Shown: one piece after another, positions 1-64,000 of the stretch
How the letters are laid out: every line of letters starts with the position of its first letter
How positions within the stretch are numbered: the first letter of the stretch is position 1
DNA from: an uncultured Gammaproteobacteria bacterium
Lineage (GTDB): Bacteria; Patescibacteriota; Patescibacteriia; UBA9934
Assembly: GCA_964552565.1 (NCBI GenBank)
Contig: CAZKGL010000001.1
Location: forward strand, 435,061 to 499,060
Direction of reading: 5' to 3'
Length of the DNA: 64,000 nt
Made by a program: the position numbers and the translations under genes
Notes under the pieces: generated by a model
Told to the model about the DNA's origin: nothing
What the model saw: only the letters and a program-made list of their open reading frames with translations
The model's database searches: none

Positions 1-730
1 CCGCGGGGAAATGCACCTTGCGGTGCTCATCGAGCAGATGCGCCGCGAGGGGTTCGAACTCCAGGTGTCGCAGCCGCAGGTCATCATGAAGGTCGAGGAC
101 GGCGTCGAGATGGAGCCGATGGAAACCGTGGTCATCGACGTGCCGGACGAGTTTTCGGGCACGGTCATCGAGAAGCTCGGCCGCCGCAAGGGCGAGATGA
201 AGAACATGATGAGCGAGAACGGCTCGACGCGGCTTGAATACGCCATGCCGACGCGCGGCCTCCTCGGCTACCGCACGGAATTCATGACCGATACGAAGGG
301 CGAAGGGACGCTGAGCCACGTCTTCAGCCATTACGGCCCGCACAAGGGCGATATCAGCCGCCGCACCACGGGCAGCATCATCTCGGGCTTCACCGGCACC
401 ACGACGCCGTACGCGCTCAACATGATCCAGGAACGCGGCCCGCTGTTCGTCGACCCGGGCGTCGAGGTGTACGAGGGCCAGGTTGTCGGTGCGAGCATGA
501 AGGAGACCATGACCGTCAACCCGATCCGCGAGAAGAAGCTCACGAACATGCGCTCCGCCGGCGCGGACGACCTCGTGAAGATCACCCCGGCGCTCGACAT
601 GAACCTGGAACGCGCGCTCGAATACATCGACAGCGACGAGCTCGTCGAAGTCACGCCGTCGACGGTGCGCATCCGCAAGAAGTACCTTACCGAAAACGAA
701 CGCAAGCGCCACGGCGTTGCGAACCAATAA
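1..730 (+). CDS. typA: GTP-binding protein TypA/BipA, C-terminal ~239 aa only; the 5' part lies upstream of the window
   Basis: Translation matches the BipA C-terminal domains (beta-barrel and C-terminal region); the ATG at 11 is internal because TypA is ~600 aa; stop TAA at 728-730. Confidence 0.85.
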   Translation, partial: RGEMHLAVLIEQMRREGFELQVSQPQVIMKVEDGVEMEPMETVVIDVPDEFSGTVIEKLGRRKGEMKNMMSENGSTRLEYAMPTRGLLGYRTEFMTDTKGEGTLSHVFSHYGPHKGDISRRTTGSIISGFTGTTTPYALNMIQERGPLFVDPGVEVYEGQVVGASMKETMTVNPIREKKLTNMRSAGADDLVKITPALDMNLERALEYIDSDELVEVTPSTVRIRKKYLTENERKRHGVANQ

Positions 731-732
731 CA

Positions 733-762
733 CAAAGACCGGCCGTGCGGCCGGTCTTTGTG
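733..762. terminator. Perfect GC-rich hairpin between convergent typA (+) and the 763..1428 (-) gene; likely a bidirectional intrinsic terminator
   Basis: ACAAAGACCGGCCGTGCGGCCGGTCTTTGT, a perfect inverted repeat with T-run flanks. Confidence 0.6.
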
Positions 763-1428
763 TTAGTTGCACTCCTCGCCCTGCAGCACCCTGTCCACCT
801 GTGCACGTACGGCATCGCGCAATCGCTCCCCGTACCGCCATCCGCTCTGCACATCCACGGACGGCGTGATGCCGTGCGCCTTCGCCGCGGTGCATGCCGC
901 GAGGACGGCGTCGGTCATGTCGACGTAGAGACCGGTCCAGACGTTCGTGCGGCCGGTCGCAGTGACGATCTCGGCGTACGGGACGGTGTGCGTTTCCGAT
1001 CCTGAGTACCGAGTTCCTTTGCTTTCTACCTCGCGGAGTCCGATTGCGAATGCCGTGATGTCCGCCCATGGCGTCGTTGTGCCTCCCCGCGTGATGCCAT
1101 CATCACCGACGACGTATGCCATGCGACCGCTTGTGAGAACGAGCGTGACCGACACGACGATGAGGACGCCCGCAGCGATCCGCCGATTGCGCATCTGATG
1201 CGGCGCAATTTCCGTCGTCGGCCACCACGCCGCGCCGCCGGCGAGCACGAGCAGTACGCCCGCAACAAGCAGCGCGATCTCGGCATTGCCGGGGAACACC
1301 GCCGCCGCGTCCGGATACCTCGCCGCAAGGAGCGGCATCGTGAGTACTTTTGGCAGCAGCACGGCTGCGCCCAATCCCATCACCGAACAGGCAAATGCAA
1401 TCCCCTGCGTGCGGTCAAACGTCTTCAT
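763..1428 (-). CDS. Hypothetical membrane-anchored protein (221 aa)
   Basis: ATG at 1426-1428; hydrophobic segments near the N-terminus and mid-protein; no recognisable family. Confidence 0.45.
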   Translation of the reverse strand: MKTFDRTQGIAFACSVMGLGAAVLLPKVLTMPLLAARYPDAAAVFPGNAEIALLVAGVLLVLAGGAAWWPTTEIAPHQMRNRRIAAGVLIVVSVTLVLTSGRMAYVVGDDGITRGGTTTPWADITAFAIGLREVESKGTRYSGSETHTVPYAEIVTATGRTNVWTGLYVDMTDAVLAACTAAKAHGITPSVDVQSGWRYGERLRDAVRAQVDRVLQGEECN

Positions 1429-1461
1429 ATTGCCTCAAGTATACCGCTCGCCGTGCGGTTC

Positions 1462-1492
1462 CCAAAACAAAAGAGGCCTTGCGGCCCCTCTT
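1462..1492 (-). terminator. Intrinsic terminator downstream of the dnaG-rpoD-small membrane protein operon
   Basis: Hairpin AAGAGGCC-TTGC-GGCCCCTCTT followed on the minus strand by a T-run (TTTTGTTTTGG). Confidence 0.55.
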
Positions 1493-1498
1493 GTCGTC

Positions 1499-1801
1499 CT
1501 ACGTTTTCTTTTTGAGGAACGGGTTCTTGCCGGTGGCCATCATCCACAGCCCGCCGAAGATGAAGACGATGTTCGCCGCGGCGGCGATAATGAGCACCCT
1601 GCCCGTCGCCTGCGTCGACAGATAGTTCGCGACCGTGAGCCCGAGTCCGATGACGAACATGAGTACGCCGTATCCGCGATAGCGCTTTTTCATCGCCGGG
1701 GTGTTCGCGAGCGCCGGGTTCGCGCGCACCGCGTCCTCGACCTGCTTGGATTCGGCGTACCCCTTTTTCATGAGCGCCTTGATCGCTTCGATCGACTGCA
1801 T
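1499..1801 (-). CDS. Small membrane protein (~100 aa) encoded immediately after rpoD
   Basis: ATG at 1799-1801, 1 nt after the rpoD stop; two hydrophobic helices (GYGVLMFVIGLGL, IIAAAANIVFIFGGLWMMATG). The listed ORF (1499..1897) extends antisense into rpoD. Confidence 0.5.
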   Translation of the reverse strand: MQSIEAIKALMKKGYAESKQVEDAVRANPALANTPAMKKRYRGYGVLMFVIGLGLTVANYLSTQATGRVLIIAAAANIVFIFGGLWMMATGKNPFLKKKT

Positions 1802-1802
1802 A

Positions 1803-3110
1803 CTAGTAATCGCGAAGTTTCTGGATGATGTCTTTCTGCTGGATCTTCTCGAGCGCCTTCGCTTCGATCTGACGGATGCGTTCGCGGGTGACGTCAAACT
1901 CGCGGCCGACCTCTTCGAGGGTATGGCTGACGCCGTCGACGAGCCCGAAGCGCATCTCCAGGATCTTTTGTTCGCGCGGCGTGAGGTCTTTCATTGCCTC
2001 GTTGACATAGTCCTTGAGGAGCTGCCGCGCGGCGGCCTTGTCCGGCGAGATGTTCTTCACGTCCTCGATGAAGTCCTCGAGCGTCGAGTCGTCATCGTCA
2101 TCACCGACCGTCGTTTCGAGCGACACGGTCTCCTGCGAGATCTTCTGGATGTGCTGCACCTTCTCGAGCGGCATGTCGAGCTCTGCGGCGAGCTCTTCGA
2201 GGAGCGGCTCGCGGCCGAGGTCCTGGATGAGGCGGCGCTCCACCTGCTTGAACCGGTTGATGGTCTCGACCATGTGGACCGGGATGCGGATGGTGCGCGA
2301 CTGGTCGGCAAGCGCGCGGGTGATGGCCTGGCGGATCCACCACGTCGCGTACGTGGAGAACTTGTAGCCCTTGCGGTATTCGAACTTCTTCACCGCGCGG
2401 AAGAGGCCGACGTTGCCCTCCTGGATGAGGTCAAGCAGCGACAACTGCTTGCCGACGAACTTCTTTGCGATGGAAACGACGAGACGGAGGTTCGCCTCGA
2501 TGAGCCGGCGCTCCGCTTCTTTGTCGTTGCGTTCCTTGCGCTTTGCGAGCGCGACCTCTTCTTCCGCTGAAAGGAGCGGGATCTTGCCGATCTCGCGCAG
2601 GTACATCTGGATGGAGTCCTGCGTCAGTTCCGACGGCTCGCTGAGGCTCGCGCGCTGCTTTTCCTTCTCCGCGCTGATGCGGAGTTTGTCGTAGACCTCG
2701 TCTCGGGTCTTACTGCCGCCGAGGAAACCCTCCTTCATCTCGACGAAGTGCAGACCCTTCCGCTCCAGGCGGTCAAGAAACTCGTCAAAAAGGTCGAGAT
2801 GGTCTTCGACGTACCCAAAAGCGAACATGACTTCGTTTTCCGTGACGAAACCCCGGGTCTGGCCGCGCTCAATCATGCGGTTCAGCGACTCTTCGCTCGG
2901 CGGCGGGGACTTGCGGGACGCCAAAATCGCCGCCTCGTTCGGTCGCTTCGGCGGTCGGATCTCTTTCTCCTTCTCGGGCCGCTTTGCCGCTGGCTTTTGT
3001 GCGGGCTTTTTCGACGCCTTCACCGGTTTCTTTCCCGGTTTCCTTGTGGGAGGAATGGCCTTCTTGTGTTTGGACGGTACAATCGCTTTCTTCTTGGTGC
3101 GCTGCGGCAT
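1803..3110 (-). CDS. rpoD: RNA polymerase sigma-70 (primary sigma factor) with a Lys/Pro-rich N-terminal extension
   Basis: Conserved regions 2-4 ([39 protein letters not shown]...TRERIRQIE); ATG at 3108-3110; lies immediately downstream of dnaG. Confidence 0.9.
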
Positions 3111-3113
3111 AGG

Positions 3114-4964
3114 TTACTTGCCCAAAATGCGAAGGAGTTGGGCGTACTCCGCAAGGAGTGCGTTCAGGGAAGCGGACTGCGAAAGTTCGGCCGCGCGAAT
3201 GGCGGCTTCGAGTTCTTTGCGCCGCTGGTCCCCAAGGGCACCCTTTAACAAAGCAATGTGCTGGTCGAGTTCTGCCCGAACCATGTCGGGTGACCATCCT
3301 CGAACCTGCTCTTCAAGTCGCAACAGCGTCGCGTCGATACGACGGAGGTCGTCATCGGCGCCACGCGAACGGACGTCACTCTGGAGGCGCGAATAAAGCG
3401 ATTGGTTGGTCGCGCCTGCAATCTGCCCCGAAGTATACTGTGCCTTCGCCATGGTGTAAAGACGCCGCCACGGCTCAGCGGGCAGCGCAGTTTCTGGCAC
3501 GCGGTCGAGGATTTCCGCGGCGACGCCGTCGTCCGCGAGCATGAGCCCGATGACGAACTCGGCGGCGCGGTCTTCTTTGGTCTGCTTTTTTTGGTGGGGG
3601 GTGGGAGGGTGGGAGGGTGGGAGGGTTTTCGGTGTGCTCGGCGCGGCGCGTTTGGCGACTTCGCGCTCGAGCACCTCGACCGCGACGTGCGTTGCGTCGG
3701 ACAAACGCAGCAGGTACAGATGCCGGTCGACGCTGCGCGGGATGCGCGCAATCTCGCCCACGAGCTCGTCGACCAGCGCGCGGCGCTCTTCGATGGTCGC
3801 GCTGCCCGACCGCGCCTCGTACGCCTTGAGCTGACGGTCAAACATGAATTCCACGATCTCCTTGGACGACTGCGCGATGCGCCGCCAGGCCTCGGGATCC
3901 TTCTGCACGACTTCGTCCGGGTCTTTGCCGGCGTCGCGAGGGATGATAAGGCAACGGATCTCGAGTTCGGGAAACTTCGTCCGCGCGATCTCGAGCGCAC
4001 GGCGCGCCGCGGCGAACCCGGCCGCGTCTTCGTCGAGCGCAAACACGATGCGCTTCGTATAGCGCGACAGGATTTTCAGCTGTTCCTCGGTCAGCGCGGT
4101 ACCCGAGCTCGCGACGATGTGCTCCACGCCCGCCTTGTGCGACGACACGACATCGAGGTTGCCTTCGACGACGATGACGCACTTCGCGGTGCGGATACCG
4201 GTCTTCGCCAGGTGCAGCCCGTACAGCACACGTCCCTTGGAATACACCGGCGACTCCGGCGAGTTCATGTACTTCGGCGCCACCGGCGTCACCGTCTGGC
4301 CCGGGCCGATGGTGCGCGCGGTAAAGCCGACGATGTTCCCGACGGCGTCGTGGAGTGGAATCATCACGCGGTGCCGGAAACGATCCAGCAGTCCGTCGCC
4401 CGACTTCTTGCGGATGCCAAGTCCGGCATCGACGATCTGCGTCGCGCCGTAGCCGCGGGATCCCAAAAACTGTACCAGCGCGTCCCACCGGTCGGGCGCG
4501 TAGCCAAGCCCGAACTTCTCGATGAGGTCGGGCGTGATGCCCCGCTTCGCGAGATAGTCGCGCGCCCCTGCCCCGTCCGGATGGTTGCGCAACACTTTCG
4601 CGAAGAACTTCTGTGCGAGATCCTGAATCGTCAGAAGCGACTCGCGCGCATCGACGACCGCCTTGGGCTGGGGACGGAACTCCGGCACGTCGACGCCCGC
4701 GCGTTTCCCGAGGTGCCGGAGCGCCTCCGGGAACGTCATGCCCTCGAGTTCCATGACGAACGCAAAGACGTCCCCGCCCTTGTCGCACCCGAAGCAATGC
4801 CAGATCTGCCGCTCGCGCGACACGTGGAACGACGGCGTCTTTTCGGCGTGAAACGGACAGACCGCCTTGAAGCTCCCGCTTCCCGCCGGTTTCAACTGCA
4901 AGTACTCCCCGAGTACGTCGGCGATGTCGAGTTTCTGCCGAATTTCATCCTTCGGTTCGAGCAT
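3114..4964 (-). CDS. dnaG: DNA primase
   Basis: N-terminal zinc-binding motif (CPFHAEKTPSF...CFGCDKGGD), TOPRIM region (EGNLDVVS, DEDAAG); dnaG-rpoD arrangement with a 3-nt gap. Confidence 0.9.
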   Translation of the reverse strand: MLEPKDEIRQKLDIADVLGEYLQLKPAGSGSFKAVCPFHAEKTPSFHVSRERQIWHCFGCDKGGDVFAFVMELEGMTFPEALRHLGKRAGVDVPEFRPQPKAVVDARESLLTIQDLAQKFFAKVLRNHPDGAGARDYLAKRGITPDLIEKFGLGYAPDRWDALVQFLGSRGYGATQIVDAGLGIRKKSGDGLLDRFRHRVMIPLHDAVGNIVGFTARTIGPGQTVTPVAPKYMNSPESPVYSKGRVLYGLHLAKTGIRTAKCVIVVEGNLDVVSSHKAGVEHIVASSGTALTEEQLKILSRYTKRIVFALDEDAAGFAAARRALEIARTKFPELEIRCLIIPRDAGKDPDEVVQKDPEAWRRIAQSSKEIVEFMFDRQLKAYEARSGSATIEERRALVDELVGEIARIPRSVDRHLYLLRLSDATHVAVEVLEREVAKRAAPSTPKTLPPSHPPTPHQKKQTKEDRAAEFVIGLMLADDGVAAEILDRVPETALPAEPWRRLYTMAKAQYTSGQIAGATNQSLYSRLQSDVRSRGADDDLRRIDATLLRLEEQVRGWSPDMVRAELDQHIALLKGALGDQRRKELEAAIRAAELSQSASLNALLAEYAQLLRILGK

Positions 4965-5024
4965 GGCGCCAGATTAGCGGATTTCGACCGGATTTGCTAG
5001 CGTGTCTGCACGCCAGGAGTTCCC

Positions 5025-5558
5025 ATGTCCTTTGCATCTCCGAACGACATCGTCATCGTGTCCGCGTGTTGGCCCGTCGGCCAGGCCATGCAGTTCATGA
5101 CCGTCATCGGCCGCGTCGCCACCGTCGAGGGCGCGACGATCCGGACGTCGTGGCGCACCGAGCTGACATGGTCGCCGGCGTGCTCCCGCGAGCAGCTCCT
5201 CGCGCACCGCGGCTTCATGGTGTGGCCCGACGACAAGGCCGCCGCGAGCGATGTCTGCCGCGCGATGCTTTCGGAGCAGACATTCTGGCGCATCGGCGCC
5301 TGGGTCGGCGGACACGACCCGGCGCGCCTCACCCACCGCCGTCTCGCCGGCACGACGCGGTTCGGCACGCCGATCAACGACTTCGTGCTCGGCGTGTGCG
5401 TGACGAGCGAGGTCAAGCAGGACCCGAACCTCGGCGAGGTCGACGGCGCGCACGAGGTCGCGCTCCTCGTCGCGCCACGACGCACCCCGCGGGGCTACTT
5501 CGACCGCTGCATCATGGGCAAGGACGACGTGCGCCTCCACGGCACCCCGCTGGATTGA
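5025..5558 (+). CDS. Hypothetical protein (177 aa)
   Basis: ATG at 5025 preceded by AGGAG; no antisense competitor with motifs; no recognisable family. Confidence 0.45.
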   Translation: MSFASPNDIVIVSACWPVGQAMQFMTVIGRVATVEGATIRTSWRTELTWSPACSREQLLAHRGFMVWPDDKAAASDVCRAMLSEQTFWRIGAWVGGHDPARLTHRRLAGTTRFGTPINDFVLGVCVTSEVKQDPNLGEVDGAHEVALLVAPRRTPRGYFDRCIMGKDDVRLHGTPLD

Positions 5559-6082
5559 CGAGGCCGCTTCCGAGCAGTAGCATGCGGGCGCACCGTGAGG
5601 GCACATGACCGGAGCGCCGCTCGTCGTCGTGTGGATCCTCCTCACGGCGATCGGTACTGCAACCCTTGCGTTGTGGCCGCTCGGGAGTCCCCCGCGGCCC
5701 AACCCCGTAGCACACGGAGGAAACGCACCGCCGTCGGTAGCACCCGCCCCCTCAGCAGCTCCAAGACGAGCAGCACGCCTCGCGCAGTCCCGTACCGCTC
5801 GAGATGACCGGCAACGCCGCTACCGTCGCCTGGTGACCTGGATCCCGCCCCCGTACCACATCGCTGCGCCCGTCTCGACGGGCATCCCACACACATGGCG
5901 AGCGGCCGGTGGCCAATCGCAGCTTCGTCCTTTCGCGGACTGGTAAGACGGCGCTCCCTTCCCTGCGCCTGTCGCACCGTTCGGAGAGACGCTCGCTCTG
6001 CAACATGACCGGGTCGTGGGCATCTCCCACGTCGCGCCCCGCGTCCGACACTCGTCGGCCGGGGCGCTCTTCTTTTTCTCCA

Positions 6083-6116
6083 TGTTCAAAAAATGACGAT
6101 CGTCATTTTTTGAACA
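6083..6116. promoter_or_regulatory. 34-bp perfect palindrome (operator-like site 1) overlapping the stop codon of the PaaX-like gene
   Basis: TGTTCAAAAAATGACGATCGTCATTTTTTGAACA; perfect dyad centred on GATC. Confidence 0.5.
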
Positions 6117-6603
6117 GGTGGCGCTCTCGAACAGCGAATACCTTTACATGTCGTCCCAATCCGTTCAGCTGAGCAAAATAGAGCAGGTGATCCGCGATGT
6201 CCGTCCTCCCGACCCAAACGCTTTTCTGGAGCATACGATACCGCTGCTCACGCAAAAGCTTACGGACCTCTGCACGAAGCCAACGATATCGCTCTGGGAT
6301 ATCGAACACGACCATGCATTGTTCACCTTCCCGCAGCGGACGCTGTCCCTTTCGCATGCATGCCAGTACAGCGAGTGTGACGCCCTTCTTCGTGATGACA
6401 ATTGCGCCATCTCTTCTTTTCCGGACGAGCTTCCTCTTTACTAGGCGGCGTAACGCATTTCGTTCTCTGCTCTTATACTGGTGATAGCTGTATTGAAACG
6501 ATGTTGGAGAGTATTTATATGGGCTCTGCATCATCTCGAATGTCCACCCAACCTCCCGGCAGATGGCAAGTAGCACTTCCATGGTTTTTGATGCACGTAC
6601 CAT
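6103..6603 (-). CDS. PaaX-family transcriptional regulator-like protein
   Basis: Winged-helix segment (RRLVKRKLVRKRRDGAIVITKKG) and the PaaX middle-domain signature (MVVFDIPERYRWLRAEVRKLLREQRYRMLQKSVW, compare E. coli PaaX WLLLLSEGLDKSTLADVKKQLIWQGF). Probable start is ATG at 6601-6603, or 6582. The region is lower in GC than its flanks. Confidence 0.55.
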   Translation of the reverse strand: MVRASKTMEVLLAICREVGWTFEMMQSPYKYSPTSFQYSYHQYKSRERNALRRLVKRKLVRKRRDGAIVITKKGVTLAVLACMRKGQRPLREGEQCMVVFDIPERYRWLRAEVRKLLREQRYRMLQKSVWVGRTDIADHLLYFAQLNGLGRHVKVFAVRERHLFKK

Positions 6604-6605
6604 AC

Positions 6606-6639
6606 TGTACAAAAACTGCCGATCATCATTTTTTGGACA
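6606..6639. promoter_or_regulatory. 34-bp imperfect palindrome (operator-like site 2) immediately upstream of the PaaX-like start codon
   Basis: TGTACAAAAACTGCCGATCATCATTTTTTGGACA, 29/34 identical to the site at 6083-6116. Confidence 0.5.
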
Positions 6640-6907
6640 ATGTCGCCGCACCCTCGCTGCGAAGCCGCGCAACCTTCGCCTCCGCCCCTCGGTTATAGCC
6701 GCCCGTCTTGCCGTCGGAGCGAATGACGCGGTGGCACGGGATTGCGGGGTCGTAGTTTTTATTCAAAATATTGCCGACGGCGCGGTAGGCGCGGGGGCGC
6801 CCGGCACGTGCGGCGACCTCTTTGTACGTCAGGACGCTCCCCTCGGGGATCTGTGTGACCACCGTGTACACCGCATCGCGGAAGGAATCAGACATAGTGG
6901 AGGACAT
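6626..6907 (-). CDS. Methylated-DNA-protein-cysteine methyltransferase (MGMT/Ogt) DNA-binding domain protein, ~93 aa, single domain
   Basis: Active-site motif PCHRVI and surrounding Ogt C-terminal-domain conservation (YKEVAARAGRPRAYRAVGNILNKN...IPCHRVIRSDG); ATG at 6905-6907 or 6893-6895. Confidence 0.7.
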   Translation of the reverse strand: MSSTMSDSFRDAVYTVVTQIPEGSVLTYKEVAARAGRPRAYRAVGNILNKNYDPAIPCHRVIRSDGKTGGYNRGAEAKVARLRSEGAATLSKK

Positions 6908-7502
6908 GAAAACCAAACATGAGGAGGAGGAGCCCAAGGAGCGCGGGCGGCCAGAGTCCCGCCGCAACGCATGCGCCGGTCGCGAATGCGAGAAGCGCAA
7001 TCGTGCTCTGCGCACTCGTGACCGGAACCTCCTCTGCGAGCCGGATGCGGAGCGTACCTGCAACGACGGCAGCCGTTGCGCAAAACCACGTCAGCATGGC
7101 GACAGGAGGAAAACCGTAATACAGCCCCGGCTCCGCGTACGACCACAGCCCGAGCGCGAGGCCCGCGGGTTCGACAACGAGCGCCGTCATGATCCCCGCG
7201 AGTCCTGCGACGGCGAGCTGCGTCCCAAGCCGCTGGCCGAAACGCGACGCGAGCAGGAAAGCTGAAGCGCCGACGCCGACCACGACCGGCGCGAATGTGG
7301 GCGACACGGCAAACGTCATGACGGCCACCGCCCCACCCGCCACGATGAGCGGGGCGTGTTGACGCCCCTTCACCATCGCCGCGACGAACGGCACGAGCGC
7401 AGCATACGCAAGCACAGGCAACAAGATGCCGAAACTCCTGTCGTGCGGCGCAAACCCCGCGAGGAAACCGAAAACGAGGAGCAACGGGACGATCCAATGC
7501 AT
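6888..7502 (-). CDS. Integral membrane protein (204 aa, ~6 TM helices)
   Basis: Hydrophobic throughout; ATG at 7500-7502; overlaps the upstream MGMT-domain gene start by 20 nt. Confidence 0.5.
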   Translation of the reverse strand: MHWIVPLLLVFGFLAGFAPHDRSFGILLPVLAYAALVPFVAAMVKGRQHAPLIVAGGAVAVMTFAVSPTFAPVVVGVGASAFLLASRFGQRLGTQLAVAGLAGIMTALVVEPAGLALGLWSYAEPGLYYGFPPVAMLTWFCATAAVVAGTLRIRLAEEVPVTSAQSTIALLAFATGACVAAGLWPPALLGLLLLMFGFHVLHYV

Positions 7503-7568
7503 ACCGCCTCCATGCTACCGCACTCCACGCCATCGTTCCACAGGACTCCTGCCCTTCTGCGCTGTGCT

Positions 7569-7577
7569 TGCTATACT
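7569..7577 (+). promoter_or_regulatory. Extended -10 promoter element TGCTATACT upstream of the first BNR surface protein gene
   Basis: TGNTATACT motif 24 nt upstream of the ATG; the same motif recurs upstream of several other genes in the window. Confidence 0.45.
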
Positions 7578-7600
7578 TTCCCCAAACTTATCTTTTGCGT

Positions 7601-10006
7601 ATGACCATGCGACTCTCTCGCGGCATCGGCGTTGCAGCCGGATTCCTCGCCGCATTCCTCATGGCGGCAAGTGCCGCAACCGCCCAGGCCGCGGGCGGAT
7701 GGACCGATGTCGACCTCGACATTTCGCTCGCTGAGCTCAACGGCATCGATGCCTACGGCTCAAGCCTGGCGATGATCGTCGGCAGCGGCGGCCTTGTGCT
7801 CGCGTCAACAGACAACGGCCTCACGTGGTCCGATGCGTCGCTCAGTTCCGCGGACATGGAGGGCCAGTCGTTCGACCTCTACGACGTGGACGTGATGAGC
7901 GCAACGACTGCGGTCGTCGGCGGCGAAGGCGGTATCTGGCGCACGACGGACGGCGGAGACACGTGGACCTGGGAAGAGATCGAGATCCTGGACACCGTCC
8001 GCGGCATCGACATGGGAAGCAGCACGATTGGTATCGCCGCCACGACGAACGGGACGATTTTCCGCACGACGGACGGCGGAGACACGTGGAGCAGCGTCGT
8101 CACGGGCACGAACGACTACTACGCAGCCTACTGCTACAGCGGCGGAAACCCGTGCTGGGCGGCCGGGGCGAACTCGAGCGGCACCGGCATCGTCTCCAAA
8201 TACAGCGGCAGCTCCTGGACAACAACGACGGTAACGGGCAGCGGCGTCTTGTACGGCATCGACTTTGTCTCGACGTCGACCGGATGGGTCGTCGGTGACG
8301 GAAGCTTTTTCAAAACGACCAACGGCGGCTCCAGCTGGTCGTCGGTAACGAGCGAATCGCTCGACGGGACGGAGGCGCTCTACGGTATCGACATGGCGAG
8401 CGCGTCGACCGGCTACGTTGTCACCAACGACGCGAAGATCGTGCAGACGAGCGACGGCAGCAGCTGGACGAACGGCACCGAGGTCGACAGCGTCTTCAGC
8501 TGGATGTACGCCGTAAACGCAAACCTCAAGATCGCGGTCGGCGGTTTCTCGAGCGCCTCGCGCTACGACGTCGCGGCTCCGGACGCGCCGACGAACTTCT
8601 TTGCTGAAGACGACACCACCACGGACCGCACGCCGTCGTTCACCTGGACCGCGGCCGTCGACGATGAAACCCCGATCGACTCCTACGAAGTCAAGCGCAA
8701 CAGCGGAAGCTGGACGAACATCGGCAACGTGACCAGTTACACCTGGCCGGCAACCATCGCGCCCGGCGCGCATACGTTCCTGCTCCGCGCCTACGACAGC
8801 GCCGGCAACGTCAGCGCGGAAGCGACCGAGACACTCACGGTCGACCTCACCGCCCCGACGGTCCCTGCGCCGTCGATCAACGCCTCGGAAGTCGGCGAGG
8901 AAATCACCTACAGCGTCGTTGCGACGGACGCGGAGACCGATGTCGCGAGCTGCACGCTCTACGTCAACGCGGCTAGCGTCGCGACGATGGTCGATATGAC
9001 GTCGGACTTCTACTACAGCACCCTGGCGGCAAGCGCCGGGACGTTCACCGCGTACGCCGTCTGCGTCGACAGCGCGGGCAATAGCACGACCGGCGCGTCG
9101 ACCGCGTACACCGTGACGGAGAGCAGTTCGAGTTCGTCGAGCGGCGACACCACTGCGCCCGTCGTCAGCGCAGTCTCCCCGTCGAGCGGCACATACGGCG
9201 TCATGGCGACCTGGACCGCCACCTACGCCGACGCGGTCGGCGTGACGGGCTGCACCTTCTACTTCGACGGTCGCAGCCGCGGCGCGATGACCATTGAGTC
9301 CGCGACCGCGGGCACGGCGACGACGACGTTCGCGCCGGACGACAGCGGGACGTCGAGCGCGTATGTCGTGTGCGAAGACGCCGCCGGCAATGAAGGGACC
9401 GGCGCAACGACGACCGTCGCGGTCGCCGCAAGCAGCTCGTCGAGCAGCGACACGAGCTCCGACACGTCGGACACCACGGATACCACGGATACAACCGACA
9501 CGACGTCCGACGAGGAAGACGAGGCGGTGAGCGAAGCGGAGCCGGGCAACCTCATTAAGCTCGCGTGTGCGGACGGGGCGGACATCAATGACCCGTGCAA
9601 GGCGGTCTACTACTACGACACGATCGACGAGAAACGCCACGCGTTCCCGAACGAAAAGGTCTACTTCACGTGGTACGACAGCTTCGACGATGTCATCATC
9701 GTCACCGACGAGTTCATGGCGTCCCTCACGCTCGGCGCCAACGTCACCTACCACCCGGGTACGCGGATGGTGAAGTTCATCACCGTCAACACCGTGTACG
9801 CGGTCGGTGAGGAGGGCGAGCTGCGTCCCATCGACAGCGAAGACACCGCCATCAGCATTTACGGCAGCACGTGGAACCAGCAGATCGACGACATCTCGGA
9901 CGCGTTCTACGGCAACTACGAGTTCGGCGAGGAGATCGATTCGACGAGCGACTTCGACCCGGACGCGGTCGAAGCGAGCGTCGACTCCATCGATGACATC
10001 CTCTAG
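7601..10006 (+). CDS. Large secreted/surface protein with BNR (Asp-box) beta-propeller repeats, Ig-like repeats, an acidic Ser/Thr/Asp linker and a conserved C-terminal domain
   Basis: Signal peptide (MTMRLSRGIGVAAGFLAAFLMAASAATAQA); repeated SxDxGxTW-type motifs (TDNGLTWSD, TTDGGDTWTWEE, TTDGGDTWSSV, TTNGGSSWSSV, TSDGSSWTNG); linker SSSSSDTSSDTSDTTDTTDTTDTTSDEEDE; C-terminal ~150 aa nearly identical to the paralog at 10110-12521. Confidence 0.75.
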   Translation: MTMRLSRGIGVAAGFLAAFLMAASAATAQAAGGWTDVDLDISLAELNGIDAYGSSLAMIVGSGGLVLASTDNGLTWSDASLSSADMEGQSFDLYDVDVMSATTAVVGGEGGIWRTTDGGDTWTWEEIEILDTVRGIDMGSSTIGIAATTNGTIFRTTDGGDTWSSVVTGTNDYYAAYCYSGGNPCWAAGANSSGTGIVSKYSGSSWTTTTVTGSGVLYGIDFVSTSTGWVVGDGSFFKTTNGGSSWSSVTSESLDGTEALYGIDMASASTGYVVTNDAKIVQTSDGSSWTNGTEVDSVFSWMYAVNANLKIAVGGFSSASRYDVAAPDAPTNFFAEDDTTTDRTPSFTWTAAVDDETPIDSYEVKRNSGSWTNIGNVTSYTWPATIAPGAHTFLLRAYDSAGNVSAEATETLTVDLTAPTVPAPSINASEVGEEITYSVVATDAETDVASCTLYVNAASVATMVDMTSDFYYSTLAASAGTFTAYAVCVDSAGNSTTGASTAYTVTESSSSSSSGDTTAPVVSAVSPSSGTYGVMATWTATYADAVGVTGCTFYFDGRSRGAMTIESATAGTATTTFAPDDSGTSSAYVVCEDAAGNEGTGATTTVAVAASSSSSSDTSSDTSDTTDTTDTTDTTSDEEDEAVSEAEPGNLIKLACADGADINDPCKAVYYYDTIDEKRHAFPNEKVYFTWYDSFDDVIIVTDEFMASLTLGANVTYHPGTRMVKFITVNTVYAVGEEGELRPIDSEDTAISIYGSTWNQQIDDISDAFYGNYEFGEEIDSTSDFDPDAVEASVDSIDDIL

Positions 10007-10011
10007 ACCGC

Positions 10012-10040
10012 AAAAACAGGCCTTCGGGCCTGTTTTTGCT
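10012..10040 (+). terminator. Intrinsic terminator after the first BNR surface protein gene
   Basis: CAAAAACAGGCC-TTCG-GGCCTGTTTTTG hairpin with T-run. Confidence 0.6.
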
Positions 10041-10072
10041 TGTGGATAGCGTATTTCTCATCCCGCCCCGCT

Positions 10073-10081
10073 TGTTATACT
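10073..10081 (+). promoter_or_regulatory. Extended -10 promoter element TGTTATACT upstream of the second BNR surface protein gene
   Basis: Motif lies 29 nt upstream of the ATG at 10110; context GCTTGTTATACTGG resembles GCTTGCTATACTTT upstream of the first paralog. Confidence 0.45.
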
Positions 10082-10109
10082 GGTGTCAGCTAATTTTCTG
10101 ACTTGCGCT

Positions 10110-12521
10110 ATGCGCCATTTGCTTCCCTTCCGCATCGCTTCGATAGGAGCGCTGCTTGTTGCGTCATGGTTCTTCAGTCACTCGGCCCTTGCGGGCTGGT
10201 ACACGCCCACGTCGGGCACGACCGCATCCCTCTACGACATCGACTACTACAGCGGCTACGTCGTTGCGGTGGGCTCGGGCGGGACAATCCGCTTTTCCGT
10301 CGATGCCGGACATTCGTGGTCAACGAGCACGAGCGGCACCACGTCGGCGCTGTACGCAGTCGATTCGGATAGCGGCTATGTCCTCGCCGTCGGCTATGGC
10401 GGCGTCATTCTGCGATCGACCAACTACGGCGCGACATGGACTGCCGTCACGAGCGGCACCACCGCGTCGTTGTACGACGTCATGATGAATCCCTACGGCC
10501 GGGCGTTCGCCGTCGGCTATGGCGGCGTACTCCTCACCTCAACGGACTACGGCGCGACATGGAGCGCACAGACTTCTGGTACGACGAACACGCTCCAGGC
10601 GGTTGACATTTGGGGCACCACCCGCGCCTACGCCGTCGGTTCGAGCGGCACCATCTTGTACTGGAACGGGACGACATGGAGCGCACAAACGTCCGGGACA
10701 ACGGAGACGCTGTACGGTGTCGCGATGTCCGGGACAACGGAAGCCTGGGTGGTGGGCTCCGGCGGCGTGGTACGGAAAACGACCGATGGCACGACGTGGA
10801 GCAGCGTCACGACGATTACCGGCCAAACGCTCTACAGTATCGAGATGTCGTCGAGCACGGCGGGCGGCATCATGGCAAAGACCGGCTTGTACGAAACCAC
10901 GAACGGAACGACATGGGCGGCAGCGTCGACCGGCAGCTGGTCGAGCGTATCCTGGGTGCTGAACGTCGATTACGGCACGATCCGTTTTGCCGTGGGCGCG
11001 AGCGGGAATATCCGTCGCTATGACCACTACGGCCCGGCTGTGGGTGCAGTAACACCGACGACTGCGCTCGAGGGCGTCCCGGTCACCTTCAGCGTTGACG
11101 CGACGGATGAAGCGGTCGTGACCCGATGCGATATCGAAATCCTTTCGGGTGACGGCAGCGGCGTCGTCCTGGACGGCGTGGACAGCGAAGATGACAGCTG
11201 GACGGCAAGCTATACGCTGAGTGCCGGCACCTACACGACCCAAGCGACGTGTTACGATCCGGCCTATAACTTTACGATGGGCGCAAGCAGCACCCTGACC
11301 GTCTCTGCGCCGGCGGACACGACCGAGCCCACTGTCGGGTCGCTCATCGTCGTCGAGGACGCCGTCGGGTCGCCGAGCGTATTCACGGTTTCGGCGTCGG
11401 ACGACGTCGGCATCGACTTCTGCACGCTCGTCATCTTGGAGGGCGACCTCGGCAGTGCGGGATTCCGCATGGCCATCCCGGCGTACGCCACCGCGGACAT
11501 GACCGGATCGGATGGTGCGTACACGGCAACATACACCTTTACTGCGGCAGGCGATTACACGGCATACGCGTACTGCCGCGATGCGGCGGGAAACCAGGCG
11601 AACACCGCGGATGCCATCTTTACGATTGACGCCGCGGCTGCGGCATCGGATACCGACGACACCGCGCCGACCATCGGGACGCCTTCCCCGACGAGCTTCA
11701 CGCTCGGCACCTCGCGCACGGTCACGGCGACTGTCAGCGACGACGTCGGCATCGAGAGCTGCGACCTCTTCATTGACGCTGAGAACGCCGGACTCATGAC
11801 GGTGAGCGGCGGGACAGCGAGCAAGTCCTACACCTTCTCGACAAACGACTGGGCCGACGGCGATACGGCGACGGTGACGGTGGAATGCGCAGACGAGGCC
11901 GGCAACTTCGACAGTACGTCGGTCGTCGTCACGCTCAGCGAGGCGGCGGTCGCGGATGAAGAAACGACAACGGAAGAAGAAACCGCGACGGATGAAGAAA
12001 CGGTAACCGTCGAAGAAGACCTGACAAACGAGGACGGCGACGCAGAGGCAGGCATGCTCATCAAACTCGCCTGCAGCGAAGGCGCGGACGTCAATGACCC
12101 GTGCAAAGCGGTCTACTTCTACAGCGAGTACGACGGCAAGCGCCACGCGTTCCCGAATGAGAAGGTCTACTTTACCTGGTACGCGAACTTCGACGAGGTC
12201 GCGGTCGTGAGCGACGAGTTCATGGCATCCCTCACCTTGGGACGCAACATCACGTACCGCCCCGGCACCCGCATGGTGAAGTTCATTACCGTCAACACGG
12301 TCTACGCGGTGACCCGAGGCGGCGTGCTGCGTCCCATCGACAGCGAGGAAACGGCCATCGCCCTCTACGGCGCGACGTGGAACCAGCAGATCGACGACAT
12401 CTCCGACGCGTTCTACGGCAACTATAGCTTCGGTGACGAAGTGACGAGCGGCGATGACTACGACGCGGAGACTGAGGAAGACGCCATCACCACGATCGAC
12501 GCCAACCTCCAGTGGCAGTAA
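10110..12521 (+). CDS. Paralogous large secreted/surface protein with BNR-like repeats, Ig-like repeats, an acidic linker and the same conserved C-terminal domain
   Basis: Signal peptide (MRHLLPFRIASIGALLVASWFFSHSALA); repeated TW-containing propeller-like motifs (SVDAGHSWSTSTSGTT, TNYGATWTAVTSGTT, TDYGATWSAQTSGTT, TDGTTWSSV); C-terminal domain GMLIKLACSEGADVNDPCKAVYFY...GTRMVKFITVNTVYAV...WNQQIDDISDAFYGNY shared with the first paralog. ATG at 10110; the listed ORF begins at an upstream GTG. Confidence 0.75.
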   Translation: MRHLLPFRIASIGALLVASWFFSHSALAGWYTPTSGTTASLYDIDYYSGYVVAVGSGGTIRFSVDAGHSWSTSTSGTTSALYAVDSDSGYVLAVGYGGVILRSTNYGATWTAVTSGTTASLYDVMMNPYGRAFAVGYGGVLLTSTDYGATWSAQTSGTTNTLQAVDIWGTTRAYAVGSSGTILYWNGTTWSAQTSGTTETLYGVAMSGTTEAWVVGSGGVVRKTTDGTTWSSVTTITGQTLYSIEMSSSTAGGIMAKTGLYETTNGTTWAAASTGSWSSVSWVLNVDYGTIRFAVGASGNIRRYDHYGPAVGAVTPTTALEGVPVTFSVDATDEAVVTRCDIEILSGDGSGVVLDGVDSEDDSWTASYTLSAGTYTTQATCYDPAYNFTMGASSTLTVSAPADTTEPTVGSLIVVEDAVGSPSVFTVSASDDVGIDFCTLVILEGDLGSAGFRMAIPAYATADMTGSDGAYTATYTFTAAGDYTAYAYCRDAAGNQANTADAIFTIDAAAAASDTDDTAPTIGTPSPTSFTLGTSRTVTATVSDDVGIESCDLFIDAENAGLMTVSGGTASKSYTFSTNDWADGDTATVTVECADEAGNFDSTSVVVTLSEAAVADEETTTEEETATDEETVTVEEDLTNEDGDAEAGMLIKLACSEGADVNDPCKAVYFYSEYDGKRHAFPNEKVYFTWYANFDEVAVVSDEFMASLTLGRNITYRPGTRMVKFITVNTVYAVTRGGVLRPIDSEETAIALYGATWNQQIDDISDAFYGNYSFGDEVTSGDDYDAETEEDAITTIDANLQWQ

Positions 12522-12524
12522 CGC

Positions 12525-12550
12525 AAAGACGGGCTCCGGCCCGTCTTTGT
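12525..12550. terminator. Bidirectional terminator hairpin between the second surface protein gene (+) and the EVE-domain gene (-)
   Basis: AAAGACGGGC-TCCG-GCCCGTCTTT, a perfect stem with T/A runs on both sides. Confidence 0.6.
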
Positions 12551-12963
12551 TATTTCTCGAGTTCCGTCTTCCCCATCGTCAGGAGCGCCTTTGCCTGGCC
12601 GAGCGTGATCGGCACCACGGAGAGCCGCGCCTGTTTGAGGAGCGGGATCTGCGCAAGCGTCTTGCGCATCTTGATCGCGAGCAGCGTCACCGGCTTCGCC
12701 ATCGCCTTCCATGGCACGAGGTCGACGGCGGTCCAGTCATCCGCCTTCGGCTCCGGGTACGGGCCGCTCACCACGCGCGCGATGCCGACGATCTGCCGCT
12801 CCGCACCGCTGTGGTAGATGAACGCGACGTCGTTTGCCTTCATCGCCTTGAGGTGGTTGCGCGCCTGGAAATTGCGCACCCCATCCCATGTCGTTTTCTT
12901 GTCCGCAACGAGGTCGCCCCAGCTGTAGGTGCCCGGCTCGGTTTTGAGCAGCCAGTAGGCCAT
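12550..12963 (-). CDS. EVE (PUA-like) domain protein
   Basis: MAYWLLKTEPGTYSWGDL... is a typical EVE-domain N-terminus; ATG at 12961-12963. The listed ORF extends further 5'. Confidence 0.7.
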   Translation of the reverse strand: MAYWLLKTEPGTYSWGDLVADKKTTWDGVRNFQARNHLKAMKANDVAFIYHSGAERQIVGIARVVSGPYPEPKADDWTAVDLVPWKAMAKPVTLLAIKMRKTLAQIPLLKQARLSVVPITLGQAKALLTMGKTELEK

Positions 12964-13071
12964 AATGGGAAAATGATAGCAGGATTCCGTCGTGCCGCCA
13001 AACAGAATCACCCGGCGCAGCGAGAGCCACCACGTCGGGTGATTCTGCCGCGCCGGGTGGCGGGTACCGTC

Positions 13072-14601
13072 CTAGCGGACGGGTTCTTCGTAGTCGCTCA
13101 GGGCGCTCGACTTCTTGAGGTAGGCGATGCCGAGGCCCATGCCGCCGTTGGACGGCAGGCCCTTGGCACGGCCGACGTCCGGGTTGCCGGTATCGCCGCC
13201 GGCGGTCGCCAGGTCGTGGTGCACGTAGCGGACGCCCTTCGGAACGAAGAAGCTGCAGAAGGCCGCGCCCGTCTGCGTGCCGCAGGCCTTGTCCGGCAGC
13301 TCGCTCAGGTTCTTGTAATCGGCGACCGTGTCCTTCATCGCGTTGTAGTGCTGGTCGGTGAGGCGCAGCGGCTGCACCGGGTCACCGACCTCGTCGCCGA
13401 GCTGCTCGAGCGTGGCCACGACGTCCTTGAGGTTGTCGCGCACCATGAGCGTGCTCATCTCGTCGCCGACGACCACCACGGCGTGCCCGGTGAGCGTCGC
13501 GTTGACGAGGACCTCGTCGCCGTCCTTGAGGCCAAAGCGCTCGCACGTCCAGGAGAGCACGTCGGCGAGGACCAGCCGGCCCTCGGCGTCCGTGTTGAGG
13601 ACACGCACCGTCGCGCCGCTGTAGGACGTGATGATCTCCTCGACGAGGTAGGCGTCCTGGGCGATGACGTTCTCGACGAGCCCGACGGCGAACACGGTGG
13701 TGCAGGCGAGCTCCTCGGGGTGCGCCATGAAGTACAGCGCCGCCGCGAGCACGGCCGCCGAGCCCATCATGTCGCAGTGCATGGTGCGCATGTGGTTCTC
13801 GGTCTTCACGCTGATGCCGCCGGTGTCCATGGTGACGCCCTTGCCGACGTACGCCCGCTTGCGCTCCGTCGGCCCGCCGGGCGGGTGGATGACGATGGCG
13901 CGGACCTCGCCGGGGTAGTTGCTCGCGCGGGCGACGGCGTTGAGGAGCTGCATGCGCTGGTACCCCTCCATCTCGGGCTCGATCATCTCGTAGCTCGTCT
14001 CCGGGTAGCGGTCGCAGGCCTCCGCGATCAGCTTCTCGATGAGCACGGCGTAGCTCTCCGGGTTGAGGATGTTCGGCGGGAGCTGGCCGAGCCAGCACTG
14101 GAAGTTCTCGTAGCAGCCCATCTCCCAGCCGCGCTCGAAGGCGACGTGGCTGCGCTCCGCCGTCTCGGTGGGGACGTTGATGTTGACGATGACCCCCGTG
14201 GGCCCGGCGTAGTACTTGGCGCTCGCCGCGGTCTTGCCCAGGCCCGGGCGCAGGAGGGCTCGCGCGATCCCGCGTCCGGCGCCCTCCAGATTCATGCCCT
14301 GCTGGATCTCCACGCAGAGCGTGGCGGGGGCGTTCGCCTCCATGAGGTTGAGCACGGTCTTGCCGTAGATGTCGGCCGTCCCGTTCGGGCTGAGCTGCGA
14401 CGGGGTCTCCTTGCCGGAGTTGACGTAGATCGCCGCGGCGTTGTTCATGACGAGGTACGCACCGGCCTTCTTCTCCGGGTCCGTGCCGACACCGACCACG
14501 AGGTCGGCATCGTGCATGCCGCCGAAGACCACCTTGCGGCTGGCCTTCGGGACGCTCCAGCCGAGGACGCGTTGGGCGGCTTCCAAGAGGTCCAGGTTCA
14601 T
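13072..14601 (-). CDS. pepA: Leucyl aminopeptidase, M17 family
   Basis: M17 signature NTDAEGRLVLAD and surrounding metal-ligand region; probable start MNLDLLEAAQRV at 14599-14601. The 725-aa + strand ORF across this region is antisense to it. Confidence 0.85.
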   Translation of the reverse strand: MNLDLLEAAQRVLGWSVPKASRKVVFGGMHDADLVVGVGTDPEKKAGAYLVMNNAAAIYVNSGKETPSQLSPNGTADIYGKTVLNLMEANAPATLCVEIQQGMNLEGAGRGIARALLRPGLGKTAASAKYYAGPTGVIVNINVPTETAERSHVAFERGWEMGCYENFQCWLGQLPPNILNPESYAVLIEKLIAEACDRYPETSYEMIEPEMEGYQRMQLLNAVARASNYPGEVRAIVIHPPGGPTERKRAYVGKGVTMDTGGISVKTENHMRTMHCDMMGSAAVLAAALYFMAHPEELACTTVFAVGLVENVIAQDAYLVEEIITSYSGATVRVLNTDAEGRLVLADVLSWTCERFGLKDGDEVLVNATLTGHAVVVVGDEMSTLMVRDNLKDVVATLEQLGDEVGDPVQPLRLTDQHYNAMKDTVADYKNLSELPDKACGTQTGAAFCSFFVPKGVRYVHHDLATAGGDTGNPDVGRAKGLPSNGGMGLGIAYLKKSSALSDYEEPVR

Positions 14602-14689
14602 CTTCAGTTCCTGGCGCGTAGCGTTGGGTGAAGAAACGCGAAACGAGCCGAGCAGTAAGGTAAGGAAATTTGGCTGAACTGTCAATAAA

Positions 14690-14722
14690 AAACAAAGACG
14701 CCGCCGTAAAAGGCGGTGTCCT
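14690..14722 (-). terminator. Intrinsic terminator downstream of the minus-strand tRNA pair
   Basis: On the minus strand: CACCGCC-TTTTAC-GGCGGCG followed by TCTTTGTTTTTT. Confidence 0.5.
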
Positions 14723-14724
14723 TG

Positions 14725-14801
14725 TGGTCGGGCTGAACGGACTTGAACCGTCGACCTCTTGCACCCCATGCAAGCGCGCTAGCCAACTGCGCCACAGCCC
14801 G
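14725..14801 (-). tRNA. tRNA-Pro, anticodon GGG
   Basis: Manual fold: acceptor CGGGCTG/CAGCCCG, D-stem GCGC, anticodon stem CTTGC/GCAAG with loop AUGGGGU (GGG, G37), T-arm GACGG-TTCAAGT-CCGTC, encoded CCA. Confidence 0.8.
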
Positions 14802-14802
14802 C

Positions 14803-14890
14803 TGGCGGAAGGAGAGGGATTCGAACCCTCGATACCTTGCGGTATACACGCTTTCCAAGCGTGCGCACTAGGCCACTATGCGATCCTTCC
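14803..14890 (-). tRNA. tRNA-Ser, anticodon GGA (class II, long variable arm)
   Basis: Manual fold: acceptor GGAAGGA/TCCTTCC, anticodon stem CACGC/GCGTG with loop UUGGAAA, variable arm ATACC-GCAA-GGTAT, T-arm GAGGG-TTCGAAT-CCCTC, encoded CCA; ends 1 nt before tRNA-Pro(GGG). Confidence 0.8.
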
Positions 14891-14918
14891 AAGCGGCGAA
14901 AGAGTACCCCATTTCCGA

Positions 14919-14952
14919 TCCTTGATCAATTGGGCAATATAGAGTAGTATTT
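14919..14952. promoter_or_regulatory. Putative promoter region in the divergent spacer between the minus-strand tRNAs and plus-strand tRNA-Pro(CGG)
   Basis: TTGATC-17 nt-TAGTAT on the + strand about 40 nt upstream of tRNA-Pro(CGG); weak consensus match, unverified. Confidence 0.3.
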
Positions 14953-14994
14953 TCGCACCCGAGAACAGCACCTCAGTCGGTATCCGGCACATGC

Positions 14995-15070
14995 CGGGTC
15001 GTAGCTCAGTAGGTAGAGCGCTACGTTCGGGTCGTAGAGGCCGTGGGTTCGAGTCCCGCCGGCCCGACCA
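14995..15070 (+). tRNA. tRNA-Pro, anticodon CGG
   Basis: Manual fold: acceptor CGGGTCG/CGGCCCG (one G-U pair), D-arm GCTC-AGTAGGTA-GAGC, anticodon stem CTACG/CGTAG with loop UUCGGGU (CGG, G37), T-arm GTGGG-TTCGAGT-CCCGC, encoded CCA. Confidence 0.8.
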
Positions 15071-15071
15071 A

Positions 15072-15100
15072 AAGAACCGCCGCAAGGCGGTTCTTTTGTT
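15072..15100 (+). terminator. Intrinsic terminator after tRNA-Pro(CGG)
   Basis: GAACCGCC-GCAA-GGCGGTTC followed by TTTTGTTTGGG. Confidence 0.65.
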
Positions 15101-15186
15101 TGGGTTACGGCTGGACAAAAGACGAAAACTCTGCTAATAATAGTGGTCCTCGAGACACCGTCCATCCCGGACGGAAAGGAGACACG

Positions 15187-15705
15187 ATGCCCGACACCGC
15201 CACGCCCACGACCCGCCAGCGCCTCCTCGCCATGTTCCGCCACCTCAAGAAGATGATCACGCTCACCGACAGCTTCTTCGATGGCCTCTACTGCGATCCG
15301 GCCTGGGAAGGCTTCGGCCTGTACGGCGTCGCCGACAAGGGCGAGTTCAAGGCCATCCTCCGCCTCGCGATCGGCACAACGTGCCCGGACGACCTCTGCA
15401 AGGACTGGCCCGAGGACAAGCCGTGGGTCGAGCTGTGGCTCTACTGCCACGAGGACGGTCGGCTCACCATCTTCCGGAGCGAGGACGGCGATCTGTTCAA
15501 GATCCTCTGGACCGAGAAGGGCGATCGCGAGGGCTTCACGACGGGCCTCGATCCGTGGATGGATCAGGTCCGCGCGGATTCCACGGCCTGGCAGCGGGTC
15601 CTCGAGAAGCCCGACAGCCCGATCACCATGGCCCAGCTCGCGGAGATGACGATCGCCTACCTGCGCCACTACGACGAGTCCGCGGAATCCGAAGACGAAG
15701 ACTAG
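15187..15705 (+). CDS. Hypothetical protein (172 aa)
   Basis: ATG at 15187 preceded by AAGGAG; the upstream part of the listed ORF overlaps the tRNA and terminator; no recognisable family. Confidence 0.5.
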   Translation: MPDTATPTTRQRLLAMFRHLKKMITLTDSFFDGLYCDPAWEGFGLYGVADKGEFKAILRLAIGTTCPDDLCKDWPEDKPWVELWLYCHEDGRLTIFRSEDGDLFKILWTEKGDREGFTTGLDPWMDQVRADSTAWQRVLEKPDSPITMAQLAEMTIAYLRHYDESAESEDED

Positions 15706-15767
15706 CGCACCCACTGCGCGGAAGATGCCCCATGGGCTCCCGCGGCTCGTGGGTGCGTCTTCTGTTC

Positions 15768-15818
15768 TGGTATACTTGGACTCCGAAGCTGAGCTTCGAA
15801 GCTCAGCTTCGGAGTCCA
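15768..15818 (+). promoter_or_regulatory. Extended -10 element TGGTATACT followed immediately by a 42-bp perfect palindrome in the leader of the 15874 gene
   Basis: TGGTATACT at 15768-15776; TGGACTCCGAAGCTGAGCTTCGAAGCTCAGCTTCGGAGTCCA at 15777-15818 is a perfect inverted repeat centred on TTCGAA. Confidence 0.5.
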
Positions 15819-15873
15819 GTCGTCGAGTCGCTGTGATTGCTCAATTGTTGGTATTGCGCCACACTGCAACTAT

Positions 15874-16254
15874 ATGAAACTTACCTTCCCCCGCGATGCG
15901 GTCATGAATGCGGTGTCGGTCCTGCGAAAGGCCGGGTACTCGTATCTTGTTGACCCCGTCACGAAGGAAGGGAGCTACATCATCCGGCTCACTGGCGACC
16001 ACTACCCGCGCTTCCACGTCTACCTGGAAGAACACCAGGACGCGGTCGTGTTCAACCTCCACCTCGACCAAAAAAAGCCCAGCTACGGCACAGGCCCGGC
16101 ACACAACGGCGAATACGATGGTCCCGTGGTCGAGCGGGAGGCAAAACGCATCGAATCGTGGGTCAGCGCCGCGCTGCGCGAGGCCCGCGGCAAGGAGCCC
16201 GGCCATGGCAAGCAACCGGTCCGCAAATGGTCGGATTGGTTTTTTGGCAGATAG
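15874..16254 (+). CDS. Hypothetical protein (126 aa)
   Basis: ATG at 15874; coding-like composition; no recognisable family. Confidence 0.45.
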   Translation: MKLTFPRDAVMNAVSVLRKAGYSYLVDPVTKEGSYIIRLTGDHYPRFHVYLEEHQDAVVFNLHLDQKKPSYGTGPAHNGEYDGPVVEREAKRIESWVSAALREARGKEPGHGKQPVRKWSDWFFGR

Positions 16255-16271
16255 GCGTCCGTTCGCCATTT

Positions 16272-16300
16272 TTTGACATTTTGCGAGAATTCCGCTACTG
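16272..16300 (+). promoter_or_regulatory. Sigma-70-type promoter of the DEAD-box helicase gene
   Basis: TTGACA-17 nt-TACTGT; this predicts a ~95-nt leader containing the hairpin CTTGATCC-CATCGGTTC-GGATCAAG (16366-16392). Confidence 0.55.
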
Positions 16301-16400
16301 TTAGGTTCTTGATTTTCGCCTCCGCCTAACTTTGCGGACGGCATCGAACCTCGGTCGGCAGTTCCCTGTCTTGATCCCATCGGTTCGGATCAAGACAACT

Positions 16401-17756
<1,356 letters not shown>

Positions 17757-17764
17757 CGATTTTT

Positions 17765-17795
17765 CCCAAAAACCGCCCGCCATAGGCGGTTTTTG
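17765..17795 (+). terminator. Intrinsic terminator after the helicase gene
   Basis: AAAAACCGCCCGCC-ATA-GGCGGTTTTTGG. Confidence 0.65.
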
Positions 17796-17830
17796 GTTGA
17801 CGTGATGCAATTTTTTTGCTAATATTACCG
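17796..17830 (+). promoter_or_regulatory. Sigma-70-type promoter upstream of the 17850 gene
   Basis: TTGACG-17 nt-TAATAT, then a GGGAGG Shine-Dalgarno 6 nt before the ATG at 17850. Confidence 0.5.
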
Positions 17831-17849
17831 CCTTCCCATTTGGGAGGCT

Positions 17850-19028
17850 ATGGAGCTGCGGTCTGCATTCGCGCAAACCGTCTGCAGCAGCAACCCCATA
17901 GAAGGCTCCGCGCATACCGGAGTCAAAACTGGCAAGAAGCTGAAACCTTCACAACGACAACGAGACTTGGAGTACACCATGGCCGCTGAAACCGGCATGA
18001 ACATCGTCACCGCCACGCGCCGCGTGCGGAAGCTCGCGGACAACGCCATCGACCTCATCGAGGACAACCGGCGTACGCCGGCCGAGATCAAGGCCATCCT
18101 GAACGCCCTGCAGGCGTTCAAGGAAGGCAAGCTCGTCGGCATCATGCTGGCGGACACCTCCGACCGGACTATCGCGCTGTGCTCGACCCGCATCGAGGAC
18201 ACGGCGCTCGCGGACGAGGACATGAAGTACATCGTCGCGCGCGGTGTTCGCTACGTCGGGGAGATCTGCTACCTCAACTTCGGCGTCCAGGCCCGGCCGC
18301 GCCAGATCGAGGCGCGGATCAAGGCGGCGCTCGGCTTGCCGATGCGCTTCGACCCGCTTCGCCACGACTGGAAGCCACCCTACTGGAGCGACGAGTCGTT
18401 CTGGAGCGCGCTCGGCATGCCGTGCGTGACGTACTTCGGCGACTACAGTCCGGCGTACTACGATCTGGGTCTCGGTCGTCGCGAGAAGAGCTACTCGAAG
18501 ACCTGCACCCTCGCGCGCAAGCTCGGCCTCTTCGGTGCCATCTACAACATGGCGAGCTTCCTGCGGTGCACGCAGGAGCGCGGCAAGGGCAAGATCGGCA
18601 GCGCCCTGGATCTGGAGACCGTGCTCGGCCGCCCGCGCCCCGGGCTGCTGTGGGCGATGGCTATCATCCCGCCCACCTGGCTCGCCCGGCCGACGAAGCC
18701 CGAGCGGTGGATCGAGGAAGAGCGGGAGATCGAGCAGGAGATCGCGAAGTACGAGACGCCCCGCGCGTGGGTGGTCTCGTGGGTCGTCGATGACGTCACG
18801 GCGGGATTCGCGGGCCTCTGGAAAGCGCGCGAGCTGCATCCGAAGCGCGCCAAGCTGCCCCCCTTCTGGTTCGCAGACGGCAAGGTGCACGCGAGCCACG
18901 CGCGCGAGGAAATCCCGTTCGACCGTGAGCTGGTGGATCACCGCGAGCACCTCCGGTCGTTCCACACCGAGAGCGAGGCCCAGGACTTCATCGAGAAGAT
19001 GGGCCGCGAGATCGTGGACGAGCGCTAG
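17850..19028 (+). CDS. Hypothetical protein (392 aa)
   Basis: Strong RBS (GGGAGG) before ATG 17850; long ORF with coding-like composition; no recognisable family. Confidence 0.55.
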   Translation: MELRSAFAQTVCSSNPIEGSAHTGVKTGKKLKPSQRQRDLEYTMAAETGMNIVTATRRVRKLADNAIDLIEDNRRTPAEIKAILNALQAFKEGKLVGIMLADTSDRTIALCSTRIEDTALADEDMKYIVARGVRYVGEICYLNFGVQARPRQIEARIKAALGLPMRFDPLRHDWKPPYWSDESFWSALGMPCVTYFGDYSPAYYDLGLGRREKSYSKTCTLARKLGLFGAIYNMASFLRCTQERGKGKIGSALDLETVLGRPRPGLLWAMAIIPPTWLARPTKPERWIEEEREIEQEIAKYETPRAWVVSWVVDDVTAGFAGLWKARELHPKRAKLPPFWFADGKVHASHAREEIPFDRELVDHREHLRSFHTESEAQDFIEKMGREIVDER

Positions 19029-19040
19029 CGTCACGTCGTA

Positions 19041-19090
19041 GCCCCGCCATTCGGACACCATCCGGGTGGCGGGGCTCCTCTTTTTCATGA
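19041..19090 (+). terminator. Intrinsic terminator after the 17850-19028 gene
   Basis: GCCCCGCCA...TGGCGGGGC stem followed by TCCTCTTTTTC; a second hairpin lies at 19093-19138. Confidence 0.55.
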
Positions 19091-19145
19091 CTAAAGAAAG
19101 CCACCCCAAGGCGCTTGCCGAGGGGTGGTTTCTTTAGTTTCGAGT

Positions 19146-19892
19146 TTATTCGAGCTCCGCGTCAATGAGGTCCACGAAGGTCTCCAGCGGAACTGCGCCC
19201 GAGACGAGCTGGCCGTTGACGAAGGTCGCCGGGGTGCCGCTGACGCCCGCAGCACGGCCGGAGGAGGTGTCCTCGGAGATCTTGCTCGCGTACTTCTCGC
19301 TCTCGACGCAATCGTCGAACTGCGAGCGGTTCAAACCGAGTTCGTCCGCGAGTTCGCCGTAGTAGTCGTCGCTCAGCGAGTCCTGATTCGCGAAGAGCTC
19401 ATCCGTGTACTCCCAGAACTTGTCCTGCTCGCCCGCGCATTCCGCGGCGAGCGCCGCCGGCTTTGCTTCGGGGTGGAACGACAGCGGGAAGTGGCGGTAC
19501 ACCCACGCGACGTCGTCGCCGTACTTGTCCATGATGTCGAGCATGGTCGGGTGGTGGCGGCCGCAGAACGGACACTCGTAGTCCGAGTATTCGACGACAA
19601 CGACCTTCGCCTTCTCGATGTCGCCGCGCACGTGGTCCTCGTCCGTCACCGGCGCAAGCGTCTTTGCCGTCGCCGTCCCGGTCGAGCCGCTGTCATCATC
19701 ATCGTCGTCAACCACGACCGCATCCTCGTCTGCCGCAACCGCACGGCCGCTCGTCCCTCCCAAGATGTCGCCGCCGACGTACGTCAACGCGATGCCGGCC
19801 ACAAGACCGAACACGAAAATCATTTTCGGATTGCCGTCAAAAAAACCGAGCTGCTTGCTGTCGGTCTGCGATGTCGTTCCTTCTTCGCTCAT
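19146..19892 (-). CDS. Membrane-anchored DsbA-family thiol:disulfide oxidoreductase
   Basis: Thioredoxin-fold CPFC active site (YSDYECPFCGRHHP) with typical DsbA flanking conservation; N-terminal TM helix; poly-Asp stretch (VVVDDDDDDSG). Confidence 0.75.
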   Translation of the reverse strand: MSEEGTTSQTDSKQLGFFDGNPKMIFVFGLVAGIALTYVGGDILGGTSGRAVAADEDAVVVDDDDDDSGSTGTATAKTLAPVTDEDHVRGDIEKAKVVVVEYSDYECPFCGRHHPTMLDIMDKYGDDVAWVYRHFPLSFHPEAKPAALAAECAGEQDKFWEYTDELFANQDSLSDDYYGELADELGLNRSQFDDCVESEKYASKISEDTSSGRAAGVSGTPATFVNGQLVSGAVPLETFVDLIDAELE

Positions 19893-19928
19893 AGGTTTTC
19901 GGTTATTTTACGGCCTTAAGTCTAGCAT

Positions 19929-20678
19929 TTATTGGCGTTTTTGCCTGTGTGTTATCCACAAGACGGCGCCGCCAAAAATAGCGAGCGCGATGCCGAGATA
20001 CTGGCCTGGCGTTAGCCCAAGATAGCGGGTGTCGACAAGGCGCCAGAAGTCTGTCGCGAAACGGAAAAGGCCATACCAGAGCGAGAAGACGCCGATGAAT
20101 GTCCCGACAGGCGGGCGTCTCCGCGCAAGCAAGACGAAGACTACTGCCATGAACGCCCCGTTGATGACCTCGTACAGCCCGTGGTCATGCCGCACGACGC
20201 CGTCCGGGTATTGCACGCCAAGTGCGAAGTCTGTCGCCGTTCCCGGATGGTCGTGAATGAGGAAACATCCGATGCGGCCGACCATCATGCCAAACGGAAG
20301 CCCGAACGCCGCGTCGTCGGCGTAGCGCCACACGTCCACGTGTTTGCGGCGGAGATACCCGATGCCGACGATCGCGCAAGCAATGAGGCCTCCGAACATC
20401 GACAGCCCGCCCTCCCAAATGGCAAAGACTTCGACGGGGTGCGCGAGGTAATACGGGAATTCGTAAAAGAGCACATGGCCAAGACGGCCGCCGACCATGC
20501 CGGCGAGCACCATCCACGCCGCAAGGTCATAGATGATCTCCGCACGAAGTCCATTCCGTTTCGCATGCCGCCCCGCGACAAGCGCGGCAACAAGGAACCC
20601 GAGCGCAACAAACAGCCCCCACACGTGCAGCGTGAGCGGTCCCAGTGTGATGGTTTTCCACTCGATGTACGGGATCAT
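19929..20678 (-). CDS. lgt: Prolipoprotein diacylglyceryl transferase
   Basis: Lgt N-terminal region (MIPYIEW..ITLGPLTLHVWGLFVALGF) and multi-TM architecture; probable start ATG at 20676-20678. The listed ORF extends further upstream. Confidence 0.85.
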   Translation of the reverse strand: MIPYIEWKTITLGPLTLHVWGLFVALGFLVAALVAGRHAKRNGLRAEIIYDLAAWMVLAGMVGGRLGHVLFYEFPYYLAHPVEVFAIWEGGLSMFGGLIACAIVGIGYLRRKHVDVWRYADDAAFGLPFGMMVGRIGCFLIHDHPGTATDFALGVQYPDGVVRHDHGLYEVINGAFMAVVFVLLARRRPPVGTFIGVFSLWYGLFRFATDFWRLVDTRYLGLTPGQYLGIALAIFGGAVLWITHRQKRQ

Positions 20679-20679
20679 G

Positions 20680-21123
20680 TTAGAGCGCGCCAATGTCCAC
20701 GAGCGCCTTCTTGAATGTCGCCACCGCTTTCCGGGCTTCCCCGCCGCGGAGCGAAGAGTGCGGGTTGTGCGAGAGTTCGTTGCGCAGCTTGTGCGCCCAC
20801 CACACACGGCGGAGTTCGCGATACTTCTTCTGCGCAAACTGCATGCGTGTCGCAAACCGGTCGCCCGGGAAATGCTTCGCTTGCAGCGCTTTGTCGAGCA
20901 CGGCGTCCGCGTGCATCACGGCAAGCCGCGCGCTCATCTCGTCGCCGCGCGCCATGAGCTGCTCGACGTCGCGCCACGCAAGCGCGATCTTTTGCCGCTC
21001 GTTGCCGAACGCCCAGCGGCGAAACAGGAGCTTGAACCGATAGATGCCGTAGGCTGCACCTCCAGTGACAATCACAAAGACAGCGATCGCTATGCCCATC
21101 TGCGTTGGTGTCAATTCAAACAT
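20680..21123 (-). CDS. Hypothetical membrane-anchored protein (147 aa)
   Basis: N-terminal TM helix (GIAIAVFVIVTGGAAYGIY); its stop is adjacent to the lgt start, suggesting an operon. Confidence 0.45.
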   Translation of the reverse strand: MFELTPTQMGIAIAVFVIVTGGAAYGIYRFKLLFRRWAFGNERQKIALAWRDVEQLMARGDEMSARLAVMHADAVLDKALQAKHFPGDRFATRMQFAQKKYRELRRVWWAHKLRNELSHNPHSSLRGGEARKAVATFKKALVDIGAL

Positions 21124-21131
21124 AGCTCATT

Positions 21132-21180
21132 GGCGGGGTCCCCGCACCCCGCCGATCCGCCGGCCTGCGGGGAGGCCGGC
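21132..21180. repeat. GC-rich double-hairpin repeat (family 2, intergenic copy; module order A then B)
   Basis: GGCGGGGTCCCCGCACCCCGCC (A) then GCCGGCCTGCGGGGAGGCCGGC (B); both modules recur verbatim at 31187-31245 in swapped order. Confidence 0.6.
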
Positions 21181-22637
21181 TATGCACGCGGGTGTTCCTC
21201 ATGCCATTTCGTGAGTGATTGGTATGCCGCCCCGGCGCGGAGCACCTTCCCGTCCTGGAACGCGCCGCCGAGGAACTGGAGTCCCACAGGAAGCTGTTCG
21301 TCGGTTGCAACCCCGCACGGCACCGAGATTCCGGCGATGCCGGCAAGGTTCGCACCGACGGTGAAAATATCCGCGTAGTACATCGCCAACGGATCGTCGA
21401 ATTTTTCTCCGATCTTCCATGCAACGACCGGCGAAGTCGGCGTCATAATAACGTCAACTTCGTTGAACGCCGCGTCAAACTCCTGACGAATCTTCGTGCG
21501 CACGGCGAGCGCCTTTTTGTAGTACGCGTCGGCGTATCCCGCGGAAAGGATCGCAGTGCCGAGAATAATGCGGCGCTTTACTTCTCTCCCGAACCCATCC
21601 GAACGGGCAGCGATGGAACTCTCTTCGAGATTTCCTTCCGCACGGGTGCCGTAGCGCATCCCATCGAACCGCGCGAGGTTACTCGATGCCTCGGCCGGTT
21701 GGATGATGTAGTACGTCGGGAGCGCGTACGCGTAGCTCGTGTCGACATCGATCTTCGTGATTTCCGCTCCCTCCGACTCGAGAAGCTTCACCGCGTCCGC
21801 AAATGCGGTGACGTAATCGAACTCCGAAAGTTCCGGAGCATCAAGATAACTCGGGATGCCAATCCTCATCCCTTTCAGCGAGCGGTCCATGAGTTCGGGA
21901 ATCGTCTTCTCCTCGAGGACAACCGAGGTTGCGTCCTTTTCATCGACACCTTCAATCACTTCAAGCGTCAACGCGGCATCATCAACCGAGCGCGCGAGCA
22001 CGCCGATTTGGTCGAGGCTCGACGAGAGCGCCGTGAGGCCGAACCGCGACACTCGTCCGTAGCTCGGCTTCAGGCCGGTGATGCCGCACAGTGCGGCCGG
22101 CTGCCGGACGGATCCGCCGGTGTCGGAGCCAAGCGCGACCGGCACGAAACCCGCAGCAACCGCAGCCGCCGAACCGCCCGACGACCCGCCGGGCACGCGT
22201 GTGACATCCCAGGGATTCTTCGTCTGCTGGAACGCCGATGTTTCCGTCGACGAGCCCATCGCAAACTCGTCCATGTTCGTGCGCCCGACAATGATCGCGC
22301 CGGCAGCCTTCAGCCGCGCGACCACGGTTGCATCGTACGTCGCGACGTACTCCGCGAGGATCTTCGATCCCGATGAGGCGACATGACCCTTCACGAGGAT
22401 GCAATCCTTCACTGCGACCGGCACGCCGGCAAGACGCGGGAGGGATTCGCCGCGGGCCTTCATGTCGTCGATCGTTTGCGCCGCCGCCAGCGCGTCGTCA
22501 TCAAACGTCTCCAAAAACGCGCCGATCTTTTTGTCACGCTTTTTGATGTCCGCGAGGGTCGCCTTCACGACCTCGACCGCGCTCGTGGTGCCGGACGCAA
22601 TCGCGTCGCGGATTTCTTTCGCCGTTGCAAACGCCAT
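21180..22637 (-). CDS. gatA: Glu-tRNA(Gln)/Asp-tRNA(Asn) amidotransferase subunit A
   Basis: Amidase signature (GGSSGGSAAAVAAG...SDTGGSVRQPA); 485 aa; directly downstream of gatC. Confidence 0.9.
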   Translation of the reverse strand: MAFATAKEIRDAIASGTTSAVEVVKATLADIKKRDKKIGAFLETFDDDALAAAQTIDDMKARGESLPRLAGVPVAVKDCILVKGHVASSGSKILAEYVATYDATVVARLKAAGAIIVGRTNMDEFAMGSSTETSAFQQTKNPWDVTRVPGGSSGGSAAAVAAGFVPVALGSDTGGSVRQPAALCGITGLKPSYGRVSRFGLTALSSSLDQIGVLARSVDDAALTLEVIEGVDEKDATSVVLEEKTIPELMDRSLKGMRIGIPSYLDAPELSEFDYVTAFADAVKLLESEGAEITKIDVDTSYAYALPTYYIIQPAEASSNLARFDGMRYGTRAEGNLEESSIAARSDGFGREVKRRIILGTAILSAGYADAYYKKALAVRTKIRQEFDAAFNEVDVIMTPTSPVVAWKIGEKFDDPLAMYYADIFTVGANLAGIAGISVPCGVATDEQLPVGLQFLGGAFQDGKVLRAGAAYQSLTKWHEEHPRA

Positions 22638-22639
22638 AC

Positions 22640-22924
22640 TTATTCAAAGACGCCAGGGACTTTCAACGCGCCGGCGGTCGACTGCGGGAACGCATCGAGA
22701 AGCGCCTTCCGGGTCGCTTCATCGACGGGCAGCGCCTCGTCGTCACGGAACACGTTGACCGCGTCGGTAAGGTACGCCTTCACATCGACGCCGGAGGTAT
22801 CGACCTCTTCAAGCTTTCCGACAAACTCCAAGATCGCCGGCAACTGCGGCTCCATCATTTTTTTCTCTTTGGCCGTCAGGCGCAGCTTCGCGAGCTTCGC
22901 AACGTGGTCAATATTGATATCCAT
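22640..22924 (-). CDS. gatC: Glu-tRNA(Gln) amidotransferase subunit C
   Basis: 94 aa, typical GatC (MDINIDHVAKLAKLRLTAKEKK...); sits between ligA and gatA with 2-3-nt gaps. Confidence 0.85.
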   Translation of the reverse strand: MDINIDHVAKLAKLRLTAKEKKMMEPQLPAILEFVGKLEEVDTSGVDVKAYLTDAVNVFRDDEALPVDEATRKALLDAFPQSTAGALKVPGVFE

Positions 22925-22926
22925 AA

Positions 22927-24903
22927 TTACGACCCAAGAATACGCAGGAACTCCGCTTCCGACAAGGTGCGGACACCGAGGCGATTCGCGTCGTCGAGCT
23001 TGCTGCCCGGCTCAGCGCCGACGACCACGTAATCCGTCTTTTTACTCACCGACCCCGACACGTTGCCGCCCGCGAGCCGGATTTTCTCCTTTGCTTCTTC
23101 GCGCCCCAAGCGCTCCAACGTCCCGGTGAGCACGAACGTCTTTCCGGCGAGGGTCCGCTCCACCTTCTTGGCCGGGCGCACCGTCACGCCGACCTCTGCA
23201 TACTCGTCAAACAGCATCTTCGCTTGGCTGCTCTGCAAAAACTCGGTGATGGAGTCCGCGACGACCTCGCCAATGTCCGGCACGCCGAGCAAGTCTTCTT
23301 TCGTGGCGCCCATGAACGCATCACGCGTGCCGAATGCCGTCGCGAGCGCGAACGCGGTTTCGCCGCCGACATGGCGGATGCCGAGCGCGACGATGAACTT
23401 GTCGAGGTCGATCGTCTTCTTGCTTTGGATTTCATCGACGAGCTTCTTTGCCAAGATATCGCCGAAGCGCTCGAGCTCCATCAATTCTTCGGCAGTCAGG
23501 CGGAACACGTCCGGCGGTGAGTTGAGCAGTCCCTCGTTGATGAGCCGTTCAATGATCTTTTCGCCAAGGCCGTCGATTGCGAATGCTCGGACGGCGTAGA
23601 GGATGCGCTCACGCTCTTTCGCGTAACATTCACGGTTCGTACAAAACAGCGCCACCTCGCCCTCACGGCGTTCGACCGGCGAACTGCACACCGGGCATTG
23701 CTTTGGGATCGGCACGGCCTTCTCCTTCCCTTCCCGCAGTTCAGGCAGCACCTTTGTGATTTTCGGGATGATGTCGCCGGCTTTCGTAAGGACGACAGTA
23801 TCTCCGATCTTCAGGCCGAGGCGCGCAATCTCGTCGGCGTTGTGCAGCGTCGCGTGCGTCACGGTCGTGCCGGCGATGAAGGTCGGCGAAACGGTCGCGA
23901 CCGGCGTCAACGACCCGGTGCGGCCCACGAACCACTCGACGCGCTCGACGCGCGTTGTCGCTTCTTCGGGCGCGAACTTCCACGCCACAAGCCCGCGCGG
24001 CGTTTTCCCGACGACGCCGAGGCGTTCGAACTCCCTGTACGCGTTGACGCGGATGACCACGCCGTCAATCCAAAACGGCAGCTCTTCGCGCTCCTTTTCA
24101 ATCGTTGCGTAAAATTTCTTGATCGCGGCGAAATCCTTTGCATGCACAAACGGGCTCGTCGCAAATCCCAATTCGCGCAGCCGCGCCATGCCTTCGGCCT
24201 GCGCCGTCACCGAGGGGTCGCCTTCGATGCGCCATGCAAAGAACCGCAGCGGGCGCGCCGCGGCGAGTTTTGGGTCGAGTTGGCGGATGCTGCCGGCCGA
24301 CACGTTGCGCGGATTGGCAAACTCCTCCTCACCCGCCTTGCGCCGTGCCGCATTCATCTTTTCGAAATCGTCCTTGCGCATGTACACCTCGCCACGCACC
24401 TCGATGCGCCCCTTCACCACTTCACGGAGCGTCAACGGGACCGATTCGATGGTGCGGACGTTCATCGTGACGTCTTCGCCGACACGGCCGTTGCCGCGCG
24501 TCGCCGCCGTTTGCAACACCCCGTCGTCGTAGATGAGCGAAACAGCGAGGCCGTCGATCTTGCACATGCACACATAGTCGAGCGGGCGGCCAGCGATCTT
24601 TTCCACACGCGCCATCCACTCCTTCGCCTCGTCCTCGGTGAAGACATCTTCCATGGACAGCATTGGGCGCTCGTGCGCCACCTTCTTGAACTTCGGCAGC
24701 GGCTCGCCGCCCACGCGCTGGGTCGGCGAGTCGGGCGTGATGAGTTCCGGGAACTCCTGCTCGAGTTGGAAGAGCTCGTGTTTGAGCGTGTCGTGCGCGG
24801 CATCCGAAATCTCCGCCTTGTCGAGGACGTGGTATTCGTAGCGGTATGTGTCGATCGCTTTCCGGAGCTTTTCGATGCGTTTTTTGGCCTCTTCCTTGGT
24901 CAT
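22927..24903 (-). CDS. ligA: NAD-dependent DNA ligase
   Basis: Adenylation motif KIDGLA, OB domain, Zn finger (CPVCSSPVERREGEVALFCTNRECYAK), HhH and BRCT regions; probable start MTKEEAKKRIEKL at 24901-24903. Confidence 0.9.
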   Translation of the reverse strand: MTKEEAKKRIEKLRKAIDTYRYEYHVLDKAEISDAAHDTLKHELFQLEQEFPELITPDSPTQRVGGEPLPKFKKVAHERPMLSMEDVFTEDEAKEWMARVEKIAGRPLDYVCMCKIDGLAVSLIYDDGVLQTAATRGNGRVGEDVTMNVRTIESVPLTLREVVKGRIEVRGEVYMRKDDFEKMNAARRKAGEEEFANPRNVSAGSIRQLDPKLAAARPLRFFAWRIEGDPSVTAQAEGMARLRELGFATSPFVHAKDFAAIKKFYATIEKEREELPFWIDGVVIRVNAYREFERLGVVGKTPRGLVAWKFAPEEATTRVERVEWFVGRTGSLTPVATVSPTFIAGTTVTHATLHNADEIARLGLKIGDTVVLTKAGDIIPKITKVLPELREGKEKAVPIPKQCPVCSSPVERREGEVALFCTNRECYAKERERILYAVRAFAIDGLGEKIIERLINEGLLNSPPDVFRLTAEELMELERFGDILAKKLVDEIQSKKTIDLDKFIVALGIRHVGGETAFALATAFGTRDAFMGATKEDLLGVPDIGEVVADSITEFLQSSQAKMLFDEYAEVGVTVRPAKKVERTLAGKTFVLTGTLERLGREEAKEKIRLAGGNVSGSVSKKTDYVVVGAEPGSKLDDANRLGVRTLSEAEFLRILGS

Positions 24904-25264
24904 AGCGCTTCCCCAATGGTACCCGAAAACGACACTATTTGCCATGACCCCGGCCATACAAACCCATTGACTTTTTTGCTCAGCTCAGGCATCCTTTTGC
25001 ACCGGAGGCTCCATGAACGACCGTACGACCGACCTGTCCGCCCGGGGCAGCCGCCCCAGCACGTCCCGCATCGACCTCAAGCCGCCACCGGAGATGTACC
25101 TGACCCCGGGGCCGTTCCCGGAGGTCGTCCACCCCGTGCCGGAGGCTCCCGTCGACACCGACGAGTCGATCTACAACTACTCCCAGCCCGCCGGCTGGTA
25201 GCAGCCCCTCCAACCGTCCGTCCCCGCCCGCGAACCCCACTCGCCGAGGCGGGGTTTGCATTTT

Positions 25265-25273
25265 TGGTATACT
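25265..25273 (+). promoter_or_regulatory. Extended -10 element TGGTATACT; predicts a leaderless or near-leaderless arfB mRNA
   Basis: The motif ends 10 nt before the arfB ATG at 25284; no Shine-Dalgarno in between. Confidence 0.45.
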
Positions 25274-25283
25274 ATGCTCGATT

Positions 25284-25688
25284 ATGCTCGGAGGACGGAG
25301 GATTCCGGAGAATGAAATTCGTATCGTCTACGTCCGTTCGTCGGGCGCGGGCGGGCAAAACGTCAACAAGGTCGCGACCAAGGCGCAGCTCCACTGGGAC
25401 TTGGCCGGGTCGCAGGTTTTTGATAGTTCCGAAAAAGCCAGGCTCCGCGCCGCATTCAAGAACCGGCTGAACAACGAAGGCGAAGTGGTCCTCACTGCGA
25501 GCGAAAGCCGCCTGCAGTCCCGCAACCGCGAAACCGCGCTCGAGAAGTTGTACCGCCTCATCGAGCACGCGCTAACGCCGCAAGCAAAACGCGTCCCAAC
25601 AAAACCCACCCGCGCATCGAAGCAACGCCGCATCGACGCAAAGAAACGCCGCTCAGTCATCAAGCAGTTGCGGAGAAGTGTTGATTAG
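25284..25688 (+). CDS. arfB: Peptidyl-tRNA hydrolase ArfB (alternative ribosome-rescue factor B; RF-1 GGQ-domain protein)
   Basis: 134 aa; GGQ motif (SSGAGGQNVNKV) in a short class-I release factor domain plus a basic C-terminal tail. Confidence 0.75.
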   Translation: MLGGRRIPENEIRIVYVRSSGAGGQNVNKVATKAQLHWDLAGSQVFDSSEKARLRAAFKNRLNNEGEVVLTASESRLQSRNRETALEKLYRLIEHALTPQAKRVPTKPTRASKQRRIDAKKRRSVIKQLRRSVD

Positions 25689-25794
25689 GTGGCGGAATGA
25701 AATGTACACGCGATACCGCCACCTGGACATAAAACGAAGCGCCCCGGAAGCCAGGGCGGCTTCTCGGGGCGACGGCGACGCGCGAGTTCTTCGG

Positions 25795-26160
25795 CTAGAA
25801 GCCGCCGAACTGCGGGCCACGGTAGACGATGAACTCGAGCTGGCTGCCGGCGAAGTGCGGCATCTGCTCCTTGTGGCTTCCGCAGACCGCCGTGATCTCC
25901 TCGTTCACACGGTTCACGATGATCTTCACCGTGACGCCCTTGCACGCGGCGACGAACTCGTCCATGTTGAAAGTCGCGGTGTGGGTCGACTCGTTGTACG
26001 AGTAGCCCTGGACCGGCGGGGTCTCGACCGGGACGAAGCCGGCGGGGGTCGCGGCCTCGGCGCGGTTCATGACGTTGCGCTCGAAGCCCATGCCGAAGCT
26101 GAAGAGGCCGAGAGAGAAGAGGAACGCGGAGAGGCCGTAGGCGAGGTGCTTGTGACGCAT
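25795..26160 (-). CDS. Hypothetical secreted protein (121 aa)
   Basis: N-terminal signal peptide (LSAFLFSLGLFSFGMGF); ATG at 26158-26160. Confidence 0.45.
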   Translation of the reverse strand: MRHKHLAYGLSAFLFSLGLFSFGMGFERNVMNRAEAATPAGFVPVETPPVQGYSYNESTHTATFNMDEFVAACKGVTVKIIVNRVNEEITAVCGSHKEQMPHFAGSQLEFIVYRGPQFGGF

Positions 26161-26317
26161 GCGAACTCCTGGGTTGCGATGCGAACCTTAGCAGAAAAGC
26201 GAGCCGTTGTCCAGCTCGCTTCTCGAGATTCACCGCCACCTTGGAAAACCATCCCGACGCCAGGAGGGACCTAGAACGCCCGCAAGGTCCCTCGCCTTCG
26301 CTCGGGATGGTTGCGCG

Positions 26318-26509
26318 CTACCAGCTTTTGCTTTGTAAAATCTGCTCGGAATACACTGCGGGATTGAAGGTGTCGGCAGCCTCGTATTCGAGGCCAAGTT
26401 TGATCATCGTGACGTTCGGCTGCATGAGGAGCGACCAGCGCCACGCCGCTTTTTCTTCCTCGGAGATGTCCGACGCGTTCACGCCCGCAATCACTTCTTC
26501 GATCGTCAT
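26318..26509 (-). CDS. Small hypothetical protein (63 aa) downstream of the prepilin peptidase gene
   Basis: ORF beginning 4 nt after the pilD stop; no family assignment; weak. Confidence 0.3.
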   Translation of the reverse strand: MTIEEVIAGVNASDISEEEKAAWRWSLLMQPNVTMIKLGLEYEAADTFNPAVYSEQILQSKSW

Positions 26510-26512
26510 ACG

Positions 26513-27310
26513 CTACGACAAGACGCCAAGGTACCAGTCGAGCATCCACGGCCCGAACACCATGACGATGACCGTCGCGAGCGCCAGGAACGTCCCGAAC
26601 GGCACATGGCTATCCAGTTTGCGATGGCCGAAGGCGATGAGGATAACGCCCGCAATCGCGCCGAGGACATAGGACCAGAACAGGGCGACGATACCGAGCG
26701 GCAGGCCGAGCAAGAAGCCCATGAGCAGCCCCATGCGGATGTCGCCGCCGCCGACCCAGCGCCCCTGCGAAACGAGATACTGCACCGAGAAGAACCCACC
26801 GAGCGCAAGCCCGCCAAGGAGCAGCGACCACGTCGACGCGCCGAGCACGAGGTTCGCGAGGATGACGATGATGACCGCGGGAATGGAAAACCGGTCAGGA
26901 ATGACGGAAAACCGGAAGTCGTACAGAAAAATGATGACGAGGAAGACCGCAACGATCGCATCGCGGATAAAAAGCAGCGCGTGTTCGGTACCGGTGATGT
27001 ACGGCGGGATGCCGACGCCAAGGAAGATGCGCGCGGCGAAGAGCGCGAACAAGAGGCCCATCGCAAGTTCCACGGCGGGGTACTGCCATTCGATTGCGGA
27101 AGAACACCGGCGGCAGCGGCCCTTGAGGGCAAAGAAACTCACGACCGGGATGAGGTCGAACCACGCGAGCGGCTCGACGCACGACAAACACTTCGCCCGG
27201 CTCATGAGCGGCAGCCCCGCTTTGGTACGCAACACGGTAGCGTTGACGATGCTGCCGGTGACGACGCCGAGGACGAACGCGAGGAGCAGGTACGCGATGA
27301 TTTCCCCCAT
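26513..27310 (-). CDS. pilD: Type IV prepilin peptidase (A24 family)
   Basis: N-terminal tetra-Cys motif (CLSCVEP...CRRCSS), multi-TM architecture, conserved Asp-containing loops. Confidence 0.8.
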   Translation of the reverse strand: MGEIIAYLLLAFVLGVVTGSIVNATVLRTKAGLPLMSRAKCLSCVEPLAWFDLIPVVSFFALKGRCRRCSSAIEWQYPAVELAMGLLFALFAARIFLGVGIPPYITGTEHALLFIRDAIVAVFLVIIFLYDFRFSVIPDRFSIPAVIIVILANLVLGASTWSLLLGGLALGGFFSVQYLVSQGRWVGGGDIRMGLLMGFLLGLPLGIVALFWSYVLGAIAGVILIAFGHRKLDSHVPFGTFLALATVIVMVFGPWMLDWYLGVLS

Positions 27311-27316
27311 AGCCGG

Positions 27317-27811
27317 TTATTCAAGCGTGCCGCAGGCGCCGGGCACAAGGTTGCTCTCGGTCGCGCAGTTCGCGCCCTTCACCAAGCCGAGCACGTTGTT
27401 CTTTCCTTCGAGCTCGAATTGGATGCGGTACTGATCGCCGTCGCTCTCATAGCAGTACACGTCGCTTGTGTCGCCGCAGGACACCGCGCCCTTCAGCCCT
27501 TTCGTGGGCGGCGTGGGGACGATCTCGAGATACGCCCCGTCCGGCGCGATGCTGCAATCAAATCCGTCGTCGGAAAGGCACTGCGTCGCGCCCTGCCCGA
27601 GCGCCGTCGCCTCGTCGGCCGCCGGGTACGCGCTATGGTCGGAGAAATACGACTCGAGCGCATTTTGTAGTTCGCGGACATGCGAAAGCCGCGTCGCATC
27701 GCGGGTCCGTTCGCGCGCCGTCGACACGGCGACCGCGGAAAGCGCCCCCATGACCCCGAGCACGAGGAGCACGATCAGCACCTCAATTTTTGTCATACCC
27801 ATTTGGTTCAT
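27317..27811 (-). CDS. Type IV pilin / pseudopilin
   Basis: Prepilin leader and N-methylation site: G|MTKIE with Glu at +5, followed by a hydrophobic helix (VLIVLLVLGVMGAL); 164 aa. Confidence 0.75.
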   Translation of the reverse strand: MNQMGMTKIEVLIVLLVLGVMGALSAVAVSTARERTRDATRLSHVRELQNALESYFSDHSAYPAADEATALGQGATQCLSDDGFDCSIAPDGAYLEIVPTPPTKGLKGAVSCGDTSDVYCYESDGDQYRIQFELEGKNNVLGLVKGANCATESNLVPGACGTLE

Positions 27812-27829
27812 ACGGTTAAGCGAAGCATA

Positions 27830-28204
27830 TCACAACGAGAGCAAGCGTTTCATTTTCGCGACCGCCTCTTGCGGGACAAAATGCCCGACGAGCAGGTAGT
27901 CGCTGGCGCCGGCGAGCATCGCGTCGCGGACGCCGTGCATGTGCGCACGGCTCGCAAGGACGACGATGTGCGTCTTGAGGAGCGTTGGCAGCGCTTTGAG
28001 ACGCCGCACTTCTTTGGCGACATCCGCCACACAATCGGCTTCGAACATGAGGACCGCGGGCCGCACTTGCACCGCGCGATGCTCCGCGTCCTTCACGCGC
28101 TCGACGACCTCCACCTCCCAGCCGTCACGCTCAAACTTCCGGCCGTAGATGCCGGCAAGATACGTGTCGCATGCGGCAATCAGGATGGTCGGCCGGGGCG
28201 CCAT
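27830..28204 (-). CDS. Stand-alone response-regulator receiver domain protein (CheY-like) inside the pilus cluster
   Basis: 124 aa receiver fold (ILIAACD...LMFEAD...ALPTLLKTHIVVLAS); ATG at 28202-28204, 2 nt after the pilM stop. The listed ORF starts further upstream. Confidence 0.6.
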   Translation of the reverse strand: MAPRPTILIAACDTYLAGIYGRKFERDGWEVEVVERVKDAEHRAVQVRPAVLMFEADCVADVAKEVRRLKALPTLLKTHIVVLASRAHMHGVRDAMLAGASDYLLVGHFVPQEAVAKMKRLLSL

Positions 28205-28206
28205 AG

Positions 28207-29361
28207 CTATTCTTCGGCCGCGCGCATGGCGAGCCCGATGGCGATGCTGAACCGCGGGCCCACTTCTTCGAGCACCGGCCGGAGCGCCGCAGGCGCCGCG
28301 ATGCGCGCCCACGGGTCACCGATATAGACGTTCACGTTCAGTTCCTTGGTGAGGTATGGGTCAAGCGACGGCAGGTGCGCGCTGCCGCCGGTCACGATGA
28401 TCTTTTCCACCGTGCGGTTGTCGTGGAACGCCTGCTGCGCGTACAGCTCAAGCGCATACCGCAACTCATGCACGACCGACTCGAGCGCGTCTTTCACCAC
28501 CTTCGGCGGCTCTGTCTCGCCCGGCGAAAGCGCAAGGTCGCGCTTCATGCGCTCCGCGTCCTCGTAGCCCATGCCAAGGCTCGTCGCGAGCGCCTGCGTC
28601 ATGGCGCTGCCGCCGCCCTTCATGCTCCGCGCGAGGTACGGCACCCCTTTGTCGATGATGGAAATATTCGCCTGCGCAAACCCCATGTCCGCGACCATGA
28701 TGCGCGACTTGTCTTTGCCGACGAGCGACCGGATGAGCGCGAACACCTCGGTCTCGAGCGAGACGAGGTCGAGCTTCGCCTTCCTGAAGATGTCGACGTA
28801 CTTCTGGACGAGCGTACGCGGCGCGGCGGTCACGAGGACGCGGATGTGCTTTTTCTCCTCGGCCTTCGGTGCCTCGGGCGCTGCGGCCTCTTTTTGTTCC
28901 TGCTTCTCCTCCTTTTTCTCTTTCTTTTCCTGGCCAGCCTCCTTCGGGAGGAGTTCCTTGTCGAGCACGTTCGAGTCGACAATCATCTCCGCCATCGGGA
29001 GCGGCAGGAGCTTCGCCGTCTGCGTCTCAATCATCGCCTTCACTTCCTCCTTCGTCTTGACTTGCGGAATGACGACGATGGTTTGGAAGACCTGCGCGCT
29101 CGGCAACGCCGCGACCGCGCGGGTCGCCTTCATCCCCGAGTCTTTGATGATGGCGCGGATGAGCTCGACCGCCTTGTCGGGATTGTCGAGGAGCGACGGC
29201 GCCTCGGACGAAACCGCGGCGTACTCCGCGTAGCCGTACGTCGAAAGGCGGAGCCGCCCCTTCTCGGGGACAAGCTCGACGATCTTGATGCCGGACGGAC
29301 CGATGTCGACCCCGAGCATGCCGTCAAAGTGTTCTTCTTTCTTGCCTCCAAACAAGCCCAT
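28207..29361 (-). CDS. pilM: Type IV pilus assembly protein PilM (actin-like ATPase fold) with an internal Lys/Glu-rich insertion
   Basis: PilM N-terminal motif GVDIGPSGIKIVEL and C-terminal actin-fold motifs (IVTGGSAHLPSL); low-complexity insert KEAGQEKKEKKEEKQEQKEAAAPEAPKAEEKK. Confidence 0.8.
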   Translation of the reverse strand: MGLFGGKKEEHFDGMLGVDIGPSGIKIVELVPEKGRLRLSTYGYAEYAAVSSEAPSLLDNPDKAVELIRAIIKDSGMKATRAVAALPSAQVFQTIVVIPQVKTKEEVKAMIETQTAKLLPLPMAEMIVDSNVLDKELLPKEAGQEKKEKKEEKQEQKEAAAPEAPKAEEKKHIRVLVTAAPRTLVQKYVDIFRKAKLDLVSLETEVFALIRSLVGKDKSRIMVADMGFAQANISIIDKGVPYLARSMKGGGSAMTQALATSLGMGYEDAERMKRDLALSPGETEPPKVVKDALESVVHELRYALELYAQQAFHDNRTVEKIIVTGGSAHLPSLDPYLTKELNVNVYIGDPWARIAAPAALRPVLEEVGPRFSIAIGLAMRAAEE

Positions 29362-29376
29362 AGTAGGAAAATGATA

Positions 29377-29802
29377 TCACAGCCCAAGAGCCGCATCGAT
29401 GGTCTTATTCACCATGGCGTCCGCGTCTTTGTTGAACTCCCGGCGCACGTGGCGGAAGGAAATCGTCCGGAAATGCGGTTTGAGGTTGTACACATCCACA
29501 AAGAGGCGCGCAAGCTCCGGGTTCTTGACCTTGTACTCGCCGTTCAGCTGCTTGACCGCGAGCTCGGAGTCCAAACAGACATCGAGCGACTGCACGCCAA
29601 GCTCGTGCGCCTTTCGGAGTCCGATGATGATTCCCGTGTACTCCGCGACGTTGTTCGTCGCATGGGGCAAATACTCGCCCACTTCCGCAAGCCGTTCACC
29701 GACGTTGCCATCCCCGTCGAGCGCAAACAAGACCGCGCCGCCCGCCGCAGGCCCCGGATTCCCTCTTGCCCCGCCATCGGCATACATTCGTGCCCGCTTC
29801 AT
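29377..29802 (-). CDS. rnhA: Ribonuclease HI
   Basis: 141 aa; RNase H fold with catalytic D/E positions (YADGGARGNPGPAAGG...EYTGIIIGL...); its start overlaps the recJ stop (ATGA). Confidence 0.8.
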   Translation of the reverse strand: MKRARMYADGGARGNPGPAAGGAVLFALDGDGNVGERLAEVGEYLPHATNNVAEYTGIIIGLRKAHELGVQSLDVCLDSELAVKQLNGEYKVKNPELARLFVDVYNLKPHFRTISFRHVRREFNKDADAMVNKTIDAALGL

Positions 29803-31559
29803 ACGCGCAAATCAACAATCCGGAGTTGCAACTCACGGCGCCCGTTCCATATATTTACCTCCAGAGTATACGCGACATCGACGCGGTCGCCCATATGGAG
29901 GCGCGCTGCCCATTCGCCGAAGCCAAAGCCGACGAGCTTCCGCGCCTGTCCCGCGCCGTCAAGCGCCGACAACCGCAGGTGGTTCGCCCTGTTCCCCATC
30001 GTTTCGGCCGCAAGAACGCTGACGCCGCACGCGGCAAATATCGGCGCGCGGTTCCCTTCGCCAAACGGCGCGCACCGCGCGACGTCGCCGAGCAACTCCC
30101 ATGTCGCGTGCTCGAGCGGCAGCTCGACGTCGATCGGGAGCGTCTGCGCCGGTCGCGGCCCGCCAAAGAACGTGCGGGCAAACTCCCCGATGCGGGCTTG
30201 GAAGTCCCGGACCAACGACTCGTCCGCGATAGTGAGGCCGCACGCCTGCGGGTGCCCGCCTTTTCTGACGAACATATCGCCGCACGCGTTCATGGCTTCA
30301 ACCAAATGCAAGCCGCCGACGCTCCGCCCGCTGCCCACGTACTGGCCGCCGACGCGGGCGAATGCGAACGCCGGTACCCCGTAGTCGCCGACAAGACGCC
30401 CGGCGATGAGCCCGACGATGCCGGGAAGCCAATCGTCCTTCCACACCACGAGCACAGGAGCAGCCTCAGCAGCGTCGACCATCGCCCGCGCCTCGTCGTA
30501 TGCCTTTGCGAACATTCCCTGCCGTTCACGGTTCAGCGTCTCGAGCGTCGCCGCGGCGCGCTGTGCGGCAACCATGTCGTCTGCAGCAAGCGCGTCGAAC
30601 GCATGCGACGCCGACGTAAGACGTCCGGCGGCGTTCAACCGCGGGCCGATGCGGAAGCCGATCGTCTCCGTGTCGATGGTATCGAGGTCGACGCCTGCGG
30701 AGGCGAGGATGGCGAGCAGTCCCGGACGTTTTGTCTTGCGCAGCACGGTGAGCCCGAAATGTTCGAGGACGCGGTTCTCGCCGAGGAGCGGCATGACGTC
30801 CGTGACGGTCGCGACCGCAACAAGGTCGAGCATCCACTTTTCGTAGCCGACCGGGAATGCCGCGCCGCGTTTCCGCGCTTCGTCGAAGAGCGCACTCGCG
30901 AGTTTGAACGCGACGCCGGTACCGCACAACACTTTGTTCGGGTACTCCTCGCCCGGCGCGAGGGGATGCAACATGATCGCATGCGCGGGAAGGCGATCTC
31001 CCAACTGGTGGTGGTCGCAAATAACGACGTCAACGCCGAGCTCGTGGGCATGGTCGAGCTGGTCCGCGTTCGCAATACCGCAATCGACGGTAAGCAGCAG
31101 CTTCGTGCCCTCGGCCGCCAGCCGCTCCACCGTGTGCATGGCGACGCCGTAGCCGTCCTTCTCCCGGTCGGGCAGGAATACTCCCAGCCGGCCTGCGGGG
31201 AGGCCGGCGATGTACTGTTGATAGGCGGGGTCCCCGCACCCCGCCATTTTTTTAGCAATGTCTTGGAGCGCGCCGTACAGGAGCGCGCTCCCCGACACGC
31301 CGTCGGCGTCATAATCGCCGTGGATCATGATACGCTCGCCGTTTGCAAGCGCGGCGAAGACGCGGTCGACCGCGTGCCGCATCTTCGTGAACAGCCACGG
31401 CGAATGCGTCCCGCGTTCCCAGTCGGGCGATAAGAACGCCGCGCCGTCGTCCGGGCGGACACCGCGGTTCGCAAGCAGTTGCCGAACAATATCGTCCTCC
31501 ACGCGGGGGGCGATGACCCATTGCCGTTCCATGAAGCTGTCGTTACGTCGCGCCTCCAC
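29799..31559 (-). CDS. recJ: Single-stranded-DNA-specific exonuclease RecJ (DHH family)
   Basis: DHH motifs (IHGDYDADGVSG, DHH..., GGGH); start is either GTG at 31559 or ATG at 31532; contains an in-frame family-2 repeat at 31187-31245. Confidence 0.85.
   Translation of the reverse strand: MEARRNDSFMERQWVIAPRVEDDIVRQLLANRGVRPDDGAAFLSPDWERGTHSPWLFTKMRHAVDRVFAALANGERIMIHGDYDADGVSGSALLYGALQDIAKKMAGCGDPAYQQYIAGLPAGRLGVFLPDREKDGYGVAMHTVERLAAEGTKLLLTVDCGIANADQLDHAHELGVDVVICDHHQLGDRLPAHAIMLHPLAPGEEYPNKVLCGTGVAFKLASALFDEARKRGAAFPVGYEKWMLDLVAVATVTDVMPLLGENRVLEHFGLTVLRKTKRPGLLAILASAGVDLDTIDTETIGFRIGPRLNAAGRLTSASHAFDALAADDMVAAQRAAATLETLNRERQGMFAKAYDEARAMVDAAEAAPVLVVWKDDWLPGIVGLIAGRLVGDYGVPAFAFARVGGQYVGSGRSVGGLHLVEAMNACGDMFVRKGGHPQACGLTIADESLVRDFQARIGEFARTFFGGPRPAQTLPIDVELPLEHATWELLGDVARCAPFGEGNRAPIFAACGVSVLAAETMGNRANHLRLSALDGAGQARKLVGFGFGEWAARLHMGDRVDVAYTLEVNIWNGRRELQLRIVDLRV
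31187..31245. repeat. GC-rich double-hairpin repeat (family 2, in-frame copy within recJ; module order B then A)
   Basis: GCCGGCCTGCGGGGAGGCCGGC ... GGCGGGGTCCCCGCACCCCGCC; translated within RecJ as MAGCGDPAYQQYIAGLPAGR. Confidence 0.6.
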
Positions 31560-32019
31560 GAAGACGCGTCGTCACCACACCTTCCTAAAACCCATACGAT
31601 CCCATGGCGAGGATCATGGACACGATGACCAGCAGGGCGACGACCGCCCATGCTTTGCGCGACGCTTCGGAGCGTTTCATACGCTCCCATTCTAGCAGAG
31701 TGGCTTCCCGATTCATCCACACCCTTGCCCGTTTTTGCGGGCTCATCTATAGTGACCCCGCCACGCCCGTGACGCACGCGCTCCATAGCGGGGCTCGGTG
31801 CTCCGGGTACCACGTTCACCCTCAGGAACATTGTCGTGCAAGGACTGGCCTGTCCCATGCGAGCCACCCTCCATGAGAAGCATCGGTTTGTTCGAGCATA
31901 CATCGGTCAACTCCGGCTCGCGCACCGCAATCGACATGAGGCCCTTGATCGCCGTCCGGGAGGAGCGGCGATCTTGCCTTTTTCTGCACTGTCATTATCC
32001 TTATTGCCGGAGGGAAGAA

Positions 32020-32397
32020 ATGACGACATCACCTGCGCTTACGCTCGAAGAGCTCCGCGGCCGGTTTCCGGACAGCGGACGCTGGTACGTCGATGGCTGC
32101 ACGCCGTTCGCCGGCGACGTCGAGGCGATCATCGAGGATGACGGCGGCTTCTACGTCCGCATCCAGCCGACGCACGACCTCGCGCCGGACGGCGACCCGG
32201 TCATCTGCCGCCTGCACTGGGACGACGGCTACCACCTGAGCGCGAAGGCGTTCGGCACGCTGCCCGACCCCGCGCAGCGCCGCATCGCCGCCGCGCTCCA
32301 GACGGAGTTCGATGCGCCCGCGAAAGACGATGACGACGACCCGCGGTGGAAGGCGTCCTACTTCCGTCGCAACCCCGACGAAGACGAGGACCGCTGA
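32020..32397 (+). CDS. Hypothetical acidic protein (125 aa)
   Basis: ATG at 32020 preceded by GGAGGGAAGAA; acidic C-terminus (DDDDDPRW...DEDEDR). Confidence 0.45.
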   Translation: MTTSPALTLEELRGRFPDSGRWYVDGCTPFAGDVEAIIEDDGGFYVRIQPTHDLAPDGDPVICRLHWDDGYHLSAKAFGTLPDPAQRRIAAALQTEFDAPAKDDDDDPRWKASYFRRNPDEDEDR

Positions 32398-33020
32398 TGC
32401 CCGGGCCCGAACTCCTGGCGTGGGATCCCGAGGCGCTCACGCGCGGCGACGAGGTGCGGCTCACCGACGCCGATGACGAGGAGGAAGTGTTCTTCTTCGT
32501 CACGAAGGTCACCGAGCACGATCGCGAATACTACTTCTTCGTCGACGGGCCGGAAGACGACGAAGATTCGCTCATGTACATCTTCGTCCTGGAAGAGGTC
32601 GACGAGGGGCAGACGCTCACCGACAACATCGACGCGGTGACGATCGACCGGCTCATGCGCTGGCTGCACGCGCAGTTCGACCAGGATGCGCGGCTTCGGA
32701 CGTCGGCGGCGGCTCCGCGCATCTTCCCGAACCACGTCGAGCTCGAGGATGCAGGGTCCCCGATCGTCGCGTCCGCCCTCTGCCAGGTCGAGATCGACAT
32801 GCGCACCTACGTCTTCTTCCGTGCCGTCGAACCGTTCGAAGGCGCGAGCGAAGGCGGGCTCATGCTCATGACCTTCTACGTCCTCGAAGCGACGAAGACC
32901 AAGGCGGGCATCATCTGGGAGCCCGTCGATGAGGAGGATCGGCTGATGGCGAACGAGCGGATGGCCGAACTGCACGGCGACGCGCCGGATGAGGCCGAAC
33001 CGTCGTACGACGACGCGTGA
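32397..33020 (+). CDS. Hypothetical acidic protein (207 aa)
   Basis: ATG overlaps the upstream stop (TGATG); D/E-rich; motif EEVFFFVTKVTEHDREYYFFVD resembles the upstream protein (GFYVRIQPTHDL), suggesting a paralogous pair. Confidence 0.45.
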   Translation: MPGPELLAWDPEALTRGDEVRLTDADDEEEVFFFVTKVTEHDREYYFFVDGPEDDEDSLMYIFVLEEVDEGQTLTDNIDAVTIDRLMRWLHAQFDQDARLRTSAAAPRIFPNHVELEDAGSPIVASALCQVEIDMRTYVFFRAVEPFEGASEGGLMLMTFYVLEATKTKAGIIWEPVDEEDRLMANERMAELHGDAPDEAEPSYDDA

Positions 33021-33115
33021 CATGCACACTCAGGGCGGACCGCGCGATCGCGGCCCGCCCTGGAACTTTTTTTATGGTTCAGCGAGGCTGCCGCGTATGG
33101 CCGCCTTGTCCATTT

Positions 33116-33124
33116 TGTTATACT
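33116..33124 (+). promoter_or_regulatory. Extended -10 element TGTTATACT 9 nt upstream of the ATG at 33133 (predicts a leaderless mRNA)
   Basis: Same TGNTATACT motif as at 7569, 10073, 15768, 25265 and 47259. Confidence 0.45.
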
Positions 33125-33132
33125 GGGCAGGT

Positions 33133-34056
33133 ATGCTCGAGCATGAGGACCACGGCGGGTCGCCAGATTGGACGGCTCCGCAAGAGGCTCGCGAAAAGAA
33201 ACCGTTCGCCCCGGAAGACGGCGGGCAGTATTCGATTGAGGATCCGAACGTTCCGGAACGCTTGAAGCGCGAAGCGACGGAGAAGGCGCTCGGCGCGTGG
33301 CGGAAGCTGCTTGCGGACGTTCCCGACTACGTCGTGTTCGCGAGTACCGCGATGTACCTGCACGGCACCGAGCACGGGATCGACGAGCTCGACGTGCCTC
33401 CGGGGGATTTTGACGTCGCGGTGATGAACAAACAGACGCTCGCCCGTCTTGCGGAACGTTTTGGCAACGTCGACGAGATCACGCTCGACCACGACGGCCA
33501 ACCGCGCCGGTTCGTGGGAGAGGACAGCATGCGCATGAGCGGTACGCTCGCCATCCCGATGGAGTCGGACGGCAAGGAGTTCACGCTCTTGCAGCCGTTC
33601 GAGTTCTACTATAACTCGGTCATCGTCACGCCGCGCGTCCTGCGCACCATCGAGCACGCGCGGGGATTCCGCGTCCTTGGCATGGAAGGACTGCAAGCGC
33701 AGTACGGCAACAACCTCAAACGGGAACTGCAACAGCAGGACGTCATCGACGGCAAGTTCGCGTTCCTCATGGAACACAAAGACGAGCTCGCCGCCGAACT
33801 CGCCCGGCGCGCCAACCACGCCGACGAGGTGCCGCTCGTCCCGTCGCGCCGGTATGCGGAGATTGCGCAGGCGGCCGGGCTCACCCCCGGACAACTCGAA
33901 TCGTTTTTTACGCACGCAGAGGGGCTCGGCGACGCCGACACCCGCATCGCCGCCGAGAAAGCGATCGCAACGCTCCTCAGCGGAAGCAAAACCAAGGTCG
34001 CGAAACGGTGGCACAACGTCGAGCAATTGCAGGACCTTCAGCGCCTTGAGACGTAA
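33133..34056 (+). CDS. Hypothetical protein (307 aa)
   Basis: ATG at 33133; the listed ORF starts upstream at 32989 and overlaps the promoter motif; no confident family. Confidence 0.5.
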   Translation: MLEHEDHGGSPDWTAPQEAREKKPFAPEDGGQYSIEDPNVPERLKREATEKALGAWRKLLADVPDYVVFASTAMYLHGTEHGIDELDVPPGDFDVAVMNKQTLARLAERFGNVDEITLDHDGQPRRFVGEDSMRMSGTLAIPMESDGKEFTLLQPFEFYYNSVIVTPRVLRTIEHARGFRVLGMEGLQAQYGNNLKRELQQQDVIDGKFAFLMEHKDELAAELARRANHADEVPLVPSRRYAEIAQAAGLTPGQLESFFTHAEGLGDADTRIAAEKAIATLLSGSKTKVAKRWHNVEQLQDLQRLET

Positions 34057-34083
34057 CACGACGGGCCCGCGGGCCCGTCGTGT
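34056..34083. terminator. 28-bp perfect palindrome between convergent genes (33133-34056 + and lepA -); bidirectional terminator-like
   Basis: ACACGACGGGCCCGCGGGCCCGTCGTGT. Confidence 0.55.
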
Positions 34084-35873
34084 TATCGTTTGAGCACTTT
34101 GAGATACGCTTCGCTCGGGATACTCACTTTGCCGACGCCCATTTCGAGCATCTTCTTCTTTCCCTTCTTCTGCTTCTCGAGGAGTTTCATCTTGCGCGTC
34201 ACGTCGCCGCCGTACAACGCGCCAGTAACGTCTTTGCGCATCGCGCTGATGCGTTCGCCGGCGACGACCTTCCCGCCGATCGCGGCCTGCAGCTTGATGA
34301 CGAACTGCTGCTTGGGAATCTCGTCCTTCAAGATTTCGAGCACGCGGCGCCCGACGCGCTCGGCTTCGTCGCGGTACACGAGCGTCGCGAACGCGTCGAC
34401 CGGGTCCTCAGCAACGAGGATGTCGAGTTTCACGACATCTGCCTCGCGGTACGCAAAGACCTCATACCCCATCGAAGCGTACCCGCTGGAAATGCTTTTC
34501 AGCTTGTCGTTGAAGTCCACGATGATCGCCGAAAGCGGGAGCTCGTAGTGCAGCACTGCGCGGCCTTCGGACAGGTACTCCGTGTTCTTGTAGATGCCGC
34601 GCCGCTCCTGGCAGAGGCCCATGATGCCGCCGATGTCGTCGGGGCGCGCGATGATGTCGACCTTCGCCCACGGCTCCTCAATCGTATCGATGAAACTCGG
34701 GTCCGGCAGGTCGAGCGCGCTCTTGATGACCTCGTACTCCGTACTGCCGCTGCGGTAGATGCGGTACGCCACGGACGGCAGCGTCACGACGAGCTCGATG
34801 CGGAACTCGCGCGACAGGCGCTCCTTGAGGATTTCAAGGTGAAGCATGCCGAGGAAGCCGCAGCGGAAACCGTAGCCGAGCGCGGGTGAATGTTCCGGCT
34901 CGTACACGAGCGCCGCGTCGTTCAGCTTGAGGCGGTCCATCGCCTCGCGCAGCTGTTGGTACTCGTCGCCGGACGCCGGGAAGATGCCGGCGAACACCAT
35001 CGGCCGTACCTCGCGGTAGCCCTCGAGCACGACCGTGCTCGGGTTGTTGGCAAGCGTGATCGTGTCGCCGACGCGGCAGGCGCGGATGTCCTTGAGGCCG
35101 GTGACGATGTAGCCGATCTGCCCGGTCTCGAGCTCGTCCATCGCCGCGAACTTCGGCTTCAGCGCGCCGAGCTCGAGCACTTCGCCGTCCGCCAGCGTCG
35201 CCATCATCTTCAGCCGGTCGCGTTTACGGAAGGCGCCGTCGACGACGCGGACATACGCGACGACGCCTTTGTAGTCGTCGTATGCCGAATCGAAGATGAG
35301 TGCGCGCGGCGGGGCGGCGGCGTCGCCCTTCGGCGACGGAATGCGCGCGACGATCGCATCGAGCAACTCCATGACGCCTTCGCCGGTCTTGCCGGAGACG
35401 CACAAAATATCCTCGCGGCGGCACCCGATGAGCTTCATGAGTTCTTCCGCCCGCTTCGGGACGTCCGCGGCCGGAAGGTCGATCTTGTTCAAGACGGGGA
35501 TAATCGTCAGGTTCTCTTCAATGGCCAGGTACAGGTTGGCGATGGTCTGCGCCTGTACGCCCTGCGTCGCGTCGACAAGCAATACCGCGCCGTCCACCGC
35601 GGCGAGCGAACGGGAGACTTCGTAGTTGAAGTCGATGTGGCCCGGCGTGTCGATGAGGTTGAGCGTCGTCCCCCGCCATTCCATGCGGGCCGGAGCGAGC
35701 TTGATGGTGATACCGCGCTCCCGCTCGATATCCATGCTGTCGAGAAGCTGATCTTTCATCTGCCGTTTGTCGACCGTGCCGGTAACTTCAAGCAACCGGT
35801 CGGAAAGCGTGCTTTTTCCGTGGTCGATGTGGGCAATGATGCAGAAATTGCGAATGCGCTCCTGGGAAACCAT
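34083..35873 (-). CDS. lepA: Elongation factor 4 (LepA)
   Basis: N-terminal GTPase motifs (AHIDHGKST, DTPGH, NKID) and the LepA-specific C-terminal domain; 596 aa. Confidence 0.9.
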   Translation of the reverse strand: MVSQERIRNFCIIAHIDHGKSTLSDRLLEVTGTVDKRQMKDQLLDSMDIERERGITIKLAPARMEWRGTTLNLIDTPGHIDFNYEVSRSLAAVDGAVLLVDATQGVQAQTIANLYLAIEENLTIIPVLNKIDLPAADVPKRAEELMKLIGCRREDILCVSGKTGEGVMELLDAIVARIPSPKGDAAAPPRALIFDSAYDDYKGVVAYVRVVDGAFRKRDRLKMMATLADGEVLELGALKPKFAAMDELETGQIGYIVTGLKDIRACRVGDTITLANNPSTVVLEGYREVRPMVFAGIFPASGDEYQQLREAMDRLKLNDAALVYEPEHSPALGYGFRCGFLGMLHLEILKERLSREFRIELVVTLPSVAYRIYRSGSTEYEVIKSALDLPDPSFIDTIEEPWAKVDIIARPDDIGGIMGLCQERRGIYKNTEYLSEGRAVLHYELPLSAIIVDFNDKLKSISSGYASMGYEVFAYREADVVKLDILVAEDPVDAFATLVYRDEAERVGRRVLEILKDEIPKQQFVIKLQAAIGGKVVAGERISAMRKDVTGALYGGDVTRKMKLLEKQKKGKKKMLEMGVGKVSIPSEAYLKVLKR

Positions 35874-35932
35874 ACGTTGGCCGGAATGATAGCAGAAAAT
35901 GCCATTTTTTCGCTAGTTTTCCACCTTTTCGC

Positions 35933-35961
35933 TTGACGAAACCCTATTTCTTTGCTAATTT
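35933..35961 (+). promoter_or_regulatory. Putative sigma-70-type promoter upstream of the 36051 gene
   Basis: TTGACG-17 nt-TAATTT; a downstream leader carries AAGGAGG 7 nt before the ATG. Confidence 0.4.
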
Positions 35962-36050
35962 CTAGACTTTTCTCGTGGCTGAGGCAGCCATGGAAAAGCC
36001 CCTCCCCTCAGGGAATCCACCCGAACGCCCCACAAGGAGGCTCGGAACCC

Positions 36051-36389
36051 ATGTCCCAACCCGCCGTGCAGCAGATCGTCGAGGCCGCAGAGCGGCGCAC
36101 CCTCACGATCGAGATGATCGAGGCCGCCGCCCGGAACACCCAGCGCGTGGGCCGCAAGGAGCTCGCCAGCGCGCTGAAGACCGCGTCGCGGTCCATGCCG
36201 ACGCTGGTCGACCAGGCCTGCCGCACCAGCGCCGTCACCAAGGACCGGCTGGGCGCAGAGCTCGTCGAAGAGGTGCGGCGCCACACGGATGCCGGCGACA
36301 TCCCGATCACGAGCGACATGACGTTCGACCGCATCATGCGGATCATCGCCTCACGGCTTCGGGAACCGGGGTACCGGATGACGGGATAG
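36051..36389 (+). CDS. Hypothetical protein (112 aa)
   Basis: Strong RBS (AAGGAGG) before ATG 36051; no recognisable family. Confidence 0.5.
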   Translation: MSQPAVQQIVEAAERRTLTIEMIEAAARNTQRVGRKELASALKTASRSMPTLVDQACRTSAVTKDRLGAELVEEVRRHTDAGDIPITSDMTFDRIMRIIASRLREPGYRMTG

Positions 36390-36407
36390 GGTTCACGGAA
36401 ACACGGA

Positions 36408-36450
36408 CGGCAGGAGCTCCCACTCGGGACTCCTGCCGTTGCTCGTTGTT
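36408..36450. terminator. Terminator-like hairpin between convergent 36051-36389 (+) and mnmA (-)
   Basis: CGGCAGGAG...CTCCTGCCG 9-bp stem followed by TTGCTCGTTGTT. Confidence 0.5.
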
Positions 36451-37564
36451 ATGCAGCAATGACGCCGCTACCGATGAGTTCGTCGCCGTCGTAGAACGCG
36501 ATGAACTGCCCCGGCGCGACGGCGCGCTGCGGCGTGTCGAAGGTGACGACCACCCCCGAACCCCCTCCATGAATGGAGGGGGACTTCGCTCCCTCTTGGC
36601 TACCCCCATTCATGGGGGCTAGGGGGTAGACGACACACGGGGCGAGCGGCTGGCGGTAGCGGATGCGCGCCGCGATTTTTTTGTTTTGCGCGTCCGTGAG
36701 GTTGCCCGGAACGGTCTCCGTCAGGTCCGTCGCAACGAGTGCGGAACGGTACAGCGCCGGATCCTCGTCCCCAACCGCGACCACGACCTCGTTCGTCTCC
36801 GGACGGCGTTCGACGACATAGAGCGGCGTCCCGCCGCCGACACCAAGCCCCTCGCGCTGGCCGATGGTGTAGAACGCGAACCCCTTGTGCGTGCCGAGGA
36901 CCTTTCCGTCCGTCGTCACAATGTTTCCCTCGTGCGGCGCAATGCGTTCGGCAAGGAAATCGACCATGTCGACTTTGCCGACAAAGCAGATACCTTGGCT
37001 GTCCTTTTTCTCCGCGACCGGAAGCGCAAACTTCCGTGCACGCTCGCGCACCTCGGGTTTCGTGTACTCGCCAATCGGGAAGATGACGCGGCGCAACTGC
37101 TCCTGCGTCAACTGACAAAGGAAGTAGCTTTGGTCCTTGTTCGTGTCGACGCCGGCATACAACCGCCCGTCCTTCACGCGGGCGTAGTGCCCGGTTGCCA
37201 CGAAGGCGCACCCCAGCGCGTCCGCTTCGCGGAGGAACAGGTCGAACTTCATGTACTTGTTGCACCGCACGTCCGGATTCGGTGTGCGTCCCGCCCTGTA
37301 CTCGGCGATCATGTACTCGTATACCTTGCGGCGATACTCCTCCTCAAAGTCGAACGTATGGAATGGGATACCGAGCTGCGCTGCGACCCGCATCGCGTCG
37401 CGCCGCTCCGCGCGCCAGCCGCAACTTTCGTCCTCAGTCCCGTCGCTCCAGTTCTTCATGAATCCGCCGACGACCTCATAACCCTGTTCCAACAGCAATG
37501 CCGCGCTGACGCTTGAGTCAACGCCGCCAGAGAGGCCCACAAGGACGCGAGGCTTCGGCTGCAT
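36449..37564 (-). CDS. mnmA: tRNA-specific 2-thiouridylase MnmA
   Basis: PP-loop SGGVDSSV, catalytic Cys region and C-terminal barrel (AVAPGQFIAFYDGDELIGSGVI); contains an in-frame family-1 repeat at 36552-36628. Confidence 0.9.
   Translation of the reverse strand: MQPKPRVLVGLSGGVDSSVSAALLLEQGYEVVGGFMKNWSDGTEDESCGWRAERRDAMRVAAQLGIPFHTFDFEEEYRRKVYEYMIAEYRAGRTPNPDVRCNKYMKFDLFLREADALGCAFVATGHYARVKDGRLYAGVDTNKDQSYFLCQLTQEQLRRVIFPIGEYTKPEVRERARKFALPVAEKKDSQGICFVGKVDMVDFLAERIAPHEGNIVTTDGKVLGTHKGFAFYTIGQREGLGVGGGTPLYVVERRPETNEVVVAVGDEDPALYRSALVATDLTETVPGNLTDAQNKKIAARIRYRQPLAPCVVYPLAPMNGGSQEGAKSPSIHGGGSGVVVTFDTPQRAVAPGQFIAFYDGDELIGSGVIAA
36552..36628. repeat. GC-rich double-hairpin repeat (family 1, in-frame copy within mnmA)
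   Basis: ~90% identical to 40752-40828; hairpins CCCCCTCCA-TGAA-TGGAGGGGG and CTACCCCC..GGGGGTAG; encodes PLAPMNGGSQEGAKSPSIHGGGSGVV. Confidence 0.7.
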
Positions 37565-37576
37565 AAGCGCAGCATG

Positions 37577-38266
37577 CTACCCGACTGTACGGAAGATGTC
37601 GAGCTCTGGCTCTGCGGCAACGGTGATGCGCTCCTTCGTGACCGGTTGGTCAAACTCGAGCGACCGGGCGAACAGCCCGATGGCGCCGCTGTGACCCTCC
37701 CCCTGCCCGAGGGGGAGTTGGAGGGGGTGGGAGGCGCCGTATTTTTTGTCGCCGACGATCGGGGTGCCGAGCGATGCCATGGCCACGCGAATCTGGTGCG
37801 GCCGTCCTGTTGCGGGTTGCACCTCGACAAGCGATCGCCCGTCCTTGGACGCGAGGACGCGGTACGAGAGTTGCGCCCGCTGCGAATCCGGGACCTCGTG
37901 GTCGTACGCGGTCACGAAATTCTTCGCCTCGTCCTTCACCAGCCACTGGATCACATCGCCTGCGGTTTTTTCCGGCCTGCCTTCCACGACCGCCCAATAC
38001 GTCTTGTCGATGCTGTGCGAACGGAACTGTTCAGACAGGCGGCTCGCGCCCTTCGATGTCTTTGCGAACAGCACGACGCCCCCGACCGGCCGGTCGAGGC
38101 GGTGGAGCAGCCCCAAAAACACGTTGCCGGGCTTCGCGTCGCGCGACTTCAGCAATGCTTTTACTTCGTCCATCACATTGACGTCCCCTGTCTCGTCGCC
38201 CTGCGTCAGCATGCCGTGCGGTTTGCGGACGGCAATCAGGTGGTTATCTTCGTAGAGGATGTCCAT
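37577..38266 (-). CDS. RluA-family pseudouridine synthase
   Basis: Catalytic motif HRLDRPVGGVVLFAK plus the C-terminal GDKKYG...LFARSLEF region typical of RluA/RluD-type enzymes. Confidence 0.85.
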   Translation of the reverse strand: MDILYEDNHLIAVRKPHGMLTQGDETGDVNVMDEVKALLKSRDAKPGNVFLGLLHRLDRPVGGVVLFAKTSKGASRLSEQFRSHSIDKTYWAVVEGRPEKTAGDVIQWLVKDEAKNFVTAYDHEVPDSQRAQLSYRVLASKDGRSLVEVQPATGRPHQIRVAMASLGTPIVGDKKYGASHPLQLPLGQGEGHSGAIGLFARSLEFDQPVTKERITVAAEPELDIFRTVG

Positions 38267-38384
38267 ACCGCCGAAAGATTAACATATGGCGGACGGAGGC
38301 GCTACTACGGCGGCGTCCGGATAAATAGCGGCTTCATAATTTTGCGATCGTGAAGTTATGAAGCTTCGCAGCTGTCAGCTACAT

Positions 38385-38957
38385 CTATTGCTCCTTGATG
38401 CCGAACTTCTTGAATATCCCCTCAACCGTCGATTGTTGCGCTTCGGTGTCCGCGGCAAGCACGACCGCCTCGCCGTCGTCCCAATGCAACGTGTAGAGGT
38501 ATTTCGGCCCGCGGTGGGTCGCCGTGTTCCGCTTCGAGTATGTCACGCCCTCCCCCGAAAGCTGCTCGTCCTCGCTTCCCTTCTGCCGCCGCAACTCGCC
38601 CGTCTCTTTGTTGTAGATGTACAGCGTGTCGCGGCTTGCAATCCCGTCCGTTGCGCGGTCCGCAACCTGCGCGCGGCCTACGCCAAACATGCTCCACGAC
38701 CCGACCGCAAGCATGAGGCACAACGCGCCGAATACGATGGCGGCGACCGCCCCCGTTTTCCCATTCGCGACCGCGATGCCGCCGGGGACGATGAAGAGCG
38801 CCCCCAGAATAAGGCACCATGCAATCAGCCACGGCCAGGTCTTCACGGTCGTCTCGTTGAATGGCGCAAATCGGATAATGAGCAGGTCGTCCTGCGCAAG
38901 CACGCCGTACTGCAGCAGTTCGTACAAGGATTCTGCCCCTGCGATCGTTGCAAGCAT
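38385..38957 (-). CDS. Hypothetical membrane protein (190 aa)
   Basis: Two hydrophobic helices (WLIAWCLILGALFIVPGGIAV, AVAAIVFGALCLMLAVG) with a hydrophilic C-terminus; no family. Confidence 0.45.
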   Translation of the reverse strand: MLATIAGAESLYELLQYGVLAQDDLLIIRFAPFNETTVKTWPWLIAWCLILGALFIVPGGIAVANGKTGAVAAIVFGALCLMLAVGSWSMFGVGRAQVADRATDGIASRDTLYIYNKETGELRRQKGSEDEQLSGEGVTYSKRNTATHRGPKYLYTLHWDDGEAVVLAADTEAQQSTVEGIFKKFGIKEQ

Positions 38958-38960
38958 AGA

Positions 38961-39827
38961 TTATGTCCCCCAAGAAGAACGAATGACGATGCCGGTCGGG
39001 AGTTCGAATGCTCGCGGCGTGGTTTCTTTCAAGGTCAACTCGACCGAGGACAACGACTGCGCACACGGCACCGTCGTACGCACGAGATTCTCGATGGCGA
39101 GCGCCGGGAATCCGAGCGAGTACGCGTTCACAAGGAGATGGCCGCGTTCCTTGTTCAGCAATTGCGCACACATGTCGAGCAGCTTCGGCAAGTGCTCTTC
39201 AAACTTCCACAGCTCCCCCTCCGGGCCGCGGCCGAACGCGGGCGGGTCCATGACGATCGCGTCGTACGTATTGCCGCGGCGGACCTCGCGCCCGACGAAC
39301 TTCATCACGTCGTCAGTGATGTACCGCACCGTGCGGTTGCCAAGGCCGGACAACTCGATGTTTTCCTTGACCCACGCGATCGCCGGCTTGCTCCCGTCGA
39401 CATGGACGACCTCGGCGCCCGCCGATGCGCACGCGAGCGTCACGCCGCCGGTGTAGCCAAACAGGTTCAACACCTTCATGCCCGGCTGCACGACGCCGCG
39501 AAGATACTTCCAGTTCGACGCCTGTTCCGGAAATAACCCCGTGTGTTTGAACGACGTCGTGCGGATGCGGAACCGCAGGTCCTCCCACTGCACGGTCCAC
39601 GACGACGGCAACGGACGGATGATATCCCAGTCCCCTTCACGACCGGTCCGCGTGTACGTCGCCCACGCCTTGTTCCAGGCATCGGCGCCAGACTTTCGCC
39701 ACAACGCCTGCGGCTCGGGACGTACCATGACGACGTCCCCATAGCGCTCGCATTTTTCAAAATCGCCCGAGTCGATGAGTTCGACGTCGGACCATGGTGC
39801 GGCCTCCCGTGTGAGCGGCGTCGCCAT
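38961..39827 (-). CDS. Class I SAM-dependent RNA methyltransferase (RlmI/YwbD-like family)
   Basis: SAM-binding motif VLNLFGYTGGVTLACASAGA, acidic motif DVMKF, post-motif DAIVMDPPAFGRG. Confidence 0.7.
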   Translation of the reverse strand: MATPLTREAAPWSDVELIDSGDFEKCERYGDVVMVRPEPQALWRKSGADAWNKAWATYTRTGREGDWDIIRPLPSSWTVQWEDLRFRIRTTSFKHTGLFPEQASNWKYLRGVVQPGMKVLNLFGYTGGVTLACASAGAEVVHVDGSKPAIAWVKENIELSGLGNRTVRYITDDVMKFVGREVRRGNTYDAIVMDPPAFGRGPEGELWKFEEHLPKLLDMCAQLLNKERGHLLVNAYSLGFPALAIENLVRTTVPCAQSLSSVELTLKETTPRAFELPTGIVIRSSWGT

Positions 39828-39828
39828 A

Positions 39829-40638
39829 CTACGCGGTCAAGCGATCCGCAAACACGGTGAGGAGCAGCAGGCCGAACGCAATGCGATACAGCGCAAACAC
39901 ACCGAACCCCGTCTTGCGGATGATAAAAAACAACAAGCGGATGGCAATGACGCCAAAGATGAGCGCGGAGGCGAAACCGATACCGAGCATGCCCCATGCG
40001 AGGTCTGTCGCCCCGGCATCGACAACATCCCACGCCGTCTTAGCGCCTGCGCCAACGATGGCGGGTATTGCGAGGAGGAAGGAAAAGCGCGCCGCCTGCC
40101 CGCGGTCCATGCCGGAGAACAAGCCGATGGTCATGGTCGCGCCCGACCGCGAGGTGCCCGGGATGAGCGCGAAAGCTTGCGCGACGCCAACGGCAACCGC
40201 CTGGCCCCACGTGACATCGTGGACGCGACGCGCGTCGATGGTGCGCTTCTTTGGGACGTAGTCGGCAATGCCAAGCAGGATGCCCCACGCAATGAGCATT
40301 GCCGCGACGACCGGCAGCGTGCGCACTGCGTCCATCATGCTGCCGAGCGCGGCGCCGACGATGACCGCCGGGATGGTCGCCACGAGCAGCTTCACTGCCA
40401 ACGACCGGTCGGCCCGGACCCTTTCGCGGATGCCCTTCACGAGGGCGCCGATTTCGCGGCGCATGGCGATGACGATGGCGAGCAGCGTCGCAAGGTGGAC
40501 CGCCACATCGAACACCAACCCTTGCGCCTCCCAACCGAAGAGCGCCGGAATCGCAAGAAGGTGGCCGGAGCTCGAAATGGGGAGGAACTCGGTGAGGCCC
40601 TGGACCGCGCCAAGCACTGCCGCCTCAAGGAACGTCAT
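39829..40638 (-). CDS. uppP: Undecaprenyl-diphosphate phosphatase
   Basis: UppP/BacA signature (GAVQGLTEFLPISSSGHL...PGTSRSGATM) with 8 TM helices; its start overlaps the stop of the upstream ATPase gene (ATGA). Confidence 0.85.
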   Translation of the reverse strand: MTFLEAAVLGAVQGLTEFLPISSSGHLLAIPALFGWEAQGLVFDVAVHLATLLAIVIAMRREIGALVKGIRERVRADRSLAVKLLVATIPAVIVGAALGSMMDAVRTLPVVAAMLIAWGILLGIADYVPKKRTIDARRVHDVTWGQAVAVGVAQAFALIPGTSRSGATMTIGLFSGMDRGQAARFSFLLAIPAIVGAGAKTAWDVVDAGATDLAWGMLGIGFASALIFGVIAIRLLFFIIRKTGFGVFALYRIAFGLLLLTVFADRLTA

Positions 40639-42530
40639 AGCTCTTCGTCAAACGTTATGCGCTCGCCGGGCATGACCTGCTGCGGCGCGGCGGCTGGCGC
40701 GTCCCCGCCGTTCCCGCGGTTGCGGCGTCGGCGTCGGCGTTTGCGGCCAACCACCCCCGAGCCCCCTCCATCAATGGAGGGGGACCCGGTTCCCTCTTGG
40801 CTACCCCCATTCATGGGGGCGAGGGGGTTGAGCATGTCGCCTGCACGTGGTGCGGCGTCGTCGTGCGCCGGGACGGGTTTCGGCGGTGACGCCTCGGGTT
40901 TCTTTACGGGGGAAAGTGCGGACAACGACATGCTTTCGCCCGCCTCCCGCGCAACAGGCTCACCGTCATGCACCTTCGGCGCCGGCCCGGACTCCTTGCC
41001 CTTCTGGCGTACCTCCTTCTTTTCCTTCCCCTTCTTCCGCTCCTCCATCACGATGGGGTGGCACTCTTCACAGTAAATCGGGCGCGACCGGTCAAGCTCC
41101 ACCGGCAACAAAAACTTCTTCCCGCAGCGGGTGCAGTCATACTCGTGGCTGTACCGCTTCTTTTTGTCCTCCTTCTTTTGCGCCGCGACCGCGGCGAGCG
41201 CTCCGGCCACGTCGACGTTCGGGTCAAACCCCGCCCACGTCGCGACGTGCTCTTCAATCTGCGCCTTGTTGCCGGCGTACCGTTCGCGCGACTGCGCGAT
41301 GACCCGCTCCGCGCTGCCCGTGCGCTGGGCGATGGGCGGCAGCGTCTGCGCCGAAAACGGATGGCTCGTCACGCCGTCAATCATGAGTTTGACGTAGATG
41401 GCGTGCTTCGGGAGGTTGATGATGTCTTCCGGCGTGAACCGCGGCATGAGCTCGTTCTCGAGGAAGACGGCGTCCGGCGAGCCGACGCGGAAGAACACCA
41501 TGCTGCCGACGTTGCCGAACACTGCGTCCCGCACCGCAGTCGACGTCCCCTGCTCGAGCTGGGCGATGTACTGGTGCGCCATGATGAGGTTGAGCCGGTA
41601 CTTGCGCGCTTCAGAGAGCACGCTTGCGAACGATTCGACGGCAAAGTTCTGGAATTCGTCGACGTACAGGTAGAAATCGTTCCGCTCGGACTCCGGGACA
41701 TTCACGCGCTCCATGGCCGACATCTGGATCTTCGTGATGAGCATGCCGCCGAGGAGGCGCATCGCATCTTCACCGACGCGCCCCTTGGAGAGGTTGATGA
41801 TGAAAATCTTCTGGCTGTCCATGATGTCGCGGATGTTGATGGACGACTTCGCCTGCGCGACGATGTTGCGAATGACCGACGACGACAAGAATTGGCCGAT
41901 CTTGTTTTGGATCGGCGCAACCGCCTCGGTCGCGAATTTCGCATCATATTGGGCGAACTCCTGCAGCCAGAACTGTTTGACGATCGGGTCGGTGACGTTC
42001 GTGATGATCTGCGCGCGGTAGTCCTTATCCGACAGCATGCGATTGATGCCGAGCAGCGTGGATCCCGACGTGTCGAGGAGCGCAAGGATGGTGTTATTCA
42101 AAATGTACTCCATGCGCGCCGACCACACGTTCTCCCAGATCTTTTTGAACACCGACATGAGGCTCGACGCGACGAGGTGCTTCATGGTCGGATCCACCGA
42201 CTCGAGGATGTTGAAGCCGATCGGGTAGTCGAGGTCCGACGGATTGAAATACACGACGTCGTTGATGCGCCAGGACGGGATGTAATCGATCAGCTTTTCC
42301 GCGGTGTCGCCGTGCGGATCGACATAACAACACCCGTGGCCGGCGTAGATGTCGGCCAGGATCATGTTCTCGAGCAGCGTCGTCTTGCCCATGCCGGTCT
42401 TTCCGATGACGTACATGTGCCGGCGGCGGTCGTCGGTCTTGACGCCGAACTTGCGCATCGCATTCCGGAAGTTGGTCTTGCCGAAATAGATGACGTCGCT
42501 CTCGTGGTCATGTTCGTAACGCATTGGCAT
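40635..42530 (-). CDS. FtsK/HerA/TraG-superfamily P-loop ATPase resembling type IV coupling proteins (TraD/VirD4-like), soluble, with a C-terminal zinc ribbon and basic tail
   Basis: Walker A VIGKTGMGKTT, YVDPHGD (like the DPKG motif of TraD/VirD4), Walker B FYLYVDEFQNF, Zn ribbon YDCTRCGKKF...IYCEECH, Arg-rich tail; contains an in-frame family-1 repeat. Confidence 0.65.
   Translation of the reverse strand: MPMRYEHDHESDVIYFGKTNFRNAMRKFGVKTDDRRRHMYVIGKTGMGKTTLLENMILADIYAGHGCCYVDPHGDTAEKLIDYIPSWRINDVVYFNPSDLDYPIGFNILESVDPTMKHLVASSLMSVFKKIWENVWSARMEYILNNTILALLDTSGSTLLGINRMLSDKDYRAQIITNVTDPIVKQFWLQEFAQYDAKFATEAVAPIQNKIGQFLSSSVIRNIVAQAKSSINIRDIMDSQKIFIINLSKGRVGEDAMRLLGGMLITKIQMSAMERVNVPESERNDFYLYVDEFQNFAVESFASVLSEARKYRLNLIMAHQYIAQLEQGTSTAVRDAVFGNVGSMVFFRVGSPDAVFLENELMPRFTPEDIINLPKHAIYVKLMIDGVTSHPFSAQTLPPIAQRTGSAERVIAQSRERYAGNKAQIEEHVATWAGFDPNVDVAGALAAVAAQKKEDKKKRYSHEYDCTRCGKKFLLPVELDRSRPIYCEECHPIVMEERKKGKEKKEVRQKGKESGPAPKVHDGEPVAREAGESMSLSALSPVKKPEASPPKPVPAHDDAAPRAGDMLNPLAPMNGGSQEGTGSPSIDGGGSGVVGRKRRRRRRNRGNGGDAPAAAPQQVMPGERITFDEEL
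40752..40828. repeat. GC-rich double-hairpin repeat (family 1, in-frame copy within the T4CP-like ATPase gene)
   Basis: Near-identical to 36552-36628; encodes PLAPMNGGSQEGTGSPSIDGGGSGVV in the C-terminal tail. Confidence 0.7.
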
Positions 42531-42538
42531 AGCGCAAA

Positions 42539-44170
42539 CTACAGCACGGGCAAATTCCCCGGCGCGTCGTCGTCATCACTGATCGGTTCTGCGGCAAGGT
42601 TCAGGCCCGGCGGAAGCGGCGCAGGTTTGCCTGGTTGCGGGACGAACTCGGCGTGCGCAGGGGCGGCATGCGCCGGCGCAGCGGCGTGGGCCGGAGCACG
42701 GGCCGGGGCACCGCCGGTCGGCGCATGCGGCGTCGGGACGGATAACACCCCCGCCTCTTCTTCGCCGACCCCGTACTCCCCGCCCTTCTCCTTCATGAGT
42801 TCCTTCCAGTCCGGGAGATCCGGCGCATCGTCGTCCGCGAACGGCAATGCGAGCGGCGCTTCTGCGCGGCGGGCGCCCGACGTGGCGAGAATCGGGGTCC
42901 GGGCGTCGGCCGGCGGGAAGTGGAACAGCGACGCAAGTTCCTCCGAGTTCAGAATGTACGGCGGCGCGCCGGCACCAAGCTGGCGGCCCTTGTAGCGCTT
43001 CACCAGCCGCGTCATGCGCGCAAAAATCTGCCACTCCAACCAGAAGTAGTCGTCCTTCGGCGTGGCCGGGTCGTGCATGCCGAACTTGTTCATGTTCAGG
43101 TGCGCGAACGGATGGAACATGCCCTTGATGACCGACGCAATGAGCGGCTTGCGGTACGTCTCGTGCACCGCGCAGTACACCACGCGGATCTTTGTATACC
43201 ACCCGAGCTTGCTGATCTTCTCCGCAATGGCGTCCGAAACACTGCGCTCGGTCGGCGTCATCTTGAACATGCGGAAATCGTCCGCCTTCTTCTCTTCGTG
43301 GCCGCCCTCGCCCATAAGGTCCAGCCCGGCGGTCTGCTTCAGCACCTCGTTCGGCAACCAAGCAACGCCGCCCATGATCTGCGACGTCATGCTCGGCGCG
43401 TGCTTCTCCTCCTTGCCCATGAGCTTGTTGAGGTACTTCTCGCCCTCCTTCGCCCAGTCCTGTTCGTCCGGCTGTTGGATGATGATCTGCACCCACAAGT
43501 GCTCGCCCTTCTGCATCTTGCCCATGATCTCGATGACGTTGAGGAGCGGATCCTTAAACCGCATGTCCTTTTCGCCAAGATGCTCAAAATCCGCGTACGT
43601 ACGGATCGGGTAGAACATCGGCTTGCTGAGCTTCATTTCGCTGCCGAAGACGAGGTGCGTGTCGTTCGGATACTTGTCCGGGATGCGGTCGACGTAGTCC
43701 TCGACCTCCATGATCTGCGCCTCGGGGTACTGTGCGTAGAGCGCGGCCTCGACAAGATCGCGGTATTTCTCCGGCGTACGGATGTAGAACTTCACGTCGC
43801 CTTCGCTGCCCACGATCTCGAAGCTGAAAAATGCCTGGAACTTGCCGAGAAGATGCGCCTCCTTCCACGTAATCGCCGACTTTGAGCCCGCGATGTTGTT
43901 GAAGAAGTTCTCCATGCCCTTCGGCGTGTTGATGGCGCCTTGGGGGATGCTGATGTTGAGGAGCACCCAGTCGATATGCGCAAGGTACTGCCCTTGCTTG
44001 TAGTCGACCCATACTTCCGTGAAGCCCCAGATGAGGACGCCGAAAATAGGGATCCACCCGAACACGAGCAGTGCGTGCGACGCCATCTCGAAGACCGGCG
44101 TGGTCGCGATGTAGTGATCGACGGCCGGTGGCAGGTTGAATGCGATGCCGAGCATAATTGCTCGCATCAT
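42539..44170 (-). CDS. Membrane protein partner of the T4CP-like ATPase (N-terminal TM helices plus a large soluble domain and a Pro/Ala-rich acidic tail)
   Basis: ATG at 44168-44170 (the listed ORF starts at an upstream TTG); TM segments (IMLGIAFNLPP, HALLVFGWIPIFGVLIWGF); ends 8 nt before the ATPase gene. Confidence 0.55.
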   Translation of the reverse strand: MMRAIMLGIAFNLPPAVDHYIATTPVFEMASHALLVFGWIPIFGVLIWGFTEVWVDYKQGQYLAHIDWVLLNISIPQGAINTPKGMENFFNNIAGSKSAITWKEAHLLGKFQAFFSFEIVGSEGDVKFYIRTPEKYRDLVEAALYAQYPEAQIMEVEDYVDRIPDKYPNDTHLVFGSEMKLSKPMFYPIRTYADFEHLGEKDMRFKDPLLNVIEIMGKMQKGEHLWVQIIIQQPDEQDWAKEGEKYLNKLMGKEEKHAPSMTSQIMGGVAWLPNEVLKQTAGLDLMGEGGHEEKKADDFRMFKMTPTERSVSDAIAEKISKLGWYTKIRVVYCAVHETYRKPLIASVIKGMFHPFAHLNMNKFGMHDPATPKDDYFWLEWQIFARMTRLVKRYKGRQLGAGAPPYILNSEELASLFHFPPADARTPILATSGARRAEAPLALPFADDDAPDLPDWKELMKEKGGEYGVGEEEAGVLSVPTPHAPTGGAPARAPAHAAAPAHAAPAHAEFVPQPGKPAPLPPGLNLAAEPISDDDDAPGNLPVL

Positions 44171-44246
44171 AACACAAACACACCTTGCTGTGGAAACACA
44201 CAAAAAACCATCCCGCGCACTGCCGCGCAGGACGGTTTCTTGTTCG

Positions 44247-45149
44247 TTACTTCTTTCCCTTCCCCCAGTGCTCGCTCATGACGAGGAGCGGGCTGGCGAG
44301 GAAGATGGACGAGTACGCACCGGCGGCGATACCGGCAAGGAGCGTCATGGCGAACGGTCGCGTCGACTCGCCGCCGAACACGACGATCGCGAGGACCGGC
44401 AGGAGCGTCGACAGCGTGGTGTTAATGGAGCGCGCGAGCGTTTCGTTGATGCTCTGGTTCACCGTTTCGCCGAAACTCGCGTGCCTGTGGCGGTTGCGGT
44501 ACAGGTTTTCGCGGGTGCGGTCGAACACCACGATGGTGTCGTTAATCGAGTAACCGAGGATGGTGAGGAGCGCGGCGACGAACGCGGTGTCGGCCTGGAA
44601 TCCGTAGATTTTGCCAAGGACCGCGAAGATGCCGAGCGGGATGATGACATCGTGGAACGCGCTGATGACCGTAATGACGCCGTACTTCCAGGACTCGACC
44701 GGCTGCGAGACGCGACGGAAGGCCCACGCGATATAGACCGCGATAAGGAGCAGGACGAGGATCATCGCGAACGTCGCCTTTTCCTTGAGCTCCTCACCCA
44801 CGACCGGGCCGACGGAATCGAAACGCTGTTCCTCGAGCTCGCCGAAACGCGTGCGGAGCGCGGCGAGGACCGCCTGGTGTTCTTCCTCGGTGACCGGACG
44901 GACACGGATCAGCGTGGAGCCGTCGTCGGCCTGCTGGATGACCGGTTCGTAACCGAGTTCGGCGACCGCCGCACGGACGTCTTCCTGCACCGGAACGGAA
45001 GTGAATTTCACCGACATGAGCGAGCCGCCGGTGAAGTCGATACCCGGGTTCACGCCGAAGCCGATGATTGCCGCGAGCGCAAGGACGACGATCGTCCCGG
45101 ACATCGCGAGCCAGACCTTGGAATGTGTGACGATGGAGAGGTTGGCCAT
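44247..45149 (-). CDS. secF: Protein translocase subunit SecF
   Basis: SecF periplasmic motif (GIDFTGGSL) and six-TM core; immediately downstream of secD. Confidence 0.85.
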   Translation of the reverse strand: MANLSIVTHSKVWLAMSGTIVVLALAAIIGFGVNPGIDFTGGSLMSVKFTSVPVQEDVRAAVAELGYEPVIQQADDGSTLIRVRPVTEEEHQAVLAALRTRFGELEEQRFDSVGPVVGEELKEKATFAMILVLLLIAVYIAWAFRRVSQPVESWKYGVITVISAFHDVIIPLGIFAVLGKIYGFQADTAFVAALLTILGYSINDTIVVFDRTRENLYRNRHRHASFGETVNQSINETLARSINTTLSTLLPVLAIVVFGGESTRPFAMTLLAGIAAGAYSSIFLASPLLVMSEHWGKGKK

Positions 45150-45153
45150 ACGG

Positions 45154-47175
45154 TTATTTGATGCCCAGGAAGAACAGCCGCTTGCGCAACGCCTGCGACC
45201 GGCTCACCGCGATGAGCAGCGAGCGCACGAGGACCAGCGCGCAGAAGAGCGAGACGAAGATACCGATCATGAGCGTCAGCGCGAATCCCTTGATGAAGCT
45301 CGTGCCCATCGTGAAGAGGATGAACGTCGCGATGAGCGTCGTCGTGTTGCCGTCGCGGATCGACGGCGTCGCGCGCAGGACCGCCTCCTCAACCGCGGTC
45401 GGCAGGTCGCGCCCGCTCCAGAGCTCTTCCTTCAAGCGCTCGAAGATCAGCACGTTTGCGTCCACCGCGATGCCGACCGAGAGCACGAAGCCCGCGATGC
45501 CCGACAACGTCACCGTGACGCCGAACACCTTGTACAGCGCGAGGTTGATGGCGCTGTAGACGAGGAGCGCGATGACGGCAAGGAAGCCCGGAAGGCGGTA
45601 GTACAGAATGAGGAATGCCGTAATGAGGGCGAACGCGATGAGGCCTGCCGTGATGCTCGCCTCAAGCGACGCCTGGCCGAGCGTCGGGCCGATCGTCTGC
45701 TGCGTGATGACCGAGATCGGCACCGGGAGCGCGCCGGCGTTCAGGCGCTGCGCAGTCTCCTTCGCCTCGACGACCGTGAACTGGCCGGTGATCTGCGCTT
45801 CGCCGCCGTAGATCGCCTGTTGCACGACCGGCGTCGTGACCGGCTCCCCGTCGAGGAAGATGCCGATGACCTGGCCGATGTTCGCTTCGGTGAGGTCCGC
45901 AAACAACTCCGCGCCCTCGCTGTTGAACGAGAGGAGGATGTACGGGGCGCCGGTGTTCGGGTCGAACGCGACCGAGGCGCTCTTCACATGCTTGCCCGAA
46001 AGCGCGGTGTTCTCCCACGGGTCGGCGTCGATGATGTCGGAGAGCGTCGTCCACGGCATCTCGACGTGCGCGAGTTCGTACGTCTTCACGGATTCGGAGC
46101 GCTCGCGGTAGATGAGGTGGTAGCCGAACTCCGTTTCGACCACGTCGGAGACCGTGCCGTCCTCCATGGCGAAGAGGGTGTCCTCAAACGACTGCACCAT
46201 CATTCCTTTGGTGACGGTGCCGAGGTCGCCTCCGGTGGAATTCGCGCCCGGCTCGTCCGAATTTGCCTTGGCGAGGTCGGTGAAGTTTTCCGTCGTCGCT
46301 TCCGTCTTGAGGCCGTCGATGAGGGCGCGCGCCTCTTCCTTGGAGCGCGTCTCGCCGCAGCGGGTCGCGCCGGCGTAACAAATGAGGATATGCGACGCAT
46401 CGACTTCCTCTTCGGCGCCCGTCCCCATGAAGTCGACGATGTGCATGCTCGACGCGCTCTCGTACAGGCCGTCAACGACGCCGGTGCGGCGGCCGAGGTC
46501 CTTCACGAGGTCCCCAAACACCTCGTCGTCCTCGCGGACCATGCCAAGGTAGCCGCCGGTGTCCTTGGTCGCGGTATCGATGGAAAATTCCGTCGCGAGG
46601 GCGGCGAAGTCCTCGCCGTCGAGCGCGCGGTCGAGCACCGCAAGCGCGGCGTCGCGCTCCGACTCCTGCGCAGCGTCAATCTGCGCCTGCTGCTCGGGCG
46701 TTGCCTCGGTCGGAACGTCCGCGGTTGGGGTTTTGAACTCCAGAACCGGCGTCTCGCCGATGATGCGCGTCGCTTCGGTCGCGTCCTGGATGCCCGGGAG
46801 CTCGATGATGACGCGGTAGTGCCCGTCGGCGATCGTCGTTTCCACGCGCGATTCGCTGACGCCGAGCGCGTTGGCGCGGCGTTCGATGACGTCGCGGACG
46901 CCTTCGAGCGCATCGGCGCGGTCGGCCTCCGGGATGGCGGACATGTCCGCCTCGTAGACGAGGTGCACGCCGCCGGAGAGGTCGAGGCCGAGGGTGAAGT
47001 CGGTGTCCGGGAACGTCGGCAGCGCAAACCCGATCTTCTCGCGGATCGCGGCCATGGCGTTATTCCACGGCGTCGGGAAGGCGGTGAAGCCGGCAAAGAA
47101 CAAGATTGCAAGTACCAGAGCCACGCGCAGCACACTCTGACGAGTGGAGCGCGCCATAATCGGTCGCAAAGGCAT
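45154..47175 (-). CDS. secD: Protein translocase subunit SecD with two parvulin-type PPIase domains in its periplasmic head region
   Basis: SecD N-terminal motif LGLDLSGGVHLVYEAD, P1-base and TM2-6 core; between them two parvulin signatures (GEDFAALATEFS...GGYLG...HIV and HILICYAG...FTDLAKANSDEPGANSTGGDLGTVTKGMMVQSFEDTLF...ETEFGYHLIY). Confidence 0.85.
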   Translation of the reverse strand: MPLRPIMARSTRQSVLRVALVLAILFFAGFTAFPTPWNNAMAAIREKIGFALPTFPDTDFTLGLDLSGGVHLVYEADMSAIPEADRADALEGVRDVIERRANALGVSESRVETTIADGHYRVIIELPGIQDATEATRIIGETPVLEFKTPTADVPTEATPEQQAQIDAAQESERDAALAVLDRALDGEDFAALATEFSIDTATKDTGGYLGMVREDDEVFGDLVKDLGRRTGVVDGLYESASSMHIVDFMGTGAEEEVDASHILICYAGATRCGETRSKEEARALIDGLKTEATTENFTDLAKANSDEPGANSTGGDLGTVTKGMMVQSFEDTLFAMEDGTVSDVVETEFGYHLIYRERSESVKTYELAHVEMPWTTLSDIIDADPWENTALSGKHVKSASVAFDPNTGAPYILLSFNSEGAELFADLTEANIGQVIGIFLDGEPVTTPVVQQAIYGGEAQITGQFTVVEAKETAQRLNAGALPVPISVITQQTIGPTLGQASLEASITAGLIAFALITAFLILYYRLPGFLAVIALLVYSAINLALYKVFGVTVTLSGIAGFVLSVGIAVDANVLIFERLKEELWSGRDLPTAVEEAVLRATPSIRDGNTTTLIATFILFTMGTSFIKGFALTLMIGIFVSLFCALVLVRSLLIAVSRSQALRKRLFFLGIK

Positions 47176-47258
47176 AGTGGCCGCATTCTAAGCCAAATGG
47201 CATGTCTCTACAAGCCGCGTCGGCGCGAAGCTATACACAGCCGAAAAAGACGGAACGA

Positions 47259-47267
47259 TGCTATACT
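47259..47267 (+). promoter_or_regulatory. Extended -10 element TGCTATACT upstream of the 47291 gene
   Basis: Motif lies 24 nt upstream of ATG 47291; the listed ORF start (47258) lies inside or at this promoter, so 47291 is preferred. Confidence 0.45.
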
Positions 47268-47290
47268 TGGTGCAACGTTTTTACATCCTT

Positions 47291-49339
47291 ATGGGAAAGA
47301 AAGGAACAACGGTCGAAGGTGGGCTCGCCGGGCTTGGCGCAGCCATTGAAGCACAGGGGAAGCAGGCGGCCGCACCGGCGCCCGAGGCGGCTCCGGCAAA
47401 AGCGCCGGCGGCAAAGGCGGAAAAAAAACCCGCGCAACCTCCCGCGCCGAAAAAGAAGGCAGCCCCAGCGCCCGCACCGGCGTCGGAAGTCAAAAAGGCT
47501 GCTCCGCGCTCCGCGCGCCAGGAACGGCAGGCCAGTGCGACGACGCCGCAACGGGTGGAAACTGCGCCCGAGGCGGCACGGCGCGTGATGCGCGAAGCTC
47601 AAGAACTGCGTGACCGTGAGTATAGGGATGCAACCGCGCTCTTTGAGGAAACGCGTGCGGGAATCCAGGAAATCGATGGCGGCGACCCTCGCATCCAAAA
47701 GCTCCCTGAAACGAAGGCGCTCCGTGCCAAACTCTTCAAGGCAAACGAAGGGGCGCTGCGCGAGATGACGCAGTATGAGTACCACATGCTCTTGCCCGAC
47801 CTCGCGGCCGAGCTTCAGCGTATTGATGCGGCACGTGCGGGTAACATGGAAGATGAGGATTTGAAACGGCGTGCACACGAAGTCAATGAGCTCATTAACG
47901 ACATCGACGATCGGGCGGCGCAGTTCAAGATTGGTGAGTACGCGGTAAAGAAGGAGAAAAAGGCCGCGGCTCCAACGGAAGTCGCCCCGGAACCTGCGCC
48001 AAAGGCCGAGGTGGCTCCGGCGCCCGCTGAACCCAAGGTCGAAGAACTCGACACGGATACGCTCATCGCCAAGGAGCGCGAGCGGCGCGAAGCGGAGATT
48101 ACGGCCGCGCAGGCCGAGCTCGCAGGCATTGAACCCGACATCGCGAAGCTGAGCGCCATCCCGAAGCGCGAACGCACGCTTGCCATGCAGCAGCGGCTCG
48201 ACCAGCTTGAAGCGCGGTCGTTGGAATTGAAGAAGGCGTTGCCGGCTGCAGAGGCGGTCGTGGAACAAACCCCAGACCTCGGTCCGGAAGCGAAGAAGTA
48301 TCTCGGCGCCATCGAAAAGGTCCGCAAGAGCGCAACAGGCCTGCGCGAATTGAGCGAAGGTTTCTTGAACGAAAAGGCCGCGGTCGTCGCCGCGAACGCG
48401 GAGATCGCACGCAACCATGAAACAGTCGAGGCGACGTTCACCGCGCTGCGCGACGATATCAATGAGAAGCTGAAGGCGCTGCCAGACTACATGAAAGACG
48501 CCCTCTCCGCGGCGGTCGGCAGCAAGCGTGCACCGAAGGATGCTGGGCAGCTGACAAAGCTGAAAATGTGGTTCGATGCCTGGAAGGGCAAAGTGAAGCC
48601 GGGTTTCTGGAGAAAAAACTTCGGTGACTGGGATTACGAGAAGATCCAGGAGCTGGAGGCGATGGCCGAGGATCCGCGCATTGCGGAAATGGAGGCCCTG
48701 GAACAGCAGAACGACGAGATCCGCCTCCGCGGCGTATCGAGCGAACAGGAGCAGCATCGGTACATTACGAAGATCGAGGAGTACGCCTCCGCGATGGCGA
48801 ACGAAGTCCCCGCCGTTCCTGAGGGGCTCACAAAGGATGAACAGGCCGCAATAAAGGCGACGTTCGACGAGATCAACCGCGAGATGAACCTCGTGAAGCT
48901 CCCTTCCGAAGTCAGCCGAGCGGCGTCACGCAACGTCGAAAAGTTCTTCAAGAACATGGGCCATGAACGCGACCTCGCCAGCGGGAAGATGACGCCAGAG
49001 CAGGCGCGCGAAAAGAAGGCGGCAGAGCACGTCCCGGAGGTCATGAAGCTGTCGGAAGATGTCGATATCGAGTTCCGGCTCCTCGACTTGGCCAAGAGCT
49101 ACGGCAGCGCGCTGCAGGGAATGAAAAAGGAATCCCCGCATTACGCGGAAACCTGGGCGAAGAAGCATGCCCTCGAATTCCTCGCGCATCGCAAGTACGT
49201 CGCAAAAGGATTCTTCATGGCAGACATCCAAAAAGCGGCAAAACGCGACCTCGGCGCCGAACTCGACCGTGCGACCATCGAGGAAGCCTGGGCGCACGCC
49301 TTCCAGATCAACCGCGACACCGCGCTTGCCGCGGCGTAA
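47291..49339 (+). CDS. Hypothetical large protein (~682 aa) with an Ala/Pro/Lys-rich low-complexity N-terminus and long predicted coiled-coil regions
   Basis: AAPAPEAAPAKAPAAKAEKKPAQPPAPKKKAAPAPAPA then heptad-like charged helices; no family recognised. Confidence 0.55.
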   Translation: MGKKGTTVEGGLAGLGAAIEAQGKQAAAPAPEAAPAKAPAAKAEKKPAQPPAPKKKAAPAPAPASEVKKAAPRSARQERQASATTPQRVETAPEAARRVMREAQELRDREYRDATALFEETRAGIQEIDGGDPRIQKLPETKALRAKLFKANEGALREMTQYEYHMLLPDLAAELQRIDAARAGNMEDEDLKRRAHEVNELINDIDDRAAQFKIGEYAVKKEKKAAAPTEVAPEPAPKAEVAPAPAEPKVEELDTDTLIAKERERREAEITAAQAELAGIEPDIAKLSAIPKRERTLAMQQRLDQLEARSLELKKALPAAEAVVEQTPDLGPEAKKYLGAIEKVRKSATGLRELSEGFLNEKAAVVAANAEIARNHETVEATFTALRDDINEKLKALPDYMKDALSAAVGSKRAPKDAGQLTKLKMWFDAWKGKVKPGFWRKNFGDWDYEKIQELEAMAEDPRIAEMEALEQQNDEIRLRGVSSEQEQHRYITKIEEYASAMANEVPAVPEGLTKDEQAAIKATFDEINREMNLVKLPSEVSRAASRNVEKFFKNMGHERDLASGKMTPEQAREKKAAEHVPEVMKLSEDVDIEFRLLDLAKSYGSALQGMKKESPHYAETWAKKHALEFLAHRKYVAKGFFMADIQKAAKRDLGAELDRATIEEAWAHAFQINRDTALAAA

Positions 49340-49384
49340 GACACAACAAAACGATGTCCGTCCGGACATCGTTTTGTGTACTGG

Positions 49385-49732
49385 CTATTCTTTTTTGAAC
49401 CGCACCGAGAACGCCGGCACCCACTTCACATTCGCGTCATCGACGATCTCGACGTTTTCGTTTGCAAGAAATTTGTTGAGCGCGATATCGGCGAGCATCT
49501 CTTGGTCGCCTTTGATGTCCGCCTTCAGCGCCTCGATCTCCGTGATGTCGCCCGGCGAACGGACTTCGTTTTCGATCGACTTCTTTTCCTCGCGCAACTT
49601 CTGCAGTTCTTCCACAATCTCCTGATAGCGCGGGTGGACCGAGAGCTCATCCTGGAATGACTTGTTCAAATCCCGCCGCTTGCGCTTCTTCTCCTGTAAC
49701 CGCTTGTAAACCGCTTCGAGGGTGTTCGACAT
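49385..49732 (-). CDS. Hypothetical small coiled-coil protein (115 aa)
   Basis: Charged helical sequence (LQEKKRKRRDLNKSFQDELSV...LQKLREEKKSIENE); weak call. Confidence 0.4.
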   Translation of the reverse strand: MSNTLEAVYKRLQEKKRKRRDLNKSFQDELSVHPRYQEIVEELQKLREEKKSIENEVRSPGDITEIEALKADIKGDQEMLADIALNKFLANENVEIVDDANVKWVPAFSVRFKKE

Positions 49733-49826
49733 AGCAAAAAGAGTGAATCAGCGGGCGTCATTATACCACGTCGAGCCCCGCCCGACGTAACGCAAAAAAG
49801 AGCCGGCCGGCTCTTTTTGCGGACAG

Positions 49827-50450
49827 TTACTTGAGCAACTGCAGTCCGAAGTGATAGTTGCCAACGATGCGCTCGGCGGCCTGCTTGTCCTTCACGACAT
49901 ACAGGCCCGCCATCGTGAACATTGCGTCGTCGCCATTCTTGCTCGAGCCCGCCTTCTCCGCCTGGTCGAGGAAATAGCGGATCTTCACCGTCCCAGCCGG
50001 AACCTTGAACACGCCCGAGCTCACGGTCCATTCTCCGCTTTTCGCGTCCTTCCGGATGGTCGCCTGCCCCTTAAAGCGGCTCATGATCTTCCCGTCGGCG
50101 CCCATGGCGTAGCCGTGAATGACCGGCAGGCCGGTGATGTCGTTCGCGCGGACGGTCTCGGCCTTGGTGTACGCGACAAACACGACGTGCTCGCCGGCGC
50201 GGCCGCTGACCGCAACATCCTTATACGCCTGCTCGGACTCGCTCCCGTTCTCGGTGAGCGTCACCGTTCCGTCGCTTGCAACGCTGACCCCGCCCTGTGT
50301 CACCCAGTTTCCGGGAGCCAAAAGGTTGACCGGCGCGGTCATGTGGCGGAACCGGGGGGTATGCTCCCCTTTTGCCCACGCGGCGGCCGGAGAAAGCGAA
50401 AACGCGCCAAGCAGCGCGATCACACCTGCCTTTACGAGCGGAAGTTGCAT
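49827..50450 (-). CDS. Hypothetical secreted protein (~207 aa)
   Basis: Signal peptide MQLPLVKAGVIALLGAFSLSPAAAWA; ATG at 50448-50450. Confidence 0.5.
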   Translation of the reverse strand: MQLPLVKAGVIALLGAFSLSPAAAWAKGEHTPRFRHMTAPVNLLAPGNWVTQGGVSVASDGTVTLTENGSESEQAYKDVAVSGRAGEHVVFVAYTKAETVRANDITGLPVIHGYAMGADGKIMSRFKGQATIRKDAKSGEWTVSSGVFKVPAGTVKIRYFLDQAEKAGSSKNGDDAMFTMAGLYVVKDKQAAERIVGNYHFGLQLLK

Positions 50451-50494
50451 AGCAAACACGTTAAGGTTCTTGAACTTCATTCATAGCACAGCCG

Positions 50495-51094
50495 CTAGCG
50501 CTTCTTCCAGTCCCCGCCCCGAAAACGGTTACGTGGAGCCAAAAAATGCCAGTCGTGCGGATTGGCGGCGACGAGCGCTTTCCTGAGCTTCTTCGCCGAG
50601 GCGGTGTAGAGCTTCGGCGGGAGGTAGGTGTCGCGGTTTTCCTTCCAGAGGTCGCGCAGCGCGATGCCCTGCGCATGCGCCTCGCGCAGTTCCAGGTCGA
50701 CGTCGAGGTTGTCGGCGTCCTTCACGACCTGCGCCGCCTTCGTCTTCCGCTCCTCGTATTCGCGGAGGACCTCCCGCATGTCCTCCTCGTGGATGGTGTC
50801 AGCAAGCATGTCCCCGATCGCCGCATGCTCGTCGCGCGTCACATACTGCCGCTGGACGTAGTTGACGTCCCCGCAGCGGCTCTCGGCAAGGTCGTGGATG
50901 AGCGCCATCTTGAGCACCTTCTCATGGTCGCGCACCTTTTCCATCCGCGCCAACGTCAATGCAATCCACGCGACGCGGAACGCGTGCTCGGCGTTGTTCG
51001 CCGCGCCGGGGTAGAGGAAGTGCTTCCACGTGCGGTCGACGAACCGGAACGCGCTCGCCTCGTACAAAAACTCGATGTCGCGCTTCATCGTCAT
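50495..51094 (-). CDS. HD-domain phosphohydrolase (YfbR-like 5'-deoxynucleotidase family)
   Basis: HD motif (ALIHDLAESRCGDVNY) plus upstream His; ATG at 51092-51094, adjacent to the Nudix gene stop. Confidence 0.7.
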   Translation of the reverse strand: MTMKRDIEFLYEASAFRFVDRTWKHFLYPGAANNAEHAFRVAWIALTLARMEKVRDHEKVLKMALIHDLAESRCGDVNYVQRQYVTRDEHAAIGDMLADTIHEEDMREVLREYEERKTKAAQVVKDADNLDVDLELREAHAQGIALRDLWKENRDTYLPPKLYTASAKKLRKALVAANPHDWHFLAPRNRFRGGDWKKR

Positions 51095-51522
51095 AGGCCG
51101 AAAAACATGCGTACCAACGTGTCGTTGTCTTTCACGAGCGTCATGCCGAGCGCCTCGTGGGGCGTCGCCCAGCACGCGTCCTTGTGCTCTGCGGGGCTCA
51201 CGACGAGCTCGGGAAGATGTTCGAGATCGAGCGCGAACTCGTGGAAGATAAAATCGTATTGCGGGTAGCGGACATAGACCGTCTGCGCAAACCGATAGCG
51301 ATCCGGCGGCATCGTGATGCCCGTTTCCTCGCCGACTTCACGCGCGATGGCCGCGTCGAGCGCCTCGCCCTTGCCGATCTTCCCACCCGGCGTCCCCCAC
51401 TTGTTGCCTTCGTCCTTGTCGTCATTGCGCAGGAGCAACAGGAACTTGCCGCCGTGCTGGACGTAGCAACTGACGACCTCAAACTTCGGCTGGAACGCCT
51501 CGGGCGGCAAAGTGTGGATCAT
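51091..51522 (-). CDS. NUDIX hydrolase
   Basis: Nudix box GGKIGKGEALDAAIAREVGEETGI (GX5EX7REUXEEXGU). Confidence 0.8.
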   Translation of the reverse strand: MIHTLPPEAFQPKFEVVSCYVQHGGKFLLLLRNDDKDEGNKWGTPGGKIGKGEALDAAIAREVGEETGITMPPDRYRFAQTVYVRYPQYDFIFHEFALDLEHLPELVVSPAEHKDACWATPHEALGMTLVKDNDTLVRMFFGL

Positions 51523-52079
51523 ACGACCGCCGCAAGGGCTTCAGGAAGCTCGGTAATGCCGTTGTCTTCGGTGATATGTCCGTGGTTCGGCAGGACGGAG
51601 ATCGCCGCGAGCGGGAATTCGCCGACGAACAGCCGGACGTTTTCCTTGAGCGGGACGTGCGGATCATCATCCGAGAAGATGAGGGAGAGCTTTGGGCAGT
51701 GCGCGCGCACGGACTCGAAATCAATGGGCGTCTCGAGCCACGGTTTCGCGACCGCCTGCTCTTCTTCGCCCTCAAGGCCGGTGAGGTGGAGCCACGGCGC
51801 AACGAGCACCGCCTGCGCGACCGGTGTGTTGATGGACGCGAGGTAGCGCAGCACCGCCTGGCAGCCGATGCTGTGCCCAATCAAGACGAGCTGATCGTCG
51901 GTTTCGCCGACCGCATCCGAAAGCGATTTCGCCCACGCATCGATGGTCGGGTTATCGGCGTCGGGGATGGTCGGCGTCAGCACGGTGAATCCCTTTGCTT
52001 CGAGCTCCCCGCGGAGCCACGGATACCAGTCGCTCTCCGGCGACCCGCTCCAACGGTGGACGATAACGGCACGCTGCAT
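51519..52079 (-). CDS. Small alpha/beta serine hydrolase (RBBP9/YdeN-like, ~186 aa)
   Basis: Nucleophile elbow LIGHSIGCQ; size and motif spacing fit the YdeN family; probable start MQRAVIVHRWSG at 52077-52079. Confidence 0.6.
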   Translation of the reverse strand: MQRAVIVHRWSGSPESDWYPWLRGELEAKGFTVLTPTIPDADNPTIDAWAKSLSDAVGETDDQLVLIGHSIGCQAVLRYLASINTPVAQAVLVAPWLHLTGLEGEEEQAVAKPWLETPIDFESVRAHCPKLSLIFSDDDPHVPLKENVRLFVGEFPLAAISVLPNHGHITEDNGITELPEALAAVV

Positions 52080-52093
52080 ATGGGATGAGTCTA

Positions 52094-52291
52094 TCACGCA
52101 GTGAAGTCTGCCTGCCATTCGGGGTTCAGTTCGTCGAATGTATTGCGGCAATGCGGACAGACGACGTGCAGCATGATGCCGCGCGCATCGTCGCGAACCG
52201 TACCGTCCCATACCGCCATCTTGCCGCAGTTCGGACATTCGGAGCGATAGCGGCCTGTCGGAAGGCGGTTTGTATATGGCGCGTTCTCCAT
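52094..52291 (-). CDS. Small zinc-ribbon protein (65 aa)
   Basis: CPNCGK...CPHCRN, a four-Cys zinc ribbon. Confidence 0.45.
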   Translation of the reverse strand: MENAPYTNRLPTGRYRSECPNCGKMAVWDGTVRDDARGIMLHVVCPHCRNTFDELNPEWQADFTA

Positions 52292-52293
52292 AC

Positions 52294-52734
52294 TTATGCG
52301 AGAGCAAGTTTCTGTTTTGTAAATCCAAAATGCTCTTCATCGATGAGTTCGATGAGACTCGGCCGGAGCACATACCATGCGTCGCCCTGCAGGACGTCGT
52401 CCTCGGGCGCGGGCGCTGGCTTGTTGCGTTTGGCGAAGTGCTTCACGGCAAGGTCGTGGCGCGGTCCGTCGATTTTCTCCGCCATGCCCGCAACCTGCAC
52501 GCCGAGGTTCATGTCGCCCCGCGCGTTCGCGGTAATGCTCACCGCAACACGCGCATCGTTCGCGATGGCTTTCGAATGCCGGACGTCGGGGTCGGACATC
52601 CAATACACGTTCAGATCATCGTCGAAGACGTAGATGACGTCGCTCACCCACGGTCCGCCGTCATCGACGGTCGCAAGGCTCATGAGGTAGCCGCGTTCCA
52701 GCGCAAGCCGGACGCGCGCACGGATGTCGGTCAT
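52294..52734 (-). CDS. Pyridoxamine 5'-phosphate oxidase-like FMN-binding split-barrel protein
   Basis: PNPOx-like pattern (LMSLATVDDGGPWVSDVIYVFDDDLNVYWMSDPDVRHSKAI...VAVSIT); ATG at 52732-52734 (the listed ORF starts at an upstream TTG). Confidence 0.55.
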   Translation of the reverse strand: MTDIRARVRLALERGYLMSLATVDDGGPWVSDVIYVFDDDLNVYWMSDPDVRHSKAIANDARVAVSITANARGDMNLGVQVAGMAEKIDGPRHDLAVKHFAKRNKPAPAPEDDVLQGDAWYVLRPSLIELIDEEHFGFTKQKLALA

Positions 52735-52807
52735 AGATGCACATACTCTACCAGCGGCGACCAGACTCGACAATGTTCGTAGAACCTGCTAGCGTATCGC
52801 GCTGGAG

Positions 52808-53173
52808 GTGAGCATGGCTCGGTATTATCGGCCGAAAAACCGAGTCCCGAGCTGGCACCTCCGTAAGGCCAGCTACCGGGACTTCCTTGACGGGCATAAG
52901 TGCATTTTTCTCTTCCCGGCAACGGCGTTTTTCATCCGACTTGAGCGCGGGATGGATGTGCACCTCATGAACGGCAGTCACCGAACGCTGTGCCGCGTCG
53001 TCGCGAAACGCTTCTACCGCAGCCTGGAGGAGGCGGTCGAACACGAGGACCTGGAAAAAATCTGCCACGGTGACGCGGCGCAAGTCCTCGGATCGCTCGA
53101 CCGCGTGTACCACCACTCCATCTGGGACTCCGGCGCGTACGCCTTCGAGTTCGTCGTCATCAACAACTCCTGA
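52808..53173 (+). CDS. Hypothetical protein (121 aa)
   Basis: GTG at 52808 or ATG at 52814; no family. Confidence 0.4.
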   Translation: MSMARYYRPKNRVPSWHLRKASYRDFLDGHKCIFLFPATAFFIRLERGMDVHLMNGSHRTLCRVVAKRFYRSLEEAVEHEDLEKICHGDAAQVLGSLDRVYHHSIWDSGAYAFEFVVINNS

Positions 53174-53248
53174 ATACGCGCACCGCGCCGGGTTCTCCGG
53201 CGCGGTTCGTCATATCCTGCGACACCGCCTCGCGGGCGGTGTTGTTCG

Positions 53249-53566
53249 TTACTCGCGCTGATCGGCCGGTGCGTTCGCGTAATGCGCGGCGGTTTCAAAT
53301 GCGCCATCGACAGCGTCATTGATCGCATCCAGGACCCACGGGTTGGCTTCGATCGCCTTTTTCGCCTGTTCGGTAACGGCTGCCCGCAACTCGTCGGGAG
53401 TCATGCGGTCAGCCATGTCGCGGATCTGCAAGTAGATGGAATCTTTCACCTCTTCTCGCTTCGCCTCGTCCATCGGCTGCGCAAACTGCTCCATCATCGG
53501 GCCGAACTCACGACGAATATACATCGCAAGCTCCTGTTTCGGGTCACCCATGCGCTCACCTTCCAT
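53249..53566 (-). CDS. Hypothetical protein (105 aa)
   Basis: ATG at 53564-53566; helical, charged; no family. Confidence 0.4.
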   Translation of the reverse strand: MEGERMGDPKQELAMYIRREFGPMMEQFAQPMDEAKREEVKDSIYLQIRDMADRMTPDELRAAVTEQAKKAIEANPWVLDAINDAVDGAFETAAHYANAPADQRE

Positions 53567-53681
53567 ACTGGCATCGTAAATACTGATGACGCAAGTTTAC
53601 ACCACCCGCTGCCTGGTTGGTGTGCATAACTCAACGCCGCCTCCGGGCCAGCCCAGCTGGTTCCAAAGGCGGCGTCGCCTG

Positions 53682-53891
53682 TTAGTGGTTCTTGTTGTCG
53701 ATGCCGAACGCCGTATGGAGCCAGCACCACGCGGTGAAGCTCTCGATGAGCGCGATCCACGCGATGACGAACAGCGCCCAATTCACCGGTTCGCTGGCAT
53801 ATTCCGGGGCCCATGGACCGAGCCACCAAAACGCGAGCAGGAAACGGAGTACCCTATCGAGCTTGCCCAAATTTTGTTTGAGCATATGCAC
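53682..53891 (-). CDS. Small membrane protein, DUF2892 (YgaP-like) type
   Basis: MLKQNLGKLDRVLRFLLAF... resembles the conserved DUF2892 N-terminus (GxxDRxxRxxxG) followed by two TM helices. Confidence 0.5.
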   Translation of the reverse strand: MHMLKQNLGKLDRVLRFLLAFWWLGPWAPEYASEPVNWALFVIAWIALIESFTAWCWLHTAFGIDNKNH

Positions 53892-53936
53892 AATGCAAAG
53901 AATAAACTGATACTACTATAGCACCCCCGACTCGCC

Positions 53937-54090
53937 GCATCTACAAAAAATGTCCGGCCGGACAAAAAGTGTAGACGGGGGGCGTTACACTTTTTTCACG
54001 ATCGTCGATTTTGTGTAACGCTCCTGGTAACCAAAACCTCACGGCCGTAAAAAATTGATATCCATCACAAAACCGCCCTTGCGAGCGGTT
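53937..54090. repeat. 154-bp direct repeat, copy 1 (identical to 55542-55695)
   Basis: Perfect 154/154 identity; contains the palindrome TGTCCGGCCGGACA and a terminator-like hairpin AAAACCGCCC-TTGCGA-GCGGTT at its high-coordinate end. Confidence 0.9.
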
Positions 54091-54098
54091 CTGCGGGG

Positions 54099-54743
54099 CT
54101 ATTCAAGTCGCGCAGTCGTGATAAGCCCTTCAAGTGTAGCGAAGACGGCAGCCTCGTCGACCGCCTGGATACTGCCGGGATCCCAGTTGCCGATGTTGCC
54201 GGTCGCGACGATCGCCGCAAGCTCAACGCAATTCCCATCGTGCATTGCGTGGTACACCCGCCTTTCAAAACTCGTACCCGCAGCGGCTTCTCCAATAACC
54301 CCGTAATACCATGTAACGCCGCCGATCTCTTTCGTTTCCGTAAGCTCGACGGTGCCCGTGCCATAGCGAGCGAGGTTGCACGACAAAGCCGTATCGTTTT
54401 CGCTTATCCTACTAAATGATGAAAGATGCACCCAGGCGCCAAACAGGTTGGTGCCGTCATACGGCGCCTCATCAAGAAGGAACGTCGAGCGCACGGGGGG
54501 TGGGTTGCCGTTACTGCTCAGCATGTCGATGAGTGCGCTTCCCGTCTGATAGTCGGAAGCTTCGTCGGCAGCAACGGTAAATTCGTCTGGGTCGTATGCG
54601 AGCGTCAGGCCGAGCGTGCTATCGGAGAACGTCACGCTGCTTGCTTCCGAGGAGGAGGGGGCGGGACGTAAGGCTACGATCGCCAGAAAGACGGCCGCAC
54701 AGATCAATCCGCCCATGAGTATCGCGCGTGATGCCACGGTCAT
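54099..54743 (-). CDS. Hypothetical secreted/membrane-anchored protein (214 aa)
   Basis: N-terminal TM/signal segment (ILMGGLICAAVFLAIVAL); lies within the repeat-bracketed cassette. Confidence 0.5.
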   Translation of the reverse strand: MTVASRAILMGGLICAAVFLAIVALRPAPSSSEASSVTFSDSTLGLTLAYDPDEFTVAADEASDYQTGSALIDMLSSNGNPPPVRSTFLLDEAPYDGTNLFGAWVHLSSFSRISENDTALSCNLARYGTGTVELTETKEIGGVTWYYGVIGEAAAGTSFERRVYHAMHDGNCVELAAIVATGNIGNWDPGSIQAVDEAAVFATLEGLITTARLE

Positions 54744-54804
54744 AGATAGCCTTAAGAGTACCTTGAATAATTATTCCTGCACAGCCCGCTCGTCAAGGCA
54801 ATCA

Positions 54805-54828
54805 CAAAACCGCCCGGAGGCGGTTTTG
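54805..54828 (-). terminator. Intrinsic terminator inside the repeat-bracketed cassette, downstream of the 89-aa gene
   Basis: AAAACCGCCC-GGA-GGCGGTTTTG. Confidence 0.55.
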
Positions 54829-54848
54829 AGTGTGACACCTCTGTTTTT

Positions 54849-55118
54849 TTACTGCCAGAACCAAATCATGTACGAGCCGCGATACCCGTTCTGATACACG
54901 CAGTTCTCGGAACCAAGTTGGATGCCGAATGGCACTTTCCTTACCCCTGGCGCCCCGTCACCGCATGGGACCACACTTGCGTCGGCGGCGAGCTTCACCG
55001 CATCCTCTCCATGTCTCGTACGAATTTTTCGCATCGCTTCGTCGGTATCCATCCATGGCGCCCAGGCGCAAAGGCCGATGACGAGCACAACAACAGCGAT
55101 AACATGGGAATATTTCAT
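54849..55118 (-). CDS. Small secreted protein (89 aa)
   Basis: Signal peptide (VIAVVVLVIGLCAWAPW). Confidence 0.45.
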   Translation of the reverse strand: MKYSHVIAVVVLVIGLCAWAPWMDTDEAMRKIRTRHGEDAVKLAADASVVPCGDGAPGVRKVPFGIQLGSENCVYQNGYRGSYMIWFWQ

Positions 55119-55142
55119 ATTCGCGTTCTCCGAAGTAAAAGT

Positions 55143-55493
55143 CTAGCTTTGAAGCCCGGTCCTCCGTCTCGTAGCCGCCATCACGATCGCGGATATGACC
55201 GCGAAGAAGCCAGCGTCAAGCAGGAATGCGCTGCCCGAAAAGTCATCTTCTATACCAAGGCTTCCGATAACGCTCGTCCCTGCGCTGTCCTTTAAAAATG
55301 GCCTTGGAAATCCCGCTTGCGGCAAGTATTGATAGCACAGGCCATACGGGTTGCCTTCTGTCACGGGACAAAGATTGCCCGTCATGGCCTCATAGCGCGA
55401 GCGAAACACGTAACCAGACAATACGGCCAGCACGAGCCCGAACGAAAGTGCTAACAACACGAACCGTACGCGCCCCATCGTTTTTGCTTCCAT
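55143..55493 (-). CDS. Small membrane protein (116 aa)
   Basis: N-terminal TM (FVLLALSFGLVLAVLSGYVF) and C-terminal TM (FFAVISAIVMAAT). Confidence 0.45.
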   Translation of the reverse strand: MEAKTMGRVRFVLLALSFGLVLAVLSGYVFRSRYEAMTGNLCPVTEGNPYGLCYQYLPQAGFPRPFLKDSAGTSVIGSLGIEDDFSGSAFLLDAGFFAVISAIVMAATRRRTGLQS

Positions 55494-55541
55494 AGTCGAG
55501 TCACTATACCGCGTGCCAACAGCTTAGCAACCTCATCCTGA

Positions 55542-55695
55542 GCATCTACAAAAAATGTCCGGCCGGACAAAAAGTGTAGACGGGGGGCGTTACACTTTTT
55601 TCACGATCGTCGATTTTGTGTAACGCTCCTGGTAACCAAAACCTCACGGCCGTAAAAAATTGATATCCATCACAAAACCGCCCTTGCGAGCGGTT
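55542..55695. repeat. 154-bp direct repeat, copy 2 (identical to 53937-54090); immediately downstream of secA
   Basis: Perfect identity to copy 1; its terminal hairpin also serves as the secA terminator (followed by TTTTG). Confidence 0.9.
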
Positions 55696-55704
55696 TTGTG
55701 CGCG

Positions 55705-58464
55705 CTAGGCGCCGTGGCATTTCTTGTACTTTTTCCCGGACCCACACGGGCAGGGGTCGTTGCGGCCGACATTATCGAACTTCTTTTCATCCGATGATGG
55801 CGTGGTTTGTGTGACGACCGTTGTCGCGGTCGATGCGTTCTTGGCTGCGCCGCTCATTTGCATGCCCTTGATGACCTGCGGCGCCAAGTCGATCAGCTTC
55901 TTCGTCGCGACCGCCTGGTCGAGGAGCTTAAAGAGGTTGTAGGCGACCTCGTGCTGTACCTCGTCCTGCATCGCGTTATACAAACGGAACGACTCATGCT
56001 TGTACTCGACAAGCGGGTCGCGCTGGGCGTAACCGCGCAGGCCGATGGTGTGGCGCAGGTACGTCATCTCGTCCAAATGACGCATCCAATGGCTGTCCAT
56101 GGCGCGCAAAAGGACGGTGCGTGCGATACGTTGTACCTGTTCCTGGCCGCCGAAGGTTTCCACCGTCGCATCGTACTTCGCATTCAAGTATCCCATCATC
56201 CGTTCGATGACCGCGCTGCGCTGCGCTGCCAACTTCTCCTTGTCGCGCGACAGCGACGGCAGGTCGGTACGGATGGCGGCCTTCGTTGCATCATCAAGCG
56301 GCACAATAGTGTGCAGCGTCTCGATAATTTCCTTCGGGTCCCAATCGCCCGCCTGTTTCTTGTCCGTAAAGTCGTCCGGGATGTCGGTATCGACGCCGGT
56401 GTGGAAAAGGACCACGCGCTCAAGCTCGCGCTCTACCATGCCCATGACTTCGGTGTGCGCAAACGCCAAATCGCCCTGCAAGAGCCGTCGGCGGCGTTCA
56501 TAGGTCGCAAGACGGTGCTTGTTGAGCACATCGTCATACTCAAGGACGTGCTTGCGGGTGTCGTAGTTGTGCCCTTCCACGCGCTGCTGCGCCTTCTCGA
56601 GCGCACTCGTGATCATCTTGCTTTCGATCGGGGTCGTGTCGTCAAAGCCGAGCTTGTCCATCATCCCCTTCACGCGGTTGCTGCCGAAAATGCGCATGAG
56701 GTCGTCGTCGAGCGACACGAAGAACTGCGTCGTGCCCGGGTCGCCCTGGCGCCCAGCGCGGCCGCGCAGCTGGTTATCGATGCGACGCGACTCATGGCGC
56801 TCCGTACCAATCACGCACAGGCCGCCAAGCGCGCGGATCTCCTCTGCCTCGTTCGCGTCCGGCGGGTTGCCGCCGAGGATGATGTCCACGCCGCGGCCGG
56901 CCATGTTCGTCGCGACGGTCACCGCACCCTTGCGGCCGGCCTGCGCGATAATCTCCGCTTCACGTTCGTGGTGCTTCGCGTTCAGGAGTTCGTGGCGGAC
57001 GCCGGCCATGCGCAACAGTTCGCTCAAGCGCTCGTTCTTGTCGACAGAAATGGTACCGATAAGCACCGGCTGCCCCTTTTCCTGAAGCGCCTTCACCTCT
57101 TTGACGATGGCGAGGAACTTGCCGTTCTCCGTCTTGTAGATGCGGTCCGGCAGGTCGACGCGCGCGTTCGTCTTGTTGGTCGGGATCTGCACGACCTCGA
57201 GGTTGTACGTCTTTGCAAACTCCTCAGCCTCGGTCGCCGCGGTACCGGTCATGCCGGCGAGCTTCGTGTAGAGGCGGAAGTAATTTTGGTAGGTAATCGT
57301 CGCGAGCGTGCGGCTTTCGCGCTGGATTTTGACGCCCTCCTTCGCCTCGATCGCCTGGTGCAAGCCTTCGCTGTAGCGGCGGCCTTCCATGACGCGGCCC
57401 GTGAACTCGTCGACGATCATCACCTCGCCGTCGCGGACGATGTAGTCGCGGTCGCGCAAAAACAGCGCATGCGCTTTCAGCGCCTGCTCGGCGTGGTGGA
57501 CCATCTCAAGGCCGCCCTGCTCGTACAAGTTGTCGATGCCAAGCGCCTTCTCTACCTTCTGCAACCCGGTCTCGGTGAAGGTCGACGAGCGCATCTTTTC
57601 GTCGATGTTGTAGTCCTCGCCCTCCTTCAGGCCGCGGACGATGTCGGCAAACCGGTAGTACGTGTCCGCGGACTCCGCAGCCGGCGCACTGATGATGAGC
57701 GGCGTGCGCGCCTCGTCAATAAGGATGGAGTCGACCTCGTCGACGATGGCGTAGTGCAGTTCGCGCTGCACCATGTGCGCCGCGTCCTGCGCCATGTTGT
57801 CGCGCAAATAATCAAACCCGTACTCGTTGTTCGTGCCGTAGGTAATGTCGCAGGCGTAGGCATCCTTGCGGCTGCCCGGACGGAGATAGTCCATCTGCAC
57901 GCGGAACGAGCTCGTTGACGCCTTCGCTTCGCCTTCTTCCGCCGTCTCCGGCACCGGCGCCTTGTACGCCGCATCAAAGACATAGCCGCTCTCGTGCTGG
58001 ATGCAGCCGACCGTCAGGCCTAAAAACCCGAACACGCGGCCCATCCAGACGGCGTCGCGCTTGGCGAGGTAGTCGTTGACCGTGACGACGTGGACGCCTT
58101 TGCCGGCGAGGGCGTTGAGGTACGTCGGCGCCACGGCGGTGAGCGTCTTCCCTTCACCGGTACGCATTTCCGAAATCTGCCCGCGATGGAGTGCGAGGCC
58201 GCCCATGAGCTGGACGTCGTACTGGCGCTGGCCGAGCGCGCGCTTGGACGCTTCCCGGACCACGGCAAACGCCTCGAACGCCAGGTCGTCGATAGCCGCG
58301 CCGTCCGCGAGGCGCTGCATGAATTCTGCGGTCTTCGCCTTCAGTTGGTCGTCCGTCAACGCCGCGATGGCGGGTTCAAACGCATTGATGGCGTCGACGT
58401 CGGCACGCAGCTGTTTGAGGACCTTTTCGTTGGGATCGCCGAAGATTTTGGAGAGGAAGGACAT
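55705..58464 (-). CDS. secA: Preprotein translocase ATPase SecA
   Basis: DEAD-like motor motifs, preprotein-binding domain, C-terminal zinc-binding tail CPCGSGKKYKKCHG; probable start MSFLSKIFGDPNEK at 58462-58464. Confidence 0.9.
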   Translation of the reverse strand: MSFLSKIFGDPNEKVLKQLRADVDAINAFEPAIAALTDDQLKAKTAEFMQRLADGAAIDDLAFEAFAVVREASKRALGQRQYDVQLMGGLALHRGQISEMRTGEGKTLTAVAPTYLNALAGKGVHVVTVNDYLAKRDAVWMGRVFGFLGLTVGCIQHESGYVFDAAYKAPVPETAEEGEAKASTSSFRVQMDYLRPGSRKDAYACDITYGTNNEYGFDYLRDNMAQDAAHMVQRELHYAIVDEVDSILIDEARTPLIISAPAAESADTYYRFADIVRGLKEGEDYNIDEKMRSSTFTETGLQKVEKALGIDNLYEQGGLEMVHHAEQALKAHALFLRDRDYIVRDGEVMIVDEFTGRVMEGRRYSEGLHQAIEAKEGVKIQRESRTLATITYQNYFRLYTKLAGMTGTAATEAEEFAKTYNLEVVQIPTNKTNARVDLPDRIYKTENGKFLAIVKEVKALQEKGQPVLIGTISVDKNERLSELLRMAGVRHELLNAKHHEREAEIIAQAGRKGAVTVATNMAGRGVDIILGGNPPDANEAEEIRALGGLCVIGTERHESRRIDNQLRGRAGRQGDPGTTQFFVSLDDDLMRIFGSNRVKGMMDKLGFDDTTPIESKMITSALEKAQQRVEGHNYDTRKHVLEYDDVLNKHRLATYERRRRLLQGDLAFAHTEVMGMVERELERVVLFHTGVDTDIPDDFTDKKQAGDWDPKEIIETLHTIVPLDDATKAAIRTDLPSLSRDKEKLAAQRSAVIERMMGYLNAKYDATVETFGGQEQVQRIARTVLLRAMDSHWMRHLDEMTYLRHTIGLRGYAQRDPLVEYKHESFRLYNAMQDEVQHEVAYNLFKLLDQAVATKKLIDLAPQVIKGMQMSGAAKNASTATTVVTQTTPSSDEKKFDNVGRNDPCPCGSGKKYKKCHGA

Positions 58465-58538
58465 AGCGTCGATTACCGCAGAAGTTTGCCCCAAAAATGG
58501 GGGTTAGGCAAGCACCAGCCGATAGAATCGACTGTTTC

Positions 58539-58578
58539 GCCCCCGAACCACCCCTTGCCCCTCCTTGGGAAGGAGGGG
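58539..58578. repeat. Partial copy of the family-1 GC-rich hairpin element (intergenic, murC/secA)
   Basis: GCCCCCGAACCACCCCTTGCCCCTCCTTGGGAAGGAGGGG: shares the 5' CCCCCGAACC and a first hairpin of the CCCC(C)TCC...GGAGGGG type with 36552 and 40752. Confidence 0.4.
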
Positions 58579-58583
58579 AAATG

Positions 58584-59975
58584 CTATTGCACCAGACGCC
58601 GCGCCACCTCGTCGATATCGCCGGCGCCCATGACGATGACGACGTCGCCGTCACGCAGATGCGCACGGAGCTTCGCCTCGGTTGCGTCGAGGTCCTGGGC
58701 GTACTCCATCGGACGCACCGCTCCGCTCCCCGCAGGAATCCGCTGCTGGATGGCGTTCAGGAGATCCATACTCGAGATCGCATCCGCCTCGTCCGTCCGG
58801 CCTTGCACACCGTAAATTTCCGTGAGGATAAGGACATCAGCGTCGTCGAACGCCGTGACGAACTCGTCGAAGAGTTCTTTCGTGCGGTTGTGCTGATGCG
58901 GCTGGAAGGCGAGCACGATGCGCCGACCAGGGAAAAACTCTTTCGCCGCGGCGAGCGTGCCGGTAATGGCAGTCGGATGGTGGCCGTAATCGGAGATGAC
59001 ATCGGCGCCGTTGCACGTGCCGACGCGCTCAAAGCGGCGCCAGATGCCGGTGAAGTTCATCAGCGTCTGGAGGGCGATGTGCGCACCAATCCCGTATTCC
59101 GACGCGATCGCGAGCGCGGCGAGCGCGTTCATCATGTTGAATGCGCCGGGAATCTGCAGCATGAGGTCGCCGATGATCGCGCGCCGGCGCAAGAATCCGC
59201 GCGACCGGTACAGGCGCAACAACTGATAGCCGCCTTCGAAACGGCGCGGCTCGGCGTCCATGGCGTCACCGAAGAACTTCAGCGTCGCCGTGCCGTCGCC
59301 GCGATAGATGCGCCGCGCGCGGTCGGCGGCATTGTGGAAAAATGTCTTTGTCGTCTGCATGCCGAGCTGGCGGAACATCGCTTCCATGTCCGCAAGGTCC
59401 TTGTACACGTCCGTGTGGTCCAGCTCGACGTTCGTGACGAGCGTCGTCTCCGGGTGCAGCGCGAGCACTTTCCGCTTGTACTCGTCGCCCTCGACGATAA
59501 GGATGTCGCTTGCGCCGATGCGCAGGTTCCCCAGCTCCCAGCCGGGAACGAGGCTGCCGACGAAGACCGTCGGGTCCATGCCGGCGTCTTCAAAAATCTT
59601 TCCGGTCATCGCCGTCGTCGTGGATTTCCCGTTCGTCCCCGTCACGCAAATCGTACGCATCGTCTTTGCAAGCTCCCCAAGGAATCCGAAGTGCCCGAGC
59701 TGGCGGATGCCGCGCCGCGCGGCCTCCGCGCGCTCGACGTTGTCCTCCCCCGCCGCCTCGGTGTACACGACAAGATCGCACGATGCGGGGATGTTCGCCG
59801 CGTCGTGGCCGATGGTGATCGTCGCGCCCCGCGCGGCGAGGTCGTCGGTCATCGCGGACCGGACCGTGTCGGAGCCGCTCACCGCAACGCCGCGCGAAAG
59901 CAAAAATTTCGCGACCGCGCTCACGCCGATCCCTCCCGCGCCGATGCAGTGCGCATGCTTCACCTCGTCCTGCAT
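58584..59975 (-). CDS. murC: UDP-N-acetylmuramate--L-alanine ligase
   Basis: Mur ligase motifs (GIGGIGVSAVA, TGTNGKSTT) and a C-terminal domain; 463 aa. Confidence 0.9.
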   Translation of the reverse strand: MQDEVKHAHCIGAGGIGVSAVAKFLLSRGVAVSGSDTVRSAMTDDLAARGATITIGHDAANIPASCDLVVYTEAAGEDNVERAEAARRGIRQLGHFGFLGELAKTMRTICVTGTNGKSTTTAMTGKIFEDAGMDPTVFVGSLVPGWELGNLRIGASDILIVEGDEYKRKVLALHPETTLVTNVELDHTDVYKDLADMEAMFRQLGMQTTKTFFHNAADRARRIYRGDGTATLKFFGDAMDAEPRRFEGGYQLLRLYRSRGFLRRRAIIGDLMLQIPGAFNMMNALAALAIASEYGIGAHIALQTLMNFTGIWRRFERVGTCNGADVISDYGHHPTAITGTLAAAKEFFPGRRIVLAFQPHQHNRTKELFDEFVTAFDDADVLILTEIYGVQGRTDEADAISSMDLLNAIQQRIPAGSGAVRPMEYAQDLDATEAKLRAHLRDGDVVIVMGAGDIDEVARRLVQ

Positions 59976-59976
59976 A

Positions 59977-60303
59977 CTAGTCGTTTGCGGGACGCTCCGT
60001 CATGCGCTCCTTGCGTTCGATAAGCTGGCGCTTGAGGTCGTCCTTCGCGACATCGATCGCCGCGTACAGGTCCTCCTCGACCGACTCGGCGCGGAGCGTC
60101 GTGCCCGGGATGCTCATGGTAAATTCCGCCCGGAAAATCTTCCCCTTATTGTGGTGCTCGCTCGTCTTGCCGACGTCCGCAGACACGTCGCATGGGTTGT
60201 AACGCTCGCAAAACTTCTCAAGCGACTGGAGCTTCTGCTCGACGTACGCACGGATCGCCTCCGTGACCTCCATGTTCGTACCGATGATTTCCGTGATGCG
60301 CAT
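59977..60303 (-). CDS. hpf: Ribosome hibernation promoting factor (HPF/RaiA, short form)
   Basis: Sigma-54 modulation protein fold signature (MRITEIIGTNMEVTEAIRAYVEQKL...); ATG at 60301-60303; 1 nt before the murC start. Confidence 0.8.
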   Translation of the reverse strand: MRITEIIGTNMEVTEAIRAYVEQKLQSLEKFCERYNPCDVSADVGKTSEHHNKGKIFRAEFTMSIPGTTLRAESVEEDLYAAIDVAKDDLKRQLIERKERMTERPAND

Positions 60304-60324
60304 AGAGTTGCATTTTACCATGAG

Positions 60325-61461
60325 TTATTTTGCCGCCTGTTCGGCTGACGCGGCCTCGGTCTTTGGCACGGTAAAGAGCATCTGGAAATAGGACAACATC
60401 CTTTCGCTGTGCGGCGCAAGGGGCACGTCAAGCAGCCGCAGCCGTTCCGTCATGCCTAGCTCCGCCGCGACCGCATTGACGAACCGCGTGTAGTTCACCG
60501 CGAACAGCGCGTCAAAAATCTCGTCGTCCGTCAGCGGCGTGCGCTCAAGCATCGCGCGGACCGCAGCCTTGCCCTTGGCAAATATGCCGCCGGAGATGCG
60601 GCCGTCGACCATGAGGACGCGCCAGCGGTCGTTTTCTTTGAATGCCCGGACATTGTTCGTGCCGATAAAATCGACCAGCCCTCCGGTTTCTTGACTGAAC
60701 GCCATTGCAGACCGAAGGAATGCGACGAGTTCCTTTCGGAGCTCGGGGTCATTTTTCGCCGTCTCGACAAACTCCTCGACGCCGGCGTCGCGCGCCATCA
60801 TCGGCACGCCGACATACGAATCCGGGTTCGGGGCGCAGTCGAGGTACGACGCATTCATGTCGGCGTAATCTTGGCCGTCGATTGCGGTGACGCCGGTCGC
60901 CTTTTCGACATACTTCATCTGGATGCCGTGCGACCCGGGTCCGAACGCCGCATCGGGAGCGCGTTCCTGGAGCGTGACGATCGTCGGGAATTCGTGGGTG
61001 CCGCGCGTCAGCCTGGGAAGCACCGCGTCCTGCCCCGCCAGCGTCTGGAGCGTCTCGTCCGTGACGGGGATGTCCATGATACGGATGCGCTCGTGCAGCA
61101 TGTACGGCGCAAAGTATTGTTTTGCCGTCCGTACGCTGCCCTGTTCCTTGCGCAGTTCGCGCGCGAGCAGCAGCCGCTGCCGGCGCGCGACTTCTTCCTT
61201 GGGCGTCCCGGGCGGCGCCTTCGTACGTTCATTCAGTGACCGGAGCAAGTGGATGCGGTGCACTTTCGCGACGATGCCCCGCGGCACGCCCTCTTGGTTT
61301 TCGAGCGTGAATACGGCATGCATGCCGCCCTCGCCGAGGAGTTCCGGCTTTGCGGCGATGATGAGCGGATGACGGTACATTTCACTCAGCGCCTCCGCAG
61401 CGAGCGCCTTCCGTTCTTCGTTTGCCGCGCCGGTCCTGAACCGGCCCGCTTCCGTGTTCAT
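60325..61461 (-). CDS. Hypothetical protein (378 aa)
   Basis: ATG at 61459-61461 overlapping the murB stop (ATGA); no confident family. Confidence 0.5.
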   Translation of the reverse strand: MNTEAGRFRTGAANEERKALAAEALSEMYRHPLIIAAKPELLGEGGMHAVFTLENQEGVPRGIVAKVHRIHLLRSLNERTKAPPGTPKEEVARRQRLLLARELRKEQGSVRTAKQYFAPYMLHERIRIMDIPVTDETLQTLAGQDAVLPRLTRGTHEFPTIVTLQERAPDAAFGPGSHGIQMKYVEKATGVTAIDGQDYADMNASYLDCAPNPDSYVGVPMMARDAGVEEFVETAKNDPELRKELVAFLRSAMAFSQETGGLVDFIGTNNVRAFKENDRWRVLMVDGRISGGIFAKGKAAVRAMLERTPLTDDEIFDALFAVNYTRFVNAVAAELGMTERLRLLDVPLAPHSERMLSYFQMLFTVPKTEAASAEQAAK

Positions 61462-62450
61462 AGCGAGAAGCCAAGATACTGCACCTCTTCGTGGAGTTGG
61501 ATGCCGGCCTCGTTGCGGACGCGGGTTTTGATGAGCGCGATGAGCTGCACGATCTCGTCCGCAGTCGCGTTTCCTTTGTTGACGAGGAAGTTGCCGTGCG
61601 TTTCCGACACCATCGCGTCGCCGACGCGCGTGCCCTTCAGCCCGAGCTGGTCGATGATCCACCCGGACGCGATACGTTTGCGTGCGAGCATTTCTGGCGG
61701 CACGGGATAGCGCGCGGCAAGTTTCGCGATTTCCGACTCGTCCGTGTACTCCACGTTCTTGAACATGCAGCCTGCGCTCGACGACCCAAGCGGCTGGCTT
61801 GCCTTGCGGCCGGCGAGGTTCTTTTCGAGCTGTGCCATCGCCTCCGCGGCGTCGCCCTTCTTCAGCGCGAGCGTCGCGTCAAGGACAACGTCGGCGTTGC
61901 CCGGCTCTTTGAACATGCTGTGGCGGTATGCGAACCCGAGTTCATTCTTGTGGAGCGTCTTCAGCTCGCCGTCGTGGAGCACGCGTACCGACTCGACCGC
62001 GTCTTTCATCTCGCCGCCGAAGCAGCCCGCGTTGCCGCGCACGCCGCCGCCGATCGTCCCCGGGAGCGAGATGGCCCACTCGAACCCGCGCAGCCCGGCC
62101 TGCGCCGTGGCGCGAGCGACCGCCGCAGCAATGACGCCGGCCTCGGCGATGACGCGCGTCCCGTCGATTTTCATGCCGCGGTTCGCCGCCTTCACGAGAA
62201 GCCCGTCGAAGCCTTTGTCCGACGCAAGCGTGTTGCTGCCGCCGCCGAGGACGAAAAACGGGACGCCGGCGTCCTTCGCCATGCGTACGGCGTCGATGAT
62301 GTCTTGGCTTGACTGCGCCTCGACGAAATAGCGCGCCGGTCCGCCGATGCGGAAGTTGAGATGCTTCGCCAGCGGTTCGTCCTGCTTCGCCCTCGCCCCG
62401 AACCGTTCCGCCAACATGGCCGCAAAATCCATACGAAGGAAGTCTAGCAT
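61458..62450 (-). CDS. murB: UDP-N-acetylenolpyruvoylglucosamine reductase
   Basis: FAD-binding domain (NFRIGGPARYFVEA...FFVLGGGSNTL) and a MurB C-terminal domain; ATG at 62448-62450. Confidence 0.85.
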   Translation of the reverse strand: MLDFLRMDFAAMLAERFGARAKQDEPLAKHLNFRIGGPARYFVEAQSSQDIIDAVRMAKDAGVPFFVLGGGSNTLASDKGFDGLLVKAANRGMKIDGTRVIAEAGVIAAAVARATAQAGLRGFEWAISLPGTIGGGVRGNAGCFGGEMKDAVESVRVLHDGELKTLHKNELGFAYRHSMFKEPGNADVVLDATLALKKGDAAEAMAQLEKNLAGRKASQPLGSSSAGCMFKNVEYTDESEIAKLAARYPVPPEMLARKRIASGWIIDQLGLKGTRVGDAMVSETHGNFLVNKGNATADEIVQLIALIKTRVRNEAGIQLHEEVQYLGFSL

Positions 62451-62482
62451 TTCAGCGAAAAATCGGCTACCATGCTGGCAGT

Positions 62483-63781
62483 ATGATGAACCACCTGTTT
62501 CCCGCTGACCCGGCAGTCGCAAAGGCCCTCGAGGGCGAGCTCAACCGCGAACGCGACGGGCTTGAGATGATCCCCTCGGAAAATTTCGTGTCGCCGGCAG
62601 TGCTTGAGGCGCTCGGATCGATCGGCACGAACAAGTATTCGGAGGGGTACCCGGGAGGCCGGTACTACGGTGGCTGCGAATTCGTCGACGCAATCGAGAA
62701 CCTTGCTCGGGACCGCGCAAAGGCGCTGTTCAACGTGACGCACGCCAACGTCCAGCCGGCGTCGGGATGCGCGGCGAACATTGCGGTCATGTTTGCGTTG
62801 CTCGACCCGGGAGACACGCTCATGGGCATGTCGCTTGCGTTTGGGGGCCACATGACGCACGGCCGCCCCGGGAACTTCTCCGGCAAGTACTACACGTCGG
62901 TGCAGTACACGTCGGACGCAAACGGGTTCATGGATTTTGATCAGATGGCCGCCATGGCGAAGGAGCACCGACCGAAACTCATCATTGTCGGCGCGACGGC
63001 GTATCCGCGCATCATCGACTGGAAAAAGGCGCGCGAGATCGCGGACAGCGTCGGCGCGTTCTTGCTGGCCGACGTCTCGCATATCTCCGGCCTCATCATT
63101 TCCGGCGACCATCCGTCTCCTGCGGGAATCGCGGACGTCATCACGACGACGACGCACAAGACACTGCGCGGCCCGCGCGGTGCGATGATCTTGTGTAACG
63201 GCAATCCGTCGACGCCGCTCAAGGCCGCGGAGCGCACGCGCGAAAACCTGCCGACGCTTATCGACCGCGCCATCATCCCCGGCCTGCAGGGCGGGCCGCA
63301 CAACCACCAGACGGCGGCAATCGCGGTTGCCCTCAATGAGGCCGCCCGTCCGGACTTCACCGAGTACGGCCATCAGGTCATGAAAAACGCGAAGGCGCTT
63401 GCCGCAGCACTCACCGCGCGCGGCTATGCCCTCGTCACCGGAGGTACGGACAACCATCTCATGGTCGTCGACCTCACGAACAACGGCGTCTCGGGCAAAG
63501 AGGCGCAGGTTGCGCTGGACGCGGCAGGCATCACCGTCAACAAGAACACCGTGCCGTTCGATCCCCGCAAACCGTTCGACCCGTCGGGCATTCGCCTTGG
63601 CACTCCGGCGCTGACGACCCGCGGGATGCGCGAAGCGGATATGGAGCGCATCGCCGGCTGGATCGACGCCGCGATCCTTGCGCGCACCAACGCCGACCGT
63701 CTCTCGACAATCCGCAAAGAGATTCACGACTTCACTGCGCAGTTTCCGCTCTACGCCGGCCTCAGCTATACCGGCGAATAA
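62483..63781 (+). CDS. glyA: Serine hydroxymethyltransferase
   Basis: SHMT PLP site (TTTTHKTLRGPRGA) and global conservation; 432 aa. Confidence 0.9.
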   Translation: MMNHLFPADPAVAKALEGELNRERDGLEMIPSENFVSPAVLEALGSIGTNKYSEGYPGGRYYGGCEFVDAIENLARDRAKALFNVTHANVQPASGCAANIAVMFALLDPGDTLMGMSLAFGGHMTHGRPGNFSGKYYTSVQYTSDANGFMDFDQMAAMAKEHRPKLIIVGATAYPRIIDWKKAREIADSVGAFLLADVSHISGLIISGDHPSPAGIADVITTTTHKTLRGPRGAMILCNGNPSTPLKAAERTRENLPTLIDRAIIPGLQGGPHNHQTAAIAVALNEAARPDFTEYGHQVMKNAKALAAALTARGYALVTGGTDNHLMVVDLTNNGVSGKEAQVALDAAGITVNKNTVPFDPRKPFDPSGIRLGTPALTTRGMREADMERIAGWIDAAILARTNADRLSTIRKEIHDFTAQFPLYAGLSYTGE

Positions 63782-63782
63782 T

Positions 63783-64000
63783 ATGACCGAGATCCTGAAC
63801 GGCAACGTGCTCGCAAAAAACATCCGCGAGAAGGCGGCGCAGCGCATCGCGAACCTCCCGCACCCGCCGGGACTCGCGGTCATTTTGGTCGGCGACAACC
63901 CCGCGTCGCACCTGTACGTCGGCCTCAAGGAGCAGGCGGCGCGCGAGGTCGGCATTTACATTGAAAAGTTCTTGTTCGCGAGCGATGCGCCGGAAAAGGA
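63783..64000 (+). CDS. folD: Bifunctional methylenetetrahydrofolate dehydrogenase/cyclohydrolase, N-terminal fragment (continues past the window end)
   Basis: MTEILNGNVLAKNIREKAAQRIANL...VILVGDNPASHLYVGLKEQAAREVGI matches the FolD N-terminus; follows glyA. Confidence 0.8.
   Translation, partial: MTEILNGNVLAKNIREKAAQRIANLPHPPGLAVILVGDNPASHLYVGLKEQAAREVGIYIEKFLFASDAPEK

Follow-up and report, generated by a model that had tools for sequence, protein, structure and literature searches.

The 64-kb window (the whole stretch of DNA that was analysed) comes from a Candidatus Uhrbacteria genome and contains a 560-bp cassette (6083–6639) that consists of one small gene for a predicted DNA-binding protein, here called mini-PaaX, with a copy of a long palindrome at each end. 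The host was assigned through a DnaG fragment in NCBI that is 100% identical. The gene order is MGMT, cassette, a plus-strand gene of unknown function and DnaG. Apart from the cassette, 60 ORFs in the window match housekeeping families; among the 25 Pfam families listed for the window ORFs there is no paa, cas or transposase family, in keeping with the preliminary description, which had noted that no paa operon lies nearby. The window also holds no mini-PaaX paralogues or remnants, the next best match to the family HMM having E = 1. The features of the locus are as follows.

6083–6116, no strand: downstream palindrome (pal1), a perfect 34-bp palindrome, TGTTCAAAAAATGACGATCGTCATTTTTTGAACA, with core CGATCG at 6097–6102 and outer half-sites TGTTCA/TGAACA (TGTTCA-N22-TGAACA)
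6103–6603, minus strand: mini-PaaX gene, 166 aa, with its ATG at 6603, 2 nt from pal2
6124–6318, minus strand: Cas2-like (PaaX_M) ferredoxin-fold domain, residues 96–160
6349–6507, minus strand: putative winged-helix DNA-binding region, residues ~33–85 (helix, two short strands, helix)
6604–6609, minus strand: -10-like hexamer TACAGT, overlapping the outer arm of pal2 at +11 from the core
6606–6639, no strand: upstream palindrome (pal2), TGTACAAAAACTGCCGATCATCATTTTTTGGACA, with core CGATCA and outer half-sites TGTACA/TGGACA; 29/34 bases are identical to pal1
6626–6895, minus strand: MGMT-like DNA_binding_1 neighbour gene (Pfam, 9.5e-29)

The preliminary description had placed a perfect palindrome over the stop codon of the small gene and a 29/34 identical one just upstream of its start, and both were confirmed: the TGA (6103–6105) lies within pal1 (6083–6116), and pal2 (6606–6639) stands directly before the ATG at 6603. 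An alternative start, Met8, is present at 6582. Neither pal1 nor the match of pal2 to it is expected by chance (0 in 100 shuffles). Missing from that description was the stop codon of the MGMT-like gene (6626–6628), which lies within pal2. The lower-GC islet reported there is also real, with a GC content in 200-nt windows of 0.47–0.56 between the palindromes against 0.60–0.69 outside, and a GC3 of 0.55 for the mini-PaaX gene against 0.76–0.83 for DnaG, the MGMT-like gene, SecA and RluA. As single-stranded DNA, pal1 folds into a hairpin of -15.3 kcal/mol (z = -6.9) and pal2 into a weak one of -6.2 kcal/mol (z = -1.8), so hairpin stability is not conserved even within the window. In its form, pal1 is an A6-stem-T6 arrangement, as in a bidirectional terminator.

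That the gene lies on the minus strand, as first proposed, was supported by the family HMM, which matches the minus frame only (1.6e-62). The plus-strand ORF at 6118–6444, which had been named as the competing candidate, was rejected as a gene because neither Pfam nor the family HMM matches it. The best Pfam match of the mini-PaaX protein is PaaX_M (PF20803; 8.4e-11, 42.3 bits against a cut-off of 24, residues 96–160), followed by Cas2 (PF09827; 3.4e-5, 24.4 bits against a cut-off of 23.8); the second Cas2 model, TIGR01573, gives 24.2 bits, just under its cut-off of 24.5. In Foldseek searches, Cas2 structures come first (probability 1.0, E ~5e-3) and E. coli PaaX (8a39) and Rv0674 (3kfw) next, and Cas2 and VapD structures are the best fold matches. 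In alignments the Cas2 models begin, with their N-terminal strand, at the acidic motif FDIPE, a defence library returned weak Cas2-model matches (7.7e-6), and the motifs FDIPER and LQKSVW of this domain, presumed to be a dimerisation module, are invariant in the family. For the N-terminal half, no Pfam match to the N-terminal PaaX domain was obtained at E ≤ 1, which makes the winged-helix assignment a predicted one. The AlphaFold2 model has low confidence in this region (pLDDT 46–76), and the family profile finds weak MarR-type winged-helix matches in the PDB (E = 0.005). PaaX_C is absent according to Pfam, the chain ending 6 residues past the Cas2-like domain, and the PaaX equivalog model TIGR02277 is not matched; four relatives score 19–43 bits against its cut-off of 264.55. 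The earlier label "PaaX-like" thus stands for the central Cas2-like domain and falls for the rest: the protein is PaaX-like by one domain only, and differs from PaaX proper in having no C-terminal domain, no match to the equivalog model and no paa genes around it. Profile searches found no transposase, integrase, HUH or Y1_Tnp domain in it.

Mini-PaaX belongs to a large family, with 6163 representatives of 50%-identity clusters in a profile search, typically 170–205 aa long and from uncultured bacteria, probably of the candidate phyla radiation. PF20803 was carried by 5/5 matches of the first homologue search, and cluster look-ups for ten family members gave no name in public sources. In the first two homologue contigs that were read, the gene was flanked on either side by a repeat with ACGATCGT at its centre. 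A four-sequence alignment used as query against metagenomes gave 80 loci with 74 distinct homologues, and the flanks of most complete loci share a palindromic repeat of 30–45 bp, far above shuffled controls. Using an unbiased scan that accepted any palindrome with at least 14/19 pairs, we observed a palindrome upstream of the gene in 42/67 loci (63%), downstream in 56/73 (77%) and on both sides in 38/66, compared with 28/1391 (2%) of control windows placed at least 700 nt away. The core CGRYCG is present in 92/98 of the flanking palindromes, as against only about five control matches. The two repeat copies lie 520–770 bp apart and enclose the gene, and about a quarter to a third of the loci have no detectable palindrome on one side. 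The bracket is therefore a property of the family and not of this window alone, and since a gene enclosed by two palindromes is the arrangement in most of the uncultured-bacterial relatives examined, the unit is probably both self-regulating and transferable. Searches of the literature found no account of such an arrangement. The downstream neighbours of 70 homologues span 138 Pfam families of diverse housekeeping function, so that no conserved functional partner is apparent.

Across the family, sequence information is confined to the core C-G-R-Y-C-G and an A/T preference at the adjoining position, with almost none in the arms. The arms vary between loci, yet they are self-complementary and are matched between the copies of one locus: pairing is 0.72–0.98 out to 16–17 bp and best at 10–14 bp from the core, and the two copies of a locus are ~80% identical over ±17 bp and at background beyond. 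Neither orientation of the copies prevails, the direct comparison being better in 13 loci, the inverted in 10, and 13 being ties. No target-site duplication was seen flanking the copies, similarity being confined to the symmetric ~40 bp. Among arm mismatches, G:T and A:C are about as frequent (upstream copies, 23 vs 24; downstream copies, 37 vs 25), and T:T is as common as A:A. This lack of a G:T bias points to constraint on symmetric duplex DNA and not on a transcribed or single-stranded hairpin. Two other candidates for the repeat were rejected, namely an RNA hairpin or strand-specific element, considering the same mismatch counts and that Rfam matches were to tRNAs only, and integron attC sites, as, judged by eye, the R'/R'' motifs do not match and an integrase is lacking.

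The upstream copies tend to coincide with a predicted promoter. A -10-like box overlaps the outer (right) arm in 22/40 upstream copies compared with 8/52 downstream copies; eight of the boxes in upstream copies are perfect TATAAT, and most are offset by +11 to +14 from the core. In the window, TACAGT occupies the offset at which family members have TATAAT, and it is considered a putative promoter element on this positional basis. As the box often lies 6–7 nt before the ATG in family loci, it suggests short-leader or leaderless transcripts; in the window it abuts the ATG, which leaves either the start codon or the promoter assignment uncertain. Family sites measure 38–40 bp overall, with TGTTCA-N22-TGAACA in the window, a geometry like that of the E. 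coli PaaX operator, TGATTC-N27-GAATCA (39 bp), at which PaaX represses its own promoter by steric hindrance, blocking RNA polymerase (PMC9493321). Helical phasing of the two sites was not seen (Rayleigh test, p = 0.35–0.49), and none is expected at ~600 bp, so this result speaks neither for nor against the looping that the preliminary description had suggested.

Several observations indicate a foreign origin and mobility. Nucleotide homology between the window and its Uhrbacteria relatives is limited to the MGMT-like gene and the end of DnaG. In the closest comparison, L113 (DnaG 77% identical to that of the window), the order is MGMT, a 454-aa gene and DnaG, and the gap between MGMT and DnaG contains neither cassette nor palindrome; the intergenic DNA has diverged too far to show a clean junction. 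In the MGMT region, homology to the window ends at 6647. The MGMT orthologue of L113 ends ...EEGAL*, five codons before the end of the window's, and the MGMT-like ORF of the window is extended relative to it by a few codons (TLSKK) into pal2. In L111 (DnaG 68% identical), the slot held by the cassette in the window is occupied by a Y1 transposase gene (matching Y1_Tnp) with its own flanking repeats, placed directly at the MGMT stop codon. L112 (DnaG 69% identical) carries a different mini-PaaX, 31% identical to the window's, beside DnaG, in another position and with other palindrome arms (GACATGGTAAA...). In Uhrbacteria genomes, the stretch between the MGMT-like gene and DnaG is a variable insertion region, and the cassette is a marker of it. 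Elsewhere, the cassettes of L072 and L097 are 85% identical and have unrelated neighbours, with similarity stopping at the outer palindrome edges, and in loci with conserved synteny the neighbours have diverged more than the cassette protein. No family members were found in plasmid collections, phage collections or IMG/VR.

Including the cassette pair, the 64-kb window holds 8 palindromes of the same class, defined by AT-rich arms, a CGRYCG core and a TnCA motif 9–10 bp from the core. The additional ones discussed here are listed below.

38331–38364, no strand: solo palindrome GCTTCATAATTTTG-CGATCG-TGAAGTTATGAAGC, intergenic, between two minus-strand genes
53940–54019, no strand: two adjacent palindromes, with core CGGCCG (53940–53975) and core CGATCG (53984–54019)
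55545–55624, no strand: second occurrence of the pair at 53940, just downstream of SecA

The solo palindrome forms a weak hairpin and has a TnCA half-site, spaced from its core as in pal1 and pal2, and may belong to the cassette system. The two pairs lie in the left and right copies, respectively, of a 157-nt direct repeat that brackets another islet of low GC3, which consists of three small ORFs and comes just after SecA. In addition, there is a terminator with a CGGCCG centre at 49804. Other genomes have few extra palindromes within ±4 kb of their family loci; these have the outer half-sites and core in common with the cassette palindromes and differ in the spacers. Shared half-sites and core would fit a sequence-specific binding protein with several targets, and would also be expected from REP-like dispersal. 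The preliminary description had allowed that such palindromes might have no link to the regulator; those found in the window share half-sites with pal1 and pal2. A scan for AAAAANTGNCGATCNNCATTTTT in a GTDB set with one genome per species, which does not include the source genome, gave 27 single matches in unrelated taxa, all of them at chance level once the flanks were compared.

We consider, with moderate confidence, that the locus is best read as a horizontally transferable, autoregulated mini-PaaX repressor cassette bounded by its own operators. It would be a self-contained, horizontally acquired single-gene unit whose protein combines a variable N-terminal winged-helix-like region with a conserved Cas2-like dimer domain and has no effector domain. 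Pal1 and pal2 would be two copies of the protein's own operator, a symmetric double-stranded site of ~34–40 bp with widely spaced outer half-sites around a CGRYCG centre. The upstream copy overlaps the predicted -10 region, so binding there would repress the mini-PaaX gene itself. The downstream copy at the stop codon would mark the other edge of the unit and could function as a further operator that clamps the gene, loops it or forms a roadblock insulating host genes; the site at 38331 and the two pairs near SecA are possible further targets. The pairing of a conserved Cas2-like domain with a conserved core, and of a variable N-terminus with variable arms, suggests that a dimer would sit over the core and reach the outer half-sites with its wings. 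A dimer that contacted the outer half-sites only would leave the fully palindromic ~40 bp, the matched copies and the near-invariant core unaccounted for. In this scheme, the anatomy of the unit, its conservation in the family, the symmetry of the sites, the overlap with a -10-like box, the foreign composition and the patchiness among relatives are observed, whereas we infer binding to DNA, repression, what the downstream copy does and how the unit moves. We know of no established role for an operator at a stop codon, nor of a mechanism for relocating such a unit without a recombinase.

The preliminary description had offered two readings, cognate operators and terminal inverted repeats of a small element. 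From the conserved bracket, the symmetric sites, the overlap with the -10 box and the operator size shared with PaaX, the first appears the better supported. The second keeps its mobile part, as the cassette has foreign composition, occurs in some close relatives and not in others, and changes place as a palindrome-ended block, and loses its terminal-repeat part, as there is no transposase, inversion of the copies is inconsistent and the repeat comprises a symmetric site only. The two readings are not mutually exclusive. Against an insertion sequence or transposon with terminal inverted repeats, the cassette differs in having no transposase or recombinase and in ends that have no fixed inverted orientation. 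Compared with E. coli PaaX (PDB 8a39; TIGR02277), the repressor of the paa genes, mini-PaaX has the Cas2-like central dimerisation domain (PF20803) in common, and likewise a long symmetric site with widely spaced half-sites; its predicted N-terminal winged-helix region would be a further common feature. It is half the size (166 aa vs ~305), has no C-terminal phenylacetyl-CoA-binding domain and no paa genes near it, and its site is palindromic throughout, with a CGRYCG centre, and stands at both ends of the gene. MarR-type autoregulators offer a second model, being small dimeric winged-helix proteins with a palindromic operator over their own promoter, as we would predict for mini-PaaX; its dimer module is Cas2-like and not helical, its operator about twice as long, and a second copy lies at the 3' end.

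A possible but unlikely alternative is a selfish protein-palindrome element like REP/RAYT, in which the palindromes would be the ends and dispersed copies of the element and regulation would be secondary. The Cas2-fold protein would then mobilise or maintain the element, binding or cutting extruded hairpins or cruciforms at CGRYCG. As in REPtrons, a single gene lies between two palindrome copies of ~35 bp, candidate further copies lie in intergenic regions, and the distribution in relatives is patchy. Foreign composition, relocation of the unit as a palindrome-bounded block and its presence, absence or replacement among close relatives all fit such an element, as does the Y1 transposase with its own repeats that sits in the same slot after the MGMT stop codon in L111. 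The solo and paired palindromes elsewhere in the window, some of them bracketing another low-GC3 islet, could be dispersed copies, and hairpins that proteins recognise show this combination of conserved centre and covarying arms. The alignment of FDIPE with the start of Cas2 models could be read in the same sense. The very stable pal1 hairpin agrees with this, but the hairpins at pal2 and the solo site are weak, and mini-PaaX is not an HUH/Y1 enzyme; its PaaX middle domain has no known nuclease or recombinase activity. Unlike REP sequences, the palindromes have neither strand asymmetry nor a conserved flanking tetranucleotide, the copies have no fixed orientation, and the copy number seen is low, other genomes having few others within ±4 kb. 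The family is also absent from the plasmid and phage collections and from IMG/VR, and regulation explains the promoter overlap of the upstream copies more simply. We regard it as improbable that mini-PaaX and the CGRYCG palindromes form an unrecognised class of selfish element in bacteria of the candidate phyla radiation, in which the protein recognises and possibly cuts or synapses the palindromes, and its action on them may spread or maintain the unit and the solo palindromes. If such a class exists, it would be a functional parallel to RAYT/REP and an instance, outside CRISPR, of a free-living Cas2-like protein that has partly palindromic repeats as its partner. An enzymatic action on the palindromes would mean a new kind of mobile element and a new context for the Cas2 fold, with relevance to how Cas2 came to work with repeats.

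The Cas2 fold also invites comparison with toxins and defence proteins. Mini-PaaX is predicted to have the ferredoxin-like fold of Cas2 and VapD, with FDIPE aligned to the N-terminal Cas2 strand, and differs from Cas2 in that this domain is fused to a putative DNA-binding region; neither cas1 nor a CRISPR-like array was found among the 25 Pfam families listed for the window ORFs and in a repeat scan. An autoregulated toxin-like or defence module, in which a Cas2/VapD-like RNase or DNase toxin would be joined to a DNA-binding region for its own regulation and the cassette would persist as an addiction or defence gene, would explain why Cas2 and VapD lead the fold matches, the weak defence-library matches to Cas2 (7.7e-6) and a single compact gene of foreign composition and patchy distribution. 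We consider it quite implausible, since the sequence is nearer to PaaX_M (8.4e-11) than to Cas2 (3.4e-5) and PaaX is a repressor, there is neither a partner antitoxin gene nor a conserved neighbour, and no defence family is matched at a convincing score. Least of all would we expect the palindromes to be ordinary transcription signals (bidirectional intrinsic terminators or mRNA-end hairpins) unrelated to the encoded protein, an explanation to which we assign hardly any probability. The A6-stem-T6 form of pal1 and the position of downstream copies just past stop codons would suit a terminator, and the one at 49804 is of this type with its CGGCCG centre. Across the family, however, the A and T runs are inconsistently placed and are reversed in several loci, a terminator scan calls neither pal1 nor pal2, and the excess of G:T over A:C mismatches expected of a transcribed hairpin is not seen; this explanation also leaves the upstream copy, the invariant CGRYCG core and the exclusive association with the family (2% of controls) unaccounted for.

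To our knowledge, bacteria of the candidate phyla radiation have very few recognisable regulators. If mini-PaaX represses through operators of its own, every member of the family would be a natural protein-operator pair with variable arms around a fixed core, and such pairs would help in studying the evolution of DNA recognition and could serve as orthogonal genetic parts. Between two of the loci, L074 and L084, the core has changed in a concerted manner, from CGGCCG to CGATCG in both copies.

The 1.45-kb islet at 54094-55541, which with the 157-nt direct repeats enclosing it (99% identical; 53937-54093 and 55542-55698) lies directly downstream of SecA, looks like a second inserted islet in the style of the mini-PaaX cassette. 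The mini-PaaX gene is absent from it, and three small ORFs, each with a hydrophobic N-terminus, were found there:
54099-54743, minus strand, small islet ORF
54849-55118, minus strand, small islet ORF
55143-55493, minus strand, small islet ORF
Their GC3 is 0.62-0.66, as against ~0.80 in host genes. Each repeat copy contains one terminator-like hairpin and two palindromes of the CGRYCG class, the type seen at cassette edges across the mini-PaaX family.

Palindromes also occur singly and in series. One solo example was identified in the window:
38331-38364, solo CGRYCG-class palindrome, GCTTCATAATTTTG-CGATCG-TGAAGTTATGAAGC
It is 20 nt past the stop of an ORF (38385-38957, minus) and ~65 nt upstream of an RluA-like gene (37577-38266, minus). 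At L046, a mini-PaaX family locus, three tandem palindromes (1836-1960; TCTTTTTT...GACGATCGTC...AAAAAAG) were located at -403, -347 and -279 relative to the assigned start, and a fourth (3362) at +494, past the stop; these sites are an array, not a simple bracket.

The slot taken by the mini-PaaX cassette in the window, directly after the MGMT stop codon, is occupied in the related Uhrbacteria genome L111 by a Y1 transposase gene (weak match to Pfam Y1_Tnp) between repeats of the form GTAACTTAGTTACATCCGATG... (region 1750-2497); a second Y1_Tnp gene (9430-10008) follows a sigma-70 gene in L111. On the DnaG side of the cassette, we observed one ORF without a Pfam match:
5025-5558, plus strand, 177-aa ORF with very high GC3 (0.93)
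The next ~520 bp (5559-6082) are GC-rich and contain no convincing ORF. In three relatives, the place of 5025-6082 is held by unrelated genes of 454-509 aa, for which tblastn gave no match in the window.

A k-mer assembly graph is expected to break at a perfect 34-bp palindrome such as pal1, and a break there may be why the protein collection lacks the cassette gene: the public short-read contig that carries the window's DnaG (Logan SRR12113420_1208566), matching ~2594-6112, ends inside pal1.

Other repeats lie within genes. Two copies of an 82-nt repeat (90% identical; 36549-36630 and 40750-40831) are in frame in two genes unrelated to each other:
36449-37564, minus strand, MnmA-like gene
40635-42530, minus strand, ORF
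Both proteins therefore contain the peptide PLAPMNGGSQEG[AT][KG]SPSI[HD]GGGSGVV, an arrangement that resembles the in-frame insertion of repeats described for Rickettsia palindromic elements. The genes at 7601-10006 and 10110-12521 are neighbours and encode large paralogous surface proteins (BNR/Big_13), whose C-terminal parts have 274-nt and 119-nt repeats in common, 79-85% identical:
9531-9933, BNR/Big_13 repeat region
12037-12439, BNR/Big_13 repeat region

Follow-up and report, generated by a model that had tools for sequence, protein, structure and literature searches.

The 49-nt feature that follows gatA in the window (the whole 64,000-nt stretch of DNA analyzed here) is most probably, with a likelihood that we put at roughly 0.8, a tail-to-tail dimer of REP-type mini-elements, belonging to a family that would be made and spread by a REP-associated tyrosine transposase (RAYT) and is specific to Uhrbacteria and close relatives. 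The family is evident from direct observation: its heads and hairpins are conserved, its stems covary, its members are inserted in genes and at gene ends, and it is physically associated with a RAYT gene. It is a REP/RAYT system of a known type, in a new lineage and with an ATAG-like head.

Organization of the gatA Site

On the plus strand, the site reads ...catAGCTCATT-GGCGGGGTCCCCGCACCCCGCC-GATCC-GCCGGCCTGCGGGGAGGCCGGC-tatgcac..., and all of the genes around it lie on the minus strand. Its first unit consists of a 5′ head, GCTCATT (21125–21131, plus strand), whose last three bases are ATT where the family consensus has ATA, and of hairpin A (GGCGGGGT CCCCGC ACCCCGCC; 21132–21153, plus strand), which is an exact copy of the sequence at 31224–31245; head and hairpin together are recovered as a covariance-model match (21125–21155, 44.9 bits). 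The 5-nt sequence GATCC (21154–21158) is recognized, from its sequence and from the orientation of the units on either side, as the tail-to-tail spacer between inverted units. The second unit is read on the minus strand and comprises hairpin B′ (GCCGGCCT CCCCGC AGGCCGGC; 21159–21180; covariance-model match 21157–21187, minus strand, 40.2 bits) and its 5′ head, GTGCATA (21181–21187, minus strand), which overlaps the final two codons of gatA. The stop codon itself, TAG (21182–21180), is made of the ATA of this head together with the first G of the hairpin; the final base of hairpin B′ in window coordinates is the G of the stop codon, so that hairpin and stop overlap by a single base. Read on the coding strand, the site is the tail-to-tail dimer [GTGCATA-B′]-GGATC-[rcA-AATGAGC]. 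The module order A-B given in the earlier note on this DNA is accordingly right for the plus strand, whereas the direction of transcription gives B′ and then rcA.

The upstream host gene, gatA (485 aa; 21180–22637, minus strand), has its stop codon overlapped by the B′ unit, and a Pfam Amidase occupies the position that corresponds to gatA in the syntenic locus L142. Downstream lies a 147-aa ORF (orf147; 20680–21123, minus strand) with a hydrophobic N-terminus and no Pfam match, whose ATG is 8 nt downstream of rcA, and this ORF is followed by lgt (19929–20855, minus strand; Pfam LGT, 176 bits). The three genes are tightly packed on a single strand and their order is kept in the relative L142. 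Rfam covariance models returned no match at E ≤ 1 for positions 20500–21800. We propose that the dimer would have landed in a gatA–orf147 spacer that was probably minimal, where its head came either to overlap the stop codon of gatA or to provide it, and that two stable hairpins would form on the polycistronic mRNA; at most, these hairpins may slow decay from the 3′ end or reduce translation near the gatA stop or the next start. The corresponding region of L142 has palindromes of its own: both its gatA–orf148 spacer (101 nt; 21115–21215) and its ligA–gatC spacer (81 nt; 19265–19345) hold other, long nested palindromic elements, and in the former the B′ and A heads of the window are present as the 7-mers GTGCATA and GTTGATA, respectively. 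No orthologous relic of the dimer was detected after gatA in L142, as the alignment of its spacer with that of the window lacks significance (52 of 500 shuffles reach its score).

The gatA Hairpins and Transcription Termination

The earlier note had suggested that the hairpins double as the gatA terminator, i.e., that hairpin B and/or hairpin A ends the transcript intrinsically (Rho-independently). In its favor, two very stable, GC-rich RNA hairpins (about −36 kcal/mol) sit directly after the stop codon, as in intrinsic terminators, and REPs elsewhere have often been discussed as terminator-like or mRNA-stabilizing (PMC3733652). However, a T/U run is missing after both hairpins on both strands, the gatA site is absent from the terminator-scan results, and the next ORF begins 8 nt downstream on the same strand within a gatA–orf–lgt order that is kept in L142. 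The same hairpins, moreover, occur as identical copies inside the recJ, glmS, holA, holB, ribonucleotide reductase (RNR) and RAYT ORFs, where termination would knock out the host gene; the evident terminators of this genome are hairpins with an A-tract, a stem and a T-tract; and the fold z-score of the region is only −1.16 in its GC-rich context. Termination by these hairpins is very improbable on this evidence, and we reject it because of the missing U tract, the operon-internal position, the presence of the same elements within ORFs and the T tracts of the real terminators: the gatA hairpins are not a transcription terminator.

Sequence and Covariation of the Repeat Unit

Hairpin A (GGCGGGGTCCCCGCACCCCGCC) occurs exactly at 21132–21153 and 31224–31245, and hairpin B (GCCGGCCTGCGGGGAGGCCGGC) exactly at 21159–21180 and 31187–31208; no additional copy of either was found in the 64-kb window at up to three mismatches, and 100 dinucleotide shuffles gave mean numbers of chance matches of 0.00 and 0.01. 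The observation in the earlier note that the same 22-nt hairpins are present at the gatA site and within recJ is hence upheld, with all four copies exact and none expected by chance. Each 22-nt hairpin has a perfect 8-bp stem and a 6-nt loop, and the two fold independently (about −10 kcal/mol each as DNA and about −36 kcal/mol for the pair as RNA). When B is read on the opposite strand as B′, it has the loop CCCCGC and the closing T-A pair in common with A and matches it at 16 of 22 positions; the six differences are all compensatory and amount to three G-C to C-G flips of stem pairs. A and B′ are, to judge by their sequences, stem variants of the same unit in opposite orientations, and their description in the earlier note as two different modules gives way to one of inverted copies of a single type, with compensatory stem changes and a 5′ head on each. 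A kissing loop or pseudoknot between the complementary A and B loops of one strand was also considered, and was dropped because B is an inverted copy of the element type of A.

To survey the family more widely, the metagenome collection was scanned with the six variable positions left open (pattern GSCGGSSTCCCCGCASSCCGSC) and the species-representative genomes were scanned with A itself. Exact A is by far the commonest variant in the open-position metagenome scan (37 matches) and nearly always follows ATA. Matches that carry a head are almost all perfectly paired, and only 1 of 83 unpaired variants has an ATA/ATC-type head; the unpaired variants are chance matches in GC-rich DNA. Among 38 non-redundant copies of A, the 5′ flank has G at −6 in 29 and T at −5 in 28, followed by any base and then by A, T and A at −3 to −1 (36, 35 and 34 copies, respectively), and no conservation was found in the 3′ flank of the same copies. 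The resulting head consensus is GTNATA for A units and GTRCATM for B′ units, the latter appearing as GTGCATA at gatA and as GTACATC in recJ. Further headed variants have the stem GGCGGCCT/AGGCCGCC or the loops CCCTGC, CCTTGC and CCCTTG. When 25 units are aligned, every cell pairs and four of the eight stem pairs show double changes, a degree of covariation that none of 500 shuffles and none of the slid controls reached. A covariance model derived from the aligned units finds exactly four significant members in the window (36.7–46.6 bits), the next best match scoring 15 bits.

A Head-to-Head Dimer within recJ

The other pair of units in the window lies inside recJ (29799–31559, minus strand), the product of which is 100% identical to a Candidatus Uhrbacteria RecJ; the window is part of a Ca. 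Uhrbacteria genome. Here, the units form a head-to-head dimer, rcA-TATCAAC-A-GTACATC-B′, with a geometry of 22+15+22 nt. Hairpin B′ (31187–31208, minus strand; 36.7 bits in the covariance model) encodes AGLPAGR; the 15-nt junction (31209–31223) is made up of the B′ head GTACATC (31209–31215, minus strand), one base and the A head GTTGATA (31217–31223, plus strand); and the minus strand of hairpin A (31224–31245, plus strand; 46.6 bits) encodes AGCGDPA. Together, they contribute the in-frame peptide ...KKM-AGCGDPA-YQQYI-AGLPAGR-LG... to RecJ. Both the order and the orientation of the units differ between the gatA and recJ sites. The dimer segment is a 20-residue insertion relative to the solved RecJ 8y30, and the loop that bears it has 24 residues compared with 10 in most Patescibacteria RecJ (+14 aa), with loop length being variable among Uhrbacteria. 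The recJ loops of L142 (10289–10319) and L143 contain different hairpins (AGCGGGGGATGGGACCCCCGCC in L142 and GAGGCCT...AGGCCTC in L143) in the same place and orientation as the A unit of the window, beside a TAT-A-C head; they may reflect either a fixed site at which hairpins turn over or a hot spot of repeated insertion.

Distribution of the Family across Genomes and Genes

Outside the window, the identical 22-mer A is present in 38 non-redundant contexts in Uhrbacteria-like metagenome-assembled genomes (MAGs) and metagenome contigs with GC contents of 0.51–0.67, where it is intergenic, at gene ends or in-frame within proteins. The earlier note had named similarity restricted to the two sites in the window as the finding that would count against it; instead, its proposal that one family of elements occupies both intergenic and in-frame coding positions is reinforced by these 38 exact copies, several of which lie in verified proteins. 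The in-frame hosts verified by Pfam are GlmS, ribonucleotide reductase, HolA and HolB (the delta and delta′ subunits of Pol III), an HI0933-like flavoprotein, a class-II aaRS-like protein and a PGA_cap/Memo protein. The unit is translated as 8-residue modules in three frames (AGCGDPAY, IGGVPAPR and RGAGTPPI/M), and copies occupy both orientations relative to transcription. With four units in the 64-kb window, 11 exact copies of A in the MAG CAYRYG01 and at least seven on the contigs of one metagenome sample, copy number looks low relative to classical REP hosts. Only two matches to the degenerate pattern were found on viral contigs. Many of the host contigs encode proteins that are 64–86% identical to those of Uhrbacteria-type loci.

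Locus L003, from the MAG CAYRYG01, is syntenic with window positions 22.2–28.8 kb, and its LigA reads through an A unit to end ...MLGGVRGPRL*, with the stop codon TGA supplied by the head TATGAC. The LigA of the window ends ...ILGS*, two bases before the gatC start, and the orthologous LigA site is therefore empty in the window. A single unit adds ~24 nt, and an estimate of +8 aa for a single unit comes from the RecJ of L142 and from GlmS, the latter compared by eye with an E. coli sequence. No target duplication was seen at the insertions, and a search for a filled and an empty site in near-identical strains found no such pair. Measured against their homologues, the units behave as insertions.

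Several further copies have features of their own. CAYRYG01 (L002–L013), which is titled "uncultured Gammaproteobacteria", shares synteny with the Uhrbacteria window from gatA-gatC-ligA onward at 50–70% amino acid identity, and also encodes proteins that are 73–86% identical to those of other REP-bearing contigs; its taxonomic label is probably wrong. In L004 (7194–7259), from the Opitutales MAG JBBRHC01, the identical 22-mer A follows GTAG, the canonical head, and 22 nt separate it from an inverted near-copy, as in a REPIN-like doublet; the same hairpin therefore serves a GTAG-type REP family in another phylum. Near an A copy in L105 (reverse-complement strand), there are three tandem 33-nt copies, each comprising rcREP, head and an 11-nt linker, that become progressively degenerate and are in-frame within a Memo/PGA_cap protein (RRGAGTPPIAAW-SGAGTPRIVAW-LGAGTPPLELSF).

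Association with a RAYT Transposase

The contig L040/L137 encodes a 194-aa ORF that is identified as a REP-associated tyrosine transposase by NCBIfam NF047646 (REP_Tyr_transpos; 101.9 bits, cut-off 80) and also matches Pfam Y1_Tnp (PF01797; 31 bits, cut-off 23). Its HUH motif (PDHFHAL) and tyrosine motif (YIVQNPV, of the form YIxxNPV) align to those of E. coli TnpA-REP (4ER8). The contig belongs to Uhrbacteria: its permease shares 83% identity with a protein of Ca. Uhrbacteria RIFOXYB12_FULL_58_10. On both sides of the RAYT gene, shortly before its ATG and after its stop codon, lie exact A units whose 14-nt heads are identical, and the flank also holds a cluster of REP variants, some of which are nested. 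The ORF itself contains a head-to-head dimer of the form rcA-15 nt-GGCGGCCT variant, and this 22+15+22 geometry is common to recJ in the window and to the RAYT genes of L137 and L140. The layout recurs in L140, from a species whose RAYT is 82% identical, and again in L145, where the RAYT has 46% identity and the REPs combine the same stem with the loop CCCTTG. The core of RAYT has a dN/dS of 0.08 at a dS of 1.18, and the enzyme is therefore maintained by purifying selection.

No RAYT gene was found within the 64-kb window, including with RAYT/IS200 query sequences; mobilization in this genome is therefore something that we infer. The search of the window and of all loci with these transposase sequences revealed the RAYT of L040, and its single weak match in the window was to RecJ, on account of the REP-encoded peptides that the two proteins share. 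A word-indexed search for homologues of the L137 RAYT returned three proteins only, whereas a full HMMER scan with RAYT returned three representatives at E ≤ 1e-30 and 140 at E ≤ 1e-10.

The RAYT proteins (P0121, P0122, P0244, P0245, P0247 and P0248; L137 10001–10585, L140 208–792 and L145 2298–2840) also invite a comment on their own sequences. In all of the RAYT relatives, at 38–47% identity, the stretch from the HUH motif to the Tyr motif contains REP-like peptides at one shared position, such as RRGAGTPPM in P0248 and three G..APPM/V repeats in P0247, and the REP-encoded segment of P0121 is an insertion of ~43 aa relative to E. coli TnpA-REP. These peptides may be an autoregulatory or self-targeting feature. 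Nested elements, in which the loop of an A-type hairpin is interrupted by a second small hairpin (e.g., GGCGGGGTGCAG[GCCTGTCCGGCTCCGCCGGAG]ACCCCGCC), are present in L137 (9898–9947, 10591–10640 and 10713–10762) and L140 (154–204). A 122-nt difference between the REP clusters of L136 and L137 was set aside as evidence of mobility because it has the look of repeat collapse, the two being assemblies of the same sample.

Proposed Mechanism

E. coli TnpA-REP and the IS200/IS605 family provide the established basis for the mechanism that we propose, in which an HUH/Y1 enzyme of the RAYT type would produce and spread the elements. RAYT would bind the folded hairpin in single-stranded DNA, read the head, or tag, at the foot of the hairpin, and cut and rejoin at the head, yielding new copies. 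The one-sided head and the absence of target duplication fit such a hairpin-guided mechanism. RAYTs are not known to transpose REPs in vivo in any organism.

Alternative Explanations and the Conservation of the Units

Other origins for the repeats were also weighed. If there were no wider family, the repeats could have arisen by local duplication or by gene conversion between gatA and recJ, or could be a peptide motif under selection, which would accord with the restriction of these sequences to two sites within the window; we give this next to no chance, as 38 more contexts exist in other genomes, the three reading frames yield unrelated peptides and other copies are intergenic, and the units are ordered and oriented differently at gatA and in recJ. 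A miniature inverted-repeat element or a footprint of a DDE transposon could likewise be small, palindromic, dispersed and at times clustered or nested, as these units are. This is extremely unlikely nonetheless: target-site duplications are lacking, as are terminal inverted repeats other than the hairpin, conservation is one-sided at the 5′ head, as is typical of hairpin-guided Y1 transposases and not of DDE elements, and the associated gene is a RAYT.

A further reading is that the hairpin is a selected cis-acting motif with a host function (mRNA stabilization, protein or nucleoid binding, or DNA uptake) and not mobile DNA. The 22-mer is identical in genomes whose GC content ranges from 0.51 to 0.67; orthologues of the class-II aaRS-like gene (L124/L132) have a dS of 1.3, yet the element and its head have 0 changes; the REP-bearing segment of the RAYT gene (L137 vs. 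L140) has a dS of 0.18 compared with 1.18 elsewhere in the gene; and the stem changes are compensatory. Against this stand the occurrence of units in both orientations to transcription and in several frames, which argues against a role at the RNA level, the flanking of the RAYT gene by the family at three loci and the behavior of the units as insertions relative to homologues. The density of REPs here is also far below that of known uptake sequences, which speaks against a selected uptake signal. We consider a selected motif alone to be unlikely, and note that selection of this kind is compatible with a REP origin and does not exclude the main explanation. Under the preferred reading of a RAYT-linked REP family, the perfect conservation of the 22-mer across genomes with saturated synonymous sites nevertheless differs from what is predicted for a purely selfish, decaying repeat. 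The identical units at orthologous sites, the peptides within RAYT and the hairpins at the recJ site imply either selection on the DNA hairpin or continual re-templating and homogenization. One tentative and rather unlikely possibility is that REPs are kept or continually re-templated at fixed sites by RAYT in a long-lived and possibly beneficial partnership, with the REP inside the RAYT ORF being autoregulatory; if so, the hairpins within the RAYT ORF and within essential genes of replication and repair would keep an identical 22-nt sequence while their synonymous neighbors saturate.

Comparison with Known Systems

The family most closely resembles the REP/BIME/REPIN and RAYT systems of E. 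coli, Pseudomonas and Stenotrophomonas (SMAG). As in those systems, the unit is a short GC-rich palindrome (about 20–40 nt) that forms a stem-loop with a conserved tag at its 5′ foot; units are paired as inverted head-to-head (HH) and tail-to-tail (TT) dimers (TT with a 5-nt spacer at gatA and HH in recJ), including heterodimers of two stem variants comparable to the Y and Z REPs of E. coli BIMEs; copies adjoin the 3′ ends of ORFs; and the RAYT gene is bracketed by its own REPs (a REPtron), the Y1 enzyme with HUH and Tyr motifs and the same-family REP flanks being found in related contigs, outside the window. Unlike those systems, the tag is not GTAG (or CGTC) but ATA within GTNATA, which with the first stem base reads ATAG and is one base from GTAG, and a GTAG head is found among A copies only in the Opitutales copy (L004). 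Copy number looks low, the RAYT ORF itself carries REPs and the host is a candidate-phyla genome of ~0.84 Mb. Nor are the units confined to extragenic positions: intragenic, in-frame copies make up a large share, and many of them lie inside Pfam-verified genes.

Much of this has precedent in the survey of Di Nocera et al. (2013), in which intragenic REPs and dimers encode about 20–30 residues and are overrepresented in genes for replication and repair, HH and TT dimers, heterodimers and sites next to the 3′ ends of ORFs are described, and the GTAG families of Opitutus terrae form very short-spaced HH and TT dimers (PMC3733652); E. coli TnpA-REP is also known to bind and cleave single-stranded REP at the tag (cited in PMC3733652). 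The Uhrbacteria family is like that of O. terrae in its intragenic singles and dimers, its short-spaced HH and TT arrangements and its replication and repair hosts (here RecJ, LigA at its C-terminus, HolA, HolB and RNR), and differs in its phylum and head; Uhrbacteria are absent from that survey (PMC3733652).

More distant likenesses can also be drawn. The IS200/IS605 elements (IS608 and ISDra2, with their single-strand "peel and paste" transposition) share a Y1 HUH enzyme, a hairpin with a short sequence at its 5′ foot, a one-sided conserved flank and the absence of target duplication, but each is a complete insertion sequence that encloses its transposase and has two subterminal hairpins unlike each other, whereas the Uhrbacteria repeat consists of one hairpin and the enzyme is encoded by a single-copy gene with REPs on its flanks. 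The Rickettsia palindromic elements (RPE) are likewise palindromes that lie in-frame in essential protein genes and add surface peptides. RPE-1 elements are 100–150 nt in length with a CGTC tag, and we know of no established link between them and a RAYT; the Uhrbacteria units are, by contrast, ~25–28 nt and RAYT-linked.

Other Repeats in the Window

The window holds additional repeats of other kinds. A second palindromic repeat of ~81 nt, with two hairpins of G/C runs, occurs at 36549–36630 and 40750–40831 in copies that are 90% identical and in-frame near the C-termini of two minus-strand ORFs ((Y/N)PLAPMNGGSQEG..SPSI.GGGSGVV); it is presumably the "family 1" of the earlier note, and a similar two-hairpin architecture is found in the CAYRYG01 loci L002, L006, L011 and L013. 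A direct repeat of 157 nt (53937–54093 and 55542–55698; 99% identical and 1.6 kb apart) is AT-richer than its surroundings and has terminator-like hairpins with A-tracts and T-tracts. Two diverged copies (79–85% identical) of a segment of ~400 nt lie 2.5 kb apart at 9531–9933 and 12037–12439, with an 18-nt tandem repeat (GAAGAAGAAAC-rich) between them at 11953–12024; the duplicated segment probably encodes a domain that is repeated within a surface protein.

Implications for REP/RAYT Biology in Patescibacteria

Most known REP/RAYT systems come from Proteobacteria, with a few other phyla also represented, and our literature search found no report of REP-like repeats or REP/RAYT systems in Patescibacteria or the candidate phyla radiation (CPR). 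The present family indicates that the streamlined, ~0.8-Mb genomes of Uhrbacteria also host hairpin mini-elements that are linked to a RAYT. These genomes have almost no intergenic space, and the elements are tolerated at stop codons and as in-frame insertions of 8 or 20 residues in essential proteins. For the annotation of CPR genomes, REPs explain odd loop insertions, shifted stop codons and the spurious similarity of unrelated proteins. Finally, the presence of nucleotide-perfect REPs against a background of saturated synonymous divergence offers a direct handle on the question of whether such elements are parasites or maintained partners of their transposase.

Follow-up and report, generated by a model that had tools for sequence, protein, structure and literature searches.

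Probable REP-type hairpin units translated within recJ of a Candidate Phyla Radiation bacterium

Tagged REPs (repetitive extragenic palindromes) combine a short hairpin with a conserved tag at one end. In the catalogue of Di Nocera et al. (2013; PMC3733652), tagged REPs form a GTAG super-family with inverted dimers of the BIME type and are mobilised by RAYT transposases. Their hairpins fall into stem-swapped sub-families, associate as HH/TT heterodimers and can donate the TAG stop codon of adjacent genes. Copies inside open reading frames are known, especially in the replication and repair genes uvrA, recB and ligase, and are usually a minority. The same source cites Ogata et al. (2000) for the Rickettsia palindromic elements (RPEs).

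Bacterial MITEs (such as Correia/NEMIS, Nezha and ERIC) are likewise small, non-coding and able to form hairpins; they can be transcribed together with genes and sometimes fuse with them in frame, much as the units A and B described below sit in genes. They measure 70–300 bp and have 15–30-bp terminal inverted repeats and target-site duplications, and none of these features was found for A or B. The GC clusters and 'byp' elements of yeast mitochondria, thus of organellar genomes, are mobile GC-rich hairpins of small size that land in coding sequence; the byp elements are skipped by the ribosome. Since A and B are stop-free and in frame, ordinary translation is the simplest reading for them. 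Translated palindromic repeats within genes are already known in other bacteria, and what is new here is the lineage; a literature search on CPR/Patescibacteria combined with REP, RAYT, MITE or palindromic in-frame insertions returned nothing relevant.

The window, by which we mean the whole stretch of 64,000 nucleotides that was analysed, carries a two-hairpin repeat in recJ and again in the spacer downstream of gatA, and this repeat is a real feature of the DNA. Its parts are as follows.

29799..31559, minus strand: recJ, single-stranded-DNA-specific exonuclease (Pfam DHH, DHHA1, RecJ_OB)
31187..31208, plus strand: unit B in recJ, a probable REP unit, exact 22-mer with two copies in the window
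31209..31223, minus strand: 15-nt spacer between the recJ units, TATCAACAGTACATC on this strand
31221..31223, minus strand: tag of unit A in recJ, TAT (a Tyr codon), read as ATA|G on the plus strand
31224..31245, minus strand: unit A in recJ, a probable REP unit, exact 22-mer with two copies in the window
21132..21153, minus strand: unit A in the spacer that separates gatA from the following gene, exact 22-mer
21159..21180, plus strand: unit B in the gatA spacer, exact 22-mer, 5 nt from A
21181..21184, plus strand: tag TATG after unit B in the gatA spacer

Module B is GCCGGCCTGCGGGGAGGCCGGC and module A is GGCGGGGTCCCCGCACCCCGCC. The initial annotation had reported the same two modules at 21132–21180 in swapped order with a 5-nt spacer, and both copies of each are indeed exact. 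With 3 mismatches allowed, the window contains no further copy of either; the chance expectation is 0.01 copies for B and 0.00 for A, and two copies occurred in 0 of 100 shuffles. The units are 15 nt apart in recJ and 5 nt apart at gatA, in swapped order on the same strand. B is inverted relative to A, because its GCGGGG loop lies on the plus strand, and the two loci are inverted dimers with tags facing outward at 21132–21184 and inward at 31187–31245. One of these two A-B dimers lies inside an ORF. The other (21132–21180) fills the spacer downstream of gatA, whose TAG stop codon (21180–21182, minus strand) consists of the last base of unit B and the TA of its tag.

Both units are 22 nt long, with an 8-bp stem and the 6-nt loop GCGGGG. 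On the minus strand unit A reads GGCGGGGT-GCGGGG-ACCCCGCC; the fold first proposed for it (7 bp with a 9-nt loop) is replaced by this better 8-bp stem. Minimum-free-energy folds give A and B as isolated 8-bp hairpins, and stem positions are paired in 95% of cells, against 77% in shuffles and 40–60% in slid controls. The loops are identical, and three compensated base pairs distinguish one stem from the other: the modules are not unrelated but represent stem variants, or sub-families, of a single element type. A kissing-loop interaction was considered and rejected, the loops being complementary only because one element is present in both orientations. An Rfam scan of the whole window returned three tRNAs only, with no family at the hairpins.

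The recJ reading frame encodes a RecJ (PDB matches to RecJ, E=1e-71) with 100% identity to a Candidatus Uhrbacteria RecJ; its Met10 is the start of the annotated protein P0001. The sequence of the locus recurs in two more assemblies (GCA_016177675.1 and one Logan contig) and is therefore no assembly artefact. Around the insert the ORF reads ...KKMAGCGDPAYQQYIAGLPAGRLGVFLPDREKDGYG..., with unit A translated as (M)AGCGDPA and unit B, on the minus strand, as (I)AGLPAGR. This agrees with the proposal that the repeat is translated between the DHH region and the FxPxRxxxGYG motif, here GDYDADG and FLPDREKDGYG. RecJ motifs are invariant despite the insert. An AF2 model (pLDDT 89.6, with 76–92 in the insert; TM 0.86 to RecJ 8Y30) predicts that the enzyme stays RecJ-like; the insert lies in a surface loop.

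The gap between the two motifs spans 15–20 residues in three solved RecJ structures, and the basal loop of relatives has 12 residues. An in-frame insertion of ~20 aa had been anticipated; the insertion itself stands, because the nearest relatives P0002 (74% identity) and P0003 (71%) have empty loops and the basal length is found in 94 of 120 homologues. Its size does not: instead of a single 20-aa block, the excess over the basal loop is ~14–16 aa, that is two units of 7–8 codons. Outside the TAT tag, the spacer between them, CAACAGTACATC (QQYI), matches ancestral loop codons when aligned visually with L021, an orthologue whose site is empty (TGG CAG GCG GAC ATC), and this alignment of 12 nt points to two separate insertions.

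The same loop is occupied in many relatives. About 20 other RecJ homologues have different palindromic inserts there, mutually unrelated in sequence and adding from 6 to 138 aa, and in at least eight lineages hairpins of differing sequence sit at one shared codon position. The initial annotation had asked whether orthologues might share the residues without the nucleotide repeat; those with the similar residues AGDGTPAY or AGDPTPAY also have, at this position, a hairpin resembling A together with TAT. A-like hairpins occur at the same site in two loci, L003 and L005, where they could reflect a locus-specific role instead of repeated insertion. A single ancient insertion that the recJ of the window shares with L003 and L005 is less probable, because sister lineages show empty loops in a neighbour-joining tree, itself only a rough one. 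One RecJ has a DUF559 endonuclease domain at this loop position.

Beyond the window, the A 22-mer has 11 copies in the MAG CAYRYG01, a distantly related member of the Uhrbacteria (ligA protein identity ~57%) in which one locus is syntenic with 21–29 kb of the window. Together with the shuffles, these copies bear out the initial view of a real dispersed repeat. None has a B nearby; the initial annotation had proposed to examine whether the modules always co-occur, and they do not. Of the idea that the hairpins are independently shuffling modules, independence holds, A standing alone eleven times; free shuffling does not, the arrangement being that of the inverted dimers in PMC3733652, with tags outward or inward. 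Seven of the copies are in frame in conserved genes, namely GlmS, MgsA, UvrA, HolA, RNR, TGT and a PPDK_N protein, using three frames and both orientations (AGCGDPAY, RRGAGTPPI/M, IGGVPAPR). Two others end genes through a TGA or TAG supplied by the tag, and two are intergenic. Despite their inserts, the Pfam domains of RecJ, GlmS, UvrA, MgsA, HolA, RNR and TGT are all retained.

At uvrA, a filled gene (L013) is exactly 24 nt longer than an empty one (L031, 89% aa identity). This insert is common to the UvrA proteins P0123 and P0124 and missing in P0125, P0126 and P0128, and the UvrA loop, like that of RecJ, hosts many unrelated palindromes. Across 13 A copies the sequence on the 3' side is conserved (T in 12, A in 13, T in 13, G in 8, A in 12, C in 11): the tag of all 13 of these Uhrbacteria copies is ATAG-like, TAT(G)AC on the other strand, and the canonical GTAG is absent from them. 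The G-to-A change at the first tag position does not figure among the tag variants in the available part of PMC3733652. Further afield, an Opitutales MAG has the identical 22-mer with a true GTAG tag inside a tags-inward dimer, and a gammaproteobacterial MAG of 51% GC has an A element with ATAG. Module B has two known copies, both in the window; two B matches in JGI metagenomes were set aside as probable chance similarity, as they resemble ordinary coding sequence of unrelated organisms. Viral contigs gave no match to A or B.

REPs share several traits with A and B: a stem-loop of 20–40 nt that bears a short conserved tag on one side, sub-families distinguished by complementary changes in the stem, dimers in inverted arrangement (heterodimers among them), a TAG in the tag used as stop by neighbouring ORFs, copies in replication and repair genes, and the occurrence of one family in distant taxa. 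The differences lie in the tag (ATAG/TATGAC here, GTAG in REPs), in the location of copies (7 of 11 in the MAG lie within genes; classical REPs are for the most part extragenic), in the frame-neutral unit length of 24 nt, and in the host, a member of the Uhrbacteria within the Candidate Phyla Radiation whose genome measures <1 Mb. Searches in the window and ~25 loci have so far found no RAYT.

With RPEs, as that source summarises them, A and B have in common that palindromic repeats lie in frame in apparently functional genes, in loops of conserved proteins and in a reduced genome. RPE-1 measures 100–150 bp against 22–24 nt for A and B, and the sequences are unrelated; RPE-4 and RPE-6 carry a CGTC tag, and A and B differ from them in sequence, tag and host. 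The window also holds a separate element, family 1, which presents the same in-frame phenomenon and, at ~82 nt, is nearer to the RPEs in size than A and B are.

36549..36630, minus strand: family-1 repeat (double hairpin), in frame in MnmA, with PLAPMNGGSQEGAKSPSIHGGGSGV missing from three orthologues
40750..40831, minus strand: second family-1 copy, in frame in the C-terminal tail of a VirD4/TrwB-like protein

The reading that we prefer, at a probability of roughly 0.8, is that A and B are units of a REP-type element family, here in a new lineage. Its basis is observed: the units are dispersed, differ by compensatory stem changes, carry a tag, occupy sites that are empty in other genomes, and are read in frame. 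The unit is a 22-nt GC-rich stem-loop with a short ATAG-like tag at one end, and would insert singly, each insertion adding 24 nt (8 codons), with inverted dimers as a frequent outcome. Most landing sites in such an ultra-compact genome would be coding, and copies would survive only in permissive surface loops, provided that the 8-codon insert is stop-free, or at gene ends, where the tag would provide a TAG or TGA stop. In recJ, two independent insertions 12 nt apart would be translated within an otherwise intact enzyme, with a probably near-neutral effect on its function. Movement may proceed as single-stranded DNA through a RAYT/IS200-like HUH tyrosine transposase, which would recognise the hairpin and cut at the tag.

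The search for a transposase covered ~8% of the host genome. A phmmer search with E. coli RayT (MG1655) over all ORFs of the window and of ~25 loci found no RAYT/Y1 transposase, the best match having E = 0.43; Pfam found no transposase among ten small proteins of the window, and the Pfam lists for locus L001 contain no RAYT. A 1.45-kb low-GC block between 157-nt direct repeats (53937–55698) was considered as a transposase carrier and rejected, having small signal-peptide ORFs only. A bolder version strikes us as improbable: a frame-neutral, stop-free 24-nt REP family that, with no RAYT of its own in the genome, actively colonises surface loops of Uhrbacteria enzymes for replication and repair, being mobilised in trans or acquired across phyla. 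If true, much of the variation in the length of protein loops in ultra-small CPR genomes would come, again and again, from palindromic repeats that are translated.

It is also improbable that the hairpins represent single ends, or degraded remains, of larger MITE-like elements that are bounded by terminal inverted repeats and moved by a classical (DDE) transposase instead of as REP units. Related Uhrbacteria do have palindromic elements of 70–100 nt with the ends TTGTCATCC...GGATGACAA, in the ligA-gatC and gatA spacers and in frame in the RecJ of locus L023; the tag side of A, GTCATA, shares GTCAT with these ends, and the dimer of the gatA spacer (CATT-hairpin-5 nt-hairpin-TATG) is laid out like a miniature version of them. 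Each of the 11 MAG copies, however, is a lone 22-nt hairpin whose surroundings contain no second arm, the filled and empty uvrA genes differ by 24 nt only, no consistent target-site duplication was seen on inspection of 15 copies, and the searches described above found no transposase.

That at least eight lineages have hairpins at one and the same codon position of RecJ would also suit a selected, locus-specific nucleic-acid structure (mRNA stability, translation pausing or an antisense terminator) to which other copies are secondary. We consider this improbable: the identical 22-mer stands in seven unrelated genes and three frames, and the RecJ inserts vary widely in sequence and length and are missing from the nearest relatives and from 94 of 120 homologues. 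Unit A followed by ATTTTTTT does score as a terminator on the antisense strand of recJ, and locus L030 has another hairpin after the same AAAAAAATG; a sense-strand intrinsic terminator is absent both there in recJ and in the gatA spacer, and Rfam recognises no family.

Palindromes could instead be born where they stand, through template switching during replication, and owe their spread to gene conversion and not to any transposition machinery, in keeping with the failure to find a transposase and with RecJ-loop hairpins of L022 and L030 that are seen once in the ~20 kb available. That origin is very improbable for A, identical 22-mers with the same 6-nt flank being found at 13 unrelated sites in two genomes as distant as their ligA proteins, and the same element in the gammaproteobacterial MAG; such a distribution is difficult to explain unless some copying mechanism recognises the unit. 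Chance similarity of GC-rich sequence coding for Gly, Pro and Ala, which a genome of 62% GC and the metagenomic B matches might suggest, is effectively refuted by the shuffles, the perfect hairpin symmetry, the conserved tag, and the use of several frames and of non-coding sites.

If A and B are REP-type units, tagged REPs and their in-frame intragenic copies would thereby be extended to the Candidate Phyla Radiation. Where a genome leaves hardly any room between its genes, these repeats would persist mainly as translated 8-codon inserts, and unexplained Gly/Pro/Ala-rich loop insertions in CPR proteins may become recognisable as repeat insertions. Strains and lineages could also be traced by the presence or absence of an insert. 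With its 22-nt hairpin, 6-nt tag and clean empty and filled sites, the family would also offer a compact system for the study of REP movement and of the neutrality of inserts in repair enzymes.

The host of the window (62% GC) is a Candidatus Uhrbacteria bacterium of the Candidate Phyla Radiation, and the minus-strand open reading frame at 29799-31559, with DHH, DHHA1 and RecJ_OB domains (Pfam), matches an annotated Candidatus Uhrbacteria RecJ at 100% identity. The initial annotation had described two GC-rich 22-mers, A and B, in this recJ and in an intergenic spacer. Exact copies were confirmed at both loci:

31187-31208: module B in recJ, GCCGGCCTGCGGGGAGGCCGGC
31224-31245: module A in recJ, 15 nt beyond B, GGCGGGGTCCCCGCACCCCGCC
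21159-21180: module B downstream of gatA, exact 22-mer, 5 nt from A
21132-21153: module A downstream of gatA, exact 22-mer, 5 nt from B

With up to three mismatches tolerated, each module has exactly two copies in the window, against 0.01 and 0.00 expected by chance (dinucleotide-preserving shuffles), and the hairpin sequence is also found in two further assemblies of the same organism. Within recJ it is translated as KKMAGCGDPAYQQYIAGLPAGRLGVFLPDREKDGYG. The 56-nt gatA spacer, between the gatA stop (21180-21182) and the next start at 21123, is filled almost entirely by A and B, and the gatA stop codon TAG is made of the B tag, the short conserved bases at one end of the unit, and the first stem base of B.

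The earlier interpretation is supported with refinements, the first being that A and B represent a single type of element. On the strand with loop GCGGGG, A reads GGCGGGGT-GCGGGG-ACCCCGCC and B reads GCCGGCCT-GCGGGG-AGGCCGGC, each with a stem of 8 bp and the same 6-nt loop; exactly three base pairs differ, each altered on both sides. An isolated hairpin fold is predicted for both units on either strand. When five units were aligned (A, B, an Opitutales unit and the RecJ-site hairpins of two orthologues), 95% of cells were paired, against 77% after shuffling and 40-60% with slid partners, and four pairs had changed on both sides; the hairpin is kept through compensated changes. The bases following A in the loop-GCGGGG orientation are TATGAC (T12 A13 T13 G8 A12 C11 in 13 copies), and those following B are TATGCA at the gatA locus and GATGTA at recJ; on the opposite strand the flank reads (GTC)ATAG, leading into the stem. 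The order of the modules does differ between the loci, as first noted, but A and B are mutually inverted at both, with tags pointing outward downstream of gatA and inward within recJ, so that the apparent swap corresponds to the two possible forms of an inverted dimer.

That the hairpins were inserted in-frame in RecJ holds against its homologues. At the insert position, three solved RecJ proteins are gapped by 15-20 residues. GDYDADG and FLPDRE lie 26 residues apart in 94 of the 120 best homologues and 27 apart in 5; the remaining 21 have an interval extended by 6 to 138 residues. The closest relatives, P0002 (74% identity) and P0003 (71%), sisters of the window RecJ in a loop-masked neighbour-joining tree, have a basal 12-residue loop. 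An empty orthologue (L021) reads AAA TGG CAG GCG GAC ATC GGC GTG and the window recJ reads ATG-[A+TAT]-CAA CAG TAC ATC-[B]-...GGA GTA; aligned by eye, A and B appear to have been inserted one at each end of the old loop, which the 12 nt separating them resemble.

A cleaner case is provided by uvrA. The site is exactly 24 nt longer in a filled locus (L013, GAC GTC ATA GGCGGGGTCCCCGCACCCCGCC TC GAG GCC) than in an empty one 89% identical to it (L031, GAC GAT AAG / GAG GCC), an insertion polymorphism in which one unit adds 8 codons. The insert is common to two close relatives and absent in three. Every frame of the hairpin core is free of stop codons; the tag alone can provide one.

The RecJ catalytic motifs all fall within invariant columns of a 39-sequence alignment, and an AlphaFold2 model of the window protein (P0001; mean pLDDT 89.6) matches solved RecJ structures with TM 0.80-0.86. 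The insert, residues 96-115 of P0001 (pLDDT 76-92, short helix predicted at 102-109), is placed at the distal end of the long helix beginning at the DxD motif and precedes the strand toward FLPDRE. We infer a tolerant surface site, because of the gaps in solved homologues and the variety of inserts there.

A striking point is how repeatedly the same protein loops are filled. RecJ orthologues carry differing palindromes at one shared codon position, in loci from other genomes:

L003: A-like hairpin with TAT, GCGGGGGATGGGACCCCCGC
L005: A-like hairpin with TAT, GGCGGGGGATCCAACCCCAGCC
L022: CGAGGCCT...AGGCCTCG, then TATAAC
L030: AT-richer 10-bp hairpin following the same AAAAAAATG
L028: double hairpin of the family-1 type
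L023 and L027: elements of ~100 nt with terminal inverted repeats

In the same loop, the 709-residue RecJ homologue P0082 has a 138-residue insert with DUF559 (PF04480) and PF18741 endonuclease domains, bordered by Gly/Pro-rich stretches, which may be a mobile endonuclease at the same permissive site. The UvrA loop, with a modal length of 14 residues, reaches 19-35 residues in 31 of 101 homologues, and many of the long loops hold LPLxKGExEG-like motifs, apparently CTCCCCCTG...GGGGGAG hairpins in translation. The expanded loop sits after HTIEVVVD in Uhrbacteria homologues (P0121-P0240, loci L013 and L031). UvrA has at least two additional variable insertion sites, and in the homologue P0124 an extra SPAGRP is nested within the A-derived IGGVPAPR.

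A single scan of species-representative genomes found the A 22-mer in 13 places, 11 of them in the MAG CAYRYG01, with B near none of those 11. This MAG is labelled 'Gammaproteobacteria'; its locus L008 is syntenic with 21-29 kb of the window (ligA ~57% protein identity) and its UvrA is 75-91% identical to those of Uhrbacteria, which, on sequence grounds, makes it a distant relative within Uhrbacteria. With frames set by the GC1/GC2/GC3 pattern and gene products checked with Pfam, seven of its copies are in-frame within conserved genes, two at gene ends and two intergenic:

GlmS: read AGCGDPAY, the frame used in RecJ
MgsA, DNA polymerase III delta subunit, TGT: read RRGAGTPPI/M
PPDK_N protein, UvrA, class II ribonucleotide reductase: read IGGVPAPR
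ligA end (L008): ligA extends through the unit, stop is the TGA of TATGA
Gene end (L015): stop is the TAG of TCATAG

Orthologues of the L008 ligA end ~8 codons sooner, and the window gatA resembles L008 and L015 in its unit-derived stop codon. Copies survive where they are read without a stop or where a gene ends, and the copying process recognises the 22-nt unit with its tag. The two remaining exact A copies are single: one in a gammaproteobacterial MAG of 51% GC (L006, CAZPQJ010000005.1), with ATAG just before the unit, and one in an Opitutales MAG (L009, JBBRHC010000041.1), preceded by GTAG and in a tags-inward pair with a similar hairpin 22 nt off. They suggest a REP family spanning phyla, or else convergence. 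The gammaproteobacterial locus has a second ATAG-tagged hairpin 300 nt from A. JGI metagenomes yielded only two B matches, coding and chance-like, and viral contigs neither A nor B.

A REP-type element is the best-supported reading of A and B. In Di Nocera et al. 2013 (PMC3733652), REPs are 20-40 bp long, tagged GTAG or CGTC, form sub-families with complementary stem changes, and occur as head-head and tail-tail dimers, heterodimers included; the TAG of their tag serves as a stop codon, and they lie within ORFs, many of them replication/repair genes (uvrA, uvrB, recB, ligase, dnaE), being most numerous there in Opitutus terrae and Rickettsia conorii. A and B match that description feature by feature, save four exceptions: the tag begins with A instead of the G of GTAG, a high proportion of copies is intragenic, the lineage of the host is new, and phmmer with E. 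coli RayT, in a search spanning ~8% of the genome, has so far found no RAYT (best E = 0.43). Pfam gave no transposase among ten small window ORFs or in the lists for 22 kb around recJ. By analogy with E. coli REP/RAYT as presented in that source, the units would travel as single-stranded DNA, a RAYT/IS200-like HUH transposase cutting at the tag.

Other classes were rejected: MITEs, as A and B are without terminal repeats or target-site duplication; RPEs, from which they differ in tag, size and host; and sense-strand terminators, by terminator scoring at both loci. Rfam returned no match for the units. The plus-strand stretch 31224-31254, A and then ATTTTTTT, gets an intrinsic-terminator score in the direction antisense to recJ, and the other hairpin after the shared motif in L030 would yield the same arrangement.

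Further repeats were noted. Family 1, ~82 nt long, occurs at 36549-36630 and 40750-40831 as two hairpins, CCCCCTCC...GGAGGGGG and CCCCCAT...ATGGGGG, translated in-frame as LAPMNGGSQEG.SPSI.GGGSGV in MnmA and a VirD4/TrwB-like coupling protein; the MnmA insert is missing from three orthologues. MITE-like palindromic elements of 70-100 nt, with ends TTGTCATCC...GGATGACAA, fill the spacers between ligA and gatC and downstream of gatA in related genomes (L003 19265-19345; L029 19390-19488 and 21264-21357), and one is in-frame in the RecJ loop of L023; the GTCAT at their end is similar to the GTCATA flanking A. Two 157-nt direct repeats (53937-54093 and 55542-55698, 99% identical), each starting with the palindrome TCTACAAAAAATGTCCGGCCGGACAAAAAGTGTAGA, flank a 1.45-kb block of lower GC (55%) encoding small proteins with signal-peptide-like N-termini, in which no transposase was seen. 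Several direct repeats recur inside the ~4 kb at 8400-12500 (274-nt and 119-nt copies separated by 2506 nt, 79-85% identity; periodic repeats of 120 nt at 10330-10720); the GC3 filter did not call a gene there, and the stretch probably encodes a large, repetitive surface protein.

A literature search for REP, RAYT, MITE or palindromic in-frame insertions in CPR/Patescibacteria found nothing relevant. A and B are best read as intragenic REP elements, in a lineage where none had been noted.
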